Assembly: GCA_034007585.1 (NCBI GenBank)
Contig: JAVEQP010000001.1
Coordinates: 5,031-69,030, forward strand
Origin: Lentimicrobium sp.
GTDB lineage: Bacteria; Bacteroidota; Bacteroidia; Bacteroidales; Lentimicrobiaceae
Length of the DNA stretch: 64,000 nt
Direction of reading: 5' to 3'
The notes under the pieces are model-generated. The model did no database searches. It had not been told where the DNA came from and was given only the letters and a program-made list of their open reading frames with translations. The position numbers and the translations under genes were made by a program. Numbering within the stretch: the stretch's first letter is position 1; each line of letters opens with the position of its first letter. Shown here in pieces: positions 1 to 64,000 of the stretch.

Positions 1-712
1 CAGGAGAAGTCCTAAGCTGTATGGAAGCAATGGGATACGTCATAATACCATAAAGCGGTATCCGGTTAATAATTTCATTATCGGACGAGAAGACAATCTT
101 AGCTGAAGGTTCCTTCACCACACTGGCCTCACCTCCGGAAAGGGCAGCCAAATCATTGAGTTGTTGCTGACCAAAGCGGTGACCAAAAAATAAATATGCA
201 TATTGTTGCCTGTTGCCCGATGAATCTGTCCGAATGGTTTCGAGGCCGGTAATTTTGTAAAGGATATTTCCAATCCAGCCATAATAGATAACTTTTTTTT
301 CTCCCGCTGGATTCCTGTTGAAGATATCCCTCGTTGCAGGTAAGAGTTTAGACAGTGTTGTCGATTTTTGAGGATAGGTTGCTAAAGGGATAAGATATTG
401 ATCCGCAAGAACTACAAAATCAATTCCTGAGAGCCTGATACATGTTTTTAGAGAATCAGGAATTTGTGTATCGCGTGAATATAAGTCAGGTTGCAGATCC
501 TTTAAGGTTGAAAGTGCGGTGATGATGCGATTTTCCATTCGTAATTGCATCGCATGGCTTTGCTGCATCTGCAGTTGCATCTGCTGAGTCAAAACCTCTT
601 TCTGCTGCTCACGTGCGTTGTAGCTTTGTAGCAGCATGAAAAACCCAAATAGTATCACAATGGCTGAACTTAAGATAATCAGCAGGGTGAGTTTGTTTCG
701 CGGGAAGAGCAT
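1..712 (-). CDS. Membrane-anchored periplasmic sensor-domain protein, probably the N-terminus of a sensor kinase (runs off the window start)
   Basis: Not in the ORF track. Hand translation from ATG 712 is open to base 2: MLFPRNKLTLLIILSSAIVILFGFFMLL (one TM helix), a Gln-rich coiled segment, then a ~180 aa soluble domain. No catalytic domain lies inside the window. Confidence 0.55.
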   Translation of the reverse strand, partial: MLFPRNKLTLLIILSSAIVILFGFFMLLQSYNAREQQKEVLTQQMQLQMQQSHAMQLRMENRIITALSTLKDLQPDLYSRDTQIPDSLKTCIRLSGIDFVVLADQYLIPLATYPQKSTTLSKLLPATRDIFNRNPAGEKKVIYYGWIGNILYKITGLETIRTDSSGNRQQYAYLFFGHRFGQQQLNDLAALSGGEASVVKEPSAKIVFSSDNEIINRIPLYGIMTYPIASIQLRTSP

Positions 713-995
713 AGGTAGAACAAGTGTAGTGTTGGTTGAGTGCCTTATGACTATTAATGGATAAGTAAAGGTTTTGTAACTAAGTAGTAAAATATTTATT
801 TTTAAAAAATAATATTGCCTGTGATTTTTGCCAATTTACAATCTTATATAAAATTACTATATTGAGTATTTTCGCATAATTGCGGTATATTTGACAATGG
901 AAAGAAAATGGTGGGTATGCCCGGCAGGTTTATTGGTGTATCTAATGTTACTAATGCCAGGTTATTTGTATTTTTACCCACCTAATCTGAAAATT

Positions 996-2873
996 ATGCG
1001 CCTGAATATAATACCATATCTACTGGTTTTTTTTCTCTTTTCAGGATGTTATCCATCATATGCACAGTTAAGTGATGGAGGCATTCCCGCTTCACAACTT
1101 CTGCGTATAGTTGACAAGCCTTTGGTTGTATCACTAGCACCACCTGACGTTCAGGATTTACTTCTTCAGGATGATATGTTGATGCAGTCAGGCGAACCAC
1201 AACGCATAGGCTTAAATTTAAAAGTTGATTACACTCCTTCCCATAATCAGGTTTGGATAAATACCGGAAGAGGAACCCAATATTGCCGTACCTTATTTAC
1301 TTCAAAAGGGGCTAAAGGTCTGGCCTTGTATTTTTCCGGTTTTAAACTGCCCTCCGGAGCCCGGCTTTTTGTTTATACTCCGGGGTATTCCCATTGCATT
1401 GGGGCCTTTACTCAAAACAACAATATGCGCAACGGTTATTTTGCCACCGGTCTGTTGCCCGGTGATTCCATAATAGTGGAATATGAAACTCCGTTGGGGG
1501 TTAATGATGGATTCGTTATTGATGAAATTATGTATATGTACCGTCCATTGCCCGGTAATATAACAGATCGCTCAGGGAACTGTCAGGTAAATACAGCCTG
1601 TAGTGAAGGCAACCTTTGGCGCGATCAGATCAACAGTGTGGTACGCATTATGATAAAAAACGGCGATTTTAATTTCTGGTGTACGGGCACCCTGCTTAAC
1701 AATACATCCGCTGATTTCAGGCCATTGCTGCTCACCGCTGATCATTGTGCCGAAAGTCAGGGCACCTATTCAACAGCAGCGGACGTTGCCAGATGGATTT
1801 TCTATTTTCAGTTTCAGACACCTGAATGCGAAAACTTAGTCATTACAGATGCCAAATCATTAACAGGTGCGGTAAAACTGGCCAGCAGCTCCGCCCAGGG
1901 CAACAATGGCAGCGACTTTTACCTTGTTACCCTCAACAATCAGGTGCCTGCCGATTATACACCTTTTTATGCAGGTTGGGATATTTCAGGGGAATTATCA
2001 ACCTCCGGTGTCAGTATTCATCATCCCGGTGGAGATGTAAAAAAAATCAGCACCTACACCCAGCCCCTTACTTCCACCCAATGGGGAAATAAGCCCGGCA
2101 CTCATTTTAAGGTGAATTGGAGTGCCACGGAAAATGGCCATGGCACCACTGAAGGCGGGTCTTCAGGCTCTCCGTTATTTAACAATAATGGATACATAAT
2201 TGGTCAGCTTACGGGAGGTGAATCAAGCTGTAGTCAGCCCGATGCGCCTGATTATTACGGGAAAATCGCTTATTCATGGCTGTCGAACGGCAGAGCCGAC
2301 AGCTCCCGGCTCAAACCCTGGCTGGATCCGGAGGATCTGGGATTGGAGAAATTATCCGGTTCATTCAATACCCGGCAGGCACTGGCGCGGTTCAAGGCAG
2401 ATACCACATTGATCGGGGTAGGAGGGAAGGTGCATTTTGCCAATCTTTCGCTGGGAAATCCACTTACTTTTTATTGGGAATTTGAAGGTGGTGATCCCTC
2501 CTCAAGCAATCAGTCCATTCCGCCTGAAATAACTTATCGTAACTCTGGTGTTTATAGCGTTAAACTGAAAGTTGCCAACCAATTTGGTGCCGATAGCCTG
2601 ATACGTGAGCAATACATTAAAGTGGTCCCGGTCATATTTCCCAATCCGACTTCGGGCTTAGTTTATGCCATTGCCGGCGAACAGGGTGCAGCCCTGCAAT
2701 CAATAACCATTACCAACATACTGGGACAGGAGGTTGGCCGGTTACAGCCGCCCTTTAAAAGTGGCACACTGGCCGAAATTGATCTGGGACTTCTGCCTTC
2801 AGGCTATTACCTGATAACCATCCGGGATACTATGGGGGTCACTACCCAAAAGGTCATGAAGTCACCTTATTGA
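996..2873 (+). CDS. Secreted trypsin-fold (lysyl endopeptidase-like) serine protease with PKD domain and T9SS C-terminal domain
   Basis: Catalytic motifs TADHC, DFYLV and GSSGSP; PKD-like WEFEGGDP...Y...G.Y.VKL; IFPNPT CTD. Start moved from 891 to ATG 996 (signal peptide MRLNIIPYLL...YAQ) because a TATATTTG promoter box overlaps 886-893. Confidence 0.85.
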   Translation: MRLNIIPYLLVFFLFSGCYPSYAQLSDGGIPASQLLRIVDKPLVVSLAPPDVQDLLLQDDMLMQSGEPQRIGLNLKVDYTPSHNQVWINTGRGTQYCRTLFTSKGAKGLALYFSGFKLPSGARLFVYTPGYSHCIGAFTQNNNMRNGYFATGLLPGDSIIVEYETPLGVNDGFVIDEIMYMYRPLPGNITDRSGNCQVNTACSEGNLWRDQINSVVRIMIKNGDFNFWCTGTLLNNTSADFRPLLLTADHCAESQGTYSTAADVARWIFYFQFQTPECENLVITDAKSLTGAVKLASSSAQGNNGSDFYLVTLNNQVPADYTPFYAGWDISGELSTSGVSIHHPGGDVKKISTYTQPLTSTQWGNKPGTHFKVNWSATENGHGTTEGGSSGSPLFNNNGYIIGQLTGGESSCSQPDAPDYYGKIAYSWLSNGRADSSRLKPWLDPEDLGLEKLSGSFNTRQALARFKADTTLIGVGGKVHFANLSLGNPLTFYWEFEGGDPSSSNQSIPPEITYRNSGVYSVKLKVANQFGADSLIREQYIKVVPVIFPNPTSGLVYAIAGEQGAALQSITITNILGQEVGRLQPPFKSGTLAEIDLGLLPSGYYLITIRDTMGVTTQKVMKSPY

Positions 2874-2964
2874 GAATTTGAAGCAATACACCGGAAGCTT
2901 TAAGCTGAAATGTTTTTGGATAATCCCGTGAAATTTATTTCTATGGGAAAATAAACTGTCTGAT

Positions 2965-3951
2965 TTAGTGGTTCATCAGGGTTTCATTAACCAGGTCAGT
3001 AAAAAACTCTTTTAAACCAATACCCATTGTGGCTGCTTGTTTGGGAACAATACTGGCTTCTGAAAGTCCCGGAACGGTGTTGGCTTCAAGAAAGTAGAAT
3101 TGCGACATGTTCTTTAAAATGTAATCGAACCGCACAATCCCCCTGCAGTTGAGGTGACGATAAAGATGAAGTGACATTTGTTTGCATTCCCGGGTAAGTT
3201 CTTCACTGATGCGCGCAGGCGATATTTCGTCGGCCTTACCTACGGAATATTTGGCATCATAATCGAAAAATTCATTGTGAGGCACAACCTCCGTGAGTGG
3301 CAATATCACAGGCTGTCCGTTTTTTTCATAAATGCCGCAGGTAACCTCCATGCCTTCAATATATTCCTGAATGAGCACTTCAGTATCTGTAAGAAATGCA
3401 GCTTGAATGGCAGGCTCAAGGCCTTCACTGTTCATTACCTTATTCATACCTACACTGGATCCATTGCTGTTTGGCTTTACGAAACAGGGTAAACCCGTAA
3501 AAGAAAGGATATCAGCAGTATTGTAAAAGTCGCGTTGATGCAAATAGATTGTCTTCGCTACTTTAATCCCCGCAGATTTAACCACCTCATTGGTAAAAAA
3601 TTTATTGAACGTAAGCGCCGCTGTGGTTCTGCCACAAGTATTGTAAGGTATGTGCATCATATCAAGATAGCCCTGAAGTATGCCATCTTCACCGGGGGTG
3701 CCATGTATAGCGATAAAGGCAGCATCAAATGCTATTTTCCGGCCACTCAGGGTAAGGGTAAAGTCATTTCGGTCAACCCGACTCGTGTTGCCTGCATCAT
3801 CCATATACAGCCACTGGTCTGCAGTAACCTGTATGGCATATACGTTAAAGAGCTCGTGGTCAAGGTATCTGGCCACCACTTTGCCGGTTTCAACAGAGAT
3901 GGCATATTCCTTTGAATAACCTCCTGTAAGAAGGGCGATGTTCTTTTTCAT
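2965..3951 (-). CDS. ddl: D-alanine--D-alanine ligase
   Basis: GGYSKEYAIS, HGTPGEDG, FVKPNSNGSS, EFFDYDAKY and LEANTVPG motifs. Confidence 0.96.
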   Translation of the reverse strand: MKKNIALLTGGYSKEYAISVETGKVVARYLDHELFNVYAIQVTADQWLYMDDAGNTSRVDRNDFTLTLSGRKIAFDAAFIAIHGTPGEDGILQGYLDMMHIPYNTCGRTTAALTFNKFFTNEVVKSAGIKVAKTIYLHQRDFYNTADILSFTGLPCFVKPNSNGSSVGMNKVMNSEGLEPAIQAAFLTDTEVLIQEYIEGMEVTCGIYEKNGQPVILPLTEVVPHNEFFDYDAKYSVGKADEISPARISEELTRECKQMSLHLYRHLNCRGIVRFDYILKNMSQFYFLEANTVPGLSEASIVPKQAATMGIGLKEFFTDLVNETLMNH

Positions 3952-4189
3952 GGGATGGTAAGTTAAAGTAAGCTTTTTGTCGCATCAGTAAAATCCGCAA
4001 ATAAACGATTATTTTTGCCGAATGTTGCCTTCTGCACTGCATGGCTGCAAAATTAATGACAAACCAGGGTATTTCATAGCTTCCATTTATTTATATCTTT
4101 GCATCTATAAACAATATTTCTGACAGCACTTAGTTATTTCTCAAAGGTTCCGGCCCCTGTTGGTCGGAAAGGTCTGGCAAAAAGCAGGT

Positions 4190-5020
4190 ATGAACTTTTT
4201 TCAATTTCTTCAAACCAAAGTATTTCTGCGTAATTTTGCGGCATCTGTCATCATTACGGTGATTCTTGCTGCATTGGTATTGTGGATGTTAAAGGGATAT
4301 ACCCATCACGGGGAATCGGTAACCGTACCTTCCTTGCTTGGTATGATGCCCAATCAGCTAAATCAACTGGAGACCATTGATTATTTTGATGTAATCATCG
4401 TGGATTCAGTTTATGATGCTCGTTTACCCAAAGGATCAGTCGCTATTCAAGACCCTTTACCGGGCGCAAATGTAAAGAAGAACCGAAAAATTTACCTTAC
4501 CCTTGTCTCTACCCTTCCCGAAAAGGTAGCTATGCCCAATCTGATTGACCTTACGCTGCGGCAGGCTAAAGCCACGCTCGAAACCTATGGGCTGCGTTTA
4601 GGAGAAGTGAAATATGTGCCGGATATTGCACAAAATGCAGTGCTGGGGCAAAATTATCAAGGTCATCCCATCCCGGCCGGGCAGGTTATCCTTAAAGGTT
4701 CGACTATTGAACTCAGGGTCGGCCAGAGTGTCGGCAGCGGTAGGGTACTGATTCCCTTTTTATTGGGTAAAAGCCGTGAAGAAGCTTTGAAACTTTTGGG
4801 AGATCGTTATCTTACCCTGGGTGATGAAACTTATGAAGATGATGCTTCGCCTGAAACCGCGCGGGTGTATAGTCAGAGTCCGTCCTTTGTAAAAGGAATG
4901 CTCATCAATGCAGGGCAAACGGTAAGCCTGGTGTTCCGCGATCCCGATAATTTCGATTTTGATGAATACCTGAATTTAATGGTTGTCGATACCCTGGATT
5001 TAAGGATGGAAGATCAATAG
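4190..5020 (+). CDS. PASTA-domain membrane protein
   Basis: N-terminal TM helix, then three PASTA-like repeats (VPSLLG, MPNLID, IPFLLG); divergent from ddl. ATG 4190 preferred over the alternative start at 4160. Confidence 0.88.
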   Translation: MNFFQFLQTKVFLRNFAASVIITVILAALVLWMLKGYTHHGESVTVPSLLGMMPNQLNQLETIDYFDVIIVDSVYDARLPKGSVAIQDPLPGANVKKNRKIYLTLVSTLPEKVAMPNLIDLTLRQAKATLETYGLRLGEVKYVPDIAQNAVLGQNYQGHPIPAGQVILKGSTIELRVGQSVGSGRVLIPFLLGKSREEALKLLGDRYLTLGDETYEDDASPETARVYSQSPSFVKGMLINAGQTVSLVFRDPDNFDFDEYLNLMVVDTLDLRMEDQ

Positions 5021-5077
5021 TCTGGCAGATGGCATGGCCATTGTTGCTGGAAAATCGTACCAACGAAACTTTATACA

Positions 5078-7087
5078 ATGAAAAATATTAGTACCATTAT
5101 TATATTTTTTCTTAGCCTTGTTGTTGTGGCACAAGGGCAGGAAGTAATCACTCCCTTGCAGACCAATGCAAGGCTTCAGAAAATTGCCAGGGAATTTAAA
5201 ACCCAACGTGAAGTTGCATCTGGTCAGTCCTTATCTCTGCCCTTCTTCGACGATTTCAGTGGCCCTGAAGGCTACCCTGATCCGTCGCTTTGGGATGGGA
5301 AAGATGTATTCATTAATGATGAATATGCTGTTTTCCCTCCTACGGTAGGGGTAGCTACTTTTGATGCCATCAACCGTCTTGGTGAGTTGCATGAAAATGC
5401 CAGCCCCTTTCCGTTTATGGCTGATATGCTCACCTCCAGAATAATCCGCCTTGACTCTGTTTTTGATCCCATTCCACGGAAAATCAGGCGTTCCGATTCT
5501 CTGTTTTTTAGCTTTTATTATCAGCCCCAGGGCCGTGGTAATGTGCCTGCTCCTTCCGATTCACTGGTGCTCGAATTTCTAGCTCCGGGAGAGACCCTCA
5601 TAAATATTATTCCGCCCGATACCATCATCACAGGCATCGATACCCTGATTAATCCGGGGGATACTATTGTAATAGAAGGCTGGCGAAGAATGTGGAGCTC
5701 ACCGGGAATGTCACTTGAAACGTTCAGGCTAAAATACAATACATGGTTCCAGCAGGTTGTCGTCGCGGTGGATGACAGTGCTCGTTTTTACACCGACAAT
5801 TTCCGGTTCCGGTTTCGCAATTATGCCAGTCTTGCTGACCCCATTCTGCCCGACTGGCAAAGTAACGGTGATCAGTGGAATATTGATTATGTGTACCTGA
5901 ATATTGACCGTGGTATTCATGATACCCTTCACCGGGATGTGGCCTTTGCAGCGAAAGCGCCGAATATGCTGCGTACATACACCTCCATGCCTTACAATCA
6001 GTACAGAGAAGGTTATATCAATGCCATGCGCGATACGCTAACCATGCGCATTACCAACCTGGACGGCGAGGACTATAATTCTTCCTATCGTTACGAAGTA
6101 TCGCGTGATTTTGGGGAACCTTTTTACTTTTACAATGGAGGTAACTATGCCATTTTACCCTTTGTAACCGCAGGCTATGTCAACCACCAGCCGTTTTCGC
6201 GACCAGCGGTGAATTTTGTATTCCCGATTGGTACTCAGGAAAAGGTGTATTTTACTACTACACATATCCTGAATACCCAGGCCAATATTGGCCGAAAGCA
6301 AAACGACACCCTTCGCCAGGTGCAGGTATTCGCCAATTACCTTTCATACGACGATGGGTCGGCTGAAGCAGGCTATGGACTAACACCCTCAGGTGGACAG
6401 ATGGCCTATAAATTTGTACTCAACCGGCCCGATTCACTCATAGGTATAAATATGTATTTTAACCAAACGCTGAACCAGGGGAACCTGAAAACTTTCTATC
6501 TGAATGTTTGGAACGATTACTTTGGAGAGCCTGGTGAGCTCATCTATTCCCGATATGGCTATGAACCCCAGTACAGCGATAGCCTGAATACTTTTGTACT
6601 TTATAAGACAGACAGCATAATTCAAATCAATAACAAAACATTTCCCAACCTGATATTTTATGTTGGCTTTGAACAAACTTCCGCTGCCAATATCAATATT
6701 GGTTTCGACTGGAACAATGATGCTTCGGCCTATGTTTTCTGGAAAACTTTTGGCGCATGGAGCAACAGCCTGTATGCCGGTGCCCCCATGATCAGGCCCG
6801 TATTGGGAAAGGAGAAAGTAGTTGGTTTGGATGAGCCGGCAGAAACCGGACATTTGCGGATTTTTCCCAATCCTGTCGCTGATGAATGGGTGATGATTGA
6901 ACTGCCTGAAGCAAAACAATCATCAATTATGTTTACACGAATTTATTCAGCCGATGGAAGGTTGGTGTACGAAAAACCATATACCCGGGAAAATTATATT
7001 GGTGAACTTTCGCCGGGTTTTTATATGGTGACGGTTAGCGATCCTCAAACTAAGGTTCAGGCTACCGGAAAACTAATGAAAAAATAG
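5078..7087 (+). CDS. T9SS type-A sorting domain protein, function unknown
   Basis: Signal peptide, LPFFDDFS motif, and C-terminal IFPNP...PGFYMV CTD. Confidence 0.8.
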   Translation: MKNISTIIIFFLSLVVVAQGQEVITPLQTNARLQKIAREFKTQREVASGQSLSLPFFDDFSGPEGYPDPSLWDGKDVFINDEYAVFPPTVGVATFDAINRLGELHENASPFPFMADMLTSRIIRLDSVFDPIPRKIRRSDSLFFSFYYQPQGRGNVPAPSDSLVLEFLAPGETLINIIPPDTIITGIDTLINPGDTIVIEGWRRMWSSPGMSLETFRLKYNTWFQQVVVAVDDSARFYTDNFRFRFRNYASLADPILPDWQSNGDQWNIDYVYLNIDRGIHDTLHRDVAFAAKAPNMLRTYTSMPYNQYREGYINAMRDTLTMRITNLDGEDYNSSYRYEVSRDFGEPFYFYNGGNYAILPFVTAGYVNHQPFSRPAVNFVFPIGTQEKVYFTTTHILNTQANIGRKQNDTLRQVQVFANYLSYDDGSAEAGYGLTPSGGQMAYKFVLNRPDSLIGINMYFNQTLNQGNLKTFYLNVWNDYFGEPGELIYSRYGYEPQYSDSLNTFVLYKTDSIIQINNKTFPNLIFYVGFEQTSAANINIGFDWNNDASAYVFWKTFGAWSNSLYAGAPMIRPVLGKEKVVGLDEPAETGHLRIFPNPVADEWVMIELPEAKQSSIMFTRIYSADGRLVYEKPYTRENYIGELSPGFYMVTVSDPQTKVQATGKLMKK

Positions 7088-7109
7088 CCGGAGTTTTTCC
7101 GTTGAGATT

Positions 7110-8165
7110 ATGTCTGATTCTGAACTCCACGATGTACCAGATTTTATTGATGATGAGAACGTAGAGAATGAACTATACGAGCACCATCGTCTCGTGGCTG
7201 ATAAAGGCCAGGGTTTGCTTCGTATTGATAAATTTTTGATGCTCCGCATCGAAAATGCCTCACGCAATAAAATACAACAGGCTGCAAAAGCTGGGAATAT
7301 ACTGGTTAACAATGTTGCCGTAAAGCAGAATTATCGGGTAAAGCCGCTTGACGTCATCTCTGTGGTGCTTGCCTTCCCTCCCAGGGACACCACCGTTTAT
7401 CCCCAGGATATTCCACTTAATATCGTTTATGAAGATGCGCACCTGCTGCTGGTGAACAAAGAGGCTGGTATGGTCGTTCATCCGGGATATGCCAATTTTG
7501 ACGGTACCATGCTGAATGCATTGGTCTGGCACCTCAGGCATCAGCCGGGAGCAAGGCCGGATGCCATGCCCTTGCTGGTACACCGTATTGATAAGGATAC
7601 CTCCGGAATTATACTGGTGGCCAAAACCGAAGAGGCCCAGTCGAAACTTGCCAACGACTTTTTTCACCATACCATACAACGTACTTATCAGGCCATTGTA
7701 TGGGGAGTGCCCCGCGAAAGTGAAGGAACGATAACCGGTAATGTGGGCCGTAATCTTTCCAACCGCCTGATTATGACGGTTTTCCCTGATGGTAGTCATG
7801 GTAAGCATGCGGTAACTCACTATAAATTGTTGCGCGATTTTAGTTATGTCAGCCTGGTTGAATGTAAGCTTGAAACAGGGCGCACTCACCAGATCAGGGC
7901 GCACATGAAATATCTCGGCCACCCGCTGTTTGCCGATGAGCGCTATGGTGGCATGCAAATTTTACGGGGTACTACTTCAGGCGCTTATAAAAAGTTTGTA
8001 GAAAATTGCTTTGAGATTCTTCCGCGCCAGGCTCTCCATGCAAAGTCTTTGGGATTTGCGCATCCCATTACCGGCCAAGCCATGTTTTTTGATTCGGAAT
8101 TACCTACTGATATGCTCCTGGTACTGGAAAAATGGGAAAATTACCTCTCAAATCGCATTTTCTGA
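7110..8165 (+). CDS. rluD: RluA-family 23S rRNA pseudouridine synthase with S4 domain
   Basis: S4 domain (RIDKFL...SRNKIQ), catalytic VHRIDKDTSG, LETGRTHQIR and QALHA motifs. Confidence 0.93.
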   Translation: MSDSELHDVPDFIDDENVENELYEHHRLVADKGQGLLRIDKFLMLRIENASRNKIQQAAKAGNILVNNVAVKQNYRVKPLDVISVVLAFPPRDTTVYPQDIPLNIVYEDAHLLLVNKEAGMVVHPGYANFDGTMLNALVWHLRHQPGARPDAMPLLVHRIDKDTSGIILVAKTEEAQSKLANDFFHHTIQRTYQAIVWGVPRESEGTITGNVGRNLSNRLIMTVFPDGSHGKHAVTHYKLLRDFSYVSLVECKLETGRTHQIRAHMKYLGHPLFADERYGGMQILRGTTSGAYKKFVENCFEILPRQALHAKSLGFAHPITGQAMFFDSELPTDMLLVLEKWENYLSNRIF

Positions 8166-8220
8166 TAACGCCGGTAACTTTTTACTTTCCTGATTGTTCA
8201 AAATATAATCAACCGGAGTT

Positions 8221-8772
8221 ATGGACGATCTTTCAGCCTTACGCAACCTTGTACTTGCGCCTTATATTTTAAAAGCCACAGCCCTGGTGAGTGTCAGTCG
8301 TAAGGTGGGCGGTAATCAGTTCAGGCATTCGTTTGCTACTCTTGGTATTTTGCTCGATTACCACCTGGTGCATGACCCGGTGCTGCTAAAGGCATCGCTC
8401 TTACACGATTTGTTTGAAGAGTTGCCGGCTACCGAAGTGGATGAGGTTCGGCACATTGATCACGATGGCAATGCAGTGGTTGATCTGGTGCTTGAAGTCA
8501 CCCGAAGAGTCACAGAGACTAAGGAAGAATACCTTCAGAGGGTACTGGATTATGGCAGTTGGAATGCCAGACTACTCAAATGTGCTGACCGCATCAGTAA
8601 CCTGACCGATTTGCACCGCGATTCTCACAAAATCTCTAAAATAAGTGCCTATCTTGATCAAACAGAGCAGTTTATCATGCCAATGGCGCAGCAGGTAAAT
8701 AAAGATATGTTCGTTGAACTGAACGACCTGGTTTATCGCCGTCGGCTAATCATTGAAAAGCTTAATCTTTAA
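8221..8772 (+). CDS. Single-domain HD hydrolase of RelA/SpoT-hydrolase (small alarmone hydrolase/Mesh1-like) type
   Basis: SRKVGGNQFRH, ASLLHDLFEE and KCADRISN match the RSH hydrolase motif pattern; no synthetase domain. Confidence 0.7.
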   Translation: MDDLSALRNLVLAPYILKATALVSVSRKVGGNQFRHSFATLGILLDYHLVHDPVLLKASLLHDLFEELPATEVDEVRHIDHDGNAVVDLVLEVTRRVTETKEEYLQRVLDYGSWNARLLKCADRISNLTDLHRDSHKISKISAYLDQTEQFIMPMAQQVNKDMFVELNDLVYRRRLIIEKLNL

Positions 8773-8980
8773 TTATTGTTCAGAAGTTAGATTGCCGGTT
8801 GAAAAAAGCAAAACTGTTCAATCTCTATGCCCCAGTTTGCAGGCTTCACCAGTGAAGATTCTACCTTTGGTCGTGACTAATTCCCCGGGACGCTGTAAAA
8901 CTCACCCAATTTATGGTTAATTTAACGGTAGCTGAGTGAAACATCTTCCGGGTAATAGATATAATTATCTTATCATTGAT

Positions 8981-9012
8981 GTTGTTTTATTGCTTTTGGT
9001 TAATTACATTTG
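8981..9012 (+). promoter_or_regulatory. Bacteroidota sigma-A promoter for the rnk leader
   Basis: TTG (8982-8984), a 20-nt spacer, then TACATTTG (9005-9012) matching TAnnTTTG. Confidence 0.6.
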
Positions 9013-9027
9013 CAAAAAAATAAGCAC

Positions 9028-9063
9028 ATGTTGTTATTGAATTATTTGCTTTTCATTACATAA
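9028..9063 (+). CDS. Candidate leader peptide MLLLNYLLFIT*
   Basis: 11-codon ORF between the promoter and the terminator upstream of rnk; 5 of 11 codons are Leu. Translation is unproven. Confidence 0.3.
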   Translation: MLLLNYLLFIT

Positions 9064-9095
9064 AATCTGGCCACGTTGCATTCATCATTAAGTTG

Positions 9096-9126
9096 AACCG
9101 GCCTACAACCGGTTTTTTTGTTTTTT
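9096..9126 (+). terminator. Premature intrinsic terminator (attenuator) in the rnk 5' leader
   Basis: AACCGG-CCTACAA-CCGGTT followed by TTTTTGTTTTTT, ending 12 nt before the rnk ATG at 9139. Confidence 0.7.
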
Positions 9127-9138
9127 AATCAAACCACC

Positions 9139-9549
9139 ATGAAAGAAATTCTTGTAAGTAAAAAAGATATGGCTCGCTTACGTGAGCGTATTGAGAAAGC
9201 GCGCAGCGGTGGCTTAAAGGCCCCGATTAACCTTTCATTTCTCATTTCAGAGCTCGACAGGGCAAAAGTGCTGCCTTCCGAAAAAATGCCGGCAGATGTA
9301 ATCACCATGAATTCAGTAATTACCATGGAATATCTGAATAGCAGTAAAACTATGCAGATACAACTGGTATATCCTGAACAGGCCGATGTGTCGAAACAGA
9401 AGATTTCGATTTTTGCTCCTGTGGCTACCGCCTTGCTTGGTTTCAGGGTGGGTGATATTGTGGAATGGAAAATGCCTACCGGAATGGCGCAAATGAAAAT
9501 TACCAATATTGTATATCAGCCGGAATCCGCCGGCGATTTTGATGTATAG
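9139..9549 (+). CDS. rnk: Rnk / GreA-GreB-family nucleoside diphosphate kinase regulator
   Basis: ELDRAKV...DVITMNS...LVYP...ISIFAPVATALLG...W..P pattern; lacks the long GreA coiled-coil. Confidence 0.85.
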   Translation: MKEILVSKKDMARLRERIEKARSGGLKAPINLSFLISELDRAKVLPSEKMPADVITMNSVITMEYLNSSKTMQIQLVYPEQADVSKQKISIFAPVATALLGFRVGDIVEWKMPTGMAQMKITNIVYQPESAGDFDV

Positions 9550-9560
9550 CGCTTAAAGCG

Positions 9561-10139
9561 CTAATGCTTCATCAGCCACTTTGCCAGTAGCTTAACAGCC
9601 CTGCCACGGTGGCTGATTTCGTTTTTAAGGGAGGCTGACATCTCTGCAAAAGTTTGGGTATAGCCTTTCGGCATAAATATGGGATCGTAGCCAAACCCTG
9701 CTGTCCCTCTTCTCTCCTGAATAATCTGCCCTTCCACAATTCCTTCGAATAATTTTTCCTCATTGCCTATAATCAATGCAATAACCGTTTTAAATCGGGC
9801 ATCACGATTGGTAATTCCCTGCAGTTCGGTAAGCATTTTGGTAACATTATCGTCATAACTGCATCCTTCACCGGCATATCTGGCTGAATATACACCTGGT
9901 GCACCTTGCAAGGATACTACTTCAAGTCCGGTGTCATCCGCAAAACAATTCATTCCGAGGGCCTGCTTAATAAACTGTGCTTTTTGCAGGGCATTGCTTT
10001 CAATGGTAGGTGAAGTTTCCGGAATATCACCTTCAAAGCCAGCCTCTGCTAAGGATAATACCTGATAATGACCGCTAAGTATCTGCCTGACTTCTTCAAG
10101 TTTGTGGGTATTGTTGGTGGCAAAGAGTAATTTTTTCAT
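9561..10139 (-). CDS. rdgB: Non-canonical purine NTP pyrophosphatase (RdgB/HAM1)
   Basis: FATNNTHK, ADDTGL, PGVYSARY, GFGYDPIF and SHRG motifs. Confidence 0.95.
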   Translation of the reverse strand: MKKLLFATNNTHKLEEVRQILSGHYQVLSLAEAGFEGDIPETSPTIESNALQKAQFIKQALGMNCFADDTGLEVVSLQGAPGVYSARYAGEGCSYDDNVTKMLTELQGITNRDARFKTVIALIIGNEEKLFEGIVEGQIIQERRGTAGFGYDPIFMPKGYTQTFAEMSASLKNEISHRGRAVKLLAKWLMKH

Positions 10140-10152
10140 GGATATGGTTTAA

Positions 10153-10626
10153 TCATGGATTATGATAAGGTTCATTACGGAGTATGGTAAACGCCCGGTA
10201 AAGTTGCTCTGCAAACACCGGCCTTACCAGTTGATGAGAAAAGGTCATGGGCGAAAGTGCAATTTTATGCTGGGCCAGTTGGTACATGTCATTTGAAAAG
10301 CCATAGGCGCCTCCCACCACAAAAACCAGGTGCTTTACGCCGGAATTCATCTGCCTTTGTAACCAGTCAGCAAATTGCTCCGAAGTGAAGCTGCTTCCTT
10401 TTTCATCCAGTAAACAAAGCTGATCGCCCGGCTGAATGTGTTTCATGAGCCACTTGCCCTCTATTTCGCGGAGCTGCATGGCATCAGTGGGACGATTATT
10501 TTTGGGAAGAACCACTTCTGAATAATCAAACCGGATATAATGCTTCAGTCTTTTCTCATAGGATGCGAAACCCTGTTGTGTCCATGCTTCAGCAGTCCTT
10601 CCCACGACCAATAAGGTTATTTTCAT
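10153..10626 (-). CDS. rlmH: 23S rRNA pseudouridine-1915 N3-methyltransferase
   Basis: LDEKG...S, FVVGGAYG, SPMTFSHQLVR and EQLYRA...EPYH motifs; start at ATG 10626. Confidence 0.95.
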   Translation of the reverse strand: MKITLLVVGRTAEAWTQQGFASYEKRLKHYIRFDYSEVVLPKNNRPTDAMQLREIEGKWLMKHIQPGDQLCLLDEKGSSFTSEQFADWLQRQMNSGVKHLVFVVGGAYGFSNDMYQLAQHKIALSPMTFSHQLVRPVFAEQLYRAFTILRNEPYHNP

Positions 10627-10779
10627 GCGACCGTTTTTGCAAAAGTACCTATTTTTGTCACGGTTTAAGATCACAATCATAGCTTAACGTGTTCTGCTTT
10701 TGATATTTTGCCTATATTTGGTTCGGTTTTTGATAAATTTTAATAATAATGACATTTATTTTACTTAAAAATTATATTC

Positions 10780-11193
10780 ATGAAAATACCTGAGTTTCGG
10801 AAAGTTACAGTTTTTATCTTGTTGGCATTTGCCTTCGGTAGCCTGGATGTTTCCGCGCAAACGCTCAATAATAAGATAGCTACAGCTATTCGCACGGCAA
10901 ATTCAAAAGAGTTGAGTGTTTTTTTTAATAACACCCTCGATATTGCCTTACCGGGCAATGAAGGCACTTTCAGCAAGGCACAAGCTGAAATGGTTATGCG
11001 GGATTTTTTTATCAAAAATCCTCCGGTTACGTTTACGCTCAATCGCGAAGGCCGATCTAAAGATGGCTCCGAATTTGGAATAGGAACCTATAAATGTGCC
11101 CGTCATGAATACCGGACTTCTTTCCTGCTCAAACCAGTTCAGGGAAACCTGCTGATTCATCAGCTTAAGTTTGGAGGAGACGATGACGAATAA
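10780..11193 (+). CDS. DUF4783-like exported protein
   Basis: Signal peptide, then SKAQAEMVMRDFF...F...R.G pattern typical of this Bacteroidota family; TATATTTG box at ~10713. Confidence 0.65.
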   Translation: MKIPEFRKVTVFILLAFAFGSLDVSAQTLNNKIATAIRTANSKELSVFFNNTLDIALPGNEGTFSKAQAEMVMRDFFIKNPPVTFTLNREGRSKDGSEFGIGTYKCARHEYRTSFLLKPVQGNLLIHQLKFGGDDDE

Positions 11194-12043
11194 ATCATTT
11201 GGGGAAGCACTTACCCTTGATCAAATTATTGAACTGGCGCTTGCCGAGGACATTGGAGCGGGCGATTATACTTCCCTTTCAACCATCCCTGCACAAGCTA
11301 AGGGAAAAGCAAGGTTGTTGGTTAAGGAAGCAGGGGTGCTGTCAGGTATCGAAGTGGCTGCAAAAGTATTTGAGCACGTTGATCCCGCTATTAAATTCCA
11401 TCCTCAGCTTAAAGATGGGGATAAGATTAAGCCCGGAGATGTTGCTTTTACGGTTGAAGGGCCTTCTGCTTCCTTGTTACAAGCCGAAAGACTTGCGCTG
11501 AATTTTATGCAACTCATGAGTGGGATAGCCACCTATACTGCACAATATGTGGATGCCTTAAAGGGACTAAAAACTAAAGTGATAGATACCCGAAAAACTA
11601 CGCCCTTACTTCGTGCGCTTGAAAAACTGGCCGTTATTCACGGTGGTGGCGCCAACCACCGTAAGGGGCTTTACGACATGATACTCATTAAAGACAATCA
11701 TGTTGATTTTGCCGGCGGAATCAGGCAAGCCATTGAAGGGGCAAATTCTTATTTAAAAGATCATGCTTTATCCCTTCCCATAGAAATTGAAGTACGCAAT
11801 CCCAATGAGCTTGAACAGGTTTTGTCGGTGGGCAGCGTTACCCGAATAATGCTGGATAATTTTTCTCCGGCTGATTTAAAATTGGCTGTTAATCGTATAG
11901 GCGGACAATTCGAAACGGAAGCTTCCGGAGGTATAACCCTCGGCACCATTAGAAGTTATGCTGAAACAGGTGTTGATTTTATTTCAGTAGGGGCGCTCAC
12001 CCACCAGATCAAGAGCATAGACTTAAGTCTCAAAGCCTTTTAA
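11183..12043 (+). CDS. nadC: Quinolinate phosphoribosyltransferase
   Basis: DTRKTTP, NHRKGLYD, LIKDNH, IMLDNF, EASGGIT and SVGALTH motifs. Confidence 0.96.
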   Translation: MTNKSFGEALTLDQIIELALAEDIGAGDYTSLSTIPAQAKGKARLLVKEAGVLSGIEVAAKVFEHVDPAIKFHPQLKDGDKIKPGDVAFTVEGPSASLLQAERLALNFMQLMSGIATYTAQYVDALKGLKTKVIDTRKTTPLLRALEKLAVIHGGGANHRKGLYDMILIKDNHVDFAGGIRQAIEGANSYLKDHALSLPIEIEVRNPNELEQVLSVGSVTRIMLDNFSPADLKLAVNRIGGQFETEASGGITLGTIRSYAETGVDFISVGALTHQIKSIDLSLKAF

Positions 12044-12047
12044 AGGC

Positions 12048-13046
12048 ATGTCAATGAAAAAACTTTTCGAACGCATAACGTTATTTTTTCAAAGTCTGCA
12101 CAGTCGCTTTCTGGGCCTGAGATCAGTTCGTAAGTTTATCATCTACTCCAAACGATTAGTACTGCCGGGATTTGATGGGGTTCCGATTTTTGATGTGGCT
12201 GCCTTTTTTTTGAAAGGTATTCAGAAGGGTTCCATTACAAACCGGGCGGCCGCTTTCTCTTTTAATCTGTTCCTCGCCATTTTTCCGGCCATCCTTTTTT
12301 TCTTCTCTCTCATTCCGTATATTCCGGTACATAACTTTCAGGACAGCCTGCTTGATTTGATTCAGGGGTTTATTCCTCAGCAAGCCTATGATGCGGTTGA
12401 GGGAACTTTGTTTGATATTGTTAAAAGGCCCAGGGGAAGCTTGTTGTCTTTCGGATTTATTTTTGCGATGTATTTTGCCACCAACAGTATTGACAGCTTG
12501 ATTGAAGCGTTTAACAAATCTTTTCATACGGTGGAAACCCGTTCTGCCTTCAAGCAACGCCTCATCTCTATTTTTCTCGTGTTTTTGCTCTCCCTGCTCG
12601 TAATCGTGGCCATTATATTGATAACCGTCGGGCCATTTATCCTTAATTGGCTTGAGGCGCAGGGCGTGATTAACGACACCTTCTTAATTTACACCATAAA
12701 TGCCTCTAAGTGGTTGATAACCCTTGCTTTGCTGTTTTTTGCTTTCTCGTTTTTGTTTTATCTTGCTCCAGTACGAAAGCAGCGATTCCAGTTCATCTCT
12801 GCCGGTTCAACAGTTACCACCCTGTTGTTTATTCTTACCTCGGTAGGATTCAATTTCTATGTAAACAATTTCTCCCGGTACAACTCATTGTATGGATCAA
12901 TCGGAGCCCTGATCATTTTTATGCTGTGGATTTATATAAATGCCATCGTTATACTGCTTGGTTTTGAATTGAATGTAAGCATAGCCGCAGCCGGAAAAAA
13001 TGTTCCCGAAGCCCTCAAAAGACGAAATAAACACAACGGCTCCTGA
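12048..13046 (+). CDS. YihY/BrkB-family membrane protein
   Basis: AAAFSFNLFLAIFP and YNSLYGSIGALIIFMLWIY motifs; multiple TM helices. Confidence 0.9.
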   Translation: MSMKKLFERITLFFQSLHSRFLGLRSVRKFIIYSKRLVLPGFDGVPIFDVAAFFLKGIQKGSITNRAAAFSFNLFLAIFPAILFFFSLIPYIPVHNFQDSLLDLIQGFIPQQAYDAVEGTLFDIVKRPRGSLLSFGFIFAMYFATNSIDSLIEAFNKSFHTVETRSAFKQRLISIFLVFLLSLLVIVAIILITVGPFILNWLEAQGVINDTFLIYTINASKWLITLALLFFAFSFLFYLAPVRKQRFQFISAGSTVTTLLFILTSVGFNFYVNNFSRYNSLYGSIGALIIFMLWIYINAIVILLGFELNVSIAAAGKNVPEALKRRNKHNGS

Positions 13047-13111
13047 GGTGAGGAGGCTTTTTAGGCCATAAATCCGTTAAGTCTCCTTATTTTTACAGTG
13101 AAAATCATCGC

Positions 13112-14569
13112 ATGAAAGCCGAAAACATTAAGGAACATCTTAAACTCTCCTTTATTTATACGGCGGCTGCTGCCTTTACTCCGCTCTTACAGGTACTCAT
13201 TCAGCCTGTGTATGAAGGCAATAACCGGCTGAATGCCATTGACTTTTCGCACCTTGCCATTACCGAGCTGGTCACCTCCCTGGTATTTGCACTCGCCCTT
13301 TACGGAATGGGGAATGCCATTGCCCGCTTTTATTACGACCACAATCCGCAAAGTGCAACCTACAGGAAAATGGTTTCGAGTGTATTTACCTCTATTCTTT
13401 TCCGCGGTTTAATAATAGGCCTTCTTGCATGGGTTTTTCGCGGTGCCATTGGGTCACTTTTCAAACAGGCTGTCCTTCAGGATTTCTCAACCTATGGAAC
13501 GGCCTGCGTGGTTGCGGGGGTTGGACGTGCCATCAATATTACTGCTGCCGCGCTGTTCCGCAATGAAAAGAAAGTGCTCTCCTTTGTGTTGGTAAGTATG
13601 GGATTGGGTTTCTTTAGGGTTGGATTTCAACTTATTGGCTTGTTCTTTTTTAATATGTCTTTCATTGGATATGTTTATGGCAGTGCTTTGGGAGCTGCTT
13701 TGGTTTCACTGATTATCCTCATCGTAATATTTAGAAAAACAGGCATTCATTATGACCGGGCACAAATGCGTGAAATCAATCGCTTCGCCCGTCCGCTAAT
13801 GCAATACAGCATAATAGTATGGGTGTTGAGTTTTGCAGACCGATTTATCATGGAGGGTTTCCCAACTCAACTGGGAATTTACAATACGGCCGTAACTTTC
13901 GCCGCCGGCATTACCTTGGTGCTGCAAGGACTTCAGGGTGCCAATCAGCCGGAAGTGTTCAGGGTGATGAAGGAGGGTATCTCCGAAAACCAGGCAGCCA
14001 TCAGACAATATTGTAATATCCTGCTTATGCAAAGCATGTTTATCATCTTTATAGCTATATTGCCGATGATGCTTTATCTTGACCTATTTTATGAAACAGC
14101 CGTAAAACAGGCAGCAGGGCTTATTCCGCTTATTATGATGCGGGGGATTTTGAGGACCCAGTTCATCGTATTTTCCTATCCGGCTTACTTCCTGAAGAAA
14201 ACACGCATCTTTTTGTATCTCAATGTAATGGCCGTAATTATAAACCTGGCATTAAACTACCTGCTTATTCCCACCTATTTTTTCTACGGAGCCATTGCTG
14301 CCGGATTAGTAGCCGATCTATTGATGGCAGCAGGTATCTATGTCTATCAGAAAAAAATCGTGGATATTCACTGGAACCGATTAAAAACGATGATTTATCC
14401 GCTGGCCACGATTATTTTTACCATTATCATTGAAATATTCAGGATTCAGTTGGGCTGGAGCTATTTTATCTCAGGAGCAATTGTAGTTACCGCAGCCATG
14501 GGAGCCATGATTGGATTATATAAAAATGAACTACTGACTTTTATCCGACGCCGATGGAAGCCGTTCTGA
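13112..14569 (+). CDS. Oligosaccharide/polysaccharide flippase (Wzx-like)
   Basis: About 12-14 TM helices, DRFI...LGIY..A motif, adjacent to sugar biosynthesis genes. Confidence 0.8.
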   Translation: MKAENIKEHLKLSFIYTAAAAFTPLLQVLIQPVYEGNNRLNAIDFSHLAITELVTSLVFALALYGMGNAIARFYYDHNPQSATYRKMVSSVFTSILFRGLIIGLLAWVFRGAIGSLFKQAVLQDFSTYGTACVVAGVGRAINITAAALFRNEKKVLSFVLVSMGLGFFRVGFQLIGLFFFNMSFIGYVYGSALGAALVSLIILIVIFRKTGIHYDRAQMREINRFARPLMQYSIIVWVLSFADRFIMEGFPTQLGIYNTAVTFAAGITLVLQGLQGANQPEVFRVMKEGISENQAAIRQYCNILLMQSMFIIFIAILPMMLYLDLFYETAVKQAAGLIPLIMMRGILRTQFIVFSYPAYFLKKTRIFLYLNVMAVIINLALNYLLIPTYFFYGAIAAGLVADLLMAAGIYVYQKKIVDIHWNRLKTMIYPLATIIFTIIIEIFRIQLGWSYFISGAIVVTAAMGAMIGLYKNELLTFIRRRWKPF

Positions 14570-16383
14570 TTTTTCGCCAGCCCGATGCTGAAGAGTGGAA
14601 AGCAATAGCTGAATCCACCAGAAAAGGTGAGGTTGATGTGGTATTGGCTCCGGGAATTGTTGCTCCTGATGACTTCCGGACAACGCCGCTTTCAGCCGAA
14701 TTAATTTCCCGCGCCTCAAGTCAGTTACTTAAAGAACTGCTCCGTTTTGGTGATCGGAATATTGAGGGCAGAGCGGTGAGCGAAAGACTTAGTTTCGGCA
14801 AACTCAGGCTCTGGCATTATCAGCGTTTCCGTATTTTCTTTAGCCTGAAAACGGAATACCTGATATTCACCGCTGCAGAACATTATCAGGGAAAGTATGA
14901 TAGAATTACACTGTTTGTAAATAAACAGCCCACAAACCTTCCGGAAAGTATTAACTATATTACAAAGAAGGGGAGGAGCCGCGATCCACTCAATCTGTTT
15001 GCCTGGATAAAGTATATGTTTTATTTTGGTATTAAATTGCTGAAATCCGGCCTGATAAATCCTCGTCCCGAAAAGAAAAAGCATGCCATTGTGGATCGTT
15101 CCTTAAAGCAATGGTGCCGTCATGCGGAAACACTTCAGTTAAAGCGGGATAATTATACTTTGGGCAATTTATTGGACCAAGCAGGGGATGATTTCCTGAT
15201 TATTTCGGAAGCAGAGCAGCCCAAATTCAGGGGGAAAACTGACTTTCCGCTTCCCGGCAGGCTTTTTGGTCCGGCTCAACGACGCAAACAAACCATAAAC
15301 GGAGAATGCATATTGCTTAAAGGCTGGCTTTCGCCGAAAGTGCGTACTCAGATTAAGGTCTGGAAGAATCAATGGACGAATGAATTAAAACTCATTGAAA
15401 ATGAGCAGCTTTCGCCTGTCGAAAATATGTTTCTCGGGGCATTAAAAGCTTTATCCCCGGGCAATAATTTCTTTATGCTGAAGTACCTTTCTTTTCAGCG
15501 GTTTTTCAACAAGTATCCCATGCTGACCGTTTCAGCCATTGACGAGAATAGTCCCGCAACGCGATGCATTTTAGATGCCGCTGCTGCTGAAGGCAGTAAA
15601 CGCATTGGCATTCAGCATGGTAACATTGGAAATGCCCAGCCGGCCTATCTTTACACACCTTTAGACCGGGAGGCGGGCGTTATGGCTGATCATACGCTGG
15701 TGTGGGGACCGTATTGGCGCAACTTCTTAATTGAAACAGGCAACTTTCTACCCGAAGGCATTCGCATCACCGGTCAGTTGCGTACGGATGTGATTCCTGC
15801 TATGCTGTCACAGGTGGAAAGCCTGAAGCGGCATTACGCCATCTCCGGGAAAGTGGCGCTGTTTGCCTCTCAGCCCATTCCCGATCCGGCACAACGCCGG
15901 CAGGCTGCCCTTGATGTGTTTACTGCATTTAAGCAGCTCGAACGGGTTGAACTATTTGTAAAACTCCATCCTGCAGAGCACAACGATGTAAATTATTATC
16001 GCGCGCTGGCCGAAAAGGCAGGATTGACAAAATTCAGGCTGTTCTCCGGAGATGATCTTTACAGTTTGCTTTGTGTCAGCGACCTGGTAATCACTTGTTA
16101 TTCCACCGTTGGGACGGAAGCCATCTACTTTAATAAACCGCTCATCATTCTCGATCCTCAGCGAGAGGACCTGCTTGGCTATCATAAGGCCGGAGTGGCG
16201 GGACAAGCTGTCAATGCCTTAATGTTGGAAGAGCTCTCAAAAAAAGTGTTATCCGGAGAATTTTGTATTGATGAGGAGGCTTACCATAAGTTTATTGAAA
16301 ACTATGCTTACCGTATTGATGGACAGGTGACTAAGCGTACCCTGCAAGCTATTTATGCGGCAGGAAGTGATATTCCTCATTGA
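14554..16383 (+). CDS. GT-B fold transferase, candidate nonulosonic-acid (sialyl-type) transferase
   Basis: IQHG, VKLHPAE and ITCYSTVGTEAIYFNKP motifs; converges on the neu cluster. Confidence 0.6.
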   Translation: MEAVLIFRQPDAEEWKAIAESTRKGEVDVVLAPGIVAPDDFRTTPLSAELISRASSQLLKELLRFGDRNIEGRAVSERLSFGKLRLWHYQRFRIFFSLKTEYLIFTAAEHYQGKYDRITLFVNKQPTNLPESINYITKKGRSRDPLNLFAWIKYMFYFGIKLLKSGLINPRPEKKKHAIVDRSLKQWCRHAETLQLKRDNYTLGNLLDQAGDDFLIISEAEQPKFRGKTDFPLPGRLFGPAQRRKQTINGECILLKGWLSPKVRTQIKVWKNQWTNELKLIENEQLSPVENMFLGALKALSPGNNFFMLKYLSFQRFFNKYPMLTVSAIDENSPATRCILDAAAAEGSKRIGIQHGNIGNAQPAYLYTPLDREAGVMADHTLVWGPYWRNFLIETGNFLPEGIRITGQLRTDVIPAMLSQVESLKRHYAISGKVALFASQPIPDPAQRRQAALDVFTAFKQLERVELFVKLHPAEHNDVNYYRALAEKAGLTKFRLFSGDDLYSLLCVSDLVITCYSTVGTEAIYFNKPLIILDPQREDLLGYHKAGVAGQAVNALMLEELSKKVLSGEFCIDEEAYHKFIENYAYRIDGQVTKRTLQAIYAAGSDIPH

Positions 16384-17050
16384 TCAGCATAGCCAGTTTC
16401 CAGTCCAGTGCTGTGTCAAGGTCCAGGGAAGCCAGAGAAGTCATTACAGATTTGATGATTTTGTCAAATCCCGCCATGCCTTTTGAGCGCAGCGCAGCTA
16501 CATTTATTACATAAACAGCACCATTGAGCTGCCACACCTTCGGGCACTCCTGACGCGTGACAAACTTTCCTTTTTTAGATTTCTCCAGAAAGCCCTGATT
16601 GTTCTCCTCAAACAATACATAATAGGGATTGGCTTCCGTTTCCTTCACACTGGCAACCATATCTACCGCCGAATTATATAATTTCAGTGCATTGGTTACA
16701 TCGGTTGCCGTCCTGAAGGGGGAAGTTGGCTGAAGCAAAACCAGCGTATCATATTTTCTGCCCTGTGCTGCATAAAAATCCAGGGTATGTATCAGGACTT
16801 CCTCCATAGACGATTGATCGGTTGCCAGGTCATCCGGCCGGATGAAAGGTGCTACATAGTCCCATTCTTTCACAGCCTCGATAAGTGCTTCGTCATCGGT
16901 GGAAAGACAAATATTTACATCCTGAGTGAGTTTCCGCGCCACATCAATGCTGTGCATGGCCAGCGGTTTGCCGGCAATGATCCTGAGGTTTTTCCCCGGT
17001 ATGCCTTTTGATCCTTTGCGGGCCGGGATTAAATATAAGATCTGGTTCAA
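16349..17050 (-). CDS. neuA: CMP-nonulosonic acid synthetase (acylneuraminate cytidylyltransferase)
   Basis: IPARKGSKGIPGKN, LLQPTSPFR, RQ and NGAVY motifs. Confidence 0.93.
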   Translation of the reverse strand: MNQILYLIPARKGSKGIPGKNLRIIAGKPLAMHSIDVARKLTQDVNICLSTDDEALIEAVKEWDYVAPFIRPDDLATDQSSMEEVLIHTLDFYAAQGRKYDTLVLLQPTSPFRTATDVTNALKLYNSAVDMVASVKETEANPYYVLFEENNQGFLEKSKKGKFVTRQECPKVWQLNGAVYVINVAALRSKGMAGFDKIIKSVMTSLASLDLDTALDWKLAMLINEEYHFLPHK

Positions 17051-18099
17051 AATTTAAGGTGTTTGATTTCTTCCTGGGCTTTGTCAAAATCCTCTTTGCG
17101 GCCAATATCCATCCAAACTCCATGTATGGGATATTGAATCAGCTTTTCTCCTCTGTCCAGTAAATTATCCATCAGATCAGTAGTGTGATATGCCTGACCG
17201 GGTTCAATGCGTGAAATCAGTTCAGGCTTAAGCAGGTATATGCCACCATTGGTATAGTAAGTGTACTGTGGTTTCTCCTGAAAGGAAATTACCCGGCTTT
17301 GACTGGTTTCAAGCACTGCAAAGGGCATATTTACTTTATAAGGTACCGAAGCCACCGACATATCTGCCTGCTGTCCGATGAAATCGCGATAAAAGTCCTC
17401 CACATCTAAATTCGTCAATATATCCGCATTCATCACCAACACTGTGGGAAAGGTGAAATGCTCAATCAGCCGGGTGGCGCCGAGAGTTCCAAGTGGCGCT
17501 TTTTCATTGAGATAGGAAATAGTTATTCCCCGTTCGCTTCCATCATTAAAGTAATTTCTGATCATCTCTCCTTTATAGTTCAGGGCAATGTGAAACCTGG
17601 TGATGCCAAAAGACTTTAAGTGGTCAATAGTATGCGCTATGATTGGTTTATCTCCCACTTTGAGCAGTGGTTTTGGTGTGTTGTCGGTGAGCGGACGAAG
17701 CCGTTCCCCGCGCCCGCCGGCCATGAGCACTACTTCAATCGGCAGTAGCGAACGCAGCCTGCTTAGGTCAGCTAAACGCACGATTTTACGGTTTTCATCC
17801 AGTATGGGAACCAGTTTTATACGCCTTTCGCGGATACTGTCCACTTCAGCCAAAGTAAATGACGATTCCTTCAGGTAGGAAAATGAATGGAACATAAATT
17901 TTCCTACCGCATCTTCCAGGGTAAATCCTTTCAGCAGCCCTCTTCTTACATCGCCGTCCGTAAGCGTCCCTAATATCTGACCTTCACTGTTCTTTACGAA
18001 AAGGGTAAGACTGTCGGGTACAAGGTTCAATTTCTCCAGCGCCATGCGTAAAGGTATGTCATCGTTCACCAGATGTTTATCCATTTCCAATACACTCAT
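17047..18099 (-). CDS. CBS-domain sugar-phosphate nucleotidyltransferase (PtmE-like)
   Basis: N-terminal CBS pair (GTLTDGDVRR), then MAGGRGERLRPLT..PKPLL, PLGTLGA and WMDIGR. Confidence 0.85.
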   Translation of the reverse strand: MSVLEMDKHLVNDDIPLRMALEKLNLVPDSLTLFVKNSEGQILGTLTDGDVRRGLLKGFTLEDAVGKFMFHSFSYLKESSFTLAEVDSIRERRIKLVPILDENRKIVRLADLSRLRSLLPIEVVLMAGGRGERLRPLTDNTPKPLLKVGDKPIIAHTIDHLKSFGITRFHIALNYKGEMIRNYFNDGSERGITISYLNEKAPLGTLGATRLIEHFTFPTVLVMNADILTNLDVEDFYRDFIGQQADMSVASVPYKVNMPFAVLETSQSRVISFQEKPQYTYYTNGGIYLLKPELISRIEPGQAYHTTDLMDNLLDRGEKLIQYPIHGVWMDIGRKEDFDKAQEEIKHLKF

Positions 18100-19204
18100 T
18101 CTTTATAATTTTAATAATTTCTTCAGCAGCATTGCCTTGTCCGTAAATTGGACCCACATTTGGAACAGGTGTTGAGGCTGTGCTTTCCACTGCTTTTATG
18201 ATCTTAGCTGCATCAAAAGGCACATCAACAATATTGGGTGTGCGAAGCCGGCCTCCCTGACGGTTGCCAATGTTAATGACCCATTTAGGGAAATAGGCAG
18301 CTTCTGCAAAACCGCTGGAACTGTTGCCCACTATGGCTTGCGCATGTTTCATGGCGGAAAGATAGTTTAAAGCACCCATATTCTCAAACACAAAAACACT
18401 TGCGTTATTTTCAGCATATTTTAATAATTGTTCCCGAATGATGGCTGACGAAGTATCGGTGTTGGGCAGGGTAATTACCTGTTGATATTTCTGTAATTTC
18501 TTTAATGCCTCAATAAGAACCGCCACATGATTTTCATTGTGTTCAAAATGAATGGTTTCCGGATGCAGGGTGACTAGCAGTGTGGGTTGACTGAAATCTA
18601 TACCGGTTTGCGCTTTTAGTGAGGGAATATCAGATAATTGCATTGAACTGAGGTTGTCAATACTCAGCGCACCGGTATTATAGACGCCTTTTTCCGATCC
18701 AAGCATCCGGATTACATTGTTTCTATAGGCTTCAGTGACGGTAAAGTGCAGTTGCGCCATATGGGTGATGGAATGTCGCAGCGCATCATCAATGGCTCCA
18801 TGAGTAACTTCTCCACCGTGAACGTGGGCAATTTTCAGGTTGAAGGGTAGGGTAGAGGCTACGGCCGCGAACATCTCAAAGCGATCGCCCAATGCGATAA
18901 TCAAATCATACTGCGTGGTTTCCCAGATTCTCGTCATTTCAACCATCACCTGAGCCATAGACCGAGAGATATCGGCGGGTTTATCGCCTTTTGGAGCGGT
19001 ATCTACCGCCACAGCAACTTTATAGCCTTCATCATAAATCTGCTGGAGGGTAAATCCGTTTTCCCTCGAAGGATGGCTGCCAAAAGCAATAATCTCAAGT
19101 TCGAAATCCCGGTCTGCCTTCAACTTTTTCAACAGCGGGAGGTAAATTCCGAAGTCAGCGCGTGAGCTGGTGAGCAGGGCTATTTTTAAAGGAGTTGTTC
19201 CCAC
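18077..19204 (-). CDS. neuC: Hydrolysing NDP-sugar 2-epimerase (NeuC/LegG)
   Basis: TSSRADFG, LGDRFE, HVHGGE, DDALRHSITH, GNSSSG and IGNRQGGR motifs. Confidence 0.92.
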   Translation of the reverse strand: MGTTPLKIALLTSSRADFGIYLPLLKKLKADRDFELEIIAFGSHPSRENGFTLQQIYDEGYKVAVAVDTAPKGDKPADISRSMAQVMVEMTRIWETTQYDLIIALGDRFEMFAAVASTLPFNLKIAHVHGGEVTHGAIDDALRHSITHMAQLHFTVTEAYRNNVIRMLGSEKGVYNTGALSIDNLSSMQLSDIPSLKAQTGIDFSQPTLLVTLHPETIHFEHNENHVAVLIEALKKLQKYQQVITLPNTDTSSAIIREQLLKYAENNASVFVFENMGALNYLSAMKHAQAIVGNSSSGFAEAAYFPKWVINIGNRQGGRLRTPNIVDVPFDAAKIIKAVESTASTPVPNVGPIYGQGNAAEEIIKIIKNECIGNG

Positions 19205-20208
19205 GTCAATAAGGTATCTTCGTTTAAATCCACGGCCACTTTGCGGCCAATCACTTCATGGATGCGCATTGGGCTGATGCCATGACCCGGTCGTTTCATC
19301 ACCAGGTCCGATTCAGTCAGCTCATGTCCGCGGCTCACTTTGTGGCCCAAATGTATGCTGCGGCGGGCAACCAGGATATTTTTCTGCTCCGCCCTACCCG
19401 GTACTTTTATACCATCTCCAAGTGCTAACTCCACCATACGAATGGCTTTGACCATTTCTGCCAGTTCATCCGGTTCCAGGGAGGCTTTGTGGTCAGGGCC
19501 GGGCAGGTTGCGGTCGAGGGTAAAATGCTTTTCAATAACGGCAGCACCCAGGGCCGAAGCGGCAATTGGAATCACAATGCCGGGCGTATGATCTGAATAT
19601 CCGATTTCCACGTTAAAGGCCTCACGGATGGTATGCATAACATTCAGGTTAACTTCATCGAAAGGAGCAGGGTATTCGGTGGTACATTGCAGCACTATTG
19701 TCTTCTCCATTGGTGTTCCGCTTTCGCGGAGAATATTCAGCGCAACCTCAATTTCATGAAGTGTGGCCATGCCGGTAGATAGCAATACCCTGCGACCCAG
19801 GGAACCAATAAGCTGCAGCATAGGCAGATTGGTTATTTCACCGGAAGGGATTTTATGATAATCAACCTCCAGACTGTCAATAAACAATATGCTTTCCTTA
19901 TCAAAGCCGGAGGATAAAAATCCTATATGTTTTCGCTTACAGTAGTCATTCAGTGTTCTGAAGTCATCAAAACCCAGTGCAAGCGCCTCCAGCATACTGT
20001 GCTGACTTTCATCGGGTTTACCCGTATTGGCAGATTGATAGGCTGCCTTGGCTGCTGAAGCGGAAACCAGTTTTGAAGCGTTAAAAGTCTGAAATTTAAT
20101 ATAGTCGGCACCTGATCTCGCGGCCTCATCTATGAGCTGAAGTGCCTGCTTAAGCTTTCCATCGTGGTTGACACCTGCTTCGGCGATAATGATAATTTTA
20201 TTTTTCAT
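19186..20208 (-). CDS. neuB: Nonulosonic acid synthase (NeuB/LegI) with SAF domain
   Basis: IAEAGVNHDG, KFQTF, KIPSGEITN, GYSDHT, EKHFTLD...GPDH and KRPGHG motifs. Confidence 0.95.
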   Translation of the reverse strand: MKNKIIIIAEAGVNHDGKLKQALQLIDEAARSGADYIKFQTFNASKLVSASAAKAAYQSANTGKPDESQHSMLEALALGFDDFRTLNDYCKRKHIGFLSSGFDKESILFIDSLEVDYHKIPSGEITNLPMLQLIGSLGRRVLLSTGMATLHEIEVALNILRESGTPMEKTIVLQCTTEYPAPFDEVNLNVMHTIREAFNVEIGYSDHTPGIVIPIAASALGAAVIEKHFTLDRNLPGPDHKASLEPDELAEMVKAIRMVELALGDGIKVPGRAEQKNILVARRSIHLGHKVSRGHELTESDLVMKRPGHGISPMRIHEVIGRKVAVDLNEDTLLTWEQLL

Positions 20209-20213
20209 TTTAG

Positions 20214-20846
20214 TCAGATTATGCGTGCCGGATTTCCATGATATACGCCCGGTTTGGTAATGCTGCGAAGCACCACGGCTCCTGCACCCACCAGCACATC
20301 ATCGGCAATACTGATGTTATTAAGAATAATGGCGCCTGTCCCTATAAAACAGCGGTTGCCGATGTTGCAGTTTCCATTAACGATGGCACCGGTTGAAATG
20401 TGCACATGATTACCGGTAGTAGAGTCGTGTTCAACAATGGCGCCGGTATTGATGATGTTATTGTTCCCAATCGTGACATTTGAGTTGATAAAAGTATGCC
20501 TGAGTATCACAGTTCCTTTACCTATGCTTGAACGATTGGAGACTACTGCTTTGCGATCAATTATGGTTAGAATATTGGCATTCAGTGATTGAAGTAAGTC
20601 GAAAAGTGCTATTCTGGGAGCCGCGTTTTTTATCTGACCTATCGTAATAATAAACGAATGCCCCGATTGGTGAAGGGTCGGTATCAATGTATCGTTACCC
20701 AACACCGGATAGCCGCAAACCGTTTGGCCGGCCTGGGCATCAGGATCAAGTATGCCTGCGATTTCATGATCGCCCGAATGCTCTATGGCCTCAATTACCG
20801 AGCGGCAGTGACCACCTCCACCCAGGAGTATTAATCCTTTGTTCAT
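20214..20846 (-). CDS. neuD: NeuD/PglD-type hexapeptide-repeat acetyltransferase
   Basis: GGGGHCR N-terminus, INTGAIVEHD hexapeptide repeats, and GNPAR C-terminus. Confidence 0.88.
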   Translation of the reverse strand: MNKGLILLGGGGHCRSVIEAIEHSGDHEIAGILDPDAQAGQTVCGYPVLGNDTLIPTLHQSGHSFIITIGQIKNAAPRIALFDLLQSLNANILTIIDRKAVVSNRSSIGKGTVILRHTFINSNVTIGNNNIINTGAIVEHDSTTGNHVHISTGAIVNGNCNIGNRCFIGTGAIILNNISIADDVLVGAGAVVLRSITKPGVYHGNPARII

Positions 20847-21104
20847 TATATAGGGGTTTACCAGCCTTCTTCAGGACTGCGTTACCGAAGGCTAAATTAC
20901 GACGTTTTATGGCATGATGGTATAATCAGGGTTCAAAAAACTAATTTTATACAAAATGTCACAGAACTTTGACCTGTTTTATATGTTGATAATCATTGTA
21001 ATAAAACCGGTTTGTAAGCTTTTCGTGGCAGTGCATAACGTTTGGGTAAAAAAATGCGAAAGAATTACCTTTTAAAATTGCTTTATCTTTGCCGCCTATG
21101 TTGA

Positions 21105-22130
21105 ATGTTAACTGATCCTATGCCCCCTTTAAGTCACATCTGTATTGCCGGTGCCGGCACCATTGGTACCGCGCTGGCTCAGGTACTTGCTGATAAAGAA
21201 CACCTACTTATCACTTTGTTATCTGTGGAAGCCGAAGTGGTTGCCGATATCAATCAAAATCACATCAATACCGCCTATTTCCCACAGATCAGGCTCAACG
21301 AGCGCATAAAAGCAACCACGGATTCTGCCATTTTGCAAACTGCTCAGGTGGTTTTTTTGGCCGTGCCATCAGTGGTGGTGGTTCCTTATGTGAAGGAAAT
21401 CAGCAAATATATGAAACCCGATGCCATATTGGTTAACCTGGCCAAGGGTTTTGGCGGGAAGCAGGAGACGATTGTAAAGGAGTTGACGTCCATAGTTACA
21501 AACCCGGTTTGTACGCTGAAGGGACCCACTTTTGCCCGGGAACTTATACACCGCATCCCTACCGCCATGACCGTTGGCGCTGATGATGAAGTAGTATTCC
21601 GGCAAATGGCTGATCTCTTTGCACAAACTACGGTTCATCTCGATTACACCCACGACGTCACGGGCGTAGAAATTCTGAGTATCCTCAAAAACATTTACGC
21701 CATTACGATAGGTATTGTAGATGCCCATTTCGACTCGCCCAACCTTAGGTTTATGATATTTACCCGCGCTTTTAATGAAATGCGGCATATTTTAACGAAA
21801 TTCGGCGGGCGGCAGGAAACCATGTTCCGCTACTGTGGCATTGGCGATTTCGGGTTAACCGCTCTTAATGACCTGAGCCGGAACCGTACCCTTGGTCTCC
21901 TTATCGGGAAGGGATTCTTTACGAATGAAATCTCCGGAAAGGTCGTCCTCGAAGGCAGAATTGCCGCTGGGATTGTCAGTGAACAACTGAAAGCTATGAA
22001 CGTTCCCGAAACGGAATTTGCTATGCTGAATGAGCTGACTAAAATATTCGTGGGAGGCTACGATATTAAAAAGTTCGTTCCCAATATTTTAAGCAATGAA
22101 TTGCCACCGGTGGCAGGGAATGGATATTAG
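21105..22130 (+). CDS. gpsA: NAD(P)H-dependent glycerol-3-phosphate dehydrogenase
   Basis: GAGTIGTA, LAKG, LKGPTFA, LKNIYAI, GIGD...T...SRNRTLG and EG motifs. Confidence 0.9.
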   Translation: MLTDPMPPLSHICIAGAGTIGTALAQVLADKEHLLITLLSVEAEVVADINQNHINTAYFPQIRLNERIKATTDSAILQTAQVVFLAVPSVVVVPYVKEISKYMKPDAILVNLAKGFGGKQETIVKELTSIVTNPVCTLKGPTFARELIHRIPTAMTVGADDEVVFRQMADLFAQTTVHLDYTHDVTGVEILSILKNIYAITIGIVDAHFDSPNLRFMIFTRAFNEMRHILTKFGGRQETMFRYCGIGDFGLTALNDLSRNRTLGLLIGKGFFTNEISGKVVLEGRIAAGIVSEQLKAMNVPETEFAMLNELTKIFVGGYDIKKFVPNILSNELPPVAGNGY

Positions 22131-22156
22131 GTCAAGTATTCATCAGAACGCATCTG

Positions 22157-22611
22157 TTATTTCGATTTTGATCTTGGATCAAAGAGGAACTCACTGTGAT
22201 TAAGTAGTTTTATCCTGTTGAAATCTTTATGATTGCAATTTAAAATGTAGTTAAAAGAGGTCGTTATAATGCAGCTCGGAACCTTTAATGCCAGTGTTTT
22301 GGCTTCTGAACTCCATAATTCCCCAATTTCCGATAAAACTTCGGGTGCAGAATACTTAAACCAGTTTGATGGAAGGTTAGTGGCTAAAATTTCTAGATTG
22401 AGTCGTCCGGGATTTCGAGGGTTAAAATATCCAGATCAGGGATAAGCATGGGCGGAATATAGACAATGGTTTCCAACAATGCCATCTCCTTTGATTCACC
22501 AGTGTATAATATAGGAGTTCCCCTTTTATTCCATCTTCCGGGATACAATGTGGCCCCCGTTCCATGAATATCTCCTGCCCGCTTCCTTTGGGTAATCCGA
22601 TATACTATCAT
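22157..22611 (-). pseudogene. RES-domain toxin with a 1-bp frameshift
   Basis: MIVYRI...GRWN..G.PILY.GES...A.LE stops at 22393. The shifted frame continues LEILATNLPSNWFKYSAPEVLSEIG...ALKVPSCII...NYILNCNH...FLFDPRSKSK* to 22157. The span is 455 nt, one base short of 152 codons. Confidence 0.85.
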
Positions 22612-22616
22612 TCAGA

Positions 22617-23075
22617 CTAACTATAAACACCGTACTCAATTCTTCCTAAAAGATCGCTGACCTTTGATATTCCTCCGGGTATGTCAAGTAACTCCTGAGG
22701 TTCAAGTCCACCCAGGGCTGTATTTGGCAATGCCAGCCATTTAAAAAAATCTTCATTGCTGCCCAATATTTCGGCTCCAAAAAGGAAAAGACCGGTTAAT
22801 TCAAAAAGTTGAACAGCATAATTTCTGTCCAGCATTTTATCCTCCTTAATCCACCTGTAAATGGTTGGCGAGGAAACATTTAACATCTCCGCAGTCTGTT
22901 CCCTTGAAATATTAAAATAGGTCCTAAAATTGGATATAACGTGTGCACTCACCCCTTTGTTGGCGATTTTTATAAAATCAAACGGACTTTCAACCTTAGC
23001 TCCAATATGTTTGCGACCTAAAACTTCTATAAAAGTTTTATAGTGCTTTGTGGTTGTATCTTTTGTCGTTATCAT
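22617..23075 (-). CDS. Xre/MbcA/ParS-family antitoxin
   Basis: HTH (AEMLNVSSPTIYRW) plus C-terminal F..WL..PN.ALGG..P..LL....G...V..LLGRIEYGVYS; directly upstream of RES. Confidence 0.92.
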   Translation of the reverse strand: MITTKDTTTKHYKTFIEVLGRKHIGAKVESPFDFIKIANKGVSAHVISNFRTYFNISREQTAEMLNVSSPTIYRWIKEDKMLDRNYAVQLFELTGLFLFGAEILGSNEDFFKWLALPNTALGGLEPQELLDIPGGISKVSDLLGRIEYGVYS

Positions 23076-23294
23076 TTGATAATATTATTCATTAAATGTA
23101 AATTTACAAAAAAATTGAAGGGAAGTTAAGGTTAATTTAAATCTTCATTTTTTAGATATTATTGCTTGGTTTACTGTTATTATATTGGTTCCGCATTAGA
23201 TTAGACATAGCGCGTTCTTCAATTCTCTTCAATGCCTCAACTCCTGAAATTGGCATAGAAAACATACGACATTGGTGTCTGACCCCCGAAAGCA

Positions 23295-23385
23295 AACGAG
23301 GGTAAAATTTACCCTCATCTTTTGAACGAGAGTAATTTTATTGTATTTTTGCCCTCGTATTAAAAACGAGCGTAAAATTTACACT
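23295..23385 (+). promoter_or_regulatory. fic promoter with three operator-like repeats
   Basis: TTTG 23321-23324, N19, then TATTTTTG 23344-23351. AACGAGnGTAA(A/T)(A/T)TTTA repeats start at 23295, 23325 and 23365. Confidence 0.7.
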
Positions 23386-23393
23386 TGAACAAA

Positions 23394-24482
23394 ATGAGCA
23401 AATCTAACCACGAAATACCTTATAACGACCTGCCGTTGCTACCCCCAACGGTAGATATTGAAACGAAAAGGATACTTCGTAAAACCATTTCAGCAGGCAG
23501 GGCTTTGGCCCAACTGAACGGAACTTTAATGAATTTGCCCAATCCGACCTTGTTTTTGGACACCATCTATTTGCAGGAAGCAAAGGCGAGCTCTGAAGTG
23601 GAAAACATTATTACCACGAATGATGAGCTTTACAAATCGTTGGTTGCCGACAAAAAAGTGGAAAATTCAGCCACAAAAGAAGTTTTAAGCTACAAAGAGG
23701 CACTTTGGTCGGGTTTGGAACAACTAAAAACCAAGCCGTTTATCACAACTAATCTATGTATCAAAATCGTTCAGTGCATTAAGCAAAATAATGCTTCCAT
23801 TCGGGTTACACCCGGCACAACTTTAAGCAATACACAAGGCGAAGTAATTTACACACCGCCAGGTGGAGAAAGCGTTATCCGTGAAAAGTTAGCGAATTTG
23901 GAAAAGTTCATCAATGACGATAACAGCATTGACCCACTTATCAAAATGGCGTTAATGCACTATCAGTTTGAAGCCATTCACCCATTTTCGGATGGTAACG
24001 GCAGAACAGGCAGAATTTTATTGTTGCTGTATCTCAAACTTTCAGGATTGTTGGACACACCCGCCATTTATCTAAGTGAATACATTATCAAACACAAAAC
24101 AGACTATTACCGCAAGTTGCGAGGCGTAACCGAAAACAACGAGTGGGAAAATTACATTTTGTATATGTTGGATATGATAGAAGAAACTTCTACAAAAGGT
24201 TTGGAACGTTTGAATAAAATTACCCAAACAATGGGCGAAACAGCCAACGAAATCAAAACAAAATTGCCGAAAGTTTATTCAAAAGATTTGGTAGAGATTT
24301 TATTCCGCCTACCCTACACCAAACGTCAACATTTGATTGACGAAAACATAGGAAATCCGAAAACTGCAGGAAATTACCTGATAGCGTTGGAAGAAAATGG
24401 ATTTTTACAATCGGTAAAAGTTGGGAAGGAGAAATTGTATCTTAACCAACGACTATTGGCAATATTAGAGAACAAAGAATAA
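23394..24482 (+). CDS. Fic-family protein with N-terminal inhibitory helix and C-terminal winged-HTH
   Basis: Canonical HPFSDGNGRTGR active loop, SSEVEN inhibitory motif, and HTH-like ...KTAGNYLIALEENGFL..VKVGKEKLY. Confidence 0.93.
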   Translation: MSKSNHEIPYNDLPLLPPTVDIETKRILRKTISAGRALAQLNGTLMNLPNPTLFLDTIYLQEAKASSEVENIITTNDELYKSLVADKKVENSATKEVLSYKEALWSGLEQLKTKPFITTNLCIKIVQCIKQNNASIRVTPGTTLSNTQGEVIYTPPGGESVIREKLANLEKFINDDNSIDPLIKMALMHYQFEAIHPFSDGNGRTGRILLLLYLKLSGLLDTPAIYLSEYIIKHKTDYYRKLRGVTENNEWENYILYMLDMIEETSTKGLERLNKITQTMGETANEIKTKLPKVYSKDLVEILFRLPYTKRQHLIDENIGNPKTAGNYLIALEENGFLQSVKVGKEKLYLNQRLLAILENKE

Positions 24483-24639
24483 TAACCAGGTCTTTATGTG
24501 GCACGCATTGCCCAGCCCTAAAAAAGCAAAGTAAACACCGAAAAACGGGGTAAGCATGAAGTCCCTACTCCTTTTTACCGGCTAGGTTTCGACTATAGCC
24601 TACTGAGAAAGATAGGTGATTGAGAAGGGAGACGAGACA

Positions 24640-25308
24640 TTAATTTAGCCTGCCTGCCATCTCACCTGCAACCCAGAGTTTATTTAACTTCACTGTTCCT
24701 ATTATACTTCCGGGAGCTAGTGTGGCTTCAGGATCACCTTTAATTCCCTCCCTGATTTGACCGGATTTGTCTATATACCCAATACTTCTGCCTTTTGACG
24801 AAACCGACCAATCCGAATTAATCTGAAATATTTCAGTATTTACCGGATAATCAAACCCAAGCACAGAAACCGTTTTCTCCGCCCTCACGCTACCGGAGAA
24901 AGGACATCCCTTAGCACTTCCCATCCCACCTGAAGAAGAAATTATTTCAGGAATCTCATCATTATATACGTAAATTAACCCTACCAGATTAAAAAACGCG
25001 TATTCTTTTACTGGAACCCACTCGGGTTTAGTTTGATGCAGCAAATACATAATTGGATCGCCCGGAACAGCTACAATCATGCATAGTATATTACCAATGC
25101 CACCTAAATTGAAAATTTTTAGCACTTGGGCAATAAGCACAAAAGCCAATAATATAAAGGGCATTAATATGGGCATTAAAAGTGGCATGTAAAAAGGTGA
25201 CCCAGCATCATTGGGGACAAAAAGGGAAAAAACCGCCCATACAATTCCTGCACAGAAACTACGAAGTGTGTTTATCCACAGGGTTTTTTTAAGGAGAATG
25301 TTTTTCAT
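24640..25308 (-). CDS. Hypothetical membrane protein (about 3 N-terminal TMs plus a soluble beta-rich C-terminal domain)
   Basis: 222 aa ORF with A-rich start; last intact gene of the array. Confidence 0.65.
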   Translation of the reverse strand: MKNILLKKTLWINTLRSFCAGIVWAVFSLFVPNDAGSPFYMPLLMPILMPFILLAFVLIAQVLKIFNLGGIGNILCMIVAVPGDPIMYLLHQTKPEWVPVKEYAFFNLVGLIYVYNDEIPEIISSSGGMGSAKGCPFSGSVRAEKTVSVLGFDYPVNTEIFQINSDWSVSSKGRSIGYIDKSGQIREGIKGDPEATLAPGSIIGTVKLNKLWVAGEMAGRLN

Positions 25309-25422
25309 AGGTTTAGTTTTTAATGATTTTACTTAGAAAATAATGACTTGGAGGATTAGGAGAATCCCCGCAATTAAGTGATTGTTTATAACAGCAAAAG
25401 AAATAACTTTTATTGATAAGCG

Positions 25423-25686
25423 TCAATTCAAAAGTATCTGAGGGCAAGTCTTCATAGAATAGATCTGTTCCTCTGACCATCTGAATAGTTTCTTATTGCC
25501 CACTTTGAAATCACTGTTTTCCATGTATATTTTCTGCTTATTCCCATAATTGTCAAGAACCTCGATAAATGGATATGCACAAGGATGATAAGACCAATCA
25601 ATCTTTAACAATTTCCCTGACAACTGATAATCACTGTCGCAACCTCTATTCTTCTTTTCCGAATCATTGGTTTGAACTGATTTTTT
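25423..25686 (-). pseudogene. Start-less 87-codon open frame, probable gene remnant
   Basis: Frame is open from 25686 to the stop at 25423 with coding-like composition (KKSVQTNDSEKKNRGCDSDYQLSGKLLKIDW...), but has no ATG near its 5' end. Confidence 0.35.
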
Positions 25687-25712
25687 TCAGCATTGTAAAT
25701 ACCTGCCTTTTA

Positions 25713-26330
25713 TCAACTTTTCATTCGCTTCACTTCGAGTTCTTTCAATATCTCTTTTTCACCTTTGGATAATAAAGGAAGATATTTTATGTTTACAAAA
25801 ACCTTATTTCCCTCTATAATGAATTCTGCATCAATTTCTCTTTTTGCAAAGTCCACACCGCTGGTTGCCAACCACATTATAGCTTTGCCTTTCAATCTTC
25901 TTTCGCTAATATTATCCAAGGCTATTGTTTTTAAAATCTCAGGACCATTCCCAAAGGTCAATTCACGAACCTTATCCTTGTCAGACTCGTAGAAAAAATT
26001 TAAAGGATAAACCCAATCTCCTCCAGGATAAAAATGTACTACGCAAAAGTAATCAAGGACACCATCAGAGGTGTAATTCCCTCCTGTCAATTCAATCTCC
26101 TGAACTTCTCCATAATTACTATATTTTTCATGATTTTCCTGTAAGAATGATTGCATCCGTTTATTAGCTTCATCTTTTGTTAAGCTGAATGGGGAATTTG
26201 CTGACTTGGAAGACAACGGTGAATCCCTGGATGACGCAGATTCCATCGTGTTATTATTTGCTCCACCGCAACTTATAATATGCACAACTGCAAATATAAA
26301 TACCCCAAAAATTATTGTGTTTTTTTTCAT
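25713..26330 (-). CDS. Hypothetical lipoprotein
   Basis: MKKNTIIFGVFIFAVVHIIS-C lipobox at ATG 26330. The track's extension to 26615 overlaps the upstream gene in another frame. Confidence 0.7.
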   Translation of the reverse strand: MKKNTIIFGVFIFAVVHIISCGGANNNTMESASSRDSPLSSKSANSPFSLTKDEANKRMQSFLQENHEKYSNYGEVQEIELTGGNYTSDGVLDYFCVVHFYPGGDWVYPLNFFYESDKDKVRELTFGNGPEILKTIALDNISERRLKGKAIMWLATSGVDFAKREIDAEFIIEGNKVFVNIKYLPLLSKGEKEILKELEVKRMKS

Positions 26331-26391
26331 GCTTACAATTTTCAAAAGAGATAGTGTTTGTTTGTAATTCGCATAATCATCTTTTAAAGCA

Positions 26392-28329
26392 TTAAAAAGA
26401 ACGAGAATGCCATCTACTTTCATCATAAAGCTTCCCCTTGCCATTCTGGAGCGTGCCGAAATACAATCGATTTGTTCTATTTTCATAATACTTGCATTCG
26501 CCATGTTTTTCGCCATTTTTCCACCCTCCCTCATAATAATTGCCATTAGGCCACTGATACTTGCCAAACCCATGACGCGAACCATTAACCCATTCGCCCT
26601 CATATTTATCCCCATCCACCCAGATCATTGTACCTTGTCCATTACGTGTATCATTTTTCCACTCGCCTGAATAAGTGCAATTCCAGCTTCGTTTATTTGT
26701 TTCTGTTACCCCTATGCCTATCCCTTCTTTTTTCCCATCTTTAATTTGGCCCACATATCTCAACTTACCTCTTACATCTGATTCGATATTATTATTATCA
26801 AATACAATAACATGCTTCCCATAAGGATAAAATGTAAAATAGTATTCATATGCGGTTAGCGTATTTAATTGTATGGTGGCTGCCCAAACCGCTTCTTCCC
26901 TATATTCTACTGCTTTATTGGTAAATTTTCCATCAGGATATTTCTCAAGATATCTCTCATAGCCTTCAATGGTATTATTTTCCTTTGCTTCCTGCCATAA
27001 AACATCTTCTTTTAATTTCTTAGCCTCCTTAGAGAATCTGTTTTCCGGATATTTTCTCAGATAAGTTGCATAAGATTCATAAGTGTTTTGTTGTGTTGCA
27101 CTCTTCCACGCTTTATTCTCTTTGTACCAATTGATTAAAAAGACTGAAACTACAATCACAACAACCACTGCAACGAGAGAGCTTACAATAGTAATTACTT
27201 TTCGTTTTTGTTGCTTTTTATTGGTTTCATGCAGGGCGGTAATTTCATTCAGTTTTTTCTTATAGTCAGCATTGACTGGATTTAGCTCTATTGCTTTCTT
27301 TAACGAGTGTTGTGAATCCGTTAGTAATCCCAATGATTCCTGAATGCCAGCTATCTTATAACAGATTTCCGCATAATAATTGTGAGTGACTCCTGTGGAA
27401 CATTTCATTGATTTTTTAATATACTTATTGATGGTATATTGAATTCTATCTGATGTAATTCCCTGCAAGCTTTCAAAATAAATGTTTATAATTTCAGTAA
27501 TTATTTTAGCAAGAATTACCTCATCAAGGGGTTGTTGAAAACGCTTAATTAAATCAAAATCAAGCAAAGAAAACCATTCATCAATAATGCCGATTGGATG
27601 TTGTGTTTTACATAAGCTATAAATCAAATATAAGAATCCCCGCTGGCTATGCACATTATTTAAAGAAATTTCATCACCTGATAAACAGGTTTCAAGTATT
27701 TCAACTGCCTCTTTGTGATTACCGGAAAGACATTGATCAACACCCGTATAAATGGAAACTATTCTGTCTCTGTTTCCTTCTTCATATTTTTCTTTTAATA
27801 TGATGGTTGCCTTTTCTATTTCATTGTTTTCAAGCATTCCAATAGCTTTATAGTACAATGCTTTTGTGTTTGCCGGTTGCAGTTTTAGAATAGTTTCATA
27901 ATATTCATCGGCTTTTGCCTTATTGCCAAGTTGTAACTCAATTTCTGCAAGGTCTTCAATAAGTAATATATCCGTAGCTCTTTTTTCGAGCAATTGCTCG
28001 CCAAGCTCCAGTGCTTCCCTGTACATATTTAGTTTCAGGTAGCTCCCGAATAGCAATTCCTTTGCAAAATCATCACTTTCGTTGATTGCAAGAATTTTCA
28101 AAAGAGTTGGTACGGCATTTTTAAACAATAGGTTGTTAAAAAGAAATTGGGCATATTCATGGAGTATTTCAATATTGAGTGGATCAACCTTAAGCCTATC
28201 CTCGTAAACAGTCTTTTTTGCCAATTCCCTGGGGCCAATATTATATTCCTGAATTAATGGAGCACCGCATTTTTTACAGAATTTTTTATCATCCTCATAA
28301 GAGGTATTGCACTCTTTACATATTCTCAT
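26392..28329 (-). CDS. Double zinc-ribbon + TPR + single TM + ESY..YL-repeat + MORN-repeat protein
   Basis: CKEC...CKKC at the N-terminus, TPR helices, TM VITIVSSLVAVVVVIVVSVFLI, three NT.ESY/EGY..YL.KYP repeats, and GDKYEGEWVNG..HG.G MORN repeats. Confidence 0.85.
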   Translation of the reverse strand: MRICKECNTSYEDDKKFCKKCGAPLIQEYNIGPRELAKKTVYEDRLKVDPLNIEILHEYAQFLFNNLLFKNAVPTLLKILAINESDDFAKELLFGSYLKLNMYREALELGEQLLEKRATDILLIEDLAEIELQLGNKAKADEYYETILKLQPANTKALYYKAIGMLENNEIEKATIILKEKYEEGNRDRIVSIYTGVDQCLSGNHKEAVEILETCLSGDEISLNNVHSQRGFLYLIYSLCKTQHPIGIIDEWFSLLDFDLIKRFQQPLDEVILAKIITEIINIYFESLQGITSDRIQYTINKYIKKSMKCSTGVTHNYYAEICYKIAGIQESLGLLTDSQHSLKKAIELNPVNADYKKKLNEITALHETNKKQQKRKVITIVSSLVAVVVVIVVSVFLINWYKENKAWKSATQQNTYESYATYLRKYPENRFSKEAKKLKEDVLWQEAKENNTIEGYERYLEKYPDGKFTNKAVEYREEAVWAATIQLNTLTAYEYYFTFYPYGKHVIVFDNNNIESDVRGKLRYVGQIKDGKKEGIGIGVTETNKRSWNCTYSGEWKNDTRNGQGTMIWVDGDKYEGEWVNGSRHGFGKYQWPNGNYYEGGWKNGEKHGECKYYENRTNRLYFGTLQNGKGKLYDESRWHSRSF

Positions 28330-28353
28330 ATCAATGCGAATTTCAAGGGTTAA

Positions 28354-28866
28354 TTATAATTTAGTACCACATTCATAACAATACCCACCTGATGCTGTTG
28401 AGGGGTATTGTTTACCACATTCCGAACAGTAAATTTTGGCATCTTTACTTCTTGATGATATTGTCTCATCCTTTAATGACAGGCCTGAGATAAGAATGGA
28501 TACTGAAGCTATCAAAACAAGATAAAATCCTATGCCATAATTTGTAAGATCACCAATGAAATTGCTTGAATAGCCTATAGCAACAAGCAATAATAAGACG
28601 CCCGGAATTATTCCTGGAATTATAGCTCCTGCCAGATGACCCTTCGTCATTACTTTTTGACGATCACCTGAAAGCGCTACAATTAATGATATCAGAAATG
28701 CAATTATAACTATGTACCCACTACCATCTCTCGTTTCCATAAGGGAAACTGAAAGGCCCCACACTTTGATAAAAGGCAAAAATGCAGCTATAATGCCAAC
28801 AATTGCAGATGCTATAATCGCAATTCTTTGTTTGACTATTCCTTGTTCTCCAATTTGATTATTCAT
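28354..28866 (-). CDS. 4-TM membrane protein with C-terminal double zinc ribbon
   Basis: Four hydrophobic segments, then YCSECG...YCYECGTKL. Confidence 0.78.
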   Translation of the reverse strand: MNNQIGEQGIVKQRIAIIASAIVGIIAAFLPFIKVWGLSVSLMETRDGSGYIVIIAFLISLIVALSGDRQKVMTKGHLAGAIIPGIIPGVLLLLVAIGYSSNFIGDLTNYGIGFYLVLIASVSILISGLSLKDETISSRSKDAKIYCSECGKQYPSTASGGYCYECGTKL

Positions 28867-29043
28867 TTTTTTCGCTTTAAATGTGTTTAAAAAGAATCAC
28901 CTTATTTCTCTTTAGTCCTTTTAGAGCCGTTGTTTTTTTTCGCTCTTTACTTTCATTATTGGGACAAACTATTCAGTCATTGCTTTTGTAAGGGTATTCA
29001 CAACTGAATTTCTTCAAATTATAAAAGCATTAGAAAAATAAAT

Positions 29044-29301
29044 TCAATTTCTTGCTTTCAGAATGAACCTCAAACCAATAACAGACAAAATTCCACCTAC
29101 AATCAAAGTGAGGATTGGGATTGTGTTGTCTTTTTTATAAGTAAATGGCATTTCTTCACCACCAATACTTCTTGAAAAGTCGTTCAACATATTCATCCCC
29201 TGCTCCAGCCGGTCGGGTTGCAACTTTTGATAAGCCACAAATAAAACAACCAATCCTATGGCAGTAATAATGATTCCCGTTATGAGTTTTTCTGTTTTCA
29301 T
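29044..29301 (-). CDS. Small 2-TM protein (DUF3185-like architecture)
   Basis: TM-loop-TM with a basic tail, 85 aa. Confidence 0.65.
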   Translation of the reverse strand: MKTEKLITGIIITAIGLVVLFVAYQKLQPDRLEQGMNMLNDFSRSIGGEEMPFTYKKDNTIPILTLIVGGILSVIGLRFILKARN

Positions 29302-29334
29302 GTGCGATTGAATTTAGTTAATAATTTCGGTAAA

Positions 29335-29907
29335 TCAGAGTTTGCCCCCACAATGATAGCACTTCTGATCGCCAGGCTCTAATTCAAGCTTCTTTCCACA
29401 ATTGGGGCAGAAAGATTTTTTATCAGCAGCTGGAAATTGTGACCTTCGATCTATAATGTACTTATTGTGAATTGAGCCAGCACCAAAACATAACATCCCT
29501 ACTATTCCATTAAACAAAAGGAAAATGAAGCCACCAATTATTCCTAAGCTGTTTAAGGAGTCAAATGGACCGTGTGCATTAGATAATATGTAAACAAAGC
29601 CAATAACTCCTATTACGGACATAATTAATCCGAAGACACTGGACGTTTCTTCTAACCATATGGTTTTTTCTGTAGGTTTATTGAGACTGACAGAAATCAG
29701 TTCAGCTATTGCTGAAAAACTCATCAGTACAATTCCAAGATAAAGCGACAAAATAATAATTTGTGTACTTCCATGGGAATCCGATATCAAATATATTGGC
29801 AAGAGAATTCCAACTGCTAAAAAAATGAAAGACAAAACTTGCAATATAGTGCTTATGAGATCATACCTTTTTGCGTAAAAAACATCAATGTTCAGTGCTT
29901 GTTTCAT
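29335..29907 (-). CDS. 4-TM membrane protein with C-terminal double zinc ribbon
   Basis: Two TM hairpins, then FCPNCG...KCYHCGGKL. Confidence 0.78.
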   Translation of the reverse strand: MKQALNIDVFYAKRYDLISTILQVLSFIFLAVGILLPIYLISDSHGSTQIIILSLYLGIVLMSFSAIAELISVSLNKPTEKTIWLEETSSVFGLIMSVIGVIGFVYILSNAHGPFDSLNSLGIIGGFIFLLFNGIVGMLCFGAGSIHNKYIIDRRSQFPAADKKSFCPNCGKKLELEPGDQKCYHCGGKL

Positions 29908-29940
29908 GGGATTTAGTTTGAAAAGATTATTAAATCATTT

Positions 29941-30131
29941 TTAGTTTTCAGTTACATCCTTTTGTTCTTCGGGTGATAAATCCTCGAAAGGCTTTTTAAG
30001 CAAAAAGTGGTAAACATTTGTATTTGATTCTGTAATAACAAAAGCTTGTGCAAATTCCCATTCGAGTTTACCCATATAGTTCAACGCATCAATCATAGAT
30101 TTGAAAACTATTGGTCTGCCAGTAGTGGGAT
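29941..30131 (-). pseudogene. 3' fragment of a small Bacteroidota exported protein
   Basis: PTTGRPIVFKSMIDALNYMGKLEWEFAQAFVIT...VYHFLLKK recalls the C-terminal half of a common Bacteroidota family. There is no signal peptide, and the track's N-terminus overlaps the upstream gene. Confidence 0.5.
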
Positions 30132-30167
30132 ATTTCCCCGGCAAAAGACGGTTGACTTTGCATATAT

Positions 30168-31652
30168 TTAGCGTATCATCCCACCTTTCATTTTGGCCTT
30201 CCATTCACCATAATCGTCTTTAAAAAGGATAAAATCTCCGATGTTATCAAAAGAGACTTCTTTACCTTGGTTGAAAGGATCATTTAATAAACAACTACCA
30301 ATAACGCGAATTTGCATTGGCCAATATCTTTCTCTATCGTTATATATGCCAATTTTCTCAACCTTGATGGAATTGAGTTTTGCATTACTTCCTCCCAATA
30401 AATTCCCAACCCAAGAAACAGGGATGCCTTCTTGTAAAGCAGCCGTCACCGCGCTAGCAATTTGTGCTTCATTTGGCATTGCACTTCTTGCTTTTTCTGC
30501 TAACAACAAAGCATCTTTATACCCCTTTACATAGTTGTTTGCAGATAAGAATTCTTTCTCTGCACCTTTAAATTCGTTTTGATTCATGAGAGCTTGGCCT
30601 TTTTCGTAATGAGCTTGTGCATCCTTCTCATCTGCCATGTTTTTATATTTAGTAGCTAACGCTTTCGCGTCTTTAAAATTGGAAACAAAGGAAACCGCTT
30701 TATTAAACTGTATTACAGCATCGCGAAAATTACCTACATTGACCAATGTTTTACCTTTATTATAACAAATTTGAGCATCATTTTCGTCTGCTATGGTTTT
30801 GTATTTAGTGGCTAATGCCTGTGCATCTTTAAAATTAGGCATAAAGGAAACCGCCTTATTAAACTGTATTGAAGCATCACGAAAGTTATCTGTATTAACA
30901 AAAGCTGTACCTTTATCATAACAAATTTGAGCATCCTTCTCATCAGCCATAGCTTCATATTTTGAAGCCAAAGTTTTCGCGTTTTTGTAATTGCCTGTAA
31001 TATCATCTGCACTCATAAACTTTTTTGATGCATCGCGATATTTCTCTTTACTCACCAAATTTTGTGCAATATTATAATAGGATTCGGAGGTTTTCTCTCT
31101 AGAGTCTTTGTAAGATTCACTATAGGTAAAAGCTGATGTATACTCTTTAATAGCTGTTTCATATTCCCCTTTTTTGAAAAAAACTTCAGCTTTCAAATAA
31201 TGTTCTTCAGCAGCATTATTAATAGCAATGGATAGCTTTGTGTCAATATCAATTATAGGCATTTCGAGAGGTCTCTTAATCTTCTTTCCGTCAATTTTTA
31301 TCTCTTCAATCGGATTGATTGATGCAATCTCTTTTCTTATTTTTTTTAATGTTTCATATTCTTCAATGGCCTTTCCCCAATCTAGTTTACGCTCATTTTC
31401 TTGAGCTGCTTTTAGATGGGAATCAACGACTATTTTAATAACAGGCCTAAATAATTCTATCGTTTTTTTATGATCGTTATCACTGCGGAGTTTAATAATG
31501 AGTAGATCAAGTGCCTGATCATACTGACCTTGTTCATAGGCTTTTTTAGCATCCCTATACTCATCAGCCCGAAGAGGTGTAATTACGGAACCGGCAAAAA
31601 TGCTAAGGCAAATTAGAGCCACTAAAACTAAAGAATAATTTGAGTTTTTCAT
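30168..31652 (-). CDS. Exported TPR-repeat protein with internal 52-aa tandem repeats
   Basis: Signal peptide, TPR helices, and three ADE.DAQ..Y.KG...F.DA..QF.KA units. Confidence 0.85.
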   Translation of the reverse strand: MKNSNYSLVLVALICLSIFAGSVITPLRADEYRDAKKAYEQGQYDQALDLLIIKLRSDNDHKKTIELFRPVIKIVVDSHLKAAQENERKLDWGKAIEEYETLKKIRKEIASINPIEEIKIDGKKIKRPLEMPIIDIDTKLSIAINNAAEEHYLKAEVFFKKGEYETAIKEYTSAFTYSESYKDSREKTSESYYNIAQNLVSKEKYRDASKKFMSADDITGNYKNAKTLASKYEAMADEKDAQICYDKGTAFVNTDNFRDASIQFNKAVSFMPNFKDAQALATKYKTIADENDAQICYNKGKTLVNVGNFRDAVIQFNKAVSFVSNFKDAKALATKYKNMADEKDAQAHYEKGQALMNQNEFKGAEKEFLSANNYVKGYKDALLLAEKARSAMPNEAQIASAVTAALQEGIPVSWVGNLLGGSNAKLNSIKVEKIGIYNDRERYWPMQIRVIGSCLLNDPFNQGKEVSFDNIGDFILFKDDYGEWKAKMKGGMIR

Positions 31653-31673
31653 ATTATGTAAATTTAATTTCCC

Positions 31674-31731
31674 CTACTCATGTGGCTTTTCGCATCCGCC
31701 CCGTTTTTTAAGTGGTTTCTGGTCTCCACTA
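31674..31731 (-). repeat. Leader module R1, copy A
   Basis: Minus strand TAGTGGAGACCAGAAACCACTTAAAAAACGGGGCGGATGCGAAAAGCCACATGAGTAG, 21 nt before ATG 31652; near-identical to 35505-35563. Confidence 0.9.
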
Positions 31732-31756
31732 TTTCAATTAAACTGTTTTTCTGCAA

Positions 31757-31806
31757 TGAATTTCTTCAAAACAAATTTGTCAGGGTGGCTCTCTTGTTTG
31801 TTTCAT
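31757..31806 (-). repeat. Leader module R2, copy A: micro-ORF MKQTREPP* (31806-31780) plus TGAA-GAAA-TTCA hairpin (31768-31757)
   Basis: 24 nt identical to 34765-34788 starting exactly at the ATG; shared TGTTTTGAAGAAATTCA.TGCA downstream. Confidence 0.85.
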
Positions 31807-31873
31807 TTTATTTTGTCATTTTTTAAACTTACACATAATGCATATTATGGCAGAGTTTAAGTTATCTCTAAAG

Positions 31874-33148
31874 TCATATATCATTTTTCATTGATATCTT
31901 TTCTTCAATTTTTCTGACACTACGCTGAATGGACAAAAAAACTAGGAGTGTTCCAATTAATACAATCAGAAAAATTCCACCTCCAATACCTGCTAAGGAT
32001 TTAGACCGAAGTCCTGTTTTGATAATTTTTTTACCTTCAAATTGCATTGCAGCCAATGCCTTCTCCTCTACATACTGGTTATCAATACGTTCAATTTGTT
32101 GAGCATATTCTTCATCAATTTGAGCTATTCGAATTTCACGATCCCGATTTTTATCCATAAATATATCATAATAACGTGATAAAGATTTGTTATGGTTCTC
32201 TCCTTTAATTTCCGTTAGCAGGGGGATAAATAAATCTGTGGCTTCCTGCAGCTTTGGTAAGTCTTCGTTGAATGCATAAAAATATTGCATGAATAGACTT
32301 ATAGTATTGATGCGTTCCTTAGAATCAAATTTATCAATTATCTCCGAAACATAATCAATAAATGGTGACCCATCATTTGGGTTTCTCTTACCGAAATCCA
32401 GAATCAAATCCATGTAGCGCAGATTATTCTCATTATCCATTCTGGGAATAACTTTTGATAGAGATGTGCAGACATTTATATTCTGGGATTTACTTTTTGA
32501 GCAATACTGTACCAACGAATTGATTGCCGGTTTTCGCTTATCTTCAGGCAATTGCTGCAAAACTGTAATATAAGCATCAAGCAGGTGTTTTTTATCAGTA
32601 TAAGTGGGTGCATCAGATGTCCTGTAAGCATAATCCAACTTTTCCTTAAGTCCATACTCTGTTACAATCCAATTCCGATACCTTTCGTCTTTATATACAT
32701 TCCAGTATCTTTCGCCATATGGGTAATACCAGTAACCCGCACCTGACCAGGAGTATTTAGAAGGAGGGATTAATTTCTCTAATGTTTGAATAGTCTCGTC
32801 ATAAGCTTTTTTACCCAGCGTGTCTTCTGATGCATATGTGCTAGTTTCAACAGCCTGGTTTATGGCTTTTTTCTGGTATGTTGTTTTTGAGGTATAAACC
32901 TTATTATTATCTGCATCATCAATAGTGATTTCACTCAGCAATACTGCCACCGGAGCGGGAAGTTGTTGTTTTTCCGGATAAGCTTGTTTTTCAACTTTCT
33001 TCGCTAAAGGAGGTATTACACTCCATATGAAGACCAGAACACTTATAACTATTGCCAATGATGAAAGAGCAATAAATAAATGCCAGAAGATTAATGAAAA
33101 ATTAAAAACATATTTGTCCTCAATTTTTGAAAAGTAGTTTGTTTTCAT
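31874..33148 (-). CDS. Hypothetical membrane protein (N- and C-terminal TMs flanking a large helical periplasmic domain)
   Basis: 424 aa, TM near residues 15-42 and TM near the C-terminus. Confidence 0.75.
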   Translation of the reverse strand: MKTNYFSKIEDKYVFNFSLIFWHLFIALSSLAIVISVLVFIWSVIPPLAKKVEKQAYPEKQQLPAPVAVLLSEITIDDADNNKVYTSKTTYQKKAINQAVETSTYASEDTLGKKAYDETIQTLEKLIPPSKYSWSGAGYWYYPYGERYWNVYKDERYRNWIVTEYGLKEKLDYAYRTSDAPTYTDKKHLLDAYITVLQQLPEDKRKPAINSLVQYCSKSKSQNINVCTSLSKVIPRMDNENNLRYMDLILDFGKRNPNDGSPFIDYVSEIIDKFDSKERINTISLFMQYFYAFNEDLPKLQEATDLFIPLLTEIKGENHNKSLSRYYDIFMDKNRDREIRIAQIDEEYAQQIERIDNQYVEEKALAAMQFEGKKIIKTGLRSKSLAGIGGGIFLIVLIGTLLVFLSIQRSVRKIEEKISMKNDI

Positions 33149-33195
33149 CTCGAAGTTATTTGATTTTTTTTATTTTGAATTTTAGTGTTTTTCAA

Positions 33196-34644
33196 TTAAG
33201 CGCTTCCAGCAGCCAGTAAAACAAGTCCAACAATTAGAATTAGTTTACCCATGCTGGTGATAACAGTATGCCCTCTTAGGTTTGCACCATACCTTTGGGA
33301 TACTTTTCTTTTCCCAAATTCATAACGACCTTCTAATTTTTTTGACCCATCTTTATAATATTCAACAAATGGACCATTCTTAACATGCCCGGTATATGCA
33401 TATTCTTTAATTATCTTTCCTCCTATGTAATTTTCCTCTTTAATTTTAATACTTTTATTGTTAAAGAAAAAATACTGCCCATCCGCAATTTTTCCATTAA
33501 AATAAACTAAGGAAAATTCAAGCTTCCCATTATCAAACCATCGTGAATGTTTCCCATCGATTTGTTCATTCAGATATGATTTTTCTTCTTTTTTTTGTCC
33601 ATTAGGAAACCACTCAGTCCACAACCCATCTCTTTTATCGTTGAGATACTGTCCTTTTTCTTTCGTATTATTACTATATGTTTCAAGAAATACACCATTT
33701 TTCTTGCCCATATTCCATTCCCCATAATAAGTTTTAAAATCATTTCTTAATATTCCTTTCCCATGAATGTCTCCATCTTTATAAACACCATCCCAAACTA
33801 TACCTCCCCTTTCATTATAGTCGATTCCTTTTCCATCTCTCAGCCCATTTCTGTAACTGCCTTCAAAACTTTTTTGTCCATTTAAGTACCATTCTATCCA
33901 TGAGCCATGCTTTTTCCCATTTAATAATTTTCCTTCTTCTTTTTTGTGATCCGAAAAGTAATCATAGTAACCAATATATAAGCTGTCATTATATATATAT
34001 ACCGAGCAGATGTCTCCTGATTTGGTTTCCAATCTAATGATTTCCTTCCCTCTGTCGTCATACTCCATAATTATATCATTCGTTATTTTGTCTTCACTAT
34101 AAAGTATCTCCTTTCTTAGCGTGCCGTTTTTATGCCACTCACTGTATTTCCCATTCTTTTGTCCATCTTTATAAGAGGCAAGCTTTTCTTTTTTTTCATT
34201 TTCATAATATAAAGTGAACAGTCCCTCTTTATTTTCATTCAAATAGTTTCCAGTTAATTTTTTATTCCCATTTGGATACCACTCTGAATATGATCCATTT
34301 AACTTTCCATTTAAATAATTGATCTCGTGGCTTTTATTTCCGTTTTCAAACCACTCTGTGTGCAAGCCATTCTTCACACCATGAATAAAATAACCCTCCT
34401 TTTTTTTTCTTTTACTTTCATAATATTCTACAAATAAGCCATTTTTGAGGCCTTTATAAAACTGCCCCACTTGTTCATAGGTGGTTTCATCCACTATCAA
34501 ACCCGTAAAAGGATAGCCATTCAGATACGCAATGTTTTCTTTAAATTGTAGTTCCCTTAGATACGCAGGATGCCGGTCGCCTTGCGCATAGCAAGACGAT
34601 AAAATAAGCATTGCAAATGATAGCATCAGAAAATTTTTCATCAT
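33196..34644 (-). CDS. Exported MORN-variant repeat (YwqK-like) protein
   Basis: Signal peptide and many G.(W/Y).EW(Y/F).NG.K..EG.Y..G...G repeats; ends in an atypical hydrophobic tail. Confidence 0.85.
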   Translation of the reverse strand: MMKNFLMLSFAMLILSSCYAQGDRHPAYLRELQFKENIAYLNGYPFTGLIVDETTYEQVGQFYKGLKNGLFVEYYESKRKKKEGYFIHGVKNGLHTEWFENGNKSHEINYLNGKLNGSYSEWYPNGNKKLTGNYLNENKEGLFTLYYENEKKEKLASYKDGQKNGKYSEWHKNGTLRKEILYSEDKITNDIIMEYDDRGKEIIRLETKSGDICSVYIYNDSLYIGYYDYFSDHKKEEGKLLNGKKHGSWIEWYLNGQKSFEGSYRNGLRDGKGIDYNERGGIVWDGVYKDGDIHGKGILRNDFKTYYGEWNMGKKNGVFLETYSNNTKEKGQYLNDKRDGLWTEWFPNGQKKEEKSYLNEQIDGKHSRWFDNGKLEFSLVYFNGKIADGQYFFFNNKSIKIKEENYIGGKIIKEYAYTGHVKNGPFVEYYKDGSKKLEGRYEFGKRKVSQRYGANLRGHTVITSMGKLILIVGLVLLAAGSA

Positions 34645-34737
34645 ACCGAATTTAGAATGTGTAACCTACGCCACTATGCGTTACTCTTTTTTGGGATTTA
34701 TGCTATATCCTATTGGTAAGTAATTGTTTCATTGCAT

Positions 34738-34788
34738 TGAATTTCTTCAAAACATCTTTTACTTGGGTGGCTCTCTTGTTTGTTTCAT
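34738..34788 (-). repeat. Leader module R2, copy B: micro-ORF MKQTREPPK* (34788-34759) plus TTGAA-GAAA-TTCAA hairpin
   Basis: Matches 31757-31806. Confidence 0.85.
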
Positions 34789-34863
34789 CTTTTTATTTTT
34801 AGTTTGTTTTTGTGCAGATTTTCGGGTAATAATCAGTACTTTTTTTTATTAATGTAACCTGGG

Positions 34864-35154
34864 TTAGTCCGGTATTTCCGATTTGGCGGAGAAACGCACT
34901 CCACCCCCAATTAGCAAGACAATTCCTCCTGTAATCATCGTATTGGTTGCTTTGCCCCGCTTTTGCTTACGGAGAGAATTGGTATGTTCGGTTTCCAACC
35001 AATTGCCCAAATCGTTCCGGCCTCCAAAAATGCCCATCTTTGATTCACTGGTGCTAAATTCTTTAGGTTGATTTGTGGCAAATTGGATTGCGCCATACAC
35101 AAAGATGATAGCTCCCAAAATGAGTATTACCAGTGCTAATCTCTTAAAATTCAT
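34864..35154 (-). CDS. Small 2-TM protein
   Basis: TM-loop-TM, 96 aa, same architecture as 29044-29301. Confidence 0.65.
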   Translation of the reverse strand: MNFKRLALVILILGAIIFVYGAIQFATNQPKEFSTSESKMGIFGGRNDLGNWLETEHTNSLRKQKRGKATNTMITGGIVLLIGGGVRFSAKSEIPD

Positions 35155-35176
35155 GATGATTCAGGTTTTGGGGAGT

Positions 35177-35482
35177 TTACATAAAGGCAGCCGCTCCGCC
35201 TAAAAGGGCACCGAAAACGGTTAGCAATAAAATTATGCCCAGGAGTGAAATTATTAATCCAGCAACAGCTAATCCTTTCGGCTCTTTAAATACTCCAACA
35301 AAAGATAATATTAGCCCTGTTAACCAAATTAACCACCCCAAAACGGGTACCCAGCCTAAAAATATTGCTATTAGTGCTAAGACAAAACCGGCAGTTCCCA
35401 CACCATTTGATTTCCGCTCTATTTGATTTATCACCACTGTCTGCCCAGATTGTGTTTGAGGATTTTGATAATCGTTTGCCAT
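35177..35482 (-). CDS. Small membrane protein (DUF4190-like)
   Basis: SNGVGTAGFVLALIAIFLGWVP...FVGVFKEPKGLAVAGLIIS pattern. Confidence 0.7.
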   Translation of the reverse strand: MANDYQNPQTQSGQTVVINQIERKSNGVGTAGFVLALIAIFLGWVPVLGWLIWLTGLILSFVGVFKEPKGLAVAGLIISLLGIILLLTVFGALLGGAAAFM

Positions 35483-35504
35483 CTTTTATTTGTATTTATT
35501 TTTT

Positions 35505-35563
35505 CTACTCATATGGCTTTTCGTATCCGCCCCGTTTTTTTAAGTGGTTTCTGGACTCCACTA
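35505..35563 (-). repeat. Leader module R1, copy B
   Basis: Minus strand TAGTGGAGTCCAGAAACCACTTAAAAAAACGGGGCGGATACGAAAAGCCATATGAGTAG, 22 nt before ATG 35482. Confidence 0.9.
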
Positions 35564-35669
35564 CATAGAATAGTGTATGGTTTAATCCACTCGTTTAGCT
35601 TTTCACTTCCACCCCGGTTTTCAGTCTGTTCAAGTCAGGTAAAACGCCCCACACTGAAAACTCACCCTG

Positions 35670-35737
35670 CAATATTACTTTTTATCTTACCGCAGCGCAA
35701 CACCATTTTTGGCCATTTTTTTTTACCCCTATATTTG
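35670..35737. promoter_or_regulatory. Back-to-back promoter pair
   Basis: Minus: TTG (35700-35698), N20, TAATATTG (35677-35670; one mismatch) facing the array. Plus: TTTG (35708-35711), N18, TATATTTG (35730-35737). Confidence 0.5.
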
Positions 35738-35837
35738 GGGATGGCTGAACCGAAATTGGGGATAGGAGCAGCTAAATTTCAGGGAATAGGGATACCCCTT
35801 AGCCATTAGCCAAAAGCAATGTCTAAAAAAAACTAAA

Positions 35838-35894
35838 ATGGAAAATACGAATTATAACGGCATATATCGGGAGATAGCGCCGGTTTATAGCTAA
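35838..35894 (+). CDS. Candidate small ORF or 5' gene stub MENTNYNGIYREIAPVYS*
   Basis: Strong A-rich initiation context (AAAAAAAACTAAA-ATG) downstream of the plus-strand promoter. Confidence 0.3.
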   Translation: MENTNYNGIYREIAPVYS

Positions 35895-35907
35895 AGGAAA
35901 TCTACAT

Positions 35908-36525
35908 TCACACAACTCCCTGCCTGATGGCGATAGCTACCAGTTCAGCCACATTTTTAGCACCGGTTTTAGCACGTGCTATCTTGCAATGCGATTCGAT
36001 GGTATGTACTGACAGCCGCATAAGCTCAGCAGTGACTTTGGTACTGTTCCCCTCAGCCAGATGTTTTATTACTTTAATTTCTTGGGGGCTTAGGTGACTT
36101 CCCGTGTAGCGGATGGTAATGCGATTGGGCTTATCATCGTTGTGAACCAGGTAATCAATATACCCCTGGTGGATGCGTTTAATGGCATTGCTGATATCGG
36201 TGATACCCGACTCTTTGCTGCGAAATCCCTCCGCACCGTTTTTTCGCAGTGAATCGATCAACGGTTTATCGTTGAGCGAGGTGAGAATAAGCACCTTTAC
36301 CTCGGGTTTATTTTTTTTGATGGCTATCAGGGTCTCCTCGCCGTTCATTTCAGGCATATCCACATCCAGCAGCATTACATCAATGGGTTCAACGGCCACT
36401 GCCTGCAGTGCCTCTTTACCGTTTTGGGCATGTCCCACCACTTCTATTTCGGGATCTGACTTCAGGTAAGCAATCAATCCTTCTTTAAAACTTTGATGAT
36501 CGTCGGTGATAAATACTTTTATCAT
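35908..36525 (-). CDS. NarL/LuxR-family response regulator
   Basis: REC (TDDH, LLDVDMPEMNG, ILTS, SK) plus LuxR HTH (LSPQEIKVIKHLAEG.S....AELM.LS..TI..H). Confidence 0.93.
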   Translation of the reverse strand: MIKVFITDDHQSFKEGLIAYLKSDPEIEVVGHAQNGKEALQAVAVEPIDVMLLDVDMPEMNGEETLIAIKKNKPEVKVLILTSLNDKPLIDSLRKNGAEGFRSKESGITDISNAIKRIHQGYIDYLVHNDDKPNRITIRYTGSHLSPQEIKVIKHLAEGNSTKVTAELMRLSVHTIESHCKIARAKTGAKNVAELVAIAIRQGVV

Positions 36526-37874
36526 AACTCTTCACTTTTGATGGTGGCAATAAGCGTGGTACCATAACCCGGCCGGCTGTCGATGATAAGTTCACCCTCC
36601 AGTTGGTTTTCGATACGCATTCGCATGTTGTGCATCCCCAGACCATGATGTGCGTCATTCACATCAAAACCTTTGCCATTGTCGCAAATGACCATACTCA
36701 CCTGTTGATCGTGCTGCACCAGTTGGATATCTACCTCCGTGGCTTCGGAGTGCTTCAAAATGTTATTCAGGGCTTCCTGAAACACCCGGTAGAGCATCAA
36801 TTGAGCTGCGGATGACAAATGGCCATTTAACCGGTGAAAATAAACATTAAAATGGGCACAACTGCGGGGAAGTATTTGATACAAACTACTTTCGATAGCA
36901 TTGGTGAGGCCAACTCGTTGTAAGACAAAAACAGAATGGTTGTGCGAAATATCGCGAACGTCTTTTATCAAATCTGTAACAGCGCCAATAGATTGAGATA
37001 AACCAGAATAGTCCTGAGCTTGCTGCTGGGCTTCCAGGTTCATTTTAACCAAAGCCAGTTGGCAACCAACACTGTCATGCAGTTCTTTGGAAATTCGCTT
37101 GCGTTCTTTTTCCTGGCCATCGAGCAACAGGTTAATATTCTTGCGTTTTTCCTCTCTCAACTCAGCCGTGCGCTGCTGAACTTCATCCTGAAGATGGTCG
37201 TTTAGGTAGTTGATATGCTGCTGAGCCAGAAAATCATTGCGGGTCATTTTTTCAAGATAGTAGGCTGCATACAGACTTAGTAAGCTACTTCCTACAATAA
37301 AGAACAGGCTATTGATAAAAGTTTGCGTAAGGTTGATGGGTGAATCAGAAGGAATGGGTTCAATACAAACCCAAAACACCAGAATATATGCTGCGATTAC
37401 GAATACATTTAACAGTGCAGAATGCACAAAACGTACACGCAGGTAAAAAGTAACGATTGCAGAAGTAAGAATAAGGCCGGGATAAAAAAAGCTAAAATCA
37501 TAACCATTTTGGTTAAGCAAACGCAATTTCCAGAGTATCCCTACCGCTGCTACCAACCCAAAAAACAACAGGAACCACTGCATGTGCCTGGCAAAAACTT
37601 TTGTAAACGAAACGCCCAGTATCATAGCAAAGATGCCGCTTACCAAAAGTCGATTGACTATAAGTTTTGGCTCCAATTCCGGGAAAACATTGATATCAAT
37701 AAAATAAAAAACCAGATAAATAAAGATAGAAATTAAGAGGCCAAAGCGAACCTGAACTTTGAAACGATCGAAATAGTCGATAATAAAACGTTTCTCATTA
37801 TACCCATCTCTAAAGCCGAAGAGGATATTCCACCAACTTACTTTTTCAGGGGATGAAATCATATTCTTTTTCAT
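36522..37874 (-). CDS. HisKA_3 (NarX/UhpB-type) sensor kinase with 6-TM input domain
   Basis: ERKRISKELHDSVGCQL H-box, QEALNNILKHS, DNGKGFD, GLGMHNM and PGYGT; 4-bp overlap with the regulator. Confidence 0.93.
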   Translation of the reverse strand: MKKNMISSPEKVSWWNILFGFRDGYNEKRFIIDYFDRFKVQVRFGLLISIFIYLVFYFIDINVFPELEPKLIVNRLLVSGIFAMILGVSFTKVFARHMQWFLLFFGLVAAVGILWKLRLLNQNGYDFSFFYPGLILTSAIVTFYLRVRFVHSALLNVFVIAAYILVFWVCIEPIPSDSPINLTQTFINSLFFIVGSSLLSLYAAYYLEKMTRNDFLAQQHINYLNDHLQDEVQQRTAELREEKRKNINLLLDGQEKERKRISKELHDSVGCQLALVKMNLEAQQQAQDYSGLSQSIGAVTDLIKDVRDISHNHSVFVLQRVGLTNAIESSLYQILPRSCAHFNVYFHRLNGHLSSAAQLMLYRVFQEALNNILKHSEATEVDIQLVQHDQQVSMVICDNGKGFDVNDAHHGLGMHNMRMRIENQLEGELIIDSRPGYGTTLIATIKSEEL

Positions 37875-38192
37875 TTTTGGGAATTATGAAAACCTGCAAG
37901 CAGGTAATATTTCATGCTTCGGAAACAAAAAATTAATAGCTTGTATGATTTTAAAAGACAAATATAAAACTTGCAAACAGGATTATCAATTTTAATGTTT
38001 ACGAATCTATCAATCTGTAAAGAATACTTTAGTAATAATTGCTCAATAAAGCTGTATTTCCTTTTACAATGAGATATATCTATTATATATATCCAAATCC
38101 CAATTTTTAAATCTAACGACAAATCAGTTCGTGAAGTAGATATTGTTAGTTTAATTTATCCTATCTTTACCCTAATAAATAAAAAGATAATT

Positions 38193-40148
38193 ATGAAAAA
38201 GACAATACTTATATTGTTTTTATTATGCTTCGCAAGTACTTCATTTACGCAAAACATTACTAAGGTGGACGTTCGTGCCACCAATAAACCAAGGATCAAA
38301 GACAGTATTTTAGCCATTAACCAAAGAGCTATTAATTATTGGGGGATTAATTTAGATACCTCGATAGCATTGGCAAAAGAGTCCATTAGGCTTGCCAACA
38401 TAAGTGGAATATTTGATGAAAAGGCACGAAGTTATAATATTGCAGGTGTAGCTTATTATCATATGGGCAATTTTGAAACAGCGAAATTGTATTATGACAC
38501 ATGCCTTATCATTGGCGAGCGCTATAATAAGGAAGAGGATATTTATAAATGTCTTACCAACATTGGTCAACTTTATTATACTGGATACCTTAAAGAAGTT
38601 GAAGGATTTGAAAAACTAACACGTAGATTGATGCCATATTTTATTGAACGAAATGACTATAATCTCGCATTGAATTATGGTATTGCATTTATTCTGCTCT
38701 CAAATATTCACGGCCATTCACCTGCCAGACAGAATAATTTTCTGAGATGGTTTTCCAGCATCCCAACTGTTAGACAAAACGAAAACTGGTATGCCATTTA
38801 CAGTGGAATTCAAGGATATTACTATCGGTCGTTTGAATGGAATGTTATGGCCATCAATCGATTTAATACAGCTATAACACTTGCATCAGATAGTATATTT
38901 CGGATGCAAATAATGACACAGATTGCATCTGTAAACTTCAATATGAATTACCCTCAACCAGCTATCTACTATTTCAATGAAGCTATAAAGTTAGATGCGT
39001 CAAATCGCAATACATGCATTTTGAATGCACAGATTGGAGCATGTTATTTGAAATTGAATCAATATAAAAAAGCTTATGATTATATATATCCTGCATTAAC
39101 CTGCAATTCCTTTAATTTTAACGATCACATGGTTTTATTGAATAACCTTGGTAATGTATATCTTAAAATGGATAGTTTAGGTTCCGCTGAAAAATACCTT
39201 ATGATGGCTTTAGAAGAACTTACTTCTATACCTGAATACAATGAAATGAGATTGGGTTTTCTACATTCTCTGGCTGAACTGTATATAAAAATGGAGGACC
39301 GGGTAAAATTGGATGGAATTATATCAGACATTGAAAAATTAACAGCCATTAATAGTTATGGGTATTTCAAAAGCGATGGTGCTAATCTTTTAGCCGATTA
39401 TTATCATAATATTGGAAATATTGATAAAGCTATATATTATTTAAAATTAGCCGCTGACATAGAAGATTCCATCAGAGGTGTTAAACATTCAAAAGCACTC
39501 GCCGAGTATCATGTTAAATTTGAGACTACAAGAAAAGAGCAAAAAATAGTCCTTCAGAACAAGAACATCCAAAATAAAGGCAAAATAATCAGGTTACTTA
39601 CTTTTGGTTTTATAACACTCATGGTTATGATCATAATTATTTCCATTTTATACAACAGAACAAGGGCTGCTTATCAGTTTTTAATAAAAAAGAGCCTGCA
39701 ATCGCTTGAGGTAGGGAAACCCCTTTTTATGGAAGATAGAATACATAAAGAACAAAATTATAATATATCTGCTATTGACCAGGAGCAGAAAGATAATATA
39801 TATGCCAGACTAAACAATGAGATAGAAGCAAACGAAATATTCAACAGAGCCAATTTATCACTTTCTGAACTTGCAGAACTTTGTTCTACCAACCGTTCTT
39901 ATCTTTCACAAGTGATTAATGAGAAATACAACCAAAACTTTAGTAATCTTATCAATAAAAAGCGAATTGAAAAATCTATCGAGTTAATGGCCTCAGCCGA
40001 GGATAATATACCCATAAAAGCACTTGCTTCACAAGTTGGATTTAACTCTGTAACAACATTTTACGAGTCTTTTAAGAAATACACAGGAGTTACGCCCTCC
40101 TATTACCAACGTAATGTAAAAAGTCTTTTTATGGAATCTGCAAATTAA
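38193..40148 (+). CDS. Membrane-spanning TPR-AraC transcriptional regulator
   Basis: Signal peptide, TPR array, TM (LLTFGFITLMVMIIIISILY), and AraC HTH (LSELAELCSTNRSYLS...VGFNS..TFY..FKK.TG.TP). Confidence 0.9.
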   Translation: MKKTILILFLLCFASTSFTQNITKVDVRATNKPRIKDSILAINQRAINYWGINLDTSIALAKESIRLANISGIFDEKARSYNIAGVAYYHMGNFETAKLYYDTCLIIGERYNKEEDIYKCLTNIGQLYYTGYLKEVEGFEKLTRRLMPYFIERNDYNLALNYGIAFILLSNIHGHSPARQNNFLRWFSSIPTVRQNENWYAIYSGIQGYYYRSFEWNVMAINRFNTAITLASDSIFRMQIMTQIASVNFNMNYPQPAIYYFNEAIKLDASNRNTCILNAQIGACYLKLNQYKKAYDYIYPALTCNSFNFNDHMVLLNNLGNVYLKMDSLGSAEKYLMMALEELTSIPEYNEMRLGFLHSLAELYIKMEDRVKLDGIISDIEKLTAINSYGYFKSDGANLLADYYHNIGNIDKAIYYLKLAADIEDSIRGVKHSKALAEYHVKFETTRKEQKIVLQNKNIQNKGKIIRLLTFGFITLMVMIIIISILYNRTRAAYQFLIKKSLQSLEVGKPLFMEDRIHKEQNYNISAIDQEQKDNIYARLNNEIEANEIFNRANLSLSELAELCSTNRSYLSQVINEKYNQNFSNLINKKRIEKSIELMASAEDNIPIKALASQVGFNSVTTFYESFKKYTGVTPSYYQRNVKSLFMESAN

Positions 40149-40288
40149 ATTTCATCTCTATTCAACCTTACTAAAAACGGCAAATCCTTATTGTGTTTTT
40201 TTTTAAAGTAACCAAAATTATATGGCCTATGGATTTTCGGCGCAAACTGTTTATAATATTGCGGGATGATTACAAACAGCATTTCATA

Positions 40289-41596
40289 TTATAATTCTCT
40301 CTTCACAATCTCCTCCAACCGTTCCGAAAGCTCCTTAGTAAGCGACTTCCGGGAATATTTCTCTATATCTTTACTATGTATAAACAGTTCTCCATTCTTG
40401 AACTTCTGATAAAATTCACGGATGACTTTTTGTATTTCTTCCTGATTATCCTTTTCGATAACAATGCCTGCTTTTACGTCTGAAATTACCTTTGCTGCAT
40501 CCCCATCCAGTGGACCAATGCATAGGATAGGGCGGTTGGCGGCCATATATTCAAAGAACTTTCCGGGCAGTATGACTTTTGCATTGGGCGTGTCGTTTAT
40601 GAGCAAAAGCAACACCTGCGATTGCTGCTGAACTTTAACTACTTCACTATGGGGCAGGTAGGCTATTCTGTTTACAAACTTCGTCAGATCCGCCTTTTCA
40701 ATACTATCCATCACTGAAAAGTCAACACTGCCCACCAGTTTAATTTCGAGCGCATCGGCAAAACCGGGCATATCCCTGACAAGGGTATTTAATGCTGCCC
40801 ACAATGATTGCGGGTTGCGCGTTTTGACCATGGTGCCAATGTGTGCAATGGAGAATTTCGTATCCAGGGTTGCTCCCACCTCCGCTACATCTTCCGCATC
40901 AAAGCCATTGGTAATTACCGTATAATTCCGGTCATAAATTTTAAGGAAATCGGTTTTCATGCTGCGGCTGATGACCACTATTTCGTCTGCTTCCTTCAGC
41001 ACACTCAGTTCCTGACGATGATGCTTGCGGTCAGCCCATTGGGTAAGCATCAGCTCATTATAGAAGTCAATATTGGTCCACGGATCGCGGAAATCGGCCA
41101 GCCAGGGCAAACCGGTGTTCCGCTTCACTCCCAGCGCAATCCTGTGCATGGTATGGGGCGGCCCGGTAGAAACCAGTGCATCTACCTTATGCGTTTTCAG
41201 GTAGTTTGTCAGGGATTTTACCGAAGGTTTTATCCAGAATTTACGGGCATCTGGAATGAAGAAATTACCCCTCAGCCAGATAGAAAAGCGTTCAGCCAAT
41301 CCAGGGCGCTTTTTTTCGGAGAGAAACCCGGCATTGATGCGTTCGTTTTTGCCCGCACCAACCAGCTTTTTGTAATATTGGTAAGGTTCCCAAATGGGCG
41401 TTTTTATCACCTCTATACCCTCTGGAATGTCTTTTGCCAGACTTTCGTCTATCGAAGGATATTCAGGATTTTCGGGTGTAAAAATTACCGGTTCCCAGCC
41501 AAAAGTCCGCAAGTACTTTGCAAATTTAAGCCAGCGTTGTACGCCGGCTCCCCCGCTGGGTGGCCAGTAATAGGTTATAATCAGTACTTTACGCAC
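40289..41596 (-). CDS. Glycosyltransferase family 4
   Basis: TYYWPPSGGAGVQRW, DFRDPW, PGKFFEY and KYSRK motifs. Confidence 0.9.
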   Translation of the reverse strand: MRKVLIITYYWPPSGGAGVQRWLKFAKYLRTFGWEPVIFTPENPEYPSIDESLAKDIPEGIEVIKTPIWEPYQYYKKLVGAGKNERINAGFLSEKKRPGLAERFSIWLRGNFFIPDARKFWIKPSVKSLTNYLKTHKVDALVSTGPPHTMHRIALGVKRNTGLPWLADFRDPWTNIDFYNELMLTQWADRKHHRQELSVLKEADEIVVISRSMKTDFLKIYDRNYTVITNGFDAEDVAEVGATLDTKFSIAHIGTMVKTRNPQSLWAALNTLVRDMPGFADALEIKLVGSVDFSVMDSIEKADLTKFVNRIAYLPHSEVVKVQQQSQVLLLLINDTPNAKVILPGKFFEYMAANRPILCIGPLDGDAAKVISDVKAGIVIEKDNQEEIQKVIREFYQKFKNGELFIHSKDIEKYSRKSLTKELSERLEEIVKREL

Positions 41597-44060
41597 CAGA
41601 ATCGGATTTGATTACCGCATCATGTTCTTTCCTTTTCAGGAAGAGCGAAACCAGGTATCCGGCACCCAACAGTATCAGCAAGAGCGAACCGGCAAAGGAG
41701 ATTTTTTCACCGGTGAAAAAGACGGTCGGCTCAAACTTAAAGGTGATGGTATGCTCTCCTTCGGGAACAAGCATGGCGCGCAACACATAATTGGCGCGGA
41801 AATAGGGGGTAGGTTTATCGTCAATAAAAGCATTCCAGCCTTTATCATAGTAAATTTCACTGAAAACAGCCATCTGCGGAAGCCGGGACTTACTCTGATA
41901 GACCAGTTTGTTGGGCGCGTATTCAATAAGTTCAATGCTTGCGGTGGTATCACGTTTTGCGTCAAACTTCCCAATGACGGGTTTAAAACGCTGGTCAATG
42001 ATGGCCGTTCGCTCCGGTGAAAAATTCGTTAGGGCGTCAATCTCTTCATCGGCGTTTTTCACCATACGCAAATCGCTCACAAACCAGGCATGGCCGAGGG
42101 CTTCCATATTTATCTGAACGGACGGCTTCCCATTTTCACCCCTCACAATAAAATACTTGGTATTCAGCATGTTGAGCACCTGTTCATTATTATTCATAAT
42201 CTGATGTTCAATAAGCTCCTGATAGCGGCGCAATTTAGCCCCATGATATCCGCCAATGCTCTTGTGATAATAGGAGGTACTGGCGTCCTGAAAAGTATTT
42301 ACCGTGGTGTTGAGTACCCTGAAATCCGGATCCACATCCTTAAGGATAATCTGATCGGCAGTAGTGGGAGGGAAGGGGTTATTTACCAGTTGCTTGCGAG
42401 CAAAGTCCTCGTTGTTAAGATAACGATGGGCCACGGGTATTACATCCAATGCTATAATCACCGTTACCAAAGCAATAAACAGGGATTTATTCAACTTTTG
42501 CCGGGTATAGAAAAATACGGCAGCACCCATGGCCAGTATAAAAAACAGGCTGCGCAACGCATCTGCCTTAAAGATGCTTACCCGGGCCATTTTAAAATTT
42601 TGCACAAAATCATTAAATTGAGTAAGCTGAGCAGGCTCCAGGCTCTGCCGCTGTTCGTTCAGAGCGGATTGTTCCATCCCGCTAATGAAACTAAATAACG
42701 TTTGGGGGATAAGGTAAAACAGTATGGCCAGTCCGGCGGTTATGCCGAGCGAGATGTAAAATGGCCGCATGTTGTTCTTTAACAGAGTCGGTTTCTCCAG
42801 TATTTCTTTCAGGGTAAGTATCCCCAATAAGGGGATGGCCAATTCGGCAATCACCAATATCATCGAAACCGCCCTGAATTTATTGTATCCGGGAATATAG
42901 TGCAAAAAGAAATCGGTGAAGGGCATAAAGTTTTTGCCCCACGACAACAATATTGCCAATATTGTAGCCGCCAGCAGCCACCATCGCATCCAGCCTTTCA
43001 GCAGGAACATGCCAAGGATGAATAAAAATATCATTACCGCGCCCACATAAACCGGACCCGAAGTAAAGGGCTGATCTCCCCAATATTGGTTTTGTCCGGC
43101 AATGCTGTTGGCAAACACCGGATCAACATTACTCATGGCTTTCTCGTTGTTGCCCAGTGCGCCGGTAGCTCCACCTTTTATGTTGGGTATCAGTAGGCTA
43201 AAAGTTTCCCCGGTACCATAACTCCATTGGGTAGCATAATCCTTGTCCAGGCCGGTAGTGCGGTTTTCGGGGCTGTGGCTCAGCTCTGATTTGCCCCGTA
43301 TGGTCTCTTTTCCATATTCCCAGGTGGCCCAAAGATTGGTAATATTGGTGCTGAGTGCCAATAAGGTTGCGGCCAGGAGTAATCCGCTGGCTTTTAAAAA
43401 GTCAGGGACGGTTTTTTCCCTTACGGCAACGATAAAACGGCTAACGCCCAGTAAAACCACCATCAGCATCAGGTAATAGGTAATCTGTAGGTGATTGGCG
43501 CGCAGTTCAAGGGCAAGGAAGAGGGCAGTAAGCAGTGCTCCCGCCAGATATTTGCCGCGGTAGGTGAGCAAAATGCCGGCCAGCACCGGTGCCATATAAC
43601 CGATGGCGTGGGCTTTGCTGTTGTGACCTGCTTCCAGGATAATGAAAAAGTAAGAGGAAAATGCAAAGGCAATGGATCCGGCAAGGGCAAGCCAGGGATT
43701 TACCCTGAGCACCATCAGCAATATAAAAAAGCCAATCAAATAAATGAGCACCAGATTGGCAGGATGTGGAAGTCCGAACTTGAACACATCATCAATGTAC
43801 CGGATCAAGTTTCCTTTGTATTCCACAGAAATCTGATAGGCAGGCATCCCCCCAAACATGGAATTGGTCCACAAGGCTTCCTCTCCCGTTTTCTCCCGGT
43901 AATCTACAATCTCTTTCGACATCCCTTTCCAGTTGGAAATGTCTGATTGTTTTAGTTTTTTTCCTTCCAGCACAGGACTGAAATACATCATTACCACTGC
44001 CACGAAGATGAGCAGAACAGCCACATAAGGCAATGCTTTTTTAAGGGAGAATTTTTTCAT
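41589..44060 (-). CDS. YfhO-family multi-TM membrane protein (GT-C-like)
   Basis: WTNSMFGGMP, NH.QITYY, YWGDQP, GYNKFRA, SIGGYHGAKL and FSEIYY..GW motifs. Confidence 0.85.
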   Translation of the reverse strand: MKKFSLKKALPYVAVLLIFVAVVMMYFSPVLEGKKLKQSDISNWKGMSKEIVDYREKTGEEALWTNSMFGGMPAYQISVEYKGNLIRYIDDVFKFGLPHPANLVLIYLIGFFILLMVLRVNPWLALAGSIAFAFSSYFFIILEAGHNSKAHAIGYMAPVLAGILLTYRGKYLAGALLTALFLALELRANHLQITYYLMLMVVLLGVSRFIVAVREKTVPDFLKASGLLLAATLLALSTNITNLWATWEYGKETIRGKSELSHSPENRTTGLDKDYATQWSYGTGETFSLLIPNIKGGATGALGNNEKAMSNVDPVFANSIAGQNQYWGDQPFTSGPVYVGAVMIFLFILGMFLLKGWMRWWLLAATILAILLSWGKNFMPFTDFFLHYIPGYNKFRAVSMILVIAELAIPLLGILTLKEILEKPTLLKNNMRPFYISLGITAGLAILFYLIPQTLFSFISGMEQSALNEQRQSLEPAQLTQFNDFVQNFKMARVSIFKADALRSLFFILAMGAAVFFYTRQKLNKSLFIALVTVIIALDVIPVAHRYLNNEDFARKQLVNNPFPPTTADQIILKDVDPDFRVLNTTVNTFQDASTSYYHKSIGGYHGAKLRRYQELIEHQIMNNNEQVLNMLNTKYFIVRGENGKPSVQINMEALGHAWFVSDLRMVKNADEEIDALTNFSPERTAIIDQRFKPVIGKFDAKRDTTASIELIEYAPNKLVYQSKSRLPQMAVFSEIYYDKGWNAFIDDKPTPYFRANYVLRAMLVPEGEHTITFKFEPTVFFTGEKISFAGSLLLILLGAGYLVSLFLKRKEHDAVIKSDSGA

Positions 44061-44087
44061 AAGTGCGGGTGGAAATAAAAAGTGAAT

Positions 44088-44345
44088 TTATTTGATGTCT
44101 TCATAATCAATGTATTCGCCAAAGTCTTCAGGGATGTTAACTTCCTCCTGATGACCTGGGTCTTTGATGGTGACTTCGCCCTCTTTGTTTTTATCCGGGG
44201 TGCGCGCATGTGCGTTGCGCTGGTAAAAATTGTCCTGAAACCGTCTGAGGGAGCGTTTGACAATAAAAGGCAGTATCACAGAGGTAAACACCCTGAAAAA
44301 CAGATAGAAGGTAAATACGATCAGTAAAAATTTGATTAACCCCAT
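44088..44345 (-). CDS. DUF4834-like small membrane protein
   Basis: N-terminal TM and C-terminal GEYIDYEDIK. Confidence 0.75.
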   Translation of the reverse strand: MGLIKFLLIVFTFYLFFRVFTSVILPFIVKRSLRRFQDNFYQRNAHARTPDKNKEGEVTIKDPGHQEEVNIPEDFGEYIDYEDIK

Positions 44346-44451
44346 AGGTGAAATCTCAACTTTTTTGCGAAATTACGGTTTTTTGCGCTTAAATGTATGC
44401 GTGCCGAAAGGATTCAGGCTTACTTGTAAATAAAAATCTGAAAAACAAGCA

Positions 44452-44490
44452 CAACAAAAGGAGGCAACCGCTGATTGCCTCCTTTTGTTG
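44452..44490. terminator. Strong (bidirectional-type) intrinsic terminator after rpmH
   Basis: CAACAAAAGGAGGCAA-CCGCTGA-TTGCCTCCTTTTGTTG, a perfect 16-bp stem. Confidence 0.85.
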
Positions 44491-44518
44491 TAATGGATAG
44501 TCAAGCCTGTGAAAGGAT

Positions 44519-44677
44519 TTATTTATTTTTTCCTTCGTCGGATACGCTGAGTTTCTTACGGCCTTTGGCACGGCGGGCTGCAAGAATCCTCCGTCCATTA
44601 GGGGTTGACATTCTTTCCCTGAAACCGTGTTTGTTTCTCCTTTTCCTTTGCGATGGCTGAAATGTTCTCTTACTCAT
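44519..44677 (-). CDS. rpmH: 50S ribosomal protein L34
   Basis: Not in the track. Hand translation [52 protein letters not shown]; TATCTTTG box upstream. Confidence 0.98.
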
Positions 44678-44781
44678 AGTCGTATTTTTTGGGACTGCAA
44701 AGATAGTAAGAAATCTAAATCAGCCAAACTATGAAGGCACTTTTTTTTAATCAATAGATAAAAGCAGGTAAATGGCTGTAA

Positions 44782-44854
44782 ATCTGTGATCTGTGATCTG
44801 TGATCAGTTATCAGTGATGAATAAACAGATGACAGATTACAGATTACAGATCAC
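44782..44854. repeat. Inverted heptamer tandem repeats
   Basis: (ATCTGTG)x3 facing (ACAGATT/G)x3-4 downstream of pepD. Confidence 0.75.
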
Positions 44855-44867
44855 TCATTGCTTGCAT

Positions 44868-46331
44868 TTATGCTTTTACAGGAATATGCTTCAGGGTTTC
44901 AGTAAGAAAATCCCAGAATTTCTGTACAGAAGCTATATGAACTTTCTCATCCGGTGAATGAGGGTTGCGGATGGTCGGTCCAAAGGAAATCATGTCCCAT
45001 TTGGGATAAACAGCACCCAGCAGGCCACATTCCAGTCCGGCATGAATGGCTTTTATTTCAGGAATTTTCCCATACTTATTGTTGTAAACCTCCTGCATGG
45101 TTTTGAGGATAGATGATTCGGGATTGGGTTTCCAACCCGGATATTCACCTTCAAAATTAACCTCGGCCCCGGCCAGCTCAAATATGCTGCGCATCATTAT
45201 GCTTAGGTCTTCCTTGGCTGAATTTACTGAGCTGCGAAGCAGGCAACTGATTTTAACCTGAGTGCCTTCTCTTTTAACGATTGAAAGATTGGTAGAGGTT
45301 TCTACCAGACCCATCATACTATCGCTCATTCGAATCACGCCATTCGGACAGGCATATAAGGCACGAAGCAGATTGTTTTGGGTTTCCACATCCATCAGGT
45401 GTTGGGGAGCGGTGCATTTTTCAACTTTAATGTTCAGGGTGGGTTCGGTAACTGAATATTCCGCCTTAATCACCTCATTCATTTTATTGAAGCATTTTTC
45501 AAAACCATCAATTTCTGCCATTGGGATGGTAACTATTGCTTTTCCTTCGCGGGGAATGGCGTTACGCATGTTACCCGCTTCTATATCAGAAACGCGGAGA
45601 CCATGTTTGGTTACCCCGTGCCACAGCAGGCGGGTGATAATTTTAGCGGAGTTGCCCCTGCCCAATGGAATGTCCATTCCGGAATGACCGCCTTTTAATC
45701 CTGAAACAGTAATCAGGTAAGGCTGCGTATTGGGATCAAGCGGCACTTCTTTAAAATTAAAGACAAAATTACCATCAATTCCACCGGCGCAGCCAATGTA
45801 AAGCTCCCCTTCATCTTCAGAATCCAGGTTAAGTAATATGTCACCTTTAAGTATATTAGGCTCCAGATTGAAAGCTCCCGTCATACCGGTTTCTTCATCA
45901 ATGGTGAACAGACCTTCAATCGGTCCATGCTCCAGGTCTTTGGCTGCGAGTACCGTCATAATGGCCGCCACTCCCATACCATTGTCAGCACCCAGGGTAG
46001 TACCATTGGCGCGCACCCATTCTCCGTCAATCAAGGTTTCGATGGGGTCTTTTTCAAAATCATGCACTTTGTCACTGTTCTTCTGGGGAACCATGTCGAG
46101 GTGCGACTGCAGGATTATGCCTTTGCGGTTCTCCATGCCCGGTGTTGCAGGCTTACGGATGACTACATTGCCTACCTTGTCAACAATGGTTTCCAGGCCC
46201 AGCTTTTCGCCAAAATTCTTCATAAAAGCAATAATCTGTGCTTCTTTTTTTGAAGGGCGGGGAACCTGCGTTAAACTGTGAAAATTGTACCATACAGCTT
46301 CAGGCTGTAATGTTTTAATTGAATTACTCAT
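44868..46331 (-). CDS. pepD: Aminoacyl-histidine dipeptidase (M20)
   Basis: LQSHLDMV, TLGADNG, DEETGM, NLDSE, GGHSG and HAGLECG motifs. Confidence 0.95.
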   Translation of the reverse strand: MSNSIKTLQPEAVWYNFHSLTQVPRPSKKEAQIIAFMKNFGEKLGLETIVDKVGNVVIRKPATPGMENRKGIILQSHLDMVPQKNSDKVHDFEKDPIETLIDGEWVRANGTTLGADNGMGVAAIMTVLAAKDLEHGPIEGLFTIDEETGMTGAFNLEPNILKGDILLNLDSEDEGELYIGCAGGIDGNFVFNFKEVPLDPNTQPYLITVSGLKGGHSGMDIPLGRGNSAKIITRLLWHGVTKHGLRVSDIEAGNMRNAIPREGKAIVTIPMAEIDGFEKCFNKMNEVIKAEYSVTEPTLNIKVEKCTAPQHLMDVETQNNLLRALYACPNGVIRMSDSMMGLVETSTNLSIVKREGTQVKISCLLRSSVNSAKEDLSIMMRSIFELAGAEVNFEGEYPGWKPNPESSILKTMQEVYNNKYGKIPEIKAIHAGLECGLLGAVYPKWDMISFGPTIRNPHSPDEKVHIASVQKFWDFLTETLKHIPVKA

Positions 46332-46439
46332 AGGATGTTTTTTATGAATTGGGTTATTATTATGTATTCAGGCTGCTAAGTTATGAATTTTCATGGAGTT
46401 TTTCTCAACGAAAAAGAGTTAGTTTTTTAAGCATGGGGA

Positions 46440-47060
46440 TTATTTCCACAAATGGACAACCGCCTTACTTTCAAAAAATGCTTCCTGAAACCATGCACTT
46501 AGCAGATAGGTATTGTATTGATAATCAGTTGATTTTAGCTCTTCATCAAAGTCGCCGCCTTTCAGGTAAACTATCCCATGATTAAATCCCTGCTGACCTC
46601 CCGGTTTAATATTTTTTGCTGTGAGTTTTATAAATTCCGGCATAGCGGTAACTGCGCGGCTAACGATAAAGTCATATTTCCCGGTTACCTGTTCAATCCG
46701 GGCATGTTCGGCAGTAACGTTGTTTAACCCAAGTGCCTGCGCTATCTGATTCACCACCCTGATTTTTTTCCCGGTAGCATCTACCAGATGAAAATTTACG
46801 TCCGGAAAAAGTATTGCCAGCGGGATTCCGGGAAACCCGCCTCCGGTGCCTACATCCAAAACACGAGTGCCAGGTGCAAAATCAATTACTTTTGCTATGC
46901 CCATTGAATGCAACACATGCCGCTCATACAGATGGTCAATGTCCTTGCGGGAAATTACATTAATGGCTTCGTTCCACGTCCGGTAGAGTGTGTCTAACTT
47001 TTCGAGGGCATCAAGCTGTATGTTCGTCAGTGATGGAAAGTAGCGTTTAATCAGTTCCAT
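46440..47060 (-). CDS. rsmG: 16S rRNA m7G527 methyltransferase
   Basis: HVLHS, LDVGTGGGFPGIPLAI, VSRA and LKGG motifs. Confidence 0.95.
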   Translation of the reverse strand: MELIKRYFPSLTNIQLDALEKLDTLYRTWNEAINVISRKDIDHLYERHVLHSMGIAKVIDFAPGTRVLDVGTGGGFPGIPLAILFPDVNFHLVDATGKKIRVVNQIAQALGLNNVTAEHARIEQVTGKYDFIVSRAVTAMPEFIKLTAKNIKPGGQQGFNHGIVYLKGGDFDEELKSTDYQYNTYLLSAWFQEAFFESKAVVHLWK

Positions 47061-48441
47061 TGTTTTTCATTTTATAGGGCAATGTAATGCTTACTGTGGT
47101 GCCTTCATTCAACTGTGAATTGATTTCCATTATTCCCTCATGAAGTTTCACAATCTTTGCTATAAGCGAGAGTCCAATGCCATGACCGTGCATATGAACT
47201 GCATTACTTGCCCGGTAAAACGGTTCTCTGATGAGTTGTAATTCCTCCGGTGATATCCCTATGCCCTTGTCTTCAACCATAATATGAACGCTGTCGGATT
47301 TGAAGATAAGTGATACCTTAACAGGCCTGCCCGATGAAAATTTCATCGCATTGTCAATCAGATTGATGAAAATCAGCTTCAACAGGTTTTCGTTGCCATA
47401 GAGCGAAAGTTCCTGATCTTCATTTTCCGTTTCATCCAAAATAACGGTGTCAACCAGATTTTCGGGATGCAATACCTGAAATTCCGATTGAGTCTGCAGC
47501 AGCAATTCATCCAGTCTTACCGGTTTTATACTCAGTGATCTGATGTCTTGCTCTGAACGTGCAATTTCCAGCAAATTATTGGCCAGCGAAGTCAACCCGC
47601 GTGCATCATCCAGCAAGGAGTTAAGTACGGTTTCATATTCCCCGGGTTCTCTTTTCTTCATCAATGCCACTTCAATTTGACTGTTAATGGCTGCCAGCGG
47701 CGTGCGCAATTCATGGGAAGCATTGGAAACAAAGCTTTTTTGTATCATAAACGCTTTTTCCAGCCGGTCAAGCATCAGGTTAAAGGTGGTGGCCAGTTGT
47801 GAAATTTCGTCATTGCCGTTACCCGCGTTTAACCGCTGATTAAGATTAGATGCGGTAATGGTGGAAACCTGACTCACCACATTGCTAATGGGTGTAAGTG
47901 CTTCTTTGGCAAAAACCATACCTATAACAATGGAAGAGACCATAGCTACCACAAGACCTATCATCAATACCAGCAATAAGTTATTAATCCTGGTTTTGCC
48001 ATAAATGTCAGTTGCAGAAGCAATTACAATAAATCGTCTGAGCCCGTTTGTATAGAGTAATCCCACTGCCTCTCGCTCCCCCTGGCTGAATATGTATTGA
48101 CCCCGGTTCATAATTTTGGTAATCAGGGCCTCGTCAATGTGAAGGTTTGAAGGTCCGCCGGAAACATAAATGCGGCTCCGCTTAAAGTAATCGAACACCA
48201 CCACTTCCGCATCGCCCAGTGAGCTATAATTGGAACTGTCAATGATGCGCATCAGGTTGTTGTTGATCTCCTTAACATCAATGAGTAACATGGCGGTATT
48301 GATGGCTTTTTCACTCAGGCGGTTGGTAAACTCCTGCTTTCGGTGATTGGCCGAAAACAAAAATACAGCTACCGAAAACACCACCAGGATGGCGCCGGTA
48401 AGCATGGCAAACTGCAGACTGAGTTTAGTTCTGATTTGCAT
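47047..48441 (-). CDS. HAMP-domain sensor histidine kinase
   Basis: Two TMs, HAMP domain, FVSNASHELRTPL, NLIDNAMKFS, DKGIGI and GIGLSL. Confidence 0.93.
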   Translation of the reverse strand: MQIRTKLSLQFAMLTGAILVVFSVAVFLFSANHRKQEFTNRLSEKAINTAMLLIDVKEINNNLMRIIDSSNYSSLGDAEVVVFDYFKRSRIYVSGGPSNLHIDEALITKIMNRGQYIFSQGEREAVGLLYTNGLRRFIVIASATDIYGKTRINNLLLVLMIGLVVAMVSSIVIGMVFAKEALTPISNVVSQVSTITASNLNQRLNAGNGNDEISQLATTFNLMLDRLEKAFMIQKSFVSNASHELRTPLAAINSQIEVALMKKREPGEYETVLNSLLDDARGLTSLANNLLEIARSEQDIRSLSIKPVRLDELLLQTQSEFQVLHPENLVDTVILDETENEDQELSLYGNENLLKLIFINLIDNAMKFSSGRPVKVSLIFKSDSVHIMVEDKGIGISPEELQLIREPFYRASNAVHMHGHGIGLSLIAKIVKLHEGIMEINSQLNEGTTVSITLPYKMKNNGTD

Positions 48442-49129
48442 CGTCGTCGGCTTTTAATATGTATCCCATGCCGATGTGGGTGTGTATGAGTTTTACCGGA
48501 TAGTTCTTGTCAATCTTTTTTCTCAGAAAGTTAACATATACTTCAATTACGTTGGTACCGGTATCAAAAGTAATGTTCCAGATGTTTTCGGCAATATCAG
48601 CTTTTGAAACTACCTTTCCCTTATTTCGCACCAAAAATTCGAGCAACAGGAATTCCTTGGCCGTAAGATCAATTGAAATGTTACCGCGCTTTACTGTTTT
48701 ACTGTCCAGATCTATTTCCAGATCAGCTACCCGAAGTACCCGCTGGCTTTTCGGATCAGGTTGAACTCGTTTTAGCAATGCTTTTATGCGTGCAAGCAAT
48801 TCTCTGAACTCAAAAGGCTTAACAATGTAGTCATCTGCACCCTGATCAAAACCCAGCAGCTTATCCTCGGTACTTCCCATGGCGGTAAGCATGATAATGG
48901 GCACCGAAGCGTTTTTCTTGCGGATATGCGCACAAAGCTCATAACCATTAATTTGTGGGAGGTTTATGTCGAGAATGATCACATCATAATCTTTGGCATC
49001 ACTCAGGCGTTTTCCAATGAAACCATCGTAAGCCACTTCAGTAGTAAATCCATTTTCTTCGAGGCCTTTGCTTATAGAGTCGGCCATTTTAACATGATCT
49101 TCAACGATGAGTATTGCTGGTTCGGCCAT
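48425..49129 (-). CDS. OmpR/CusR-type response regulator
   Basis: REC domain plus winged helix (LTAKEF.LL...TNVIEVYVNFLRKKID). Confidence 0.93.
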   Translation of the reverse strand: MAEPAILIVEDHVKMADSISKGLEENGFTTEVAYDGFIGKRLSDAKDYDVIILDINLPQINGYELCAHIRKKNASVPIIMLTAMGSTEDKLLGFDQGADDYIVKPFEFRELLARIKALLKRVQPDPKSQRVLRVADLEIDLDSKTVKRGNISIDLTAKEFLLLEFLVRNKGKVVSKADIAENIWNITFDTGTNVIEVYVNFLRKKIDKNYPVKLIHTHIGMGYILKADDDANQN

Positions 49130-49362
49130 TTTTATCGGGAGTTTTATTGTAGAATAATCGCACTAAGTTACACTATTTTGAAAGAATCTCAGCCCGGTTG
49201 TCTCTTTTTATGTCTTGTGCCTATTGATTGGCTGAATTAATTTGACAAAATTAATAACATTCCTGCAGTAGTATCGTTTAAAATCTGATTGTAGCCTTGT
49301 TTCACAGAACGAATAAGGATATTTTGTATTTTTGACCATTATTTTTGAATGATGCTCTGCAT

Positions 49363-50346
49363 ATGCGAAAGATAGTTTCCCTCACATTTTTTTTGATGAT
49401 TGCCTTTGTGTTCACCGGAAATACACAAAATGCTCCATCCAACATTAGTTATACTGAATACATTGAATTATACCGCGATATTGCGGTGAGAAAGATGAAA
49501 GAATATGGCATACCGGCCAGCATAACTCTTGCGCAGGGATTGCTGGAGTCAGGGAGTGGTAATTCTAACCTTGCCCGGAATGCCAATAACCATTTTGGCA
49601 TAAAGTGTCACAAAGAATGGACAGGAGATACTTATATTCAAGACGATGATGCCAAAGATGAATGTTTTCGCAAATATAAATCTGCGGAGGAGTCATTTAA
49701 TGATCATTCCTATTTTCTCACCTCCCGACCGCGCTATGCCGACCTGTTTAATCTGGAAGTTAAAGATTATAAAGGCTGGGCCTACGGATTAAAGAAAGCG
49801 GGTTATGCCACCAATCCGCGGTATGCGGAAATGCTCATCAAGATTATTGAAGAAAATGAGTTATTCCTGTATGATTCAGGAGTAAAAAGGCCATTGGCCA
49901 AACACGAACCGGCTCCAAAACCAGCAAGGAAAAAATCTGATCAAACCATGCCTACTGCCGGTTTAAAGCTACTCGCCAATAATCTTAAATATGAAGAAGT
50001 GGCTCCGGGAAACCGGGCCATTTACAGTAATAATAATATAAGGCTGACTTTTGCCCGTCAGAATGATGATATTGAAAGGATTGCTGAGGACCTTGGAATT
50101 CATACTTTTCAACTGATTAAATATAACGATCTTAAAAAACATGAGCGCATTGAGGAAGGGCAGGCCATTTATGTGGAACCAAAAAAGCGCAAAACCAGCC
50201 AAAGTAGTCACCAGGTAAGCCAGGGCGAAACCATGCGTGATATCTCACAATATTATGGCGTTAAATTAAAGCTACTTTATAAATGGAATCAATTGTCTTC
50301 AGAAAATGAACCTATGGCCGGGGACAATATTAAATTGAAAAAATAA
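49363..50346 (+). CDS. GH73 glucosaminidase with LysM domains
   Basis: IPASITLAQGLLESG, NNHFGIKC, GYATNP.YA and a C-terminal LysM. Confidence 0.92.
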   Translation: MRKIVSLTFFLMIAFVFTGNTQNAPSNISYTEYIELYRDIAVRKMKEYGIPASITLAQGLLESGSGNSNLARNANNHFGIKCHKEWTGDTYIQDDDAKDECFRKYKSAEESFNDHSYFLTSRPRYADLFNLEVKDYKGWAYGLKKAGYATNPRYAEMLIKIIEENELFLYDSGVKRPLAKHEPAPKPARKKSDQTMPTAGLKLLANNLKYEEVAPGNRAIYSNNNIRLTFARQNDDIERIAEDLGIHTFQLIKYNDLKKHERIEEGQAIYVEPKKRKTSQSSHQVSQGETMRDISQYYGVKLKLLYKWNQLSSENEPMAGDNIKLKK

Positions 50347-50471
50347 TGACAATAAAATGCTGATAATCAATTGAAAAGAAAATATCTTGTTTTTTTTTAT
50401 AAAAGAGGGTTACTTTTTCAAATTTTAGTGATAAACACTTGACAACAAATTTTCAAAATCAGTTTTACAAT

Positions 50472-50590
50472 GATCCTGGCATGTCTGCGTAAAACATCCC
50501 TGATTTAGAATGGTGGTGTCATGGTTAAATAATATTTGGTTAATAATTTGGTTGAAAAACGCTGTCTCCCGATGGCGTTTTTCTATTTTT
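50472..50590 (+). ncRNA. Candidate sRNA, copy 1 of a tandem pair
   Basis: 112 nt with 4 mismatches to copy 2; 5' hairpin, three GGTT boxes, and terminator AAAAACGCTGTC-TCCC-GATGGCGTTTTT. Confidence 0.65.
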
Positions 50591-50813
50591 AGGCGGTTTG
50601 AAAGGGCTAATAGATGCTTAAAAGTTTAATAATAAAAAATTTTATTGCTTTTTTTGTTCTTTGTTTTAGATCTAATCGCCTAATGTACAGAAGGTAAGGT
50701 TAAATATTTTAGATTTTTACCGATTAATCTATTTTTTTTTCAAAAAAAGGAGTTACTTTTTTGTTTTTTAGTGATAAACCTTTGACAACAAATTTTAAAA
50801 TCGGTTTTGCGGA

Positions 50814-50930
50814 GATCCTGGCATGTCTGCGTCGAACATCCCTGATTTAGAATGGTGGTGTCATGGTTAAATAATATTTGGTTAATAATTTGGTTGAAAA
50901 ACGCTGTCTGACGATGGCGTTTTTCATTTT
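50814..50930 (+). ncRNA. Candidate sRNA, copy 2 of a tandem pair
   Basis: 342 nt downstream of copy 1; terminator loop is TGAC. Confidence 0.65.
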
Positions 50931-51039
50931 ATTTTGGCGGACAAGCTTGTTAATACAAAGTATCTTATTTCTCTATGCCGGTGAATTCGGAGGAAACAAA
51001 GTTATGAGCAGCGATTTGTCTATTCCGTTAAATAAAAGA

Positions 51040-53736
51040 CTATTTCAGTGTAGTAAATACCGGTTTGTTATTTAAGGAGGTTACCATAACAATCTGCCGG
51101 CTTCCGCCTGGATTGAAAATAATGGGGTCAGTATCGCTTCGAAGCTTTTTCAATGGGATCTGTTCGCCCTTACTGTTCATCAGATAAACCAGACCCGACC
51201 GGGTATCGCGCACTGCAATCCATCCTTTGCCCAGGGAGGAGGCATACATAAAGGGCTTACCCAGATTGCTTCCCTTTAATTTGAGTTCTACAATACTCTT
51301 TTTCATACGGGTGTAAACTCCAAGCTTTTCCTTGCCGGCAAACATGAAATCTATGCTTCCATCTCCATCAAAGTCCGCATATTCAAAGTAAGGATGATCT
51401 CCGAAATGCCCGAAAGAGCTAAAGGAAATTACACCGTTATCCGTGATGTATGCAAGTCTGCCATCGTCGGTTGCTGTCAGAAATATGCCTTTCGCATTGG
51501 TACGGTTCTCAAATATTCCGGCATGTGCCGACTTTTTGAATCCCTTGTAGATCCTTATTCTTTCCCGGCCGCGTCGGTCTGTAATCAGCAAATTACCATT
51601 TGACGAGCTAAAAAACAGGTAATCTTTGCCGGCATTTCGGATAAACTTCGGTGCCATTGACAGTGCATCCGTTTGCGGATTTTGCCAGTCGGGCAATGCT
51701 TTTCCATCTGTAGTAATGTTGTGTATCTTCTTTTCAGGGCTTTGATAGATAATGCGATAGTCTTTTCGCCGATCATAATCAAAGAAACCTGATGCACTGC
51801 CCACTCCGGCCGGCAGTTTTATTTTCTTTAGCAGGGTTCCTTTCGACGATAGTTGATAAAGGTGATTTTGTCCAATCACAATATAACGCGGTTGATGGCG
51901 CTGTGTATATCCGGTAGTGAAGAGTTGACCGGTAAGGGGCTCAGGCGATTGCCATTCAAAAATTTTATTACCCTTATAGTCGTTGATACTCAGCGAATTT
52001 TTACCAAAAAAGACAACCTGGCTTTCTCCGGCCTTTTCACCCCCGATAATAAGGGGTGTAAAGAAAATAGCTGTTTCCGAGCCAATGGTCGCCGTAGGTG
52101 CAGTACTTACCGACTGATCTGGAATGGAATCTGTAGTTCCATCTTCATTTTTAAGCGCAAGTGATTTTTTGGGCGCTTCAAAATAAAGAGTGCCGCTGCT
52201 GTACATAAATGGTTCACCGGCACTTACCTTAAACGAAAGCATCTGGCATCGTTGTAGCCAGGTTATCCAACCATCCGGTTTGCCATTCTTATCTAAAGGG
52301 GTATGCATTGCAAAGAAATTAGCTTTTTCCTGAGCGTTGTTTAGCAGTCCGGCTATTGAGGCTGCCTGATCCCGGACTCCGGGTGAATTTAAGGTCTTAT
52401 CATAATTTTTTAGTGCAGACAAAGAGGAGGAGAATGCGAGTACAGGTGGCCGGTTCAGGCAATAAACGGGAACTTTTGTGTCAAACAGATTTCCAAATAG
52501 TTTTTTAAAAAGCTTTTGGTCTGTAACTTTTGCTATCCCGGGTTCTATCGGCTCCAGAAAACGGTTAAGCGCTGAGGCTGTGCTATCCATTTGCTTATTT
52601 TCAATCACGATAATTTCCTGCTTATTTTTATCGCTTAGTTTGAAAGAATAATTTCCCAGCCAGGATTCCAAATGCTCCCTAAGTCTGAAAATCTCTTTCG
52701 TACCTGAATTGTTTACCAAATCGTAACCAGTAGTATGAATGGTATCACTGCCAATCATTGTTTCCATTGATTTTGACGGATTGCCAAGCAAAAATCCATA
52801 GATGGAGGTAATATTTTCCGGAATTCCCATTATCTGCAAAGGCATAGGGACTTCCTGAGAAAATAGCGCTATGGGATGTGATGTGCCGGTAAATCCATTG
52901 AGCAGCAGTTTGTCCTTTCTTATGGTGAGGTCAAGGGTGGTCCAGCCTTTCTTAAACAGAGCGGCCGGTGTTTCGGCAGGTCCTTTCCCTAAAAGCAGGC
53001 CAATCAGCTCAGGCGAACGGATAATCAGTGATGCATCCACCTTTTTACCGGAAGTCCGGGCAAGGGCCATAAAGAGTTCATCATGAAGTAGATTGGACTT
53101 CGTTTTCATGGCTCCAAGCGACGAGCGTAACAGTGCTTCATCCGGGCTTAAGCAAAGTAAACCCTTATAAATAAAGTAATGTACACATTTTCCTCTCCGG
53201 CAAAATGTGTAAAAGTCGGCAACGGAGTGATTTACTTTCGAAAAGTCATAGCCCCGGTTTTCAGCCCAGGCTTTACAATGGCGGTTGAACTTATCCGGAC
53301 TTTGTTTGCCAATGCTGAACGCCAGCAGCCACTGTTGATTCCCTGCACTATCGGGCACGAAACCTGTCATAAAGGGTTTGCTTTCCAACAGATTTCTAAA
53401 TAGTTCATCTTCAGCACCTAATGAGTCGGCTATGGCGGTAGTCTGCTCAAACCCTGACTTACTTTCAGGATCGGATAAAACTTCGCTTAATCCCGAAGCA
53501 CGGGTGGTGGCTATAAAATCAGCAGCATTGGTGGCACCGATTACCATTTGGGTGTTGCCGGGGAAAGCTTCAGGCAGTTGAGCTACCGGGGATTTTATAA
53601 ACAGGTAATAACCTCTGATCTGAACAAATACGAACACTACTAAAATTAATGCAGCGAGGTAAAGCAGGTATTGAATTTTTTTATTCATGGGAGATGTCAT
53701 CATAGATGCCCAAATGTACTTCAAAATGGAGTTCAT
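51040..53736 (-). CDS. Large membrane-anchored protein (DUF3352-like N-terminal part, beta-propeller-like C-terminus)
   Basis: N-terminal TM; C-terminal DFDGDGSIDF-type blade motifs. The real start is probably a few codons downstream. Confidence 0.65.
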   Translation of the reverse strand: MNSILKYIWASMMTSPMNKKIQYLLYLAALILVVFVFVQIRGYYLFIKSPVAQLPEAFPGNTQMVIGATNAADFIATTRASGLSEVLSDPESKSGFEQTTAIADSLGAEDELFRNLLESKPFMTGFVPDSAGNQQWLLAFSIGKQSPDKFNRHCKAWAENRGYDFSKVNHSVADFYTFCRRGKCVHYFIYKGLLCLSPDEALLRSSLGAMKTKSNLLHDELFMALARTSGKKVDASLIIRSPELIGLLLGKGPAETPAALFKKGWTTLDLTIRKDKLLLNGFTGTSHPIALFSQEVPMPLQIMGIPENITSIYGFLLGNPSKSMETMIGSDTIHTTGYDLVNNSGTKEIFRLREHLESWLGNYSFKLSDKNKQEIIVIENKQMDSTASALNRFLEPIEPGIAKVTDQKLFKKLFGNLFDTKVPVYCLNRPPVLAFSSSLSALKNYDKTLNSPGVRDQAASIAGLLNNAQEKANFFAMHTPLDKNGKPDGWITWLQRCQMLSFKVSAGEPFMYSSGTLYFEAPKKSLALKNEDGTTDSIPDQSVSTAPTATIGSETAIFFTPLIIGGEKAGESQVVFFGKNSLSINDYKGNKIFEWQSPEPLTGQLFTTGYTQRHQPRYIVIGQNHLYQLSSKGTLLKKIKLPAGVGSASGFFDYDRRKDYRIIYQSPEKKIHNITTDGKALPDWQNPQTDALSMAPKFIRNAGKDYLFFSSSNGNLLITDRRGRERIRIYKGFKKSAHAGIFENRTNAKGIFLTATDDGRLAYITDNGVISFSSFGHFGDHPYFEYADFDGDGSIDFMFAGKEKLGVYTRMKKSIVELKLKGSNLGKPFMYASSLGKGWIAVRDTRSGLVYLMNSKGEQIPLKKLRSDTDPIIFNPGGSRQIVMVTSLNNKPVFTTLK

Positions 53737-53843
53737 AATTTAGCCGCGATGAGTAACTAATCAACAATGCATTGTTTATAACATTTCGGATTTTTTATGT
53801 AGATGAAAAAAAATGCTTAGCTTTGAATGATAATTCTTTTTCA

Positions 53844-54743
53844 ATGATTTCTGCACATTCTTTAACCTCACTTCTTGAAGTGTTGCTGGTGGCTGCACTT
53901 TTAAGCCTTTTTACGGGTGCTTCAGCGCAAATGTATGATTATAGTATAAAGGAAGACTGCCTTTCGCGAAGTGGTTTCGAATATGGCGCCGTAGCCGGAT
54001 TTTATCTGCCCGGAAAAGGCTCGGCCCATTTTTATTCAGGTAAACCTGGAGAGGAGAATAATGTGGAATATATATTTAAAAACAAAACTTGGTATGAAGA
54101 AATATATCGCAATCTCGATGCACATTATAAGGTCTATATCAAGGGTTATCCTGATAATATAAAATACACACCAGCCTTTGAATTTGGCATGTTTTTTAGT
54201 TATAATTTTAATTGTCGCACTAGTTTGTATTTTCAGTTTTCCTATGTAAGACTTCTAGTCAAAGACATTATTACATTACAGGTGGACTCAATTACTTATC
54301 TTGCCGAGCCCGACATTCGGCTTTTTGGCATCAGGGGAGAGGAAGAGCGTAACATATTAGATGTGGCTGTGAATCATTATTTTGGCAATAGTCCTGTAAT
54401 CAGGCCTATGATCGGTCTGGGCATCAATATGAACAATACGCTGGTTAAGAAGCATGTTTTGCGTATTGCCGACAAAGATTATAATCTGGTAAACGTGTAT
54501 GGAAACCGGCCTTACATTCCCGGAGGCACACAGCAGGGATACGATATCCGGCAGGGAGGTATCGGTTTTGGAGTATTTGCTACGGTGGGTGCCCGCCTCG
54601 AATTCAGCAAATTGGTAGCGATTGAACCCGGGTTTACCTTTTATTATAAGCAGATAAATCTTGAATCAGCCAAAGGGTTTTATCCCCAGTACAATCTGTT
54701 TGTTCGCCTGTGTTTTCGCGATCTGATTTCTTTCAACGATTAG
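53844..54743 (+). CDS. Putative outer-membrane beta-barrel protein
   Basis: Signal peptide ending ASA-Q, followed by alternating aromatic beta-strands. Confidence 0.6.
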   Translation: MISAHSLTSLLEVLLVAALLSLFTGASAQMYDYSIKEDCLSRSGFEYGAVAGFYLPGKGSAHFYSGKPGEENNVEYIFKNKTWYEEIYRNLDAHYKVYIKGYPDNIKYTPAFEFGMFFSYNFNCRTSLYFQFSYVRLLVKDIITLQVDSITYLAEPDIRLFGIRGEEERNILDVAVNHYFGNSPVIRPMIGLGINMNNTLVKKHVLRIADKDYNLVNVYGNRPYIPGGTQQGYDIRQGGIGFGVFATVGARLEFSKLVAIEPGFTFYYKQINLESAKGFYPQYNLFVRLCFRDLISFND

Positions 54744-54751
54744 AGCTGGCT

Positions 54752-55357
54752 TCAGCGGATTCCGGGTATAGTTAACTGATGGTGATTGAATGATAACCGA
54801 TGCCAGGGCGTGAGGCCGTTATTCATAATAGCCGATCGATGTTCCCGCGTAGGATAACCCATGTTGTGTGCCCATCCATAACCGGGAAATTCTGCATCGA
54901 GTTGCTGCATAAATTCATCCCGGTGGGTTTTGGCCAATATGGAGGCCGCGGCAATGGATAGGTAAAGGCCGTCACCACCAACCACACATTGATGAGGGAT
55001 ACCGGGGTATTCAATAAAATAATTGCCGTCAATCAATAGCAGTGCCGGAGGAATGGATAATTCATTTACTGCCAGATGCATGGATCGTATGCTGGCTTGC
55101 AGGATATTGATCTGGTCAATTTCAGCAGGTGAAACCGAAGCTACTTTCCAGCAAATGGCGTATTTTTCAATGTCAATTCTTAACCTGTTACGCTGGCGTA
55201 CAGAGAGTTTCTTGGAATCGTTCAGTTCGCTGTTGCGATACTTAGCGGGCAAAATAACGGCAGCCGCATACACGGGACCGGCCAGACAGCCCCTTCCGGC
55301 TTCATCACAACCGGCTTCCATGATTTTTCCCGACTTTGAAAATCTTAATTTTAACAT
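54752..55357 (-). CDS. rnhB: Ribonuclease HII
   Basis: AGCDEAGRG, LNDSKKL, IDGN, SIAAASILAKT.RD and GYPT..H motifs. Confidence 0.95.
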   Translation of the reverse strand: MLKLRFSKSGKIMEAGCDEAGRGCLAGPVYAAAVILPAKYRNSELNDSKKLSVRQRNRLRIDIEKYAICWKVASVSPAEIDQINILQASIRSMHLAVNELSIPPALLLIDGNYFIEYPGIPHQCVVGGDGLYLSIAAASILAKTHRDEFMQQLDAEFPGYGWAHNMGYPTREHRSAIMNNGLTPWHRLSFNHHQLTIPGIR

Positions 55358-55358
55358 A

Positions 55359-56345
55359 TCAGGCAAAAATTCTTCCCAGGGCAGCAAGGATCAGGAATAG
55401 GCCAAAAGCAATTTCATAAATAAGCATTCTTGCTTTGAGTTGATAAATTACAAAAACAAACATCATAGAAAGTGACACATACACCAACGGCAGAAGCATG
55501 GGCGATTTGTAACTCAGCAGAATAAGCGATGCAATACCTGCCCATTGAAATTGAGTAACCAGCCACATTCGTTTGCGAACTGCAATCAACTTATCGCCTA
55601 TGCCCGAAAGTACCCTGAAAAATACCATCAGCCACAGTAATATCAACGAAACTATTGTGATCATGTTCAACATACTTACCGGGCGGAACAACAGGGTATA
55701 ATTTTGAATGTAGAGCACATATCTATCCCAAAAAAGCCAGAGCTGGTCAGTAAAAAAGAGATAAACTCCAAGGTAGAAATAGGGTACCAGTATGCCCGCT
55801 ATGGAAATTATCCATTCTCGCCAGGCGGTGATGCGTAGGGTGAAAAATCCCAGCCATACGAAAAGTAAAAGAAAAAGTATGGTTTCAGGAATAAAAAATG
55901 AAGCCACTCCAATGCTAATGGTCGCGGTCATCACATCGCTGTATGGATGTGATTTCATATACATATTCATTAAGCTGTTCAGCGAAATCAACAGTAGCAG
56001 GGTTACTAAAAGACCATAAAACAGAAAACTGCTTGCCGGTGTAAACCACGAAAGGAGGATAAAGACCAGGGCTCCCAAGAAAGATTGGTTGGGAATAAGG
56101 TCACGCTTAACCAATATAATATTGATAAACAGCGCGATAAGCAGCAATAAGCCCGCATTTAAAAATTGCAGGGTTTCCGGCTGGGATGGAAGTAATGAGG
56201 GCGGTAAAATTGCCGGCCAGACATCCGCTGAATTTAACAGAATAACTCCAAAAGATCCAGTGGGGGTAAAAGCCACAAAAACAGCTCCTGCTATGGCTAA
56301 CAGCAGATGAAGTGCGAAGTCGGCTTTTGACAATCTGCGCAACAT
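55359..56345 (-). CDS. Multi-TM membrane protein (DUF6427-like)
   Basis: About 9-10 TM helices; located between purD and rnhB. Confidence 0.65.
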   Translation of the reverse strand: MLRRLSKADFALHLLLAIAGAVFVAFTPTGSFGVILLNSADVWPAILPPSLLPSQPETLQFLNAGLLLLIALFINIILVKRDLIPNQSFLGALVFILLSWFTPASSFLFYGLLVTLLLLISLNSLMNMYMKSHPYSDVMTATISIGVASFFIPETILFLLLFVWLGFFTLRITAWREWIISIAGILVPYFYLGVYLFFTDQLWLFWDRYVLYIQNYTLLFRPVSMLNMITIVSLILLWLMVFFRVLSGIGDKLIAVRKRMWLVTQFQWAGIASLILLSYKSPMLLPLVYVSLSMMFVFVIYQLKARMLIYEIAFGLFLILAALGRIFA

Positions 56346-56346
56346 T

Positions 56347-57636
56347 TTAATTTTGTTTCATAAGGTCCAACCCAATGTCAGTACGGTAAGTTTTTCCTAA
56401 AAAGTCAATGATACCTGCATTTTGATAACACAATCTGCGGGCTGATTCAATATCAGTTCCCATACTGGTTATGCCCAATACCCTGCCTCCGGCGGTATAA
56501 GTAGCTTCGCTCTTTTCATCCATCATGGTGCCTGCATGAAACACGACCACCCCTTTTGATTTATCCAATCCGAATATCTCAAGCCCTTTGGGATAATCGC
56601 CGGGATAGCCTGCTGAAACAAGCATTACAGTAAGCGCATATCCGGGATCAAAATTTATGTGTTGCTTGTTCAGGGTTTTATCTCTCAACGACAGCAATAC
56701 AGGCATCAGGTCGGAGGTAATTCTGGGCATTACAGATTCGGTTTCCGGGTCGCCAAGCCTCACATTGTATTCAATAACAAAGGGATTGCCTTCCACATTG
56801 ATGAGCCCGACAAAAACGAAGCCCTTGTATAGTATGTTGTCTTTCTTCAATCCATCAATGGTGGGCTGTACGATGCGGTCAATTACTTTTTGCATAAATT
56901 CTTCATCGGCAAAGGCTACCGGGGAAACAGAACCCATACCCCCGGTATTGGGCCCTTTATCCCCGTCTCCTATACGTTTGTAGTCCTTTGCCTCAGGAAG
57001 CAGTTTCCAGTGGGTGCCATCGGTAACCACAAACAATGATAATTCGCTGCCCTGAAGAAATTCTTCGATAACCACCTTATCGCATGATTTGCCGAAGCGT
57101 TTTTTCAGGAGCAATTCTTCCAGTTCACGGTAAGCCTCGCTGATGTTTTCGCATATTAAAACGCCCTTACCTGCGGCCAGACCGTCAGCTTTAATTACGT
57201 ACGGCGGATGCATTTCAAAAAGGTATAATTTGGCCTCTTCGAATTCTTCTGCAGTAAAAGTGCGGTAACGGGCCGTTGGAATCTGATGCCGGCTCATGAA
57301 TGCCTTGGCAAAATCTTTGCTGCCTTCAAGCTGTGCCCCTTTGCTGCCCGGGCCTATCAGATGGATATGTTGAAGCAACGGGTCCGCTTCGAAAAAATCA
57401 ACAATACCATTTACTAAGGGTTCTTCGGGACCAACAATCAGCATTTGAATGTCGTGGTGCAGGCAGGCCCTTTTAATGGCGCTGAAGTCGTTGATACCAA
57501 TGGGCAGGTTTATGCCAGAGGAACGGGTGCCTGCATTGCCCGGAGCAATATAAAGCTGAGTAATAAGCGGCGATTGAGAAAGTTTCCAGGCCATCGCATG
57601 TTCACGACCTCCCGAACCCAGCAGCAAAACATTCAT
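56347..57636 (-). CDS. purD: Phosphoribosylamine--glycine ligase
   Basis: GSGGREHA, LEGSKDFAK, KADGLAAGKGV, GPNTGGMG, EYNVRLGDPE and GGRVL motifs. Confidence 0.97.
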   Translation of the reverse strand: MNVLLLGSGGREHAMAWKLSQSPLITQLYIAPGNAGTRSSGINLPIGINDFSAIKRACLHHDIQMLIVGPEEPLVNGIVDFFEADPLLQHIHLIGPGSKGAQLEGSKDFAKAFMSRHQIPTARYRTFTAEEFEEAKLYLFEMHPPYVIKADGLAAGKGVLICENISEAYRELEELLLKKRFGKSCDKVVIEEFLQGSELSLFVVTDGTHWKLLPEAKDYKRIGDGDKGPNTGGMGSVSPVAFADEEFMQKVIDRIVQPTIDGLKKDNILYKGFVFVGLINVEGNPFVIEYNVRLGDPETESVMPRITSDLMPVLLSLRDKTLNKQHINFDPGYALTVMLVSAGYPGDYPKGLEIFGLDKSKGVVVFHAGTMMDEKSEATYTAGGRVLGITSMGTDIESARRLCYQNAGIIDFLGKTYRTDIGLDLMKQN

Positions 57637-57720
57637 AGCATTTTTTTTGCAAAGAAAAGCTTATTTTTTCGAAGGTGCAGTTTTTTTGGGGATATTAGAT
57701 GAGCAAAATAAATCACTATA

Positions 57721-57753
57721 ACAAAACACCCGCAGTTTTGAGTGCTGCGGGTG
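57721..57753 (-). terminator. Intrinsic terminator after fusA
   Basis: CACCCGCAG-N9-CTGCGGGTG followed by TTTTGT on the minus strand. Confidence 0.8.
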
Positions 57754-57768
57754 CTTAATCAGGTTGGA

Positions 57769-59850
57769 TTATCTGGCGGTTTCCAGCCGTTTTTTTTCGG
57801 CCAGCTTTTTCAGTATTTCTTCTTGTAATGCTTTACTTACCGGCATGTACTGGTAAAATTCCATTGAGTAATTGGCCCTGCCGCTGGAGAGGTTACGCAA
57901 GGTAGTAGCATAGCCGAACATCTCCTGTAAAGGAACATATCCATTGAGCTTTTGCGAGCCTTTACGGTGACGACGCATGGATTCTATCTTACCACGTCTT
58001 TTGTTGAGGTTACCCACAATGTCACCGATGAATTCATCCGGCGTATTCACTTCTATTTTCATCACCGGCTCAAGTAAAACCGGCGTTGCCTTCATAAATC
58101 CTTGCTTAAAGGCAATAGACGCACAGGTCTGGAAGGCAAAATCGGAAGAGTCAACGGGGTGGAACTGACCATCCAGCAATACTACCTTTACGTCAACTAC
58201 CGGGAAACCGGCAAGCACACCAATAGCCATGGTTTTAACAATGCCTTTATTAACAGAAGGAATATATTCGGTGGGAATGGAACCGCCCTTTATCTTGTCA
58301 AGGTATTCATAACCCAGGCCTTCGTTGGGTTCCAGACGAATGTAAACCTGAGCAAACTGACCTTTGCCACCGGTTTGTTTTGAATGGCGATATTCCACCT
58401 CAACTTCCTGTGAAATGGTTTCGCGGTATGCAACAGAGGGCTCACCTACCACTACCGGAATTCCAAATTCGGATTTTAAACGATCTACCAGAATTTCAAG
58501 GTGAAGTTCACCCATACCGGCGATGACCGTTTCCTCAGTTTCATCATCAAAGCGTGCGTGGAAAGAGGGATCTTCGTTTATCAGTTTTGACAGAGCTTCA
58601 CCAAGTTTACTCTGATCTTTCCGTGTTTCGGGATTAATTTTTAATTCTATAACACTGGGTGGAATATGAATGGACTCCAGATGTAACTGTTCGTCCATAT
58701 CGCAAAGGGTATCACCTGTTTTGGTAAGTTTGAGGCCGATAAGGGCTACGATGTCTCCGGGGCCGGCCGAAGTAATTTCTAAGCGTTCTTTCGCGTGTAT
58801 CTTGAGGATACGTCCGATACGTTCGGGCTTGCCTTTGGTGGAGTTCATCACCTGCATGCCGCTGCGCAGGGTGCCGGAATATATGCGGATAAAAGTTTGC
58901 TGTCCAACGTAAGGATCGTGAATTAGTTTAAATGCCAGAGCAGCAAAGGGCTCTTTGGGCGATGGATTGCGAACACGGGTTTTTTCGTGATCATCCACAT
59001 CCATACCCACAGTGGGTCCGATATCCATGGGAGAGGGGAGGTAAGCGACTACTGCATCGAGCAGTTGTGCGATACCTTTGTTTTTATAGGCTGCTCCGCA
59101 AAGTACGGGGGTAATCAATAACTTAAGCGTGGCTTCCCGCGCTGCTGACATCAGCAATTCCTCCGAAATATCTTTGTCTTCCAGAAAGCTGTCAAGGATC
59201 TCCTCATTGAATTCAGCCAGTTTTTCTATGAGTATGCTCCTATATTCACGGGCCTGGGCCAGCATGTTTTCCGGAATCTCCGATACAATGGTTTTTACAT
59301 CCTCAAAGGTGTACATTTTCATGGCAATCAAATCAATGATGCCATTGAAGTGCTCTTCCTGTCCAACCGGAATCTGAAATGCTACTGCGTGAGCATCAAG
59401 ATTCTGGTTCATCTGTGAGATTACATCCAGAAAATCGGCACCGGTACGGTCCACCTTATTCACGAAAGCAATTCTGGGTACTTTGTAACGCTCGGCCTGG
59501 TTCCATACCGTTTCACTCTGAGGTTCAACGCCACCAACGGCACAAAACAATGCTACCATACCATCAATTACCCGCAACGACCGCTCTACTTCTACCGTGA
59601 AATCAACGTGGCCGGGCGTATCAATAATATTGACCTGGTAATCCTTCCAGATACATGAAATGGCAGCAGAAGCAATGGTAATGCCCCTTTCCTGCTCTTG
59701 TTTCATAAAATCCATGGTGGCCTGCCCATCGTGGGTTTCTCCTACTTTACGGTTTACTCCGGTAAAAAACAGGAGACGCTCAGTAGTTGTTGTCTTACCC
59801 GCATCAATATGCGCAGCAATGCCAATATTCCTTAATTTGTTTAAAATCAT
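57769..59850 (-). CDS. fusA: Elongation factor G (stand-alone copy)
   Basis: [48 protein letters not shown] and HPVDSS motifs; no rpsL/rpsG/tuf neighbours. Confidence 0.95.
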
Positions 59851-60095
59851 TACTAAAAGTTGAAAAAAAAATGATTAAATGAGGCTCAATAGCACAGAAG
59901 CAATTCTTGCAAATGGTTGCTTATCAAATTGATATACAGAGTAATAAATGCAGGGAAGTGCGAAAGAAACCTGGCCCAAAATGGGGTGCAAAGGTAAAAG
60001 ATTTTTTATTTCACCTAACGTAACAGATAAATTTTATTTTATGCTTTATTTTTAAGTCTTTTTATTTCAATTTAGCATTAGTCCGAAGAACTCTT

Positions 60096-60223
60096 GAAAT
60101 TCTCCGCTTTCTCGATAAAAAAACGAGACAAGCTACTCAGAATGACAGTATGTTGTCCCCCCTAAACTCTAAAAAAATCAAACAATGGCTTGTCATTCAG
60201 AACGCAACGAAGTAATGAATTTC
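60096..60223. repeat. Degenerate REP-like palindromic elements
   Basis: CTCAGAATGACA (60136-60147) and TGTCATTCAGAACGCAACGAAG (from 60191) resemble halves of GTCATTCTGAG...CTCAGAATGAC-type REPs. Confidence 0.4.
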
Positions 60224-60465
60224 ATGCTTTAATAAATATTTTGTCGGAGAATAGTGATTCAATTTATTCGCATTTATTGTTAAATTTGTAAAATTCGCCA
60301 GATGTGCAATTGAGATTACATCATGCTGAGGGTTTAAACTTTCTTTCAGTTTGCCTGGTTGTGAAAGAAGAAACCAATGAAAGCTCAGATTTCTTTCGGG
60401 ATAATAATTTATTAATGTAACCATCTTATAAAATGCCTGTCTAACTTTAAAACAGCACATAAATA

Positions 60466-60765
60466 ATGTCGGAAAGGGTTTTTAAGTTTTTGCGGTTTCG
60501 CTGGGAGGCTATCGTTTGGATAGCAGCACTTATTTTGCTGGCCACGATGTCACCTGTCAACGAACATGCAAGCCTTTGTCCGTTTAATGCATTCGGACTG
60601 GGCTTTTGTCCGGGTTGCGGTCTGGGTCATGGCATAGCTTTTTTATTCAGGGGCGAATTTCAGGCTTCCTTTATGGCTCATCCGCTGGCACTGCCTGCTG
60701 TTATAATACTAACGTTGAGAATTGTACATATTTTCAGAACACCACTTCCGGTTATTCACCTTTAA
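60466..60765 (+). CDS. DUF2752-family membrane protein
   Basis: CPF...G..CPGCGLG motif. Confidence 0.88.
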   Translation: MSERVFKFLRFRWEAIVWIAALILLATMSPVNEHASLCPFNAFGLGFCPGCGLGHGIAFLFRGEFQASFMAHPLALPAVIILTLRIVHIFRTPLPVIHL

Positions 60766-60777
60766 AATCATAATCCT

Positions 60778-61137
60778 ATGGCAAACGTTTTACTTCATCT
60801 TCCCGAAATTCAAGGCATTGAGCTTAATTACATCCAGACACTGATCAAAGATTTTAGTGACAAAGAGGCTCAGACTTTCGCAAGCATCTACCGCTCCCGG
60901 CGCAAAGATCCCCAGCTTATTTTGCTTACCTGTCTGGTTGGTTTCCTGGGCTTTGCGGGCATACATCGCTTTCTCACCAATCAGATCGGCATGGGGATAC
61001 TCTACTTTTTTACGGCTGGCTTGTGCTTTATTGGTACCATTATAGATGCCGTAAACTATCAAAACCTGGCATTTGAATTCAATCATAAAATAGCGATTGA
61101 AATAGCTCCACTGGTTAAAAATATGACAATCCAATAA
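60778..61137 (+). CDS. TM2-domain protein
   Basis: GFLGFAGIHRF...QIGMGILYFFTAGLCFIGTIID motif. Confidence 0.9.
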   Translation: MANVLLHLPEIQGIELNYIQTLIKDFSDKEAQTFASIYRSRRKDPQLILLTCLVGFLGFAGIHRFLTNQIGMGILYFFTAGLCFIGTIIDAVNYQNLAFEFNHKIAIEIAPLVKNMTIQ

Positions 61138-61149
61138 GGAATTTACTTC

Positions 61150-62073
61150 TTAAGAGGTAATGAGTTGACCCGTAATCTGGCTGAGGTTGTCCAGCCGATG
61201 CTTTAGCATATATTCTTTTATGCCTTGCACAATTTTTGTGGTCACAGCAGGGTCAATGAAGTTGGCGGTTCCTACCTGAATGGCCGTAGCACCGGCGAGC
61301 ATAAATTCAATGGCATCGTTGGCACCGGAAATTCCTCCTATGCCGATAACGGGAATTTTAACTGCATTGGCCACCTGCCATACCATGCGTAGCGCAATGG
61401 GTTTTATGGCGGGTCCTGATAGGCCCCCGGTAATGGTGCTCAATACCGGTTTCCGTGTTTCGGCATTGATGGCCATGCCCAGTAAGGTGTTTATTAAGGA
61501 TAAAGCATCCGCGCCGGCTGCTTCCACTGCAAGCGCAATTTCAACGATACTGGTAACATTGGGTGAAAGCTTAACAATCAGCGTTTTGTCATAAACTTCA
61601 CGCACGGCCTGGGTTACAGCGATGGCTGAAGGGCAACTGGTGCCAAAAGCCATCCCGCCTTCCTTTACATTGGGGCAGGAAATGTTCAGTTCAATGGCGG
61701 CAATGTGGCTGAGTTTATTCATTTTTTCAGCCACCTCAACATAACCTTCAACTGTAGAATCTGAAACGTTTGCTATGATGTTAGTATTGTATTTTTCCAG
61801 TGTGGGATAGATGTGCCGAACAAAATGATCAATGCCTTTGTTTTGCAAACCTACTGCATTGAGCATACCCATAGCAGTTTCAGCCATTCGCGGGTAAGGG
61901 TTGCCTTCGCGGTGTTTTGAGGTAGTCGCTTTTACAATAACTCCACCCAGAGCATTAACATCAATAAAATCGTCGTATTCATGACCATAGCCAAAGGTTC
62001 CTGACGCTGTTAGCACCGGGTTTTTCAGGTTCAGGTCGTGTATTTTTACCGAGAGGTCCGGGAAAGTGCTCAT
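61150..62073 (-). CDS. pyrD: Dihydroorotate dehydrogenase B, catalytic subunit
   Basis: [30 protein letters not shown] and GGLSG.AIKP motifs. Confidence 0.96.
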
Positions 62074-62083
62074 TTTGCTGATT

Positions 62084-62908
62084 TTACTGGCTGTTATTTT
62101 CCACAGTGCAGCTTACTTCTATGCCTTTGGTCCATCCTTTAAGCTCGCGTGAATCAAATACCGGGCCCTCGGTGCACACACACTGATTTCCCTGATTGGT
62201 TTCAACCACACAGCATAAGCAGGCTCCGATGCCGCAGGCCATGGTATTTTCAAGAGAAACTTCACAGATTATACCGGCCCTTTCGGCGATATGTGCCACT
62301 GCCCGCATCATTCCATCCGGACCGCAGCAATATATACGGTCAAATTGTAGTTTGCCTTTTGAAAGAATGGAGTGTTGCGTAACCATGCCCTTTTCTCCAT
62401 CCGTGCCATCTTCGGTTGAAACGGCAACACGCCCAAAGTTCTGGTATTCCTTTTGAAGCAAAATATCCGTGGCAGACCTTCCTCCAATGAGTATGGTAAC
62501 ATCGTTTCCCCGCTTTGAGAGTTGTTCCGCAAGAAAATATAGCGGCGCTATACCACAGCCACCGCCAACGAGCAATGTCTTTTTATTGGAAACCAGTGTA
62601 AACCCCTTTCCCAACGGAAGCATTACGTTGAGTATTTCTCCTTTTTTTAGTGCTGACAGGGCCTTGGTGCCTTCGCCCACGGTTTTTATGAGTAGGTGCA
62701 TGCTATTGGCTGCATGGTCGAAGCGATGGATTGAAAAAGGTCTGCGCAGATACGTGTCCGGTTGATTTTCCACCTTCACTTCAGCAAATTGTCCGGGAAT
62801 CATGGCTGGCAATGGAAACTCACTGCTCAGCTCAATCAGATGATGACTGGCGTTGAGCCGGGTGTTGCTGACTACATTTAAATCGAGCAGTTGTTTTTTC
62901 ATTTCCAT
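62084..62908 (-). CDS. pyrK: Dihydroorotate dehydrogenase electron-transfer subunit
   Basis: [22 protein letters not shown] and [11 protein letters not shown]...C..GPVF motifs. Confidence 0.95.
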
Positions 62909-62955
62909 AGACGGAGTTAAAAAAAAGTCCGTAACTCATTACGGACAGTTCAATA

Positions 62956-63432
62956 CTAAGCCTCAGCTTCAGCATTGCCGGTATCCGGATCAACGGATGC
63001 TTCAGCAGCATCATCCGTGGATTCGGGTTCAGCCGCCTGCGCTTCTTCCGTAAAGTCGAGCAGATCATGCTGCAGTAAAAGGTTGTACCACGACACTACT
63101 TTCTGCATATGTGAAACATACACCCTTTCCTTATCATAATCAGGAATCATTTTATTGAAAAACTCCTTTAAGCCGGTGTTGTCATTTTTGAAGTCAGGAG
63201 CCGGTTTGGTCTCCAGCTTTTCATAAAACGCTTTCAGAATTTCTTTCAGCGGTTTATCTTCGCTTTCGGTAAAGATGCTGATCTCTTCCAGCGAACTGAT
63301 CTTTTCGTGGGTAAATGCCTGAAAGCGCTTCTGATCAACGATTGATTCAACGATGATGCCATTTTTAGCCTGACCAACCAGCTTGTAAAGACCTGGTTTT
63401 CCGGCAATGGCCATGATTTCTTTCAAATCCAT
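62956..63432 (-). CDS. DUF5606-like protein
   Basis: IAGKPGLYK, SSLEEISIFT and PDYDKERVYVS....SWYN motifs. Confidence 0.8.
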   Translation of the reverse strand: MDLKEIMAIAGKPGLYKLVGQAKNGIIVESIVDQKRFQAFTHEKISSLEEISIFTESEDKPLKEILKAFYEKLETKPAPDFKNDNTGLKEFFNKMIPDYDKERVYVSHMQKVVSWYNLLLQHDLLDFTEEAQAAEPESTDDAAEASVDPDTGNAEAEA

Positions 63433-63492
63433 AGGAATGCTTGATTATTTTTGACAAAAGTAAACATTATCGGGAATAATGAAAATTCTTTC

Positions 63493-64000
63493 TCAGATTA
63501 GCTTGTAATTGCGATACTCCCCGATGCGCCACCCTGAAACCTGTTCAATACCATGCAATAGTTTTGATTTTAAAGGGAGCTTTGTTTTTGTCGGATCAAA
63601 ACTAAACTGCCAGTTGCTGCGGGCAATGCGCGGTTTCATCACTTCAGGATGTTCACCCCGGAAGTGAGCCAGGGAATCTATCTGTGAATAATCAAATTCA
63701 TCTACTTTCGGAATTTTCTTTTCCACCCAGGCATCATCGTGCCAGAGTTTATGAAAATATTCCTGCTTTGCCTGCTGAAGCTGTGGCGGTTTTACCCAAC
63801 CATAATGATACATGGTGGCCTCAGTCCGCTTTACCTGAAGCGGGCGGTTGTGTTTACGGAAACCCTGTGCATCGCGGTATGATCGTATGGATTTATCGTT
63901 TCGGACAATGCGAACTTCATTACGATACCAGCGCCGGCTGTCGCCAACATAATCATACGAGCCATAAAAGTGACAGTATTTCAGGAGTAAACCTTCTACT
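63493..64000 (-). CDS. Glycosyltransferase family 2 (5' end outside the window)
   Basis: Frame is open to the window edge: HFYGSYDYV...RRWYRNEVRIVRN...YRDAQGFRK...MYHYGWVKPP. Confidence 0.85.
   Translation of the reverse strand, partial: VEGLLLKYCHFYGSYDYVGDSRRWYRNEVRIVRNDKSIRSYRDAQGFRKHNRPLQVKRTEATMYHYGWVKPPQLQQAKQEYFHKLWHDDAWVEKKIPKVDEFDYSQIDSLAHFRGEHPEVMKPRIARSNWQFSFDPTKTKLPLKSKLLHGIEQVSGWRIGEYRNYKLI

What the first reader, a model, noticed from the sequence alone, without database searches (positions are those of the whole stretch)
24640..37874. Candidate undescribed system: TCS-headed ~11-kb co-oriented envelope-protein array built from reusable leader modules
Seen: downstream of a 6TM kinase and NarL regulator, about 12 genes and fragments all lie on the minus strand. 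Nearly all encode membrane or exported proteins (2TM and 4TM proteins, zinc-ribbon membrane proteins, lipoprotein, TPR, MORN), with no enzymes. The three long spacers are mosaics of shared parts: 35483-35700 = promoter + hairpin + R1; 34645-34863 = R2 + other hairpin; 31653-31873 = R2 + R1. A partial R2 occurs at 29005. Truncated and chimeric genes suggest turnover, yet no recombinase is present. Inference: an inducible, shufflable cassette array for envelope defence, such as orphan immunity to interbacterial toxins or phage, in which the repeats serve as regulatory leaders and/or recombination points.
Basis: partly seen in the sequence, partly recalled or inferred. Interest (0 to 1): 0.7.

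Follow-up and report, generated by a model that had tools for sequence, protein, structure and literature searches.

The report
Envelope-gene cluster with cassette-type RNA leaders
The repeated spacers are real, but they are copies of a leader found across Bacteroidota: the known DUF805 RNA plus an undescribed upstream partner that elsewhere heads recombinase-linked gene cassettes; here they sit, apparently fixed, before ordinary envelope-protein operons next to a two-component system that most likely controls only the first gene.

Summary
Thirteen co-oriented ORFs for membrane or exported proteins follow a MASE8/HisKA_3 kinase and a NarL-type regulator, and the long spacers share two modules.

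R1 is the Rfam family DUF805 RNA (RF03081; two copies at 81-82 bits, plus one degenerate copy). In 96 loci from other Bacteroidota it lies at a fixed distance before the start codon. The downstream genes fall in at least 44 Pfam families, and 83% encode proteins with a signal peptide, lipobox or TM segment. Metatranscriptomes show it is transcribed.

R2, together with the sequence just 5' of it in the TPR spacer, matches the head that elsewhere begins at a GTTATGGGC|AAG core. That core closes ~140-nt attC-like hairpins, or lies ~100 nt behind a Xer/IntI-like recombinase gene (rAID/integron-like arrays).

In the window the core is mutated, there are no hairpins and no recombinase was found. Gene order is the same in all 8 displayed places (22 contigs carry the 424-aa protein).

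The two-component system has one conserved target: a palindromic box and promoter before the first small membrane-protein gene. This arrangement is kept in four orthologous loci.

The array splits into separately conserved units (TCS+101 aa; MORN+424 aa). It lies in a low-GC stretch of ~17 kb that one metagenome's assembly graph appears to bypass.

Verdict: no new TCS-driven system. These are fixed cassette-type leaders on ordinary operons.

The parts
36522..37874 (-). Sensor histidine kinase, 450 aa: 5-6 TM MASE8 domain + HisKA_3 + HATPase_c
   Evidence: Orthologues at 53-90% identity.
35908..36525 (-). NarL/LuxR-type response regulator, 205 aa (REC + GerE)
35726..35762 (-). Putative regulator-binding boxes: palindrome TCCCCAAATATAGGGG (35726-35741) and an upstream half-degenerate copy TCCCCAATTTCGGTT (35748-35762)
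   Evidence: Conserved in four orthologous TCS loci with HK identity from 53% upward. Only one full copy in the window. Binding is inferred, not shown.
35670..35715 (-). Conserved block TGGCCAAAAATGG and a Bacteroidetes-type promoter: -33 GTTG (35698-35701), 20-nt spacer, -7 TAATATTG (35670-35677)
   Evidence: The TSS is predicted, not measured.
35580..35644 (-). Degenerate second DUF805-like element (different first hairpin, recognisable second half), in tandem with the full copy
   Evidence: RF03081 at 20.4 bits, E = 0.68 in a 1.26-kb search..
35498..35566 (-). R1 copy 1 = DUF805 RNA (Rfam RF03081), ending 15 nt before the ATG of the 101-aa gene
   Evidence: 82.5 bits against a gathering score of 51.1.
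35177..35482 (-). 101-aa 2-TM protein. Homologues in L073, L062, L117, L125 and L127 are each preceded by a DUF805 RNA or its core motif.
34864..35154 (-). 96-aa small membrane protein, 22 nt after the 101-aa gene
34738..34800 (-). R2 copy in the 96-MORN spacer: R2a GAAACAAACAAGAGAGCCACCC (34765-34786) and palindromic R2b GTTTTGAAGAAATTCA (34738-34753)
34694..34710 (-). Small hairpin GGAU-N9-AUCC followed by an A-run; it sits where the first hairpin of R1 would be. Possibly a diverged R1.
   Evidence: Read from the sequence. No Rfam match at E <= 10.
33196..34644 (-). 482-aa MORN_2-repeat lipoprotein with a C-terminal TM segment
   Evidence: Paired with the 424-aa family in L121, L123, L124 and L125.
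31874..33148 (-). 424-aa protein with a TM segment at each end. Member of a conserved uncharacterised family of ~420 aa.
   Evidence: 110 cluster representatives, down to 25% identity.
31814..31850 (-). Relic of a cassette boundary: 22-nt palindrome CCATAATATGCATTATG, then ATTATGTGTAAGTTTAAAAAATGACA, which matches GTTATGGGCAAGTTTAAAAACGACA of hairpin and recombinase-proximal sites elsewhere
   Evidence: An nhmmer profile of the upstream modules gives its only window hit here (31782-31838, E = 0.5).
31757..31815 (-). R2 copy in the 424-TPR spacer (R2a 31783-31804, R2b 31757-31772). R2a shares an exact 14-mer, ACAAGAGAGCCACC, with the leader behind the L148 recombinase.
31667..31734 (-). R1 copy 2 = DUF805 RNA, ending 14 nt before the ATG of the TPR gene
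   Evidence: 81.2 bits.
30168..31652 (-). 494-aa TPR protein with an N-terminal signal/anchor; contains three 156-nt tandem repeats
29941..30204 (-). 87-aa ORF without a hydrophobic segment; overlaps the end of the TPR gene by 37 nt
29335..29907 (-). 190-aa 4-TM protein with a C-terminal zinc ribbon
29044..29301 (-). 85-aa 2-TM protein
29005..29020 (-). Partial R2b (AATTTGAAGAAATTCA) in the 85-170 spacer
28354..28866 (-). 170-aa 4-TM protein with a C-terminal zinc ribbon
26392..28329 (-). 645-aa protein: N-terminal zinc ribbon, TPR, one TM segment, MORN repeats
25713..26330 (-). ~205-aa lipoprotein (probable start MKKNTIIF...C)
25313..25623 (-). Two overlapping short ORFs; probably one frameshifted gene remnant
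24640..25308 (-). 222-aa protein with 2 TM segments
23209..40300 (.). Low-GC (0.31-0.41) stretch holding Fic, the array, the TCS and an AraC/TPR regulator. One assembly-graph path in one metagenome bypasses it.
   Evidence: GC profile. In run X1 a 162-nt unitig joins 23208 to 40301 at depth 10.5, against 15.6 for the colinear path.

Best explanation
This is not one TCS-driven system. It is a low-GC chromosomal stretch in an uncultured Lentimicrobiaceae-like Bacteroidales bacterium, where several separate small operons for envelope proteins lie head to tail.

(1) Two-component system. The MASE8/HisKA_3 kinase and NarL-type regulator form a conserved unit with only the first downstream gene. The unit comprises a palindromic box (TCCCCAAAT-NN-AGGGG), a Bacteroidetes -33/-7 promoter and a ~190-nt leader before a small 2-TM protein. 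I infer that the regulator binds the box and activates that promoter.

(2) R1. R1 is the known DUF805 RNA. It is a nearly invariant ~68-nt 5'-leader found across Bacteroidota. Its end lies 13-20 nt before the start codon of very diverse genes, most of which encode exported or membrane proteins. It is transcribed, and at a proteorhodopsin gene it sits at the very 5' end of the mRNA. I infer that it works after transcription, as the docking site of a conserved trans-acting factor that sets translation or stability of envelope-protein mRNAs. Its ligand or partner is unknown.

(3) R2. R2, with the sequence 5' of it in the TPR spacer, is the upstream half of the same leader family. Elsewhere this 'cassette head' begins at the core GTTATGGGC|AAG. 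That core closes ~140-nt attC-like hairpins, or lies ~100 nt behind a Xer/IntI-like tyrosine recombinase gene. In the window the core is mutated, the hairpin is reduced to a 22-nt palindrome and no recombinase was found. I read the leaders here as fixed relics that now serve only as expression signals.
For: R1:
- Rfam RF03081 at 82.5 and 81.2 bits, gathering score 51.1. A third copy scores 20.4 bits.
- A strict core pattern finds 108 stretches in GTDB genomes.
- The ATG lies 41-50 nt after CGGGGCG in 83 of 96 cases. 80 of 96 products have a signal peptide, lipobox or TM segment, against 56% of control ORFs.
- The products fall in 44 Pfam families; only 3 of 80 are DUF805.
- The sequence is nearly invariant.
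- At proteorhodopsin locus L085, contigs from three metatranscriptomes end 3-13 nt upstream of the first hairpin (4810, 4812, 4820; the hairpin starts at 4807). All four runs show zero depth beyond 4826.
- At L035, RNA contigs run through the upstream module at about 60% of the gene's depth.

Two-component system:
- The box, -33 and -7 elements are conserved in window, L127/L117, L128 and L129.
- There is a single full box in the window.
- Orthologous loci carry one small membrane-protein gene after the regulator.

Modular origin of R2:
- Upstream modules recur in unrelated genomes.
- Alignment with heads that follow hairpins or recombinases; exact 14-mer shared with L148.
- 40 hairpins of 140-154 nt have covarying arms.
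- 6 of 56 mid-size ORFs in hairpin loci are tyrosine recombinases.
- 57 of 71 recombinase loci have an ...AGTTRNNN core about 90-110 nt after the gene, against 7 of 71 controls.

Fixed state here:
- Same gene order in the 8 places shown; 22 contigs carry the 424-aa protein. Colinear DNA contigs in four runs.
- No recombinase homologue in the window.
- Separately conserved sub-units.
Against: - No transcription-start data exist for this organism. The RNA contigs that match the window are too sparse.
- The three R2-bearing spacers have no recognisable Bacteroidetes promoter and no terminator. The array could therefore be read through from the TCS-controlled promoter.
- The R2 match to the upstream-module profile is weak on its own (nhmmer E = 0.5). 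The palindromic R2b core is unexplained; it also recurs in Lentimicrobium L035 and in L123.
- A recombinase could lie elsewhere in the genome.
- The DUF805 RNA shows no covariation, so its RNA-level role rests on transcription and position alone.
- The low GC and the possible island-less variant fit a mobile origin.
Confidence: 0.6

Rival explanations
1. The array is one long operon driven by the TCS-controlled promoter at ~35670-35701. R1, R2 and the small hairpins are then internal processing, stability or translation signals, so all about 13 genes respond to the kinase.
For: - No Bacteroidetes-type promoter in the 96-MORN, 424-TPR and 85-170 spacers.
- No intrinsic terminators in the spacers.
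- One contig of run X25, labelled RNA-Seq, spans the 96-aa gene, the spacer and the start of MORN.
- At L035 the upstream module is co-transcribed with the gene.
Against: - Orthologous TCS loci end after a single target gene.
- MORN+424 and DUF805-led genes occur elsewhere without this TCS.
- At proteorhodopsin the DUF805 RNA marks the 5' end of the mRNA. This suggests that leaders of this kind start their own transcripts.
- Run X25 is of uncertain nature and has a depth of only 2-5.
Confidence: 0.2
2. One reading: an active, shufflable cassette array of orphan immunity or defence genes (rAID/integron-like). A recombinase encoded elsewhere in the genome acts on the repeats.
For: - The leader family heads cassettes in recombinase-associated arrays elsewhere.
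- GC is below 0.41 across the array.
- Fic and Xre/RES genes lie beside it.
- One metagenome has a path that bypasses the whole 17-kb stretch.
- The gene that follows the 424-aa family gene differs between relatives but keeps the leader.
Against: - Same order in all places shown and colinear contigs in four DNA runs.
- No hairpins, and the only recognisable core is mutated.
- No recombinase homologue in 64 kb.
- No PADLOC hit and no immunity family in Pfam or NCBIfam.
- Several genes are far larger than rAID genes, and two units are conserved as operons across species.
- No array protein has a homologue in the recombinase or hairpin loci fetched.
Confidence: 0.1
3. R1 acts at the DNA level, as a promoter for an alternative (ECF-type) sigma factor (aGAAAC-N16-CGaa), not as an RNA.
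For: - The motif is conserved in sequence and shows no covariation.
- It resembles ECF -35/-10 spacing (my own reading of the consensus).
- Many downstream genes look like envelope or stress genes.
Against: - Metatranscriptome contigs include the first hairpin, which would lie upstream of such a start site, at two unrelated loci.
- Sequence stays conserved for about 25 nt beyond the putative -10 element.
Confidence: 0.05

Closest known systems
DUF805 RNA motif (Rfam RF03081, clan CL00115 with DUF805b RF02914). From memory, it was reported in the Weinberg et al. 2017 survey, PMC5737381; its main text does not name it.
   Same: R1 matches the covariance model over its full length at 81-82 bits. 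It lies on the coding strand directly before a small membrane-protein gene.
   Different: Neither downstream gene here is a DUF805 protein. One leader carries a degenerate second copy in tandem. My sample shows the motif before at least 44 Pfam families, so the family name is misleading. Its function is unknown, and I found no paper on it.
rAID-1, recombinase-associated acquired interbacterial defence arrays of Bacteroidales (Ross et al., bioRxiv 10.1101/471110; PMC12247911)
   Same: Co-oriented array, GC below 41%, conserved intergenic motifs, Bacteroidales host. The window's leader family follows Xer-like recombinases in L011, L148, L150 and L154.
   Different: No recombinase; no recognised immunity genes; many genes exceed 300 codons; a TCS stands where the recombinase would be; the order is static. 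I could not test whether the published rAID intergenic motif is the DUF805 RNA.
Integrons and CALINs (attC arrays lacking an integrase)
   Same: In related loci, ~140-nt imperfect hairpins have ...AAC / GTT... boxes, inner covarying boxes and an asymmetric unpaired spacer. They separate single co-oriented ORFs. A GTTRNNN core lies behind an IntI-like recombinase gene.
   Different: The recombinase lacks the IntI-specific insertion (TIGR02249 matches in two stretches, below its cut-off). It is mostly co-oriented with the array. Each cassette carries a conserved expression leader. The window holds only a mutated relic of one site.
NarL-family envelope-stress two-component systems that control an adjacent small membrane-protein gene (LiaRS/VraSR type; from general knowledge)
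   Same: HisKA_3 kinase with an intramembrane sensor, a GerE-type regulator, and a palindromic box upstream of the promoter of the neighbouring small membrane-protein gene.
   Different: The sensor domain is MASE8; there is no LiaF-like partner; the signal and the regulon are unknown.

Membership tests
DUF805 RNA (RF03081) | Score at or above the Rfam gathering threshold over the whole model | tested here: met
   82.5 and 81.2 bits against 51.1, model positions 1-68 of 68.
DUF805 RNA (RF03081) | Position in the 5' leader, same strand, directly upstream of an ORF | tested here: met
   The motif ends 15 and 14 nt before the ATGs at 35482 and 31652. The same spacing holds in 83 of 96 other loci.
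DUF805 RNA (RF03081) | Is transcribed as part of the mRNA | tested here: inconclusive
   Shown at L085 and L035. Reads matching the window are too sparse.
DUF805 RNA (RF03081) | Downstream gene encodes a DUF805 (PF05656) protein. This names the family; it is probably not a requirement. | tested here: not met
   No Pfam hit for the 101-aa protein; the other downstream gene is a TPR protein. Only 3 of 80 sampled downstream genes are DUF805.
rAID-1 array | XerD-family tyrosine recombinase at the head of the array | tested here: not met
   No Phage_integrase domain in the ORFs scanned. tblastn with six array-type recombinases finds nothing in the window.
rAID-1 array | [quoted passage not shown] | tested here: met
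   13 co-oriented ORFs with GC 0.32-0.43; all except the 96-aa ORF (0.43) are at or below 0.41.
rAID-1 array | Short genes (about 100-300 codons) homologous to immunity genes | tested here: not met
   Sizes range from 85 to 645 codons. No immunity or defence family was found. MORN_2 is the only loosely related repeat.
rAID-1 array | Conserved intergenic sequence motifs | tested here: inconclusive
   Repeated motifs are present (R1 twice plus one degenerate copy; R2 twice plus one partial copy). Their identity with the published rAID motif could not be checked.
Integron / CALIN | Integron integrase, or at least two attC sites | tested here: not met
   No integrase. No R''...R' hairpin in the window, only a 22-nt palindrome at 31834-31850. 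The official attC model was not available.
NarL-family two-component system | HisKA_3 + HATPase_c kinase next to a REC + GerE regulator | tested here: met

The most novel reading that the evidence does not exclude
The DUF805 RNA and its undescribed upstream partner form the standard 'head' of gene cassettes in a Bacteroidota-wide integron-like system. That system has three parts:
- a Xer/IntI-like recombinase (at least 589 relatives in GTDB species representatives);
- an attI-like ...AGTTRNNN core about 100 nt behind the recombinase gene;
- ~140-nt attC-like hairpins ending in GTTATGGGC|AAG.

Unlike classical integron cassettes, each cassette would carry its own conserved expression leader. 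The same leaders scattered through chromosomes, as in this window, would mark former cassettes that became fixed. If the rAID intergenic motif is this leader, the orphan DUF805 RNA gains a biological context, and cassette capture and expression in this phylum become testable.
Probability: 0.3. Interest if true: 0.7.

Novelty: new variant of a known kind. Interest (0 to 1): 0.45.

Why it matters
For this locus, the result removes a candidate 'new system'. It replaces it with concrete, testable parts: a regulator box and promoter with one likely target, two copies of a known RNA motif, and a relic cassette boundary.

More broadly, three observations came out of the follow-up:
- The orphan DUF805 RNA is a general leader of envelope-protein genes, not a DUF805-specific element.
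- It has a recurrent upstream partner that is absent from Rfam.
- That partner starts at recombination-type sites tied to Xer/IntI-like recombinases.

If this holds, it links an uncharacterised RNA family to the integron-like rAID arrays of Bacteroidales. It would also extend that architecture to Flavobacteriia, Cytophagia, Chitinophagia and Ignavibacteria.

Tried and rejected
- GTDB scan with the 424-aa protein found no relative. The species is not among the representatives, so I used contig look-ups instead.
- The sigma-70 promoter and terminator scan was uninformative for Bacteroidota.
- ECF-promoter reading of R1: set aside because RNA contigs include the first hairpin.
- RNA runs matching the window have depth 5 or less, so there is no 5'-end information.
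- Apparent joint 37736/29861, seen in runs X3 and X25: rejected. The foreign contig matches only 18 and 22 nt.
- Joint 30129->35636 in run X5: left unverified. Depth is additive on one side only.
- PADLOC gave no hit. NCBIfam gave only repeat-level hits.
- The TPR protein is not a homologue of the DUF805-led TPR-like lipoproteins of L051 and L091; only repeat similarity was found.
- The nhmmer profile of the upstream modules gave only E = 0.5 in the window. I accept the hit only together with its position and the alignments.
- Profile-based locus search with five recombinases failed for lack of a conserved stretch; I repeated it with three.
- My first regex count of DUF805 motifs behind the 80 best recombinase relatives was zero. 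DUF805 leaders are therefore not universal in these arrays. The conserved feature there is the AGTTR core.
- Literature searches for the DUF805 motif returned nothing relevant, and the supplement of PMC5737381 is not held.

Full report
**Observation.** On the minus strand a 450-aa kinase (36522-37874; HisKA_3 and HATPase_c, with MASE8 on record for the same protein) overlaps a 205-aa REC+GerE regulator (35908-36525). ORFs of 101, 96, 482 (MORN_2), 424, 494 (TPR), 87, 190, 85, 170, 645, ~205 and 222 aa follow. A simple hydropathy scan finds signal/anchor or TM segments in all except the 87-aa ORF and two short overlapping ORFs at 25313-25623. Those two look like one frameshifted remnant. Pfam finds no enzyme domain.

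The shared spacer parts are far beyond chance. R1 (35498-35566 and 31667-31734) is 87-91% identical. The 22-mer GAAACAAACAAGAGAGCCACCC occurs twice, with none expected. GTTTTGAAGAAATTCA occurs twice exactly, plus a 14/16 copy at 29005.

**What R1 is.** Rfam identifies both R1 copies as DUF805 RNA (RF03081), at 82.5 and 81.2 bits against a gathering score of 51.1 and over the full model. A third, degenerate copy lies in tandem at 35580-35644 (20.4 bits, E = 0.68 in a 1.26-kb search). I found no paper on this motif's function.

A strict core pattern finds 108 stretches in GTDB species genomes, across Bacteroidia, Flavobacteriia, Cytophagia, Chitinophagia, Saprospiria and Ignavibacteria. In 96 non-redundant cases:
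- The start codon lies 41-50 nt after CGGGGCG in 83 cases.
- 80 products (83%) have a signal peptide, lipobox or TM segments, against 56% of control ORFs from the same loci.
- The products fall in 44 Pfam families. Examples are Bor lipoproteins, Fib_succ_major, TRL, rhodopsins, OMP beta-barrels, aquaporin and YiaAB. Only 3 of 80 are DUF805.

Runs of consecutive small genes, each with its own copy, are common: four in L073, three in L091. An alignment of 86 copies is nearly invariant and shows no covariation.

Transcription is supported at two unrelated loci. At a freshwater proteorhodopsin gene, contigs from three metatranscriptomes end 3-13 nt upstream of the first hairpin, and all four runs show nothing beyond. 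At a Lentimicrobium porin gene, RNA contigs run through the motif and 230-320 nt further upstream at about 60% of the gene's depth. This argues against my own idea that the motif is an ECF-type promoter.

**What R2 is.** Upstream of DUF805 RNAs in many unrelated genomes there is a second recurrent module that Rfam does not hold. It starts ...GTTATGGGCAAGTT(T)AAAAAC GACA, contains an (A/G)CCACC box and often ...TGACA. The window's 424-TPR spacer has the same order:
- ATTATGTGTAAGTTTAAAAAATGACA
- AATGAAACAAACAAGAGAGCCACCC
- TGACAAA

An nhmmer profile built without the window gives its only window hit there (E = 0.5). R2a shares an exact 14-mer with the leader of L148, and a six-way alignment shows the common head. 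The R2 copy before MORN is a local duplicate of R2a+R2b without that head. The palindromic R2b core (TGAA-GAAA-TTCA) remains unexplained. It recurs twice in the 2.5-kb Lentimicrobium contig L035, and once in L123 as TGAAGAAATT (last base of the core differs), each time in the same relative position.

**Where that head comes from.** In other genomes the GTTATGGGC box closes a 130-190-nt hairpin whose other end is GCCCATAAC. A strict pattern finds 35 further stretches. The 40 copies are 140-154 nt long. Their inner boxes covary (for example CGGTAT/ATACCG, GCACCTAAG/CTTAGCTGC, GGCGTTTGGC/GCCAAGCGCC). The unpaired spacer is asymmetric, and neither strand has an excess of G:U pairs (194 versus 164), as expected for a DNA-level palindrome. 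Several contigs carry two or three hairpins 670-1400 nt apart, each separated from the next by a single ORF.

Among the 56 ORFs of 270-480 aa in these loci, six are tyrosine recombinases (Phage_integrase + SAM_4). Five are close relatives of one another. Their best NCBIfam match is 'tyrosine recombinase/integron integrase' (NF040815, 196-226 bits). The integron-integrase model TIGR02249 matches in two stretches, below its cut-off. The sixth is a bona fide XerD. Two more relatives lie in L011 and L136.

At least 589 stretches in GTDB encode relatives. In 57 of 71 such loci an ATAxA...AGTTRNNN core lies about 90-110 nt after the gene, against 7 of 71 controls. 43 of 82 contigs end within 1.3 kb of the gene, as repeat-rich arrays would cause.

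In L148, L150 and L154 the core GTTATGGGCAAG is followed by the upstream module, a DUF805 RNA and an ORF. L011 has a GATGGGCAAG variant in the same arrangement. [quoted passage not shown] I could not check whether the published motif is the same.

**Why the window is not such an array.**
- No recombinase homologue is present in 64 kb. The flanks hold housekeeping genes.
- There is no hairpin. Only a 22-nt palindrome precedes a mutated core (ATT instead of GTT).
- 22 contigs from independent landfill, bioreactor, wastewater and manure metagenomes carry the 424-aa protein. All 8 places displayed show the same gene order. Four DNA runs give colinear contigs.
- The array splits into units that are conserved on their own. 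HK-RR-leader-101 aa occurs in the sister species (88% and 85% HK identity) with unrelated genes downstream. MORN(~480-520 aa)+42x-aa pairs occur in L121, L123, L124 and L125.
- In L125 the order is DUF805 motif-101 aa-MORN-421 aa-head+DUF805 motif-a different lipoprotein, and the same ~70-nt head plus motif stands before both genes. So the gene after the 42x family varies while the leader stays. This is the 'variable cargo next to constant modules' pattern, but at the scale of species.
- No array protein matches PADLOC or a named immunity family.

**The two-component system.** The 425-nt RR-101 spacer aligns with its counterparts in L117/L127, L128 (HK 72%) and L129 (HK 53%). The following are conserved:
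- one or two copies of TCCCCAAAT-NN-AGGGG
- TGGCCAAAAATGG
- a -33 GTTG
- 20 nt later, a -7 TA(A/G)TATTG

A Bacteroidetes-type promoter scan finds this promoter and one before the kinase, but none in the R2-bearing spacers. The full box occurs once in the window. In every orthologous locus with sequence available, the regulator is followed by a single small membrane-protein gene: the 101-aa protein, or YccF in L128 with a DUF805b-like half motif. I infer a class-I-type activation of that one promoter. This is not shown. Whether transcription reads on into MORN and beyond is open.

**Context.** GC is 0.31-0.41 from about 22 to 40 kb, against 0.44-0.48 outside. In run X1 a 162-nt unitig joins 23208 to 40301 at depth 10.5, beside the colinear path at 15.6. 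This suggests a co-occurring strain without the whole 17-kb stretch (Fic, array, TCS, AraC/TPR regulator). It is a single observation.

**Verdict.** The finding is real as an observation and partly right as an interpretation. The repeats are reusable leaders, and their family is tied to recombination sites elsewhere. Here, however, they are fixed parts of ordinary operons, the TCS most likely controls only its neighbour, and nothing indicates immunity or active shuffling. R1 is already known; R2 and the head are not in Rfam. The link between the DUF805 RNA, attC-like hairpins and Xer/IntI-like recombinases is the part worth following up.

Noticed in passing
L051:4038-4178, L060, L076, L045, L130-L163 (for example L132:511-652 and 1380-1522; L140:2145-2285, 2813-2955, 4273-4406): Imperfect hairpins of ~140 nt, bounded by CCAGCCCATAAC and GTTATGGGCAAG. 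They have covarying inner boxes and an asymmetric unpaired spacer, and they lie between co-oriented small ORFs in many Bacteroidota. The architecture is attC-like, and no Rfam family matches.
   Followed up: partly
L148:1818-2951, L150:164-1324, L156:684-1640, L137:6127-6966, L154:175-993, L011:1375-1851, L136:7249-7998; relatives L164-L243: A family of Xer/IntI-like tyrosine recombinases stands at the head of such arrays. A conserved ATAxA..AGTTRNNN core lies ~90-110 nt after the gene in 57 of 71 loci. Many contigs break just behind it.
   Followed up: partly
window 23208 / 40301: In DNA run X1 a 162-nt unitig (depth 10.5) joins these two points with 90 other letters between them. It bypasses the 17-kb low-GC stretch that holds Fic, the array, the TCS and the AraC/TPR regulator. 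Main-path depth is 15.6.
   Followed up: partly
window 30129 / 35636: Run X5 has a contig (depth 8.3, against ~21) that joins these points, which would delete TPR-424-MORN-96-101. Depth is additive on one side only and just 34 nt match on the short side. Not verified.
   Followed up: partly
L035:1-2561 (Lentimicrobium sp.): A 2.5-kb contig built from repeated intergenic modules. Two ~130-nt long-hairpin elements (about 160-290 and 1215-1335) stand after genes. Two near-identical ~110-nt modules end in CTGAAGAAATTCTTGCC (1-115 and ~2300-2410). There are two module+DUF805 leaders. One gene is a zinc-ribbon membrane protein like those of the window. The whole stretch is abundant in sludge metatranscriptomes.
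   Followed up: partly
window, 10 sites (for example 4202, 18115, 41257, 57053): TGAAGAAATTC with at most 1 mismatch occurs 10 times in the window, against 2.8 expected (0 of 100 shuffles reach 10). Only the three copies in the array are exact, intergenic and on the gene strand. The copy at 57053 lies inside purD.
   Followed up: partly
window 22393-23075 and 23385-24482: An Xre-type antitoxin (152 aa) is followed by a RES-domain ORF of only 72 aa that matches the first half of the RES model, probably a truncated toxin. A Fic/SoFic-like gene lies at the edge of the low-GC stretch.
   Followed up: no
L120:1747-1779 and 5541-5573; L128:~12215-12260: The shorter relative DUF805b (RF02914) precedes two genes in L120. 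A similar half motif (GGAGGCGAAACCCGAAAAGCC) lies in the leader of yccF, behind the orthologous TCS in L128.
   Followed up: no
L125:1-125 and 3870-3995: The same ~70-nt upstream module, followed by a DUF805 core motif, stands before both the 101-aa gene and the lipoprotein gene after the 421-aa gene. These are direct repeats flanking the 101-MORN-421 block, as R1 does in the window.
   Followed up: partly
window 30598-31065: Three tandem 156-nt repeats (67-76% identical) inside the TPR gene, i.e. three 52-residue protein repeats.
   Followed up: no

What the first reader, a model, noticed from the sequence alone, without database searches (positions are those of the whole stretch)
31757..34788. 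Duplicated micro-ORF MKQTREPP(K)* with a stalling-type ending
Seen: two spacers share an identical 24-nt block that begins exactly at an ATG in A-rich context and ends exactly at the Pro-Pro codons. It is followed by a stop immediately (TGA, 31782-31780) or after one Lys (AAG TAA), then by the GAAA hairpin ~12 nt later. Established: Pro-Pro and (Glu)-Pro-stop contexts stall ribosomes (EF-P dependent), and RAPP/RAGP motifs define ApdA/ApdP/SecM arrest peptides; REPP is similar but not identical. Inference: a repeated ribosome-stalling leader that gates downstream cassettes according to translation stress. An alternative is a decayed longer ORF (CFEEI[H/Q]C is readable downstream).
Basis: partly seen in the sequence, partly recalled or inferred. 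Interest (0 to 1): 0.65.

Follow-up and report, generated by a model that had tools for sequence, protein, structure and literature searches.

The report
Conserved micro-ORF in duplicated mRNA leader
Two gene spacers in this Bacteroidales genome share a tiny 8-9 codon reading frame (MKQTREPP) that a second species keeps at the same two places, so it is probably a real leader element, but it is not shown to be translated and it does not fit the known ribosome-arrest peptides.

Summary
On the minus strand an identical 24-nt block, ATGAAACAAACAAGAGAGCCACCC, lies at 31806..31783 and 34788..34765. It is followed by TGA in one copy and AAG TAA in the other, then by a second shared block (TGTTTTGAAGAAATTCAWTGCA).

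These are the only two copies found by a 71-nt probe in the contigs of four metagenomes that hold this organism. The blocks form the 5' half of a leader module. In spacer 1 the module runs into a known DUF805 RNA (Rfam RF03081).

A second species, whose flanking protein is 64% identical, has the same module at the same two sites. Its frame reads MKQTKKPP*. ATG, frame, Pro-Pro and stop are kept, with two synonymous and two conservative changes, while the linker differs in sequence and length. The ATG context ranks 3rd and 7th of 284 intergenic ATGs.

My best reading is a short translated upstream ORF at the head of a portable leader (about 0.4). Several results argue against purely peptide-level selection:
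- The two copies in this genome share no synonymous differences.
- Closer relatives of the second species lack the ATG or the frame.
- Block B looks like a promoter -7 box.

Membership of the RAPP/SecM arrest-peptide family fails. The Arg and the small second residue are not kept, and the GAAA hairpin is weak with no terminator. Transcription start mapping and ribosome profiling would decide.

The parts
31780..31806 (-). Micro-ORF copy 1: ATG AAA CAA ACA AGA GAG CCA CCC TGA (MKQTREPP*). Block A is 31806..31783.
   Evidence: Sequence. Exact repeat with 0 expected by chance. The orthologue in L186 c2 reads MKQTKKPP*. The start context ranks 3rd of 284 intergenic ATGs.
34759..34788 (-). Micro-ORF copy 2: same 24 nt, then AAG TAA (MKQTREPPK*). 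Block A is 34788..34765.
   Evidence: Sequence. The orthologous position in L186 c1 is upstream of the MORN gene. The start context ranks 7th of 284.
31807..31830 (-). A-rich tract ahead of copy 1, starting with AAGTTTAAAAAA. This motif recurs downstream of the 424-aa family gene in L186 and L026, and further downstream in L034.
   Evidence: 20 of 24 identical to L186 c2.
31752..31773 (-). Block B copy 1, TGTTTTGAAGAAATTCATTGCA. It holds a weak GAAA hairpin and also resembles a Bacteroidota -7 box (TTTG) plus the first transcribed bases.
   Evidence: 16 of 20 identical to L186, with a 1-nt indel.
34733..34754 (-). Block B copy 2, TGTTTTGAAGAAATTCAATGCA.
31774..31779 (-). Variable linker after the stop codon in copy 1. 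The distance from CCC to TTTGAAG is 12 nt here, 13 nt in copy 2 and 15 nt in L186.
   Evidence: Alignment (5 of 12 identical, with gaps).
31667..31734 (-). DUF805 RNA (Rfam RF03081), the 3' part of the spacer 1 leader, ahead of the TPR gene 31652..30168.
   Evidence: cmscan 81.2 bits against a gathering score of 51.1. 54 of 58 identical to L186.
34645..34732 (-). Rest of the spacer 2 leader ahead of the MORN gene. It has no DUF805 match and may be a decayed derivative. GUGGC at 34674..34670 is predicted to pair with GCCAC of block A.
   Evidence: No Rfam hit at E<=5. 23 of 58 identical to the DUF805 segment. Folds; the null test gave 6%.
29005..29018 (-). Third copy of the block B core, TTTGAAGAAATTCA, preceded by TTG-N21-TATAATTTG (promoter-like) and upstream of gene 28866..28354. 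There is no block A here.
35498..35566 (-). Second DUF805 RNA, which heads the first small genes of the array. It has no block A or B.
   Evidence: cmscan 82.5 bits.

Best explanation
Blocks A and B are the conserved 5' half of a portable mRNA leader module. The module runs in this order: A-rich tract, 8-9 codon upstream ORF (block A), a free linker that carries the stop codon, a conserved 20-nt block B, then a DUF805-type RNA (intact in spacer 1, decayed in spacer 2), then the start of the main gene.

The module sits on both sides of the MORN plus 424-aa gene pair. The surrounding array is co-oriented, encodes envelope proteins and looks cassette-like.

I take the micro-ORF to be a real, translated upstream ORF. 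Bacteroidota choose start codons by A-rich unstructured context rather than by a Shine-Dalgarno sequence, so an AUG in such a context on a transcribed spacer should load ribosomes.

The inferred mechanism is as follows. Ribosomes translate and then terminate slowly at Pro-Pro-stop. While there, they cover the C-rich end of block A (CCACCC). In folding predictions this stretch otherwise pairs with the G-rich core of the downstream leader. Translation of the micro-ORF would therefore set how the downstream leader folds and how well the next gene is translated, as a coupling or attenuation-like device.

Shown: the repeat, its restriction to these two copies in the contigs searched, its conservation in a second species at both sites, and the gene-like start context.

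Inferred: that it is transcribed as part of the mRNA, that it is translated, and any effect on the downstream gene.
For: - The repeat is exact and non-random. In four metagenomes the 71-nt probe matched only the contig that carries these two copies.
- L186-L189, whose 424-family protein is 64% identical, carry the same module at the same two positions, each with ATGAAACAGACAAAAAAGCCGCCC TAA and a DUF805 RNA.
- Of the four differences in block A, two are synonymous (CAA>CAG, CCA>CCG) and two conservative (R>K, E>K). The stop is kept as TGA, TAA or AAG TAA, while the linker has only 5 of 12 identities and a different length.
- Block A has no indel in any copy, whereas the linker and block B do.
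- In the window, spacer 2 has lost its DUF805 RNA (23 of 58 identical) yet keeps block A 24/24 and block B 18/19. That argues for selection on the blocks.
- The ATG contexts score 6.7 and 5.9 on a matrix built from 40 gene starts of this window. That is the 65th and 57th percentile of real starts, and ranks 3 and 7 of 284 intergenic ATGs.
- A search of about 400 kb of related loci for ATG-(3-10 codons)-Pro-Pro-(0-1 codon)-stop with an A-rich upstream found only these copies.
- A more diverged homologous leader (L024 c2) still opens with ATG ACA GAC ACC AGG (M-T-D-T-R). It has an in-frame 3-nt indel, and 5 of 9 changes are at third codon positions.
- Other arrays of this family carry other leader micro-ORFs with coding-type divergence. 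In L064, MKHIFTFYDSS* and MKHIFNFFDSS* differ by 4 synonymous changes.
- There is no terminator-like site between the upstream genes and block A.
- In all four leaders the CCACCC, CCGCCC or GCCAC end of block A is predicted to pair with a G-rich stretch 85-95 nt downstream (pair probability 0.8-1.0). This pairing excludes stem P2 of the DUF805 RNA. P2 forms in the spacer 1 and L186 c1 leaders when the micro-ORF is held single-stranded.
Against: - There is no transcription start or ribosome data. The RNA runs hold only low-depth contigs.
- The two copies in this genome have no synonymous difference, although linker and flanks are randomised. Both copies in each species share the same species-specific changes. 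This points to nucleotide-level recognition or gene conversion rather than peptide selection.
- Retention of the frame across species is only mildly surprising. Five random substitutions leave the ORF intact in 22-27% of trials, and intact with Pro-Pro in 7-9%.
- The whole leader is 73-93% conserved, so the ORF (81%) does not stand out.
- Relatives closer to L186 than the window is (L028 81%, L024 78%, L021 72%) lack the ORF upstream of their MORN genes. L024 keeps GCCGGCCCCTAACA with a 2-nt insertion and has AAG in place of ATG. L034 keeps ACAGACAAA..GAGAACCACCG without an ATG.
- The predicted long-range pairing is weak evidence. Four percent of random intergenic 27-mers pair as well in spacer 1, and 6% of shuffles do in spacer 2. 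It is absent in L024 and L034.
- Block B resembles a promoter -7 box. If transcription starts there, the micro-ORF lies outside the downstream mRNA.
Confidence: 0.4

Rival explanations
1. Internal promoter or operator acting at the DNA level. Block B would carry the Bacteroidota -7 element (TTTG) and the first transcribed bases. Block A plus the A-tract would be an upstream recognition element for an alternative sigma factor or an activator. One such fit is an ECF-like TGAAAC-N15-CCTGA. The ATG and the stop would be incidental. The same promoter module would then drive the MORN and TPR sub-operons, and a third promoter with a normal -33 box would carry the same start region at 29018.
For: - The block B core TTTGAAGAAATTCA occurs three times in the array. 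The third copy is preceded by TTG-N21-TATAATTTG.
- This geometry resembles two other promoter-like sites read by eye from the spacer sequences. One is TTG-N20-TATATTTG ahead of the kinase operon. The other is TTG-N20-TAATATTG at 35700..35670 (sequence), which is conserved in L186.
- In orthologous MORN leaders (L021, L024, L028) a TAAYTTGA box lies 61-66 nt from a shared ACGCAT motif, the same distance as block B in spacer 2.
- All four between-species changes in block A fall between TGAAAC and CCTRA.
- The two copies are identical at the nucleotide level within each genome and change together between genomes.
- Relatives keep pieces of the nucleotides without the frame.
Against: - There is no -33 TTG and no TA in the -7 box of the two copies.
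- The distance from block A to TTTGAAG varies (12, 13 and 15 nt), which is poor for a fixed two-part promoter or a phased activator.
- The putative ECF -10 differs between the two copies of one genome (CCTGAC against CCAAGT).
- Among the ten further ORFs of the window that I scanned, none is an ECF sigma gene. The relative's array has no two-component system beside it.
- Conserved blocks of 24 and 20 nt are long for promoter elements.
- There are no transcription start data.
Confidence: 0.3
2. One reading: MKQTREPP is a ribosome-arrest peptide of the RAPP/RAGP kind, or an EF-P-dependent Pro-Pro stall. On this model it senses translation stress and gates the downstream cassette through the GAAA hairpin.
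For: - Pro-Pro directly before a stop is kept in three of four copies, and Pro-Pro-Lys-stop in the fourth.
- From my own knowledge, C-terminal prolines slow termination in E. coli (Hayes, Bose and Sauer 2002; TnaC ends in Pro-stop).
- The start context is good.
Against: - In RAPP-like motifs the Arg is reported as irreplaceable. Position 2 accepts Gly or Ala, and only partly Ser, Asp or Pro. An N-terminal adjacent region is needed as well, and such arrests are not rescued by EF-P (PMC12992588).
- This peptide has R-E in one species and K-K in the other, and it is only 8 residues long.
- The diverged homologue in L024 has lost Pro-Pro-stop.
- The hairpin is -5 to -6 kcal/mol, no better than shuffles, and has no U-tract.
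- The downstream genes are not Sec or YidC components.
Confidence: 0.12
3. A non-coding RNA element: a 5' extension of the DUF805-type leader. On this model the functional parts are the C-rich box (CCRCCC), which pairs with the G-rich core, and the block B hairpin. The element could be a site for a trans-acting RNA or protein, or for RNA processing. The ATG would be irrelevant.
For: - Long-range pairing is predicted in all four leaders. CCA>CCG turns an A/C mismatch into a G-C pair in the relative, and spacer 2 pairs with a different partner, GUGGC.
- CC.CC and TTTGA are invariant in a four-genome alignment in which the ATG is not.
- The two copies are identical at the nucleotide level.
Against: - The pairing is not significant against the nulls (4% and 6%). 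The z-scores of the whole leaders are -0.4, +0.15 and -2.3.
- The pairing is absent in L024 and L034.
- This model does not explain the invariant AUGAAACA, the kept stop or the gene-like start context.
Confidence: 0.13
4. A relic of a local duplication or of cassette recombination, with no present function.
For: - The probe found only these two copies, both in one array.
- The arrays are modular. The TPR gene (89% identical homologue) lies in another context in L068. In relatives, different genes follow the same junction ..CCGACCGTT.
Against: - Blocks A and B are intact while the 10 nt between them and the DUF805 part of spacer 2 are randomised.
- The same two-site arrangement is kept in a species whose flanking proteins are 64% identical.
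Confidence: 0.05

Closest known systems
DUF805 RNA motif (Rfam RF03081; clan with DUF805b RF02914), a candidate cis-regulatory leader of Bacteroidota of unknown function
   Same: Spacer 1 and both copies in the relative end in a full DUF805 RNA, at 81 and 76 bits. The module precedes envelope-protein genes, as DUF805 RNAs do in the related loci.
   Different: Blocks A and B lie outside the 68-nt Rfam model. They are absent from the other DUF805 leaders I looked at. Spacer 2 keeps blocks A and B without a recognisable DUF805 RNA.
Leader-peptide upstream ORFs that act through ribosome position, such as TnaC (Pro-stop termination stall), the ErmCL/CatA86 type short leaders, and trp/his attenuators (from my own knowledge)
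   Same: It is a very short ORF at the head of a leader. It ends in proline(s) next to a stop codon, and its 3' end overlaps a predicted alternative RNA pairing.
   Different: There is no downstream terminator or sequestered ribosome-binding site. No cognate amino-acid codon run or antibiotic link is evident. The organism lacks Shine-Dalgarno-based initiation. Conservation is at the nucleotide level within a genome.
RAPP-like arrest peptides ApdA/ApdP/ApcA and SecM (PMC7897499, PMC10951233, PMC12992588)
   Same: The C-terminus has the form x-x-Pro-Pro, it belongs to a small ORF, and it lies upstream of genes for exported proteins.
   Different: The Arg is not conserved (Lys in the relative). 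Position 2 is Glu or Lys rather than Gly or Ala. The peptide is 8 residues with no N-terminal adjacent region. A stop codon follows Pro-Pro, whereas in those peptides elongation arrests with Pro-tRNA in the A site. The downstream genes are not Sec or YidC components.
ORF-11 type short ORFs at integron attI/cassette junctions, which raise translation of cassettes without their own initiation region (from my own knowledge)
   Same: It is a short ORF right after a putative cassette junction. In spacer 1 that is AAG|TTTAA, following the inverted repeat CTTAAAC..GTTTAAG. In relatives, different genes follow one junction ending GTT. This fits a role in loading ribosomes for the next gene.
   Different: No integrase or attI was seen here. 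The attC-like status of the window's hairpin is untested. The micro-ORF stops about 125-130 nt before the main start codon, so direct coupling is unlikely.

Membership tests
RAPP-like / SecM-type arrest peptides | Arg at the first motif position, reported as irreplaceable | tested here: not met
   The window has R (AGA). Both copies in L186 have K (AAA). The requirement is taken from PMC12992588.
RAPP-like / SecM-type arrest peptides | Small residue (Ala or Gly; partly Ser, Asp or Pro) at the second motif position | tested here: not met
   Glu in the window and Lys in L186.
RAPP-like / SecM-type arrest peptides | An N-terminal adjacent region in the exit tunnel is needed in addition to the core | tested here: not met
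   Only four residues (MKQT) precede the motif.
RAPP-like / SecM-type arrest peptides | Elongation arrest at Pro-Pro, shown by accumulation of peptidyl-tRNA or by a toeprint | not testable with these tools
   This needs in vitro translation or ribosome profiling.
Regulatory leader-peptide uORF (general) | Start, frame and stop are kept among homologous leaders | tested here: inconclusive
   They are kept in 4 of 4 copies across two species. L024 c2 keeps the ATG but not Pro-Pro-stop. The ATG or the frame is lost in L024 upstream of MORN and in L034. Chance retention is 7-27%.
Regulatory leader-peptide uORF (general) | The initiation context resembles that of real genes of the organism | tested here: met
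   Matrix scores are 6.7 and 5.9, against a gene mean of 4.7. That ranks 3rd and 7th of 284 intergenic ATGs.
Regulatory leader-peptide uORF (general) | Excess of synonymous over non-synonymous change | tested here: inconclusive
   Two synonymous and two non-synonymous changes between species. Counting L024 as well, 7 of 13 changes fall at third positions. There are no synonymous differences between the two copies in one genome, which argues for nucleotide-level constraint.
Transcription attenuator | An intrinsic terminator, or a hairpin that sequesters the start site, downstream of the leader ORF | tested here: not met
   No terminator-like site lies in either spacer. The hairpin is -5 to -6 kcal/mol with z of -0.5 to -1.
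DUF805 RNA (RF03081) | Covariance-model score at or above the gathering threshold | tested here: met
   Met for 31734..31667 (81.2 bits) and 35566..35498 (82.5 bits). Not met anywhere in spacer 2, and blocks A and B lie outside the model.
Bacteroidota housekeeping promoter (-33 TTG / -7 TAnnTTTG) | Both boxes present with a spacing of 19-21 nt | tested here: not met
   Block B has TTTG but reads TTGTTTTG or ATGTTTTG, with no TTG 19-21 nt upstream. The third copy, at 29018, does fit approximately.
Integron-type cassette array (attC junction G|TTRRRY) | Different genes joined after the same core site; inverted R''/R' repeats | tested here: inconclusive
   In the relatives L196-L199, three different downstream genes follow ..CCGACCGTT|AGGCAC, |GGCGTT and |GTGGGC. 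In the window only the inverted repeat CTTAAAC..GTTTAAG lies ahead of block A. No attC model was available and no integrase was seen.

The most novel reading that the evidence does not exclude
The Pro-Pro-stop micro-ORF is a translation-sensing switch for the orphan DUF805 leader RNA. A ribosome lingering at the stop codon would keep the CCRCCC box from pairing with the invariant CGGGGCG core, so that the DUF805 fold can form and the next gene of the cassette is translated. That would be the first mechanistic handle on DUF805 RNA. As far as my literature searches and my own knowledge go, it would also be the first leader-peptide attenuation-type device reported in Bacteroidota.
Probability: 0.12. 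Interest if true: 0.8.

Novelty: new variant of a known kind. Interest (0 to 1): 0.5.

Why it matters
DUF805 RNA is one of the commonest unexplained leaders of Bacteroidota envelope and accessory genes. In this phylum, translation control without a Shine-Dalgarno sequence is poorly understood.

This module is compact and conserved in two species. It combines a gene-like micro-ORF, a free linker and a conserved second block directly upstream of a DUF805 RNA. One derivative has lost the DUF805 RNA but kept both blocks. That gives a small, mutable test system of about 150 nt, in which the ATG, Pro-Pro, the stop, the C-box and block B can each be changed. It can be used to ask whether these leaders work through ribosome traffic, through an internal promoter or through RNA folding.

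If it turns out to be only a promoter, the finding is ordinary.

Tried and rejected

Searches that found nothing useful:
- An exact 21-mer search of genome contigs gave no hit.
- A degenerate block A pattern gave 115 hits, all chance, mostly AAAAAAGCCGCC terminator arms.
- A combined A+B pattern in genome contigs gave 6 chance hits.
- The same kind of pattern in metagenome contigs gave 9 chance hits in GC-rich coding DNA.

Population variation:
- Same-species contigs and four more metagenomes show no variation in the spacers, so there is no population-level information.

RNA runs:
- X25-X28 are low-depth contigs with no information on transcript ends.

Readings I rejected:
- Plus-strand coding. 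The 48-aa and 42-aa ORFs across the blocks are in different frames in the two copies and overlap the DUF805 RNA.
- A longer decayed ORF (MKQTREPP..CFEEI). It is out of frame in copy 2, and block B has a 1-nt indel between species.
- A sigma-54 site on the plus strand. The match to the -12 box is poor, and no gene lies in that direction.
- An FNR/CRP-type palindrome, TTGA-N6-TCAA. It is perfect only in copy 2 and is not kept in relatives.
- A binding site for the adjacent LuxR-type response regulator. The relative has the module but no two-component system beside it.
- Recent gene conversion as the sole cause of identity in the window. The 10 nt between the blocks are not homogenised.
- Homology between the genes downstream of the module in the two species.

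Full report
**1. What is there**

All genes of the region lie on the minus strand. In order, they are:
- a histidine kinase and a LuxR-type response regulator (37874..35908)
- two small membrane proteins (35482..34864)
- a MORN-repeat protein (34644..33196)
- a 424-aa protein of unknown family (33148..31874)
- a TPR protein (31652..30168)
- further small genes (Pfam)

The two long spacers, ahead of the MORN gene (spacer 2) and ahead of the TPR gene (spacer 1), share ATGAAACAAACAAGAGAGCCACCC exactly (31806..31783 and 34788..34765). No other copy exists in the window even with three mismatches, and none appeared in 100 shuffles.

The frame reads MKQTREPP-TGA in spacer 1 and MKQTREPPK-TAA in spacer 2. 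Nine to ten unrelated bases later comes a second shared block, TGTTTTGAAGAAATTCA[T/A]TGCA.

The GAAA hairpin inside block B is real but weak. It folds at -6.1 and -5.2 kcal/mol, no better than a quarter to a sixth of shuffles. There is no terminator-like site in either spacer.

**2.

Spacer 1 continues into a full DUF805 RNA (Rfam RF03081, 81 bits) that ends about 15 nt before the TPR start codon. A second DUF805 RNA heads the two small genes at 35566..35498.

Spacer 2 has no detectable DUF805 RNA. The core of block B, TTTGAAGAAATTCA, occurs a third time at 29018..29005. There it is preceded by TTG-N21-TATAATTTG, which looks like an ordinary Bacteroidota promoter.

I laid the contigs of four DNA metagenomes that hold this organism (word depth 15-30) on the 71-nt element. 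Each run gave one contig only, the one that carries these two copies.

**3. Relatives**

Same-species contigs are identical over the spacers, so they give no information on variation. The 424-aa protein has many homologues. Most of their loci have other leaders.

One lineage has the same module at the same two places. This is L186-L189 with L063, named Bacteroidales or Tenuifilaceae bacterium by its sources, and its protein is 64% identical to the window's. One copy lies upstream of its MORN gene. The other lies downstream of its 423-aa gene and is followed by unrelated genes.

Both copies read ATGAAACAGACAAAAAAGCCGCCC TAA CACACAATCAAC TTTGAAGAAAATTTATTGT.., followed by a DUF805 RNA. The frame is MKQTKKPP*.

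Identities between the orthologous leaders (spacer 1 against the relative's second copy):

| Segment | Identical positions |
|---|---|
| Upstream A-rich tract | 20/24 |
| Micro-ORF with stop | 22/27 |
| Linker | 5/12, different length |
| Block B | 16/20, with a 1-nt indel |
| Next segment | 16/22 |
| DUF805 RNA | 54/58 |
| Stretch up to the main ATG | 25/28 |

Within the window, the decayed spacer 2 keeps block A 24/24 and block B 18/19. Its linker (5/12) and its former DUF805 part (23/58) are randomised. Blocks A and B are thus under constraint, and that constraint does not depend on an intact DUF805 RNA.

**4. Evidence for a translated micro-ORF**

- ATG, frame, Pro-Pro and an immediate stop are kept in all four copies. 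The stop is TGA, TAA or AAG TAA, inside an otherwise free linker.
- Two of the four nucleotide changes are synonymous, and the other two are Arg>Lys and Glu>Lys.
- Block A never has an indel.
- I scored the two ATG contexts on a matrix built from 40 gene starts of this window. They reach the 65th and 57th percentile of real starts and rank 3rd and 7th of 284 intergenic ATGs.
- A pattern search of about 400 kb of related loci for such Pro-Pro-stop micro-ORFs with an A-rich upstream returned only these copies.
- A more diverged homologous leader (L024, second site) still starts ATG ACA GAC ACC AGG. It has an in-frame 3-nt indel and most of its changes are at third codon positions. It then runs on to 14 codons without Pro-Pro-stop.
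- Other arrays of the family carry different leader micro-ORFs with clear coding-type divergence. In L064, MKHIFTFYDSS* and MKHIFNFFDSS* differ by four synonymous changes.

**5. Evidence against peptide-level selection**

- Five random substitutions leave the ORF intact in 22-27% of trials, and intact with Pro-Pro in 7-9%. The cross-species result is suggestive only.
- The two copies in the window have no synonymous difference, although the neighbouring bases are scrambled.
- Both copies in each genome share the same species-specific bases. That is what recognition at the nucleotide level, or gene conversion, would give.
- Lineages closer to L186 than the window is (L028 81%, L024 78%, L021 72%) lack the ORF ahead of their MORN genes. 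L024 keeps GCCGGCCCCTAACA with a 2-nt insertion and has AAG where the ATG would be.
- The distant L034 keeps AAGTTTAAAAA..ACAGACAAA..GAGAACCACCG at the same distance from a DUF805 RNA, without an ATG.
It is met in part.

**6. The arrest-peptide idea**

According to PMC12992588, the Arg of RAPP-like motifs is irreplaceable. The second position tolerates Gly or Ala, and only partly Ser, Asp or Pro. An adjacent N-terminal region is also required, and these arrests are not relieved by EF-P.

REPP in the window and KKPP in the relative fail the first two tests, and four residues (MKQT) fail the third. A slow termination at Pro-Pro-stop remains plausible from general knowledge, but it is untested here.

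**7. RNA pairing**

In all four leaders, the minimum-energy and centroid folds pair the C-rich end of block A with a G-rich stretch 85-95 nt downstream. The pairs are:
- CC-A-CCCUG with CGGGG-C-GG in spacer 1
- CCGCCCU with GGGGCGG in the relative
- GCCAC with GUGGC in spacer 2

Pair probabilities are 0.8-1.0. This helix excludes stem P2 of the DUF805 RNA. P2 appears in the spacer 1 and L186 c1 leaders when the micro-ORF is forced single-stranded, as under a ribosome.

The controls are weak. Four percent of random intergenic 27-mers pair as well in spacer 1, and 6% of shuffles do in spacer 2. L024 and L034 do not show the helix. I keep this as the mechanistic hypothesis, not as a result.

**8. 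The promoter rival**

The TTTG of block B lines up with -7 boxes. The third copy has proper -33/-7 geometry. In orthologous MORN leaders, a TAAYTTGA box sits at the same 61-66 nt from a shared ACGCAT motif. All four changes in block A lie between TGAAAC and CCTRA, an ECF-like layout.

Several points count against it:
- The two copies have no -33 TTG and no TA in the -7 box.
- The distance from block A to TTTGAAG is 12, 13 or 15 nt.
- The ECF-like -10 differs between the two copies.
- No sigma gene is among the ten ORFs scanned.

The available RNA runs are low-depth contigs without information on transcript ends, so the position of the transcription start remains open.

**9. Array context**

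The arrays are modular:
- The TPR gene's 89% homologue follows DUF4282 and LemA genes elsewhere.
- The genes next to the module differ between the two species.
- In four contigs that encode one identical 421-aa protein, three different genes follow the same sequence ..CCGACCGTT, continuing |AGGCAC, |GGCGTT or |GTGGGC. This is the pattern of an integron-type core site, G|TTRRRY.
- In the window, an inverted repeat CTTAAAC..GTTTAAG lies just ahead of the A-rich tract of spacer 1.

Earlier notes of this scan had proposed DUF805 leaders on integron-like cassettes in other genomes. My data agree for the relatives and leave the window open.

**10. Verdict**

The repeat is real, functional in some way, and conserved. 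It is best described as a micro-ORF-bearing 5' extension of a DUF805-type leader.

| Reading | My estimate |
|---|---|
| Translated regulatory micro-ORF | about 0.4 |
| Promoter or operator | about 0.3 |
| Non-coding RNA element | about 0.13 |
| Relic with no function | about 0.05 |

Noticed in passing
window 35670-35700 (-), with L186:2185-2432: A promoter-like site, TTG-N20-TAATATTG, lies in the 425-nt spacer that heads the array. The relative conserves it together with flanking boxes (ATCCCCAAATTCGGTT, AAAGTAATATTGCAG). It is probably the main promoter of the array.
   Followed up: partly
window 35577-35622 (-): A degenerate third DUF805-like copy (67% identical to the copy in spacer 1) lies directly upstream of the DUF805 RNA at 35566..35498, as a tandem remnant.
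   Followed up: no
L064:440-480 and L064:3640-3680; L034:5930-5955; L021, L024 and L028 upstream of their MORN genes: Other leaders of this array family carry different micro-ORFs. L064 has MKHIFTFYDSS* and MKHIFNFFDSS*, two copies in one genome that differ by four synonymous changes. L034 has MLHFDSS*. L021, L024 and L028 have M(I/T)NRTFxF.. ahead of their MORN genes. They share an F-x-F-(D/K)-S-S core and may form a leader-peptide family.
   Followed up: partly
L021:4828-4980, L024:3551-3710, L028:3800-3960, L186:5843-5990, L196:3003-3275: A conserved non-coding element of about 150-270 nt lies directly downstream of the 421-aa gene in five related lineages. In L196-L199 it ends at ..CCGACCGTT, after which three different genes are joined. 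This is the behaviour of an attC-like cassette junction.
   Followed up: partly
window 31824-31862 (-): A compound inverted repeat, CTTAAAC-TCTGC-CATAAT-ATGC-ATTATG-TGTAA-GTTTAAG, lies just downstream of the 424-aa gene. It is followed by A's rather than T's. It may be a short attC-like site. The AAGTTTAAAAA motif recurs in L186, L026/L031 and L034.
   Followed up: partly
window about 35190: There is a recombination boundary among strains. Contig L019 is about 10% diverged from the window upstream of about 35190 (kinase, regulator and first spacer) but nearly identical downstream to 27874.
   Followed up: no
window 34796-34803 (-) and L186:2760-2767: The octamer AAACARAC occurs twice in the MORN-side copy, once about 24-26 nt upstream of the ATG and once inside block A. 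The R is A at both places in the window and G at both places in the relative. This is another sign of concerted change or of a repeated recognition site.
   Followed up: no
L068:1-2527: An 89% identical homologue of the TPR protein lies in a different arrangement (DUF805 RNA, DUF4282, LemA, TPR), without blocks A or B. The genes and the leaders of these arrays reassort independently.
   Followed up: partly
L024:59-126 and L024:3928-3995: L024 also has a duplicated leader. The same 58 nt (GGACTGCCGACCATTTGGTTTGACG..) precede two DUF805 RNAs, so duplicated extended leaders recur in this family.
   Followed up: no

What the first reader, a model, noticed from the sequence alone, without database searches (positions are those of the whole stretch)
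50405..50930. Tandem duplicated ~112-nt sRNA candidates with triple GGTT boxes
Seen: two units 342 nt apart. From GATCC to the terminator they differ at only 4 of 112 nt, and all four differences lie in predicted loops (AA/CG in the 5' hairpin; TCCC/TGAC in the terminator). The upstream ~65 nt are more diverged but still homologous (GTTACTTTTT...TAGTGATAAAC..TTGACAACAAATTTT.AAAATC.GTTTT) and lack a canonical TAnnTTTG. The single-stranded middle repeats GGTTAAATAATATTT-GGTTAATAATTT-GGTT. Inference: paralogous sRNAs under purifying selection, driven by an alternative sigma or activator. The multi-site layout suggests sponging an RNA-binding protein or redundant seed pairing.
Basis: partly seen in the sequence, partly recalled or inferred. 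Interest (0 to 1): 0.68.

Follow-up and report, generated by a model that had tools for sequence, protein, structure and literature searches.

The report
Tandem pair of new Bacteroidales sRNA genes
The two repeats are tandem copies of a previously undescribed, roughly 150-nt structured small-RNA gene that relatives of Lentimicrobium keep at the same chromosomal spot; this is a solid new sRNA family, but its targets and expression are still untested.

Summary
The repeat is real. There are two direct units 342 nt apart, with 4 differences in the 112 nt from GATCC to the terminator.

Comparison with 15 homologous units from 11 other syntenic loci shows that the RNA starts about 35 nt upstream of GATCC and is about 150 nt long. 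It has three parts:
- a 5' rod whose helices covary and which is capped by an invariant 8-nt loop, CCUGGCAU;
- a single-stranded tract with three GGUU(A/G)A boxes;
- an intrinsic terminator.

The AA/CG difference between the copies lies in a stem and is partly compensated, not in a loop.

Each copy carries a conserved non-canonical promoter-like element (RTTACTTTTT-N11-GATAAA). It lacks the Bacteroidota TAnnTTTG box that neighbouring genes have.

The gene sits between a glucosaminidase/LysM gene and a convergent 898-aa membrane protein gene, next to an OmpR-family two-component system. It is a single copy in Lentimicrobium and duplicated in the window's clade. The units are more conserved (89-90%) than the flanking coding sequence (79-81%).

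No Rfam family matches. FopS scores 16-20 bits against a threshold of 56.

The most likely function is a trans-acting base-pairing sRNA; an RNA-binding-protein decoy is the main rival. No usable transcript-end data exist. This is a new member of a known kind and of moderate interest.

The parts
50409..50435 (+). Promoter-like element of copy A: GTTACTTTTT-N11-GATAAA, with no TAnnTTTG box
   Evidence: RTTACTTTT heads all 17 homologous units compared: searches cover the 16 in the family set, and adds L058. The 10-mer RTTACTTTTT is in 16 of them; L053 has RTTACTTTTC. In the window the 10-mer occurs 6 times against 0.83 expected, and the other 4 sites are not followed by GATAAA and all but one lie inside long ORFs. 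Its function as a promoter is inferred.
50436..50590 (+). sRNA copy A, about 150 nt. The 5' end is predicted to within about 4 nt, and the 3' end is the U-tail of the terminator.
   Evidence: Covariance model R1 scores 157 bits at 50436-50587. The MFE fold gives z = -2.3. The covarying outer helix starts at 50440.
50440..50521 (+). 5' rod domain of copy A. The outer helix pairs UGACA (50440-50444) with UGUCA (50517-50521). Inside it are the middle helices AAAAUCAG/CUGAUUU and the apical hairpin stem GUUUUAC/GUAAAAC.
   Evidence: RNAalifold on A3. Pair counts on A4: helices 1-4 are 87-96% paired, with 13 pairs changed on both sides.
50475..50482 (+). Apical 8-nt loop CCUGGCAU. It is invariant in all 12 group-1 units and appears as YCCGGCAA or UAUGGCUU in diverged relatives.
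   Evidence: Alignment A3/A4 columns are invariant. The hairpin closing the loop has 5 of 8 pairs with double changes.
50522..50553 (+). Single-stranded tract with three GGUU boxes (50523, 50538, 50550). AUUUGGUUAAU is invariant in group 1.
   Evidence: It is unpaired in the consensus and in most single-sequence folds. GGUU(A/G)A boxes are kept in diverged units L053-L056 and L058.
50554..50590 (+). Intrinsic terminator of copy A: a 13-bp stem, loop UCCC, and a U-tail. An A-tract on its 5' side makes it potentially bidirectional.
   Evidence: Terminator scan. 8 of 13 pairs show double changes across relatives.
50591..50751 (.). Inter-unit spacer, not conserved
   Evidence: It differs in length (about 160, 225 and 490 nt) and cannot be aligned between the window, L039 and L010.
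50752..50778 (+). Promoter-like element of copy B: GTTACTTTTT-N11-GATAAA
50779..50935 (+). sRNA copy B. Outer helix 50783-50787 / 50859-50863; apical loop 50817-50824; GGUU tract 50864-50894; terminator 50895-50926 plus U-tail.
   Evidence: Model R1 scores 162 bits at 50779-50929. Terminator scan. Fold z = -2.2.
47047..49129 (-). Context: histidine kinase (47047-48441) and OmpR-family response regulator (48425-49129), co-conserved with the sRNA
   Evidence: Pfam and NCBIfam. The response regulator is 83-84% identical to those of Lentimicrobium-type loci. It is present in every locus that has the sRNA and whose held sequence reaches that far, and absent in the 3 loci that lack it.
49363..50346 (+). 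Context: upstream glucosaminidase/LysM peptidoglycan hydrolase gene
   Evidence: Pfam. It served as the synteny anchor.
51040..53736 (-). Context: convergent 898-aa protein with an N-terminal membrane anchor and no known domain. In relatives its stop codon abuts or overlaps the sRNA terminator.

Best explanation
The finding is two tandem copies of one independent small-RNA gene that belongs to a previously undescribed family of Lentimicrobium-related Bacteroidales.

Each copy has its own non-canonical promoter-like element (RTTACTTTTT-N11-GATAAA). Each copy would give a transcript of about 150 nt with three parts: a 5' rod of four covarying helices capped by an invariant loop (CCUGGCAU), an unstructured tract with three GGUU(A/G)A boxes, and an intrinsic terminator.

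Shown here: the repeat, its conservation, synteny, covarying structure, terminator, absence of a conserved ORF, and absence from Rfam.

Inferred: the RNA acts in trans. Its exposed GGUU-box tract, and possibly the apical loop, would base-pair with A/C-rich translation-initiation regions of mRNAs and block translation. This is how the Bacteroides sRNAs GibS and FopS work in a phylum without Shine-Dalgarno sequences. Targets are possibly envelope proteins.

Also inferred: the two copies raise dosage or allow slightly different control, and the unusual promoter is served by an alternative sigma factor or an activator. The co-conserved neighbouring OmpR-family two-component system is the obvious candidate.

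Confidence that this is a genuine conserved structured sRNA gene pair is about 0.85. Confidence in the base-pairing mechanism specifically is about 0.45-0.5.
For: - Repeat and terminators.
- Syntenic homologues lie between the glucosaminidase gene and the convergent p898 gene in 12 distinct loci including the window (17 units). Three species have two copies, the rest one.
- The units are more conserved than flanking coding sequence, and the spacer cannot be aligned.
- Structure: 10 of the 12 group-1 units give this rod as their MFE fold and the diverged group-2 units give an analogous one (rod, large apical loop, tract, terminator); z ranges from -2.2 to -4.9. The consensus has 92.8% of cells paired and 21 of 36 pairs with double changes, against 3-7 in slid controls and 0 of 500 shuffles. 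A model-fitted alignment of 16 units gives 29 of 36.
- A covariance model built from the 12 group-1 units recovers the diverged syntenic units at E = 5e-5 to 4e-3 and finds nothing in loci that lack the two-component system.
- There is no conserved ORF. Copy A's 12-codon ORF has no ATG in copy B. The AA/CG difference puts a stop codon into the short ORF in copy A that is open in copy B (read directly).
- Neighbouring genes have TAnnTTTG boxes and the sRNA units do not.
- The published mechanism of GibS and FopS is translation block by a single-stranded seed at start-codon regions (PMC7366714, PMC11697453).
Against: - There is no direct evidence of a discrete transcript. Metatranscriptome assemblies cover the locus only as low-depth contigs continuous with neighbouring genes.
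- The 5' end is inferred from covariation and promoter geometry only.
- Target scans of the 54 translation-initiation regions in the window, and of the co-conserved neighbours in 8 loci, gave nothing above background.
- A short motif repeated three times with variable spacers is as typical of protein-binding RNAs as of seeds.
- Most covariation separates only a few clades, so the number of independent events is small.
Confidence: 0.5

Rival explanations
1. Protein decoy or ligand. The three GGUU(A/G)A boxes, and perhaps the invariant loop, would be binding sites for an RNA-binding protein. In Bacteroidota this would most plausibly be an RRM-1 protein of the RbpB type. The RNA would titrate or recruit that protein rather than pair with mRNAs.
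For: Across the family only the short boxes are conserved, while their spacing (9-16 nt) and the spacer sequence vary. In B. thetaiotaomicron, RbpB binds the single-stranded 5' part of FopS and GibS (PMC11697453). That FopS segment resembles the tract here more than dinucleotide shuffles do, with p = 0.002-0.03 in 8 of 10 members.
Against: There are only three boxes. No RbpB motif is defined at box resolution. RbpB affinity for its sRNAs is low (micromolar). The resemblance to FopS is weak and absent in L054 and L055. No protein data exist for this organism.
Confidence: 0.2
2. Locally acting element rather than a trans regulator. It could be a 3'-UTR-derived or read-through product of the glucosaminidase gene. 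Alternatively, it could be a structured bidirectional terminator/antisense module that controls the convergent p898 gene.
For: In most relatives the terminator abuts or overlaps the p898 stop codon (L041 overlaps by 4 nt; L010 is 22 nt away). It has A- and U-tracts on both sides. In the window no terminator separates the glucosaminidase stop codon from copy A. The p898 gene is co-conserved with the RNA.
Against: Copy B lies behind copy A's terminator yet keeps the same upstream motif, so each unit appears to have its own promoter. L040 has a hairpin with a T-run directly after the glucosaminidase stop codon. A terminator alone does not explain about 110 nt of covarying rod, invariant loop and boxes. 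In the window copy B ends 105-114 nt from the p898 stop codon.
Confidence: 0.1
3. A DNA-level or non-functional feature. This would be a duplicated intergenic segment, such as a regulatory-protein binding array, that is conserved for reasons unrelated to an RNA product.
For: No transcript ends were observed. Some helices are also DNA inverted repeats.
Against: Compensatory changes, including G-U intermediates on one strand only, preserve pairing while the sequence changes. A strand-specific terminator with a U-tail is kept in every homologue. Conservation exceeds that of neighbouring coding sequence.
Confidence: 0.05

Closest known systems
FopS (RF04319) and GibS sRNAs of Bacteroides thetaiotaomicron
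   Same: Same order (Bacteroidales). Both have an A/U-rich single-stranded tract directly before an intrinsic terminator. The tract shares CAUGGU...AUUU..GGUUAAUA with the FopS consensus. Both have paralogous copies. The proposed mode of action is the same: seed pairing at start-codon regions of mRNAs that lack Shine-Dalgarno sequences, with an RRM-protein partner. GibS also has a non-canonical promoter.
   Different: It scores 16-20 bits against a gathering score of 56, and the diverged member tested (L056) gives no hit. The RNA is about 150 nt with a covarying 5' rod and an invariant apical loop, against 65-70 nt with no 5' structure. FopS has a canonical TAnnTTTG promoter and this RNA does not. 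FopS has 12-14 dispersed copies in Bacteroidaceae, while this RNA has one syntenic locus with 1-2 tandem copies. In FopS the seed lies at the extreme 5' end.
OmrA/OmrB of Enterobacteriaceae (from my own knowledge; analogy only)
   Same: Both are two adjacent, tandemly duplicated sRNA genes with near-identical functional parts and more divergent other parts. OmrA/OmrB are controlled by an OmpR-family two-component system and act on envelope protein mRNAs. Here an OmpR-family two-component system and envelope-type genes are co-conserved next to the pair.
   Different: There is no sequence or structure similarity and no Rfam hit. Control by the neighbouring two-component system is untested here. 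Bacteroidota lack Hfq.
PrrF1/PrrF2 of Pseudomonas aeruginosa (from my own knowledge; analogy only)
   Same: Both are tandem, nearly identical sRNA genes separated by a short spacer, each with its own promoter and terminator. This arrangement allows extra dosage and, potentially, a read-through product.
   Different: They are unrelated in sequence and phylum. No read-through transcript is shown here.
CsrB/RsmZ-type protein-sponge RNAs
   Same: Both carry a short G-containing motif repeated in accessible RNA.
   Different: The motif is GGUU rather than GGA. There are three copies in a linear tract rather than many in hairpin loops. No Rfam hit was found. CsrA is not known in Bacteroidota (from my own knowledge, not tested here).

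Membership tests
FopS (Rfam RF04319 BTncRNA_FopS) | Covariance-model score at or above the curated gathering score of 56 bits | tested here: not met
   The two window copies score 19.6 and 18.0 bits (E = 2.6 and 5.3). L041 scores 16.2 bits. L056 gives no hit. Unrelated families such as sroD, STnc40 and GcvB score as well or better on the same stretches.
FopS (Rfam RF04319 BTncRNA_FopS) | Architecture: about 65-70 nt, with an unstructured 5' seed (R1') at position 1-21 followed only by a terminator hairpin | tested here: not met
   The RNA is about 150 nt with a covarying four-helix 5' rod before the single-stranded tract. The FopS description comes from PMC11697453.
FopS (Rfam RF04319 BTncRNA_FopS) | Canonical sigma-ABfr promoter (TAnnTTTG at -7) | tested here: not met
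   None of the 17 units has TAnnTTTG at a suitable distance, while neighbouring genes in the same loci do.
FopS (Rfam RF04319 BTncRNA_FopS) | R1/R1' seed sequence shared with GibS | tested here: inconclusive
   Local alignment to the FopS consensus 5' part beats dinucleotide shuffles at p = 0.002-0.03 in 8 of 10 members. It is not significant in L054 and L055, and the CAU of CAUGGU is not kept in the Lentimicrobium clade.
FopS (Rfam RF04319 BTncRNA_FopS) | Dispersed multicopy family (12-14 per genome) bound by RbpB | not testable with these tools
   Only 64 kb of this genome is held, and the model finds just the tandem pair in it. The genome-collection pattern scan found no dispersed copies in the one related genome it matched (UBA5281), but the pattern was strict. 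No protein-binding data exist.
Any Rfam 15 family | A match at the family's gathering score | tested here: not met
   The whole window at gathering threshold gives only two DUF805 motifs elsewhere and nothing at 50400-50940.
Rho-independent (intrinsic) terminator | G+C-containing hairpin followed by a U-run on the transcribed strand, with pairing kept in relatives | tested here: met
   There are 13-14-bp stems followed by T-runs at 50554-50583 and 50895-50926. 8 of 13 pairs show double changes across relatives.
Trans-acting base-pairing sRNA (generic kind) | Own promoter and terminator, no conserved ORF, and a conserved accessible segment | tested here: inconclusive
   The terminator, the lack of a conserved ORF and the conserved accessible tract and loop are met. 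The promoter is inferred from a conserved motif only. No transcript ends or targets were obtained.
OmrA/OmrB-like two-component-system-controlled sRNA pair (analogy) | Transcription dependent on the OmpR-family regulator | not testable with these tools
   Only co-occurrence is available. The two-component system, the RNA, p898 and p300 are present together in every RNA-bearing locus whose held sequence reaches those genes, and absent together in 3 loci. No repeated regulator-type half-sites were recognised in the promoter.

The most novel reading that the evidence does not exclude
The RNA is the output of the neighbouring, highly conserved OmpR-family two-component system and retunes envelope protein synthesis. 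Its GGUU-box tract would be an ancient relative of the FopS/GibS R1 module. That would mean a 'GGU-box sRNA plus RRM-protein' regulatory system predates the split of Lentimicrobiaceae and Bacteroidaceae, and is not restricted to gut Bacteroides as currently reported.
Probability: 0.12. Interest if true: 0.65.

Novelty: new member of a known kind. Interest (0 to 1): 0.42.

Why it matters
RNA regulation in Bacteroidota is poorly charted. The phylum lacks Hfq, ProQ, CsrA and Shine-Dalgarno-led initiation, and almost everything known comes from gut Bacteroides.

This finding gives a well-supported structured sRNA family in an environmental lineage: Lentimicrobium relatives from digesters, landfill and manure. 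It has clear testable parts, namely an invariant loop, three boxes and an unusual promoter, and a natural single-copy versus tandem-copy comparison.

The RNA is co-conserved with a two-component system and with envelope-type genes, which suggests a concrete regulatory circuit to test. Its weak likeness to the FopS seed region offers a handle on how such sRNA modules evolve.

It is not a surprise in kind. New sRNA families are found regularly.

Tried and rejected
1. Known RNA family. Rfam at gathering threshold found nothing at the locus. In E-value mode only noise-level hits appeared, driven by terminators and A/U-rich tracts, FopS among them.
2. This is rejected because covarying helices need the upstream ~35 nt. 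An alternative consensus fold in which AAUCA pairs with the second GGUU box has no double changes in its distinctive long-range helix, so it was set aside.
3. Sigma-54 or sigma-70-type promoters. TGGCAT-N-GC has the wrong spacing for sigma-54. The sigma-70 scan gave no more sites than shuffles.
4. Small protein. No ORF is shared even between copies A and B (read directly).
5. Further copies. There are none in the 64-kb window; the best extra hit, at 44391-44489, is just another terminator. The genome-wide pattern scan gave 37 chance hits and one true relative. The metagenome scan gave 7 true loci, all syntenic.
6. Targets. Duplex scans of the tract and the loop against 54 start regions in the window, exact and near-exact anti-box and anti-loop searches, and scans of each species' own neighbours (RR, HK, glucosaminidase, p898, p300) showed no conserved signal. 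The L054 loop against its own RR start codon (z = -2.6) is not reproduced in other species.
7. Expression. RNA runs hold the region only as assembled contigs continuous with neighbours or broken at repeats and A-runs, so transcript ends cannot be read.
8. The promoter motif elsewhere. The other four RTTACTTTTT sites in the window lack the GATAAA partner, and all but one lie inside long ORFs. In related loci the motif is constant only at the sRNA.
9. The PM2 promoter of B. thetaiotaomicron. Its sequence is not given in the accessible text, so no comparison was possible.

Full report
**1. The observation**

Window 50384-50942 holds two direct units on the + strand. The repeat finder reports a 141-nt repeat at 91% identity (50448-50588 / 50790-50930) and, directly upstream, a 74-nt repeat at 81% (50384-50457 / 50727-50800). 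The spacing is 342/343 nt.

In the pairwise alignment, the stretch from GATCC (50472 / 50814) to the end of the terminator stem differs at four positions only: AA/CG and CC/GA. Both units end in a strong intrinsic terminator at 50554-50583 and 50895-50926; shuffles give a mean of 0.5 such sites. The tract GGTTAAATAATATTTGGTTAATAATTTGGTT is present in both. So the repeat, its coordinates, the four differences and the GGTT boxes are real.

**2. Context**

Upstream lies a glucosaminidase/LysM peptidoglycan hydrolase gene (49363-50346, +). It is preceded divergently by an OmpR-family response regulator and a HAMP/HisKA histidine kinase (48425-49129 and 47047-48441, -). Their closest named models are the heavy-metal/CusRS-type systems, below cut-off.

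Downstream, a convergent 898-aa ORF (51040-53736, -) has no Pfam or NCBIfam match and carries an N-terminal membrane anchor. It is followed divergently by a 300-aa protein with a signal peptide and a beta-barrel-like C-terminus. No + strand gene follows unit B, so the units are not leaders of a downstream gene.

**3. Relatives**

- A strict pattern scan of the genome collection found one true relative among 38 hits: Bacteroidales bacterium UBA5281 (L010). It has the same gene order and also two units, 697 nt apart.
- Homologues of the glucosaminidase led to more loci. The closest named ones are Lentimicrobium sp. at about 61% identity.
- The gene order in all of them is M20 peptidase - GidB - HK - RR - glucosaminidase - [unit(s)] - p898 (convergent) - p300 - RNase HII.
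- L039 has two units. L040 has one. The Lentimicrobium-type loci (L041/42/43/47, L044, L046, L049) each have one.
- A metagenome pattern scan added L044-L049 and L051, all syntenic.
- More diverged loci (L053-L056, L058) have a shorter, recognisably related unit at the same place.
- Three more distant glucosaminidase loci (L052, L057, L059) lack the two-component system, p898, p300 and the unit together.

Between the window and UBA5281 the units are 89-90% identical. The flanking glucosaminidase and p898 coding sequences are 79-81% identical, and the inter-unit spacer cannot be aligned. That is purifying selection on the units, including their upstream ~30 nt.

**4. What the unit is**

RNAalifold was run on 12 units aligned from the upstream motif to the terminator. 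It does not start the structure at GATCC. The consensus has these parts:

- An outer helix pairs UGACA (50440-50444) with UGUCA (50517-50521). In the Lentimicrobium clade it is CAACA/UGUUG, which is two adjacent double changes.
- Two middle helices follow: AAAAUCAG/CUGAUUU here, GACCGG/CCGGUC in Lentimicrobium.
- An apical hairpin has a stem that covaries at 5 of 8 pairs.
- Its 8-nt loop, CCUGGCAU (50475-50482; 50817-50824), is invariant.

The conserved string GATCCTGGCATGTC is therefore the top of a hairpin, not a 5' end.

Counted on a trimmed alignment, this model has 92.8% of cells paired and 21 of 36 pairs with changes on both sides. Partner-slid controls give 3-7 such pairs at 39-51% pairing, and no shuffle out of 500 reaches the observed values.

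A competing fold proposed on the trimmed alignment pairs AAUCA with the second GGUU box. It has no double change in that helix.

Single-sequence MFE folds of the family give a common architecture: 10 of the 12 group-1 units fold into this rod, and the diverged group-2 units give an analogous one, with z-scores from -2.2 to -4.9. In L054 and L056 the apical loop carries UCCGGCAA or CCCGGCAA; in L055 it carries UAUGGCUU.

A covariance model was built from the 12 close units.
- It scores the window copies at 157 and 162 bits.
- It recovers the diverged syntenic units at 27-33 bits (E = 5e-5 to 4e-3).
- It finds no other copy in the window and nothing in loci without the two-component system.
- The model-fitted 16-sequence alignment adds further pair types to the outer helix. 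That alignment is biased towards the model.

The RNA is thus about 150 nt: roughly 50436/50440-50590 for copy A and 50779/50783-50935 for copy B.

The AA/CG difference between copies lies in the lower stem of the apical hairpin, which is GUUUUAC/GUAAAAC in copy A. In copy B the upstream ACAAU>GCGGA change creates GCG/CGU pairs. So the 'more diverged upstream part' is RNA and partly compensates. The statement that all four differences are in loops holds only for the terminator loop.

No ORF is shared between the copies. The MILACLRKTSLI ORF of copy A has no ATG in copy B. The AA/CG change puts a stop codon into the short ORF in copy A that is open in copy B (read directly).

**5. Promoter**

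All 17 units are preceded by RTTACTTTT (RTTACTTTTT in 16 of them, RTTACTTTTC in L053). Eleven nt further on comes GATAAA, GATATA or TATAAA. This box ends 4 nt before the outer helix.

The geometry puts the elements at about -31 and about -8 from the first paired base. That fits the -33/-7 layout of Bacteroidota promoters, but the sequence is not TAnnTTTG. In the same loci the glucosaminidase and p898 genes have canonical TATCTTTG-type boxes, and the RR gene has TAATTTAG.

The factor is unknown, and the transcription start is inferred rather than measured.

**6. The duplication**

Differences in the terminator loop and the promoter follow position: A resembles UBA1 and L039a, while B resembles UBA2 and L039b. 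The RNA bodies are more alike within a genome; UBA1 and UBA2 differ at 4 sites, against 9-13 between genomes.

The duplication therefore predates the three two-copy species, and the bodies have been partly homogenised since. L040 and the Lentimicrobium clade carry one copy.

**7. Known families**

Rfam 15 at gathering threshold finds nothing at the locus. With permissive thresholds both copies hit FopS (RF04319) at 19.6 and 18.0 bits, against a gathering score of 56. L041 hits at 16.2 bits and L056 not at all. Unrelated enterobacterial sRNA models score the same or better, mostly through the terminator.

A direct local alignment of the FopS consensus 5' part to the non-terminator body of the RNAs beats dinucleotide shuffles at p = 0.002-0.03 in 8 of 10 members. 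The shared string is CAUGGU..AUUU..GGUUAAUA.

FopS RNAs are 65-70 nt, unstructured at the 5' end, driven by canonical promoters, dispersed in 12-14 copies, and reported as conserved within Bacteroidaceae (PMC11697453). The RNA here fails those membership features. It may share a motif or a remote ancestor with FopS, but it is not a FopS. A search of the held paper library found nothing on small RNAs in Lentimicrobium.

**8. Mechanism**

Established: a conserved, structured, non-coding unit with a terminator and two conserved accessible elements.

Inferred as most likely: a trans-acting sRNA that uses the GGUU-box tract, and possibly the loop, to pair with A/C-rich start regions. This is how GibS and FopS work in a phylum without Shine-Dalgarno pairing.

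The main rival is a decoy or ligand for an RRM-type protein. Only short boxes with variable spacing are conserved, which suits a protein site at least as well as a seed.

A purely local role is less likely, because each copy keeps its own upstream motif and about 110 nt of covarying structure. Such a role would be a 3'-UTR product, or a bidirectional terminator/antisense module for p898, whose stop codon abuts the terminator in most relatives.

I could not find targets. Scans of the window's 54 start regions and of the co-conserved neighbours in eight species gave nothing reproducible.

**9. Expression**

Runs that hold the sequence are landfill, bioreactor, manure and wastewater metagenomes. 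RNA runs hold it only as assembled contigs, which carry no strand information. They are continuous with neighbouring genes or broken at repeats and A-runs. They neither show nor exclude a discrete transcript.

**10. Verdict**

This is a real and well-conserved new sRNA family, tandemly duplicated in this lineage. It is co-conserved with an OmpR-family two-component system and envelope-type genes.

It is a new member of a known kind and of moderate interest. The function is a reasoned inference, not a result.

Noticed in passing
window 31667-31734 (-) and 35498-35566 (-): Two DUF805 RNA motifs (RF03081) lie well above the gathering score: 81-82 bits against 51. Each sits upstream of a minus-strand ORF.
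   Followed up: no
window 44775-44865: An imperfect palindrome made of short tandem units (CTGTGAT x3 ... CAGATTA x2, CAGATCAC). It lies between an rpmH-like small ORF and the stop codon of the M20 peptidase gene.
   Followed up: no
window ~49150-49180 (- strand, upstream of the RR gene) and the same place in L039-L056: The motif TGTnTAATTTAGTG is conserved upstream of the OmpR-family regulator gene in all eight loci compared. It is probably the -7 box of the two-component operon. The regulator itself is unusually conserved: 83-84% amino-acid identity, where the neighbouring glucosaminidase has about 61% and p898 about 37%.
   Followed up: partly
window 47047-54743, and loci L039-L041, L044, L046, L049, L053-L056, L058 versus L052, L057, L059: HK-RR, the sRNA, the 898-aa membrane-anchored protein and the 300-aa signal-peptide/beta-barrel-like protein are found together in every sRNA-bearing locus whose held sequence reaches them, and are missing together in the three others. 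In those three loci, GidB-glucosaminidase is followed directly by RNase HII or another gene. The pattern suggests one functional, envelope-related module.
   Followed up: partly
L041 5300-5304, L010 1948-1971, L056 5174-5180: The sRNA terminator overlaps or abuts the stop codon of the convergent p898 homologue and has A/U tracts on both sides, so it probably terminates both genes. In the window the gap is larger, about 105-114 nt.
   Followed up: partly
window 50702-50857: One metatranscriptome run (X25) has a 156-nt contig covering the non-conserved spacer, the promoter of copy B and the 5' half of copy B. This could be read-through from copy A (a longer tandem transcript) or DNA carry-over. 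Depth is about 3.
   Followed up: no
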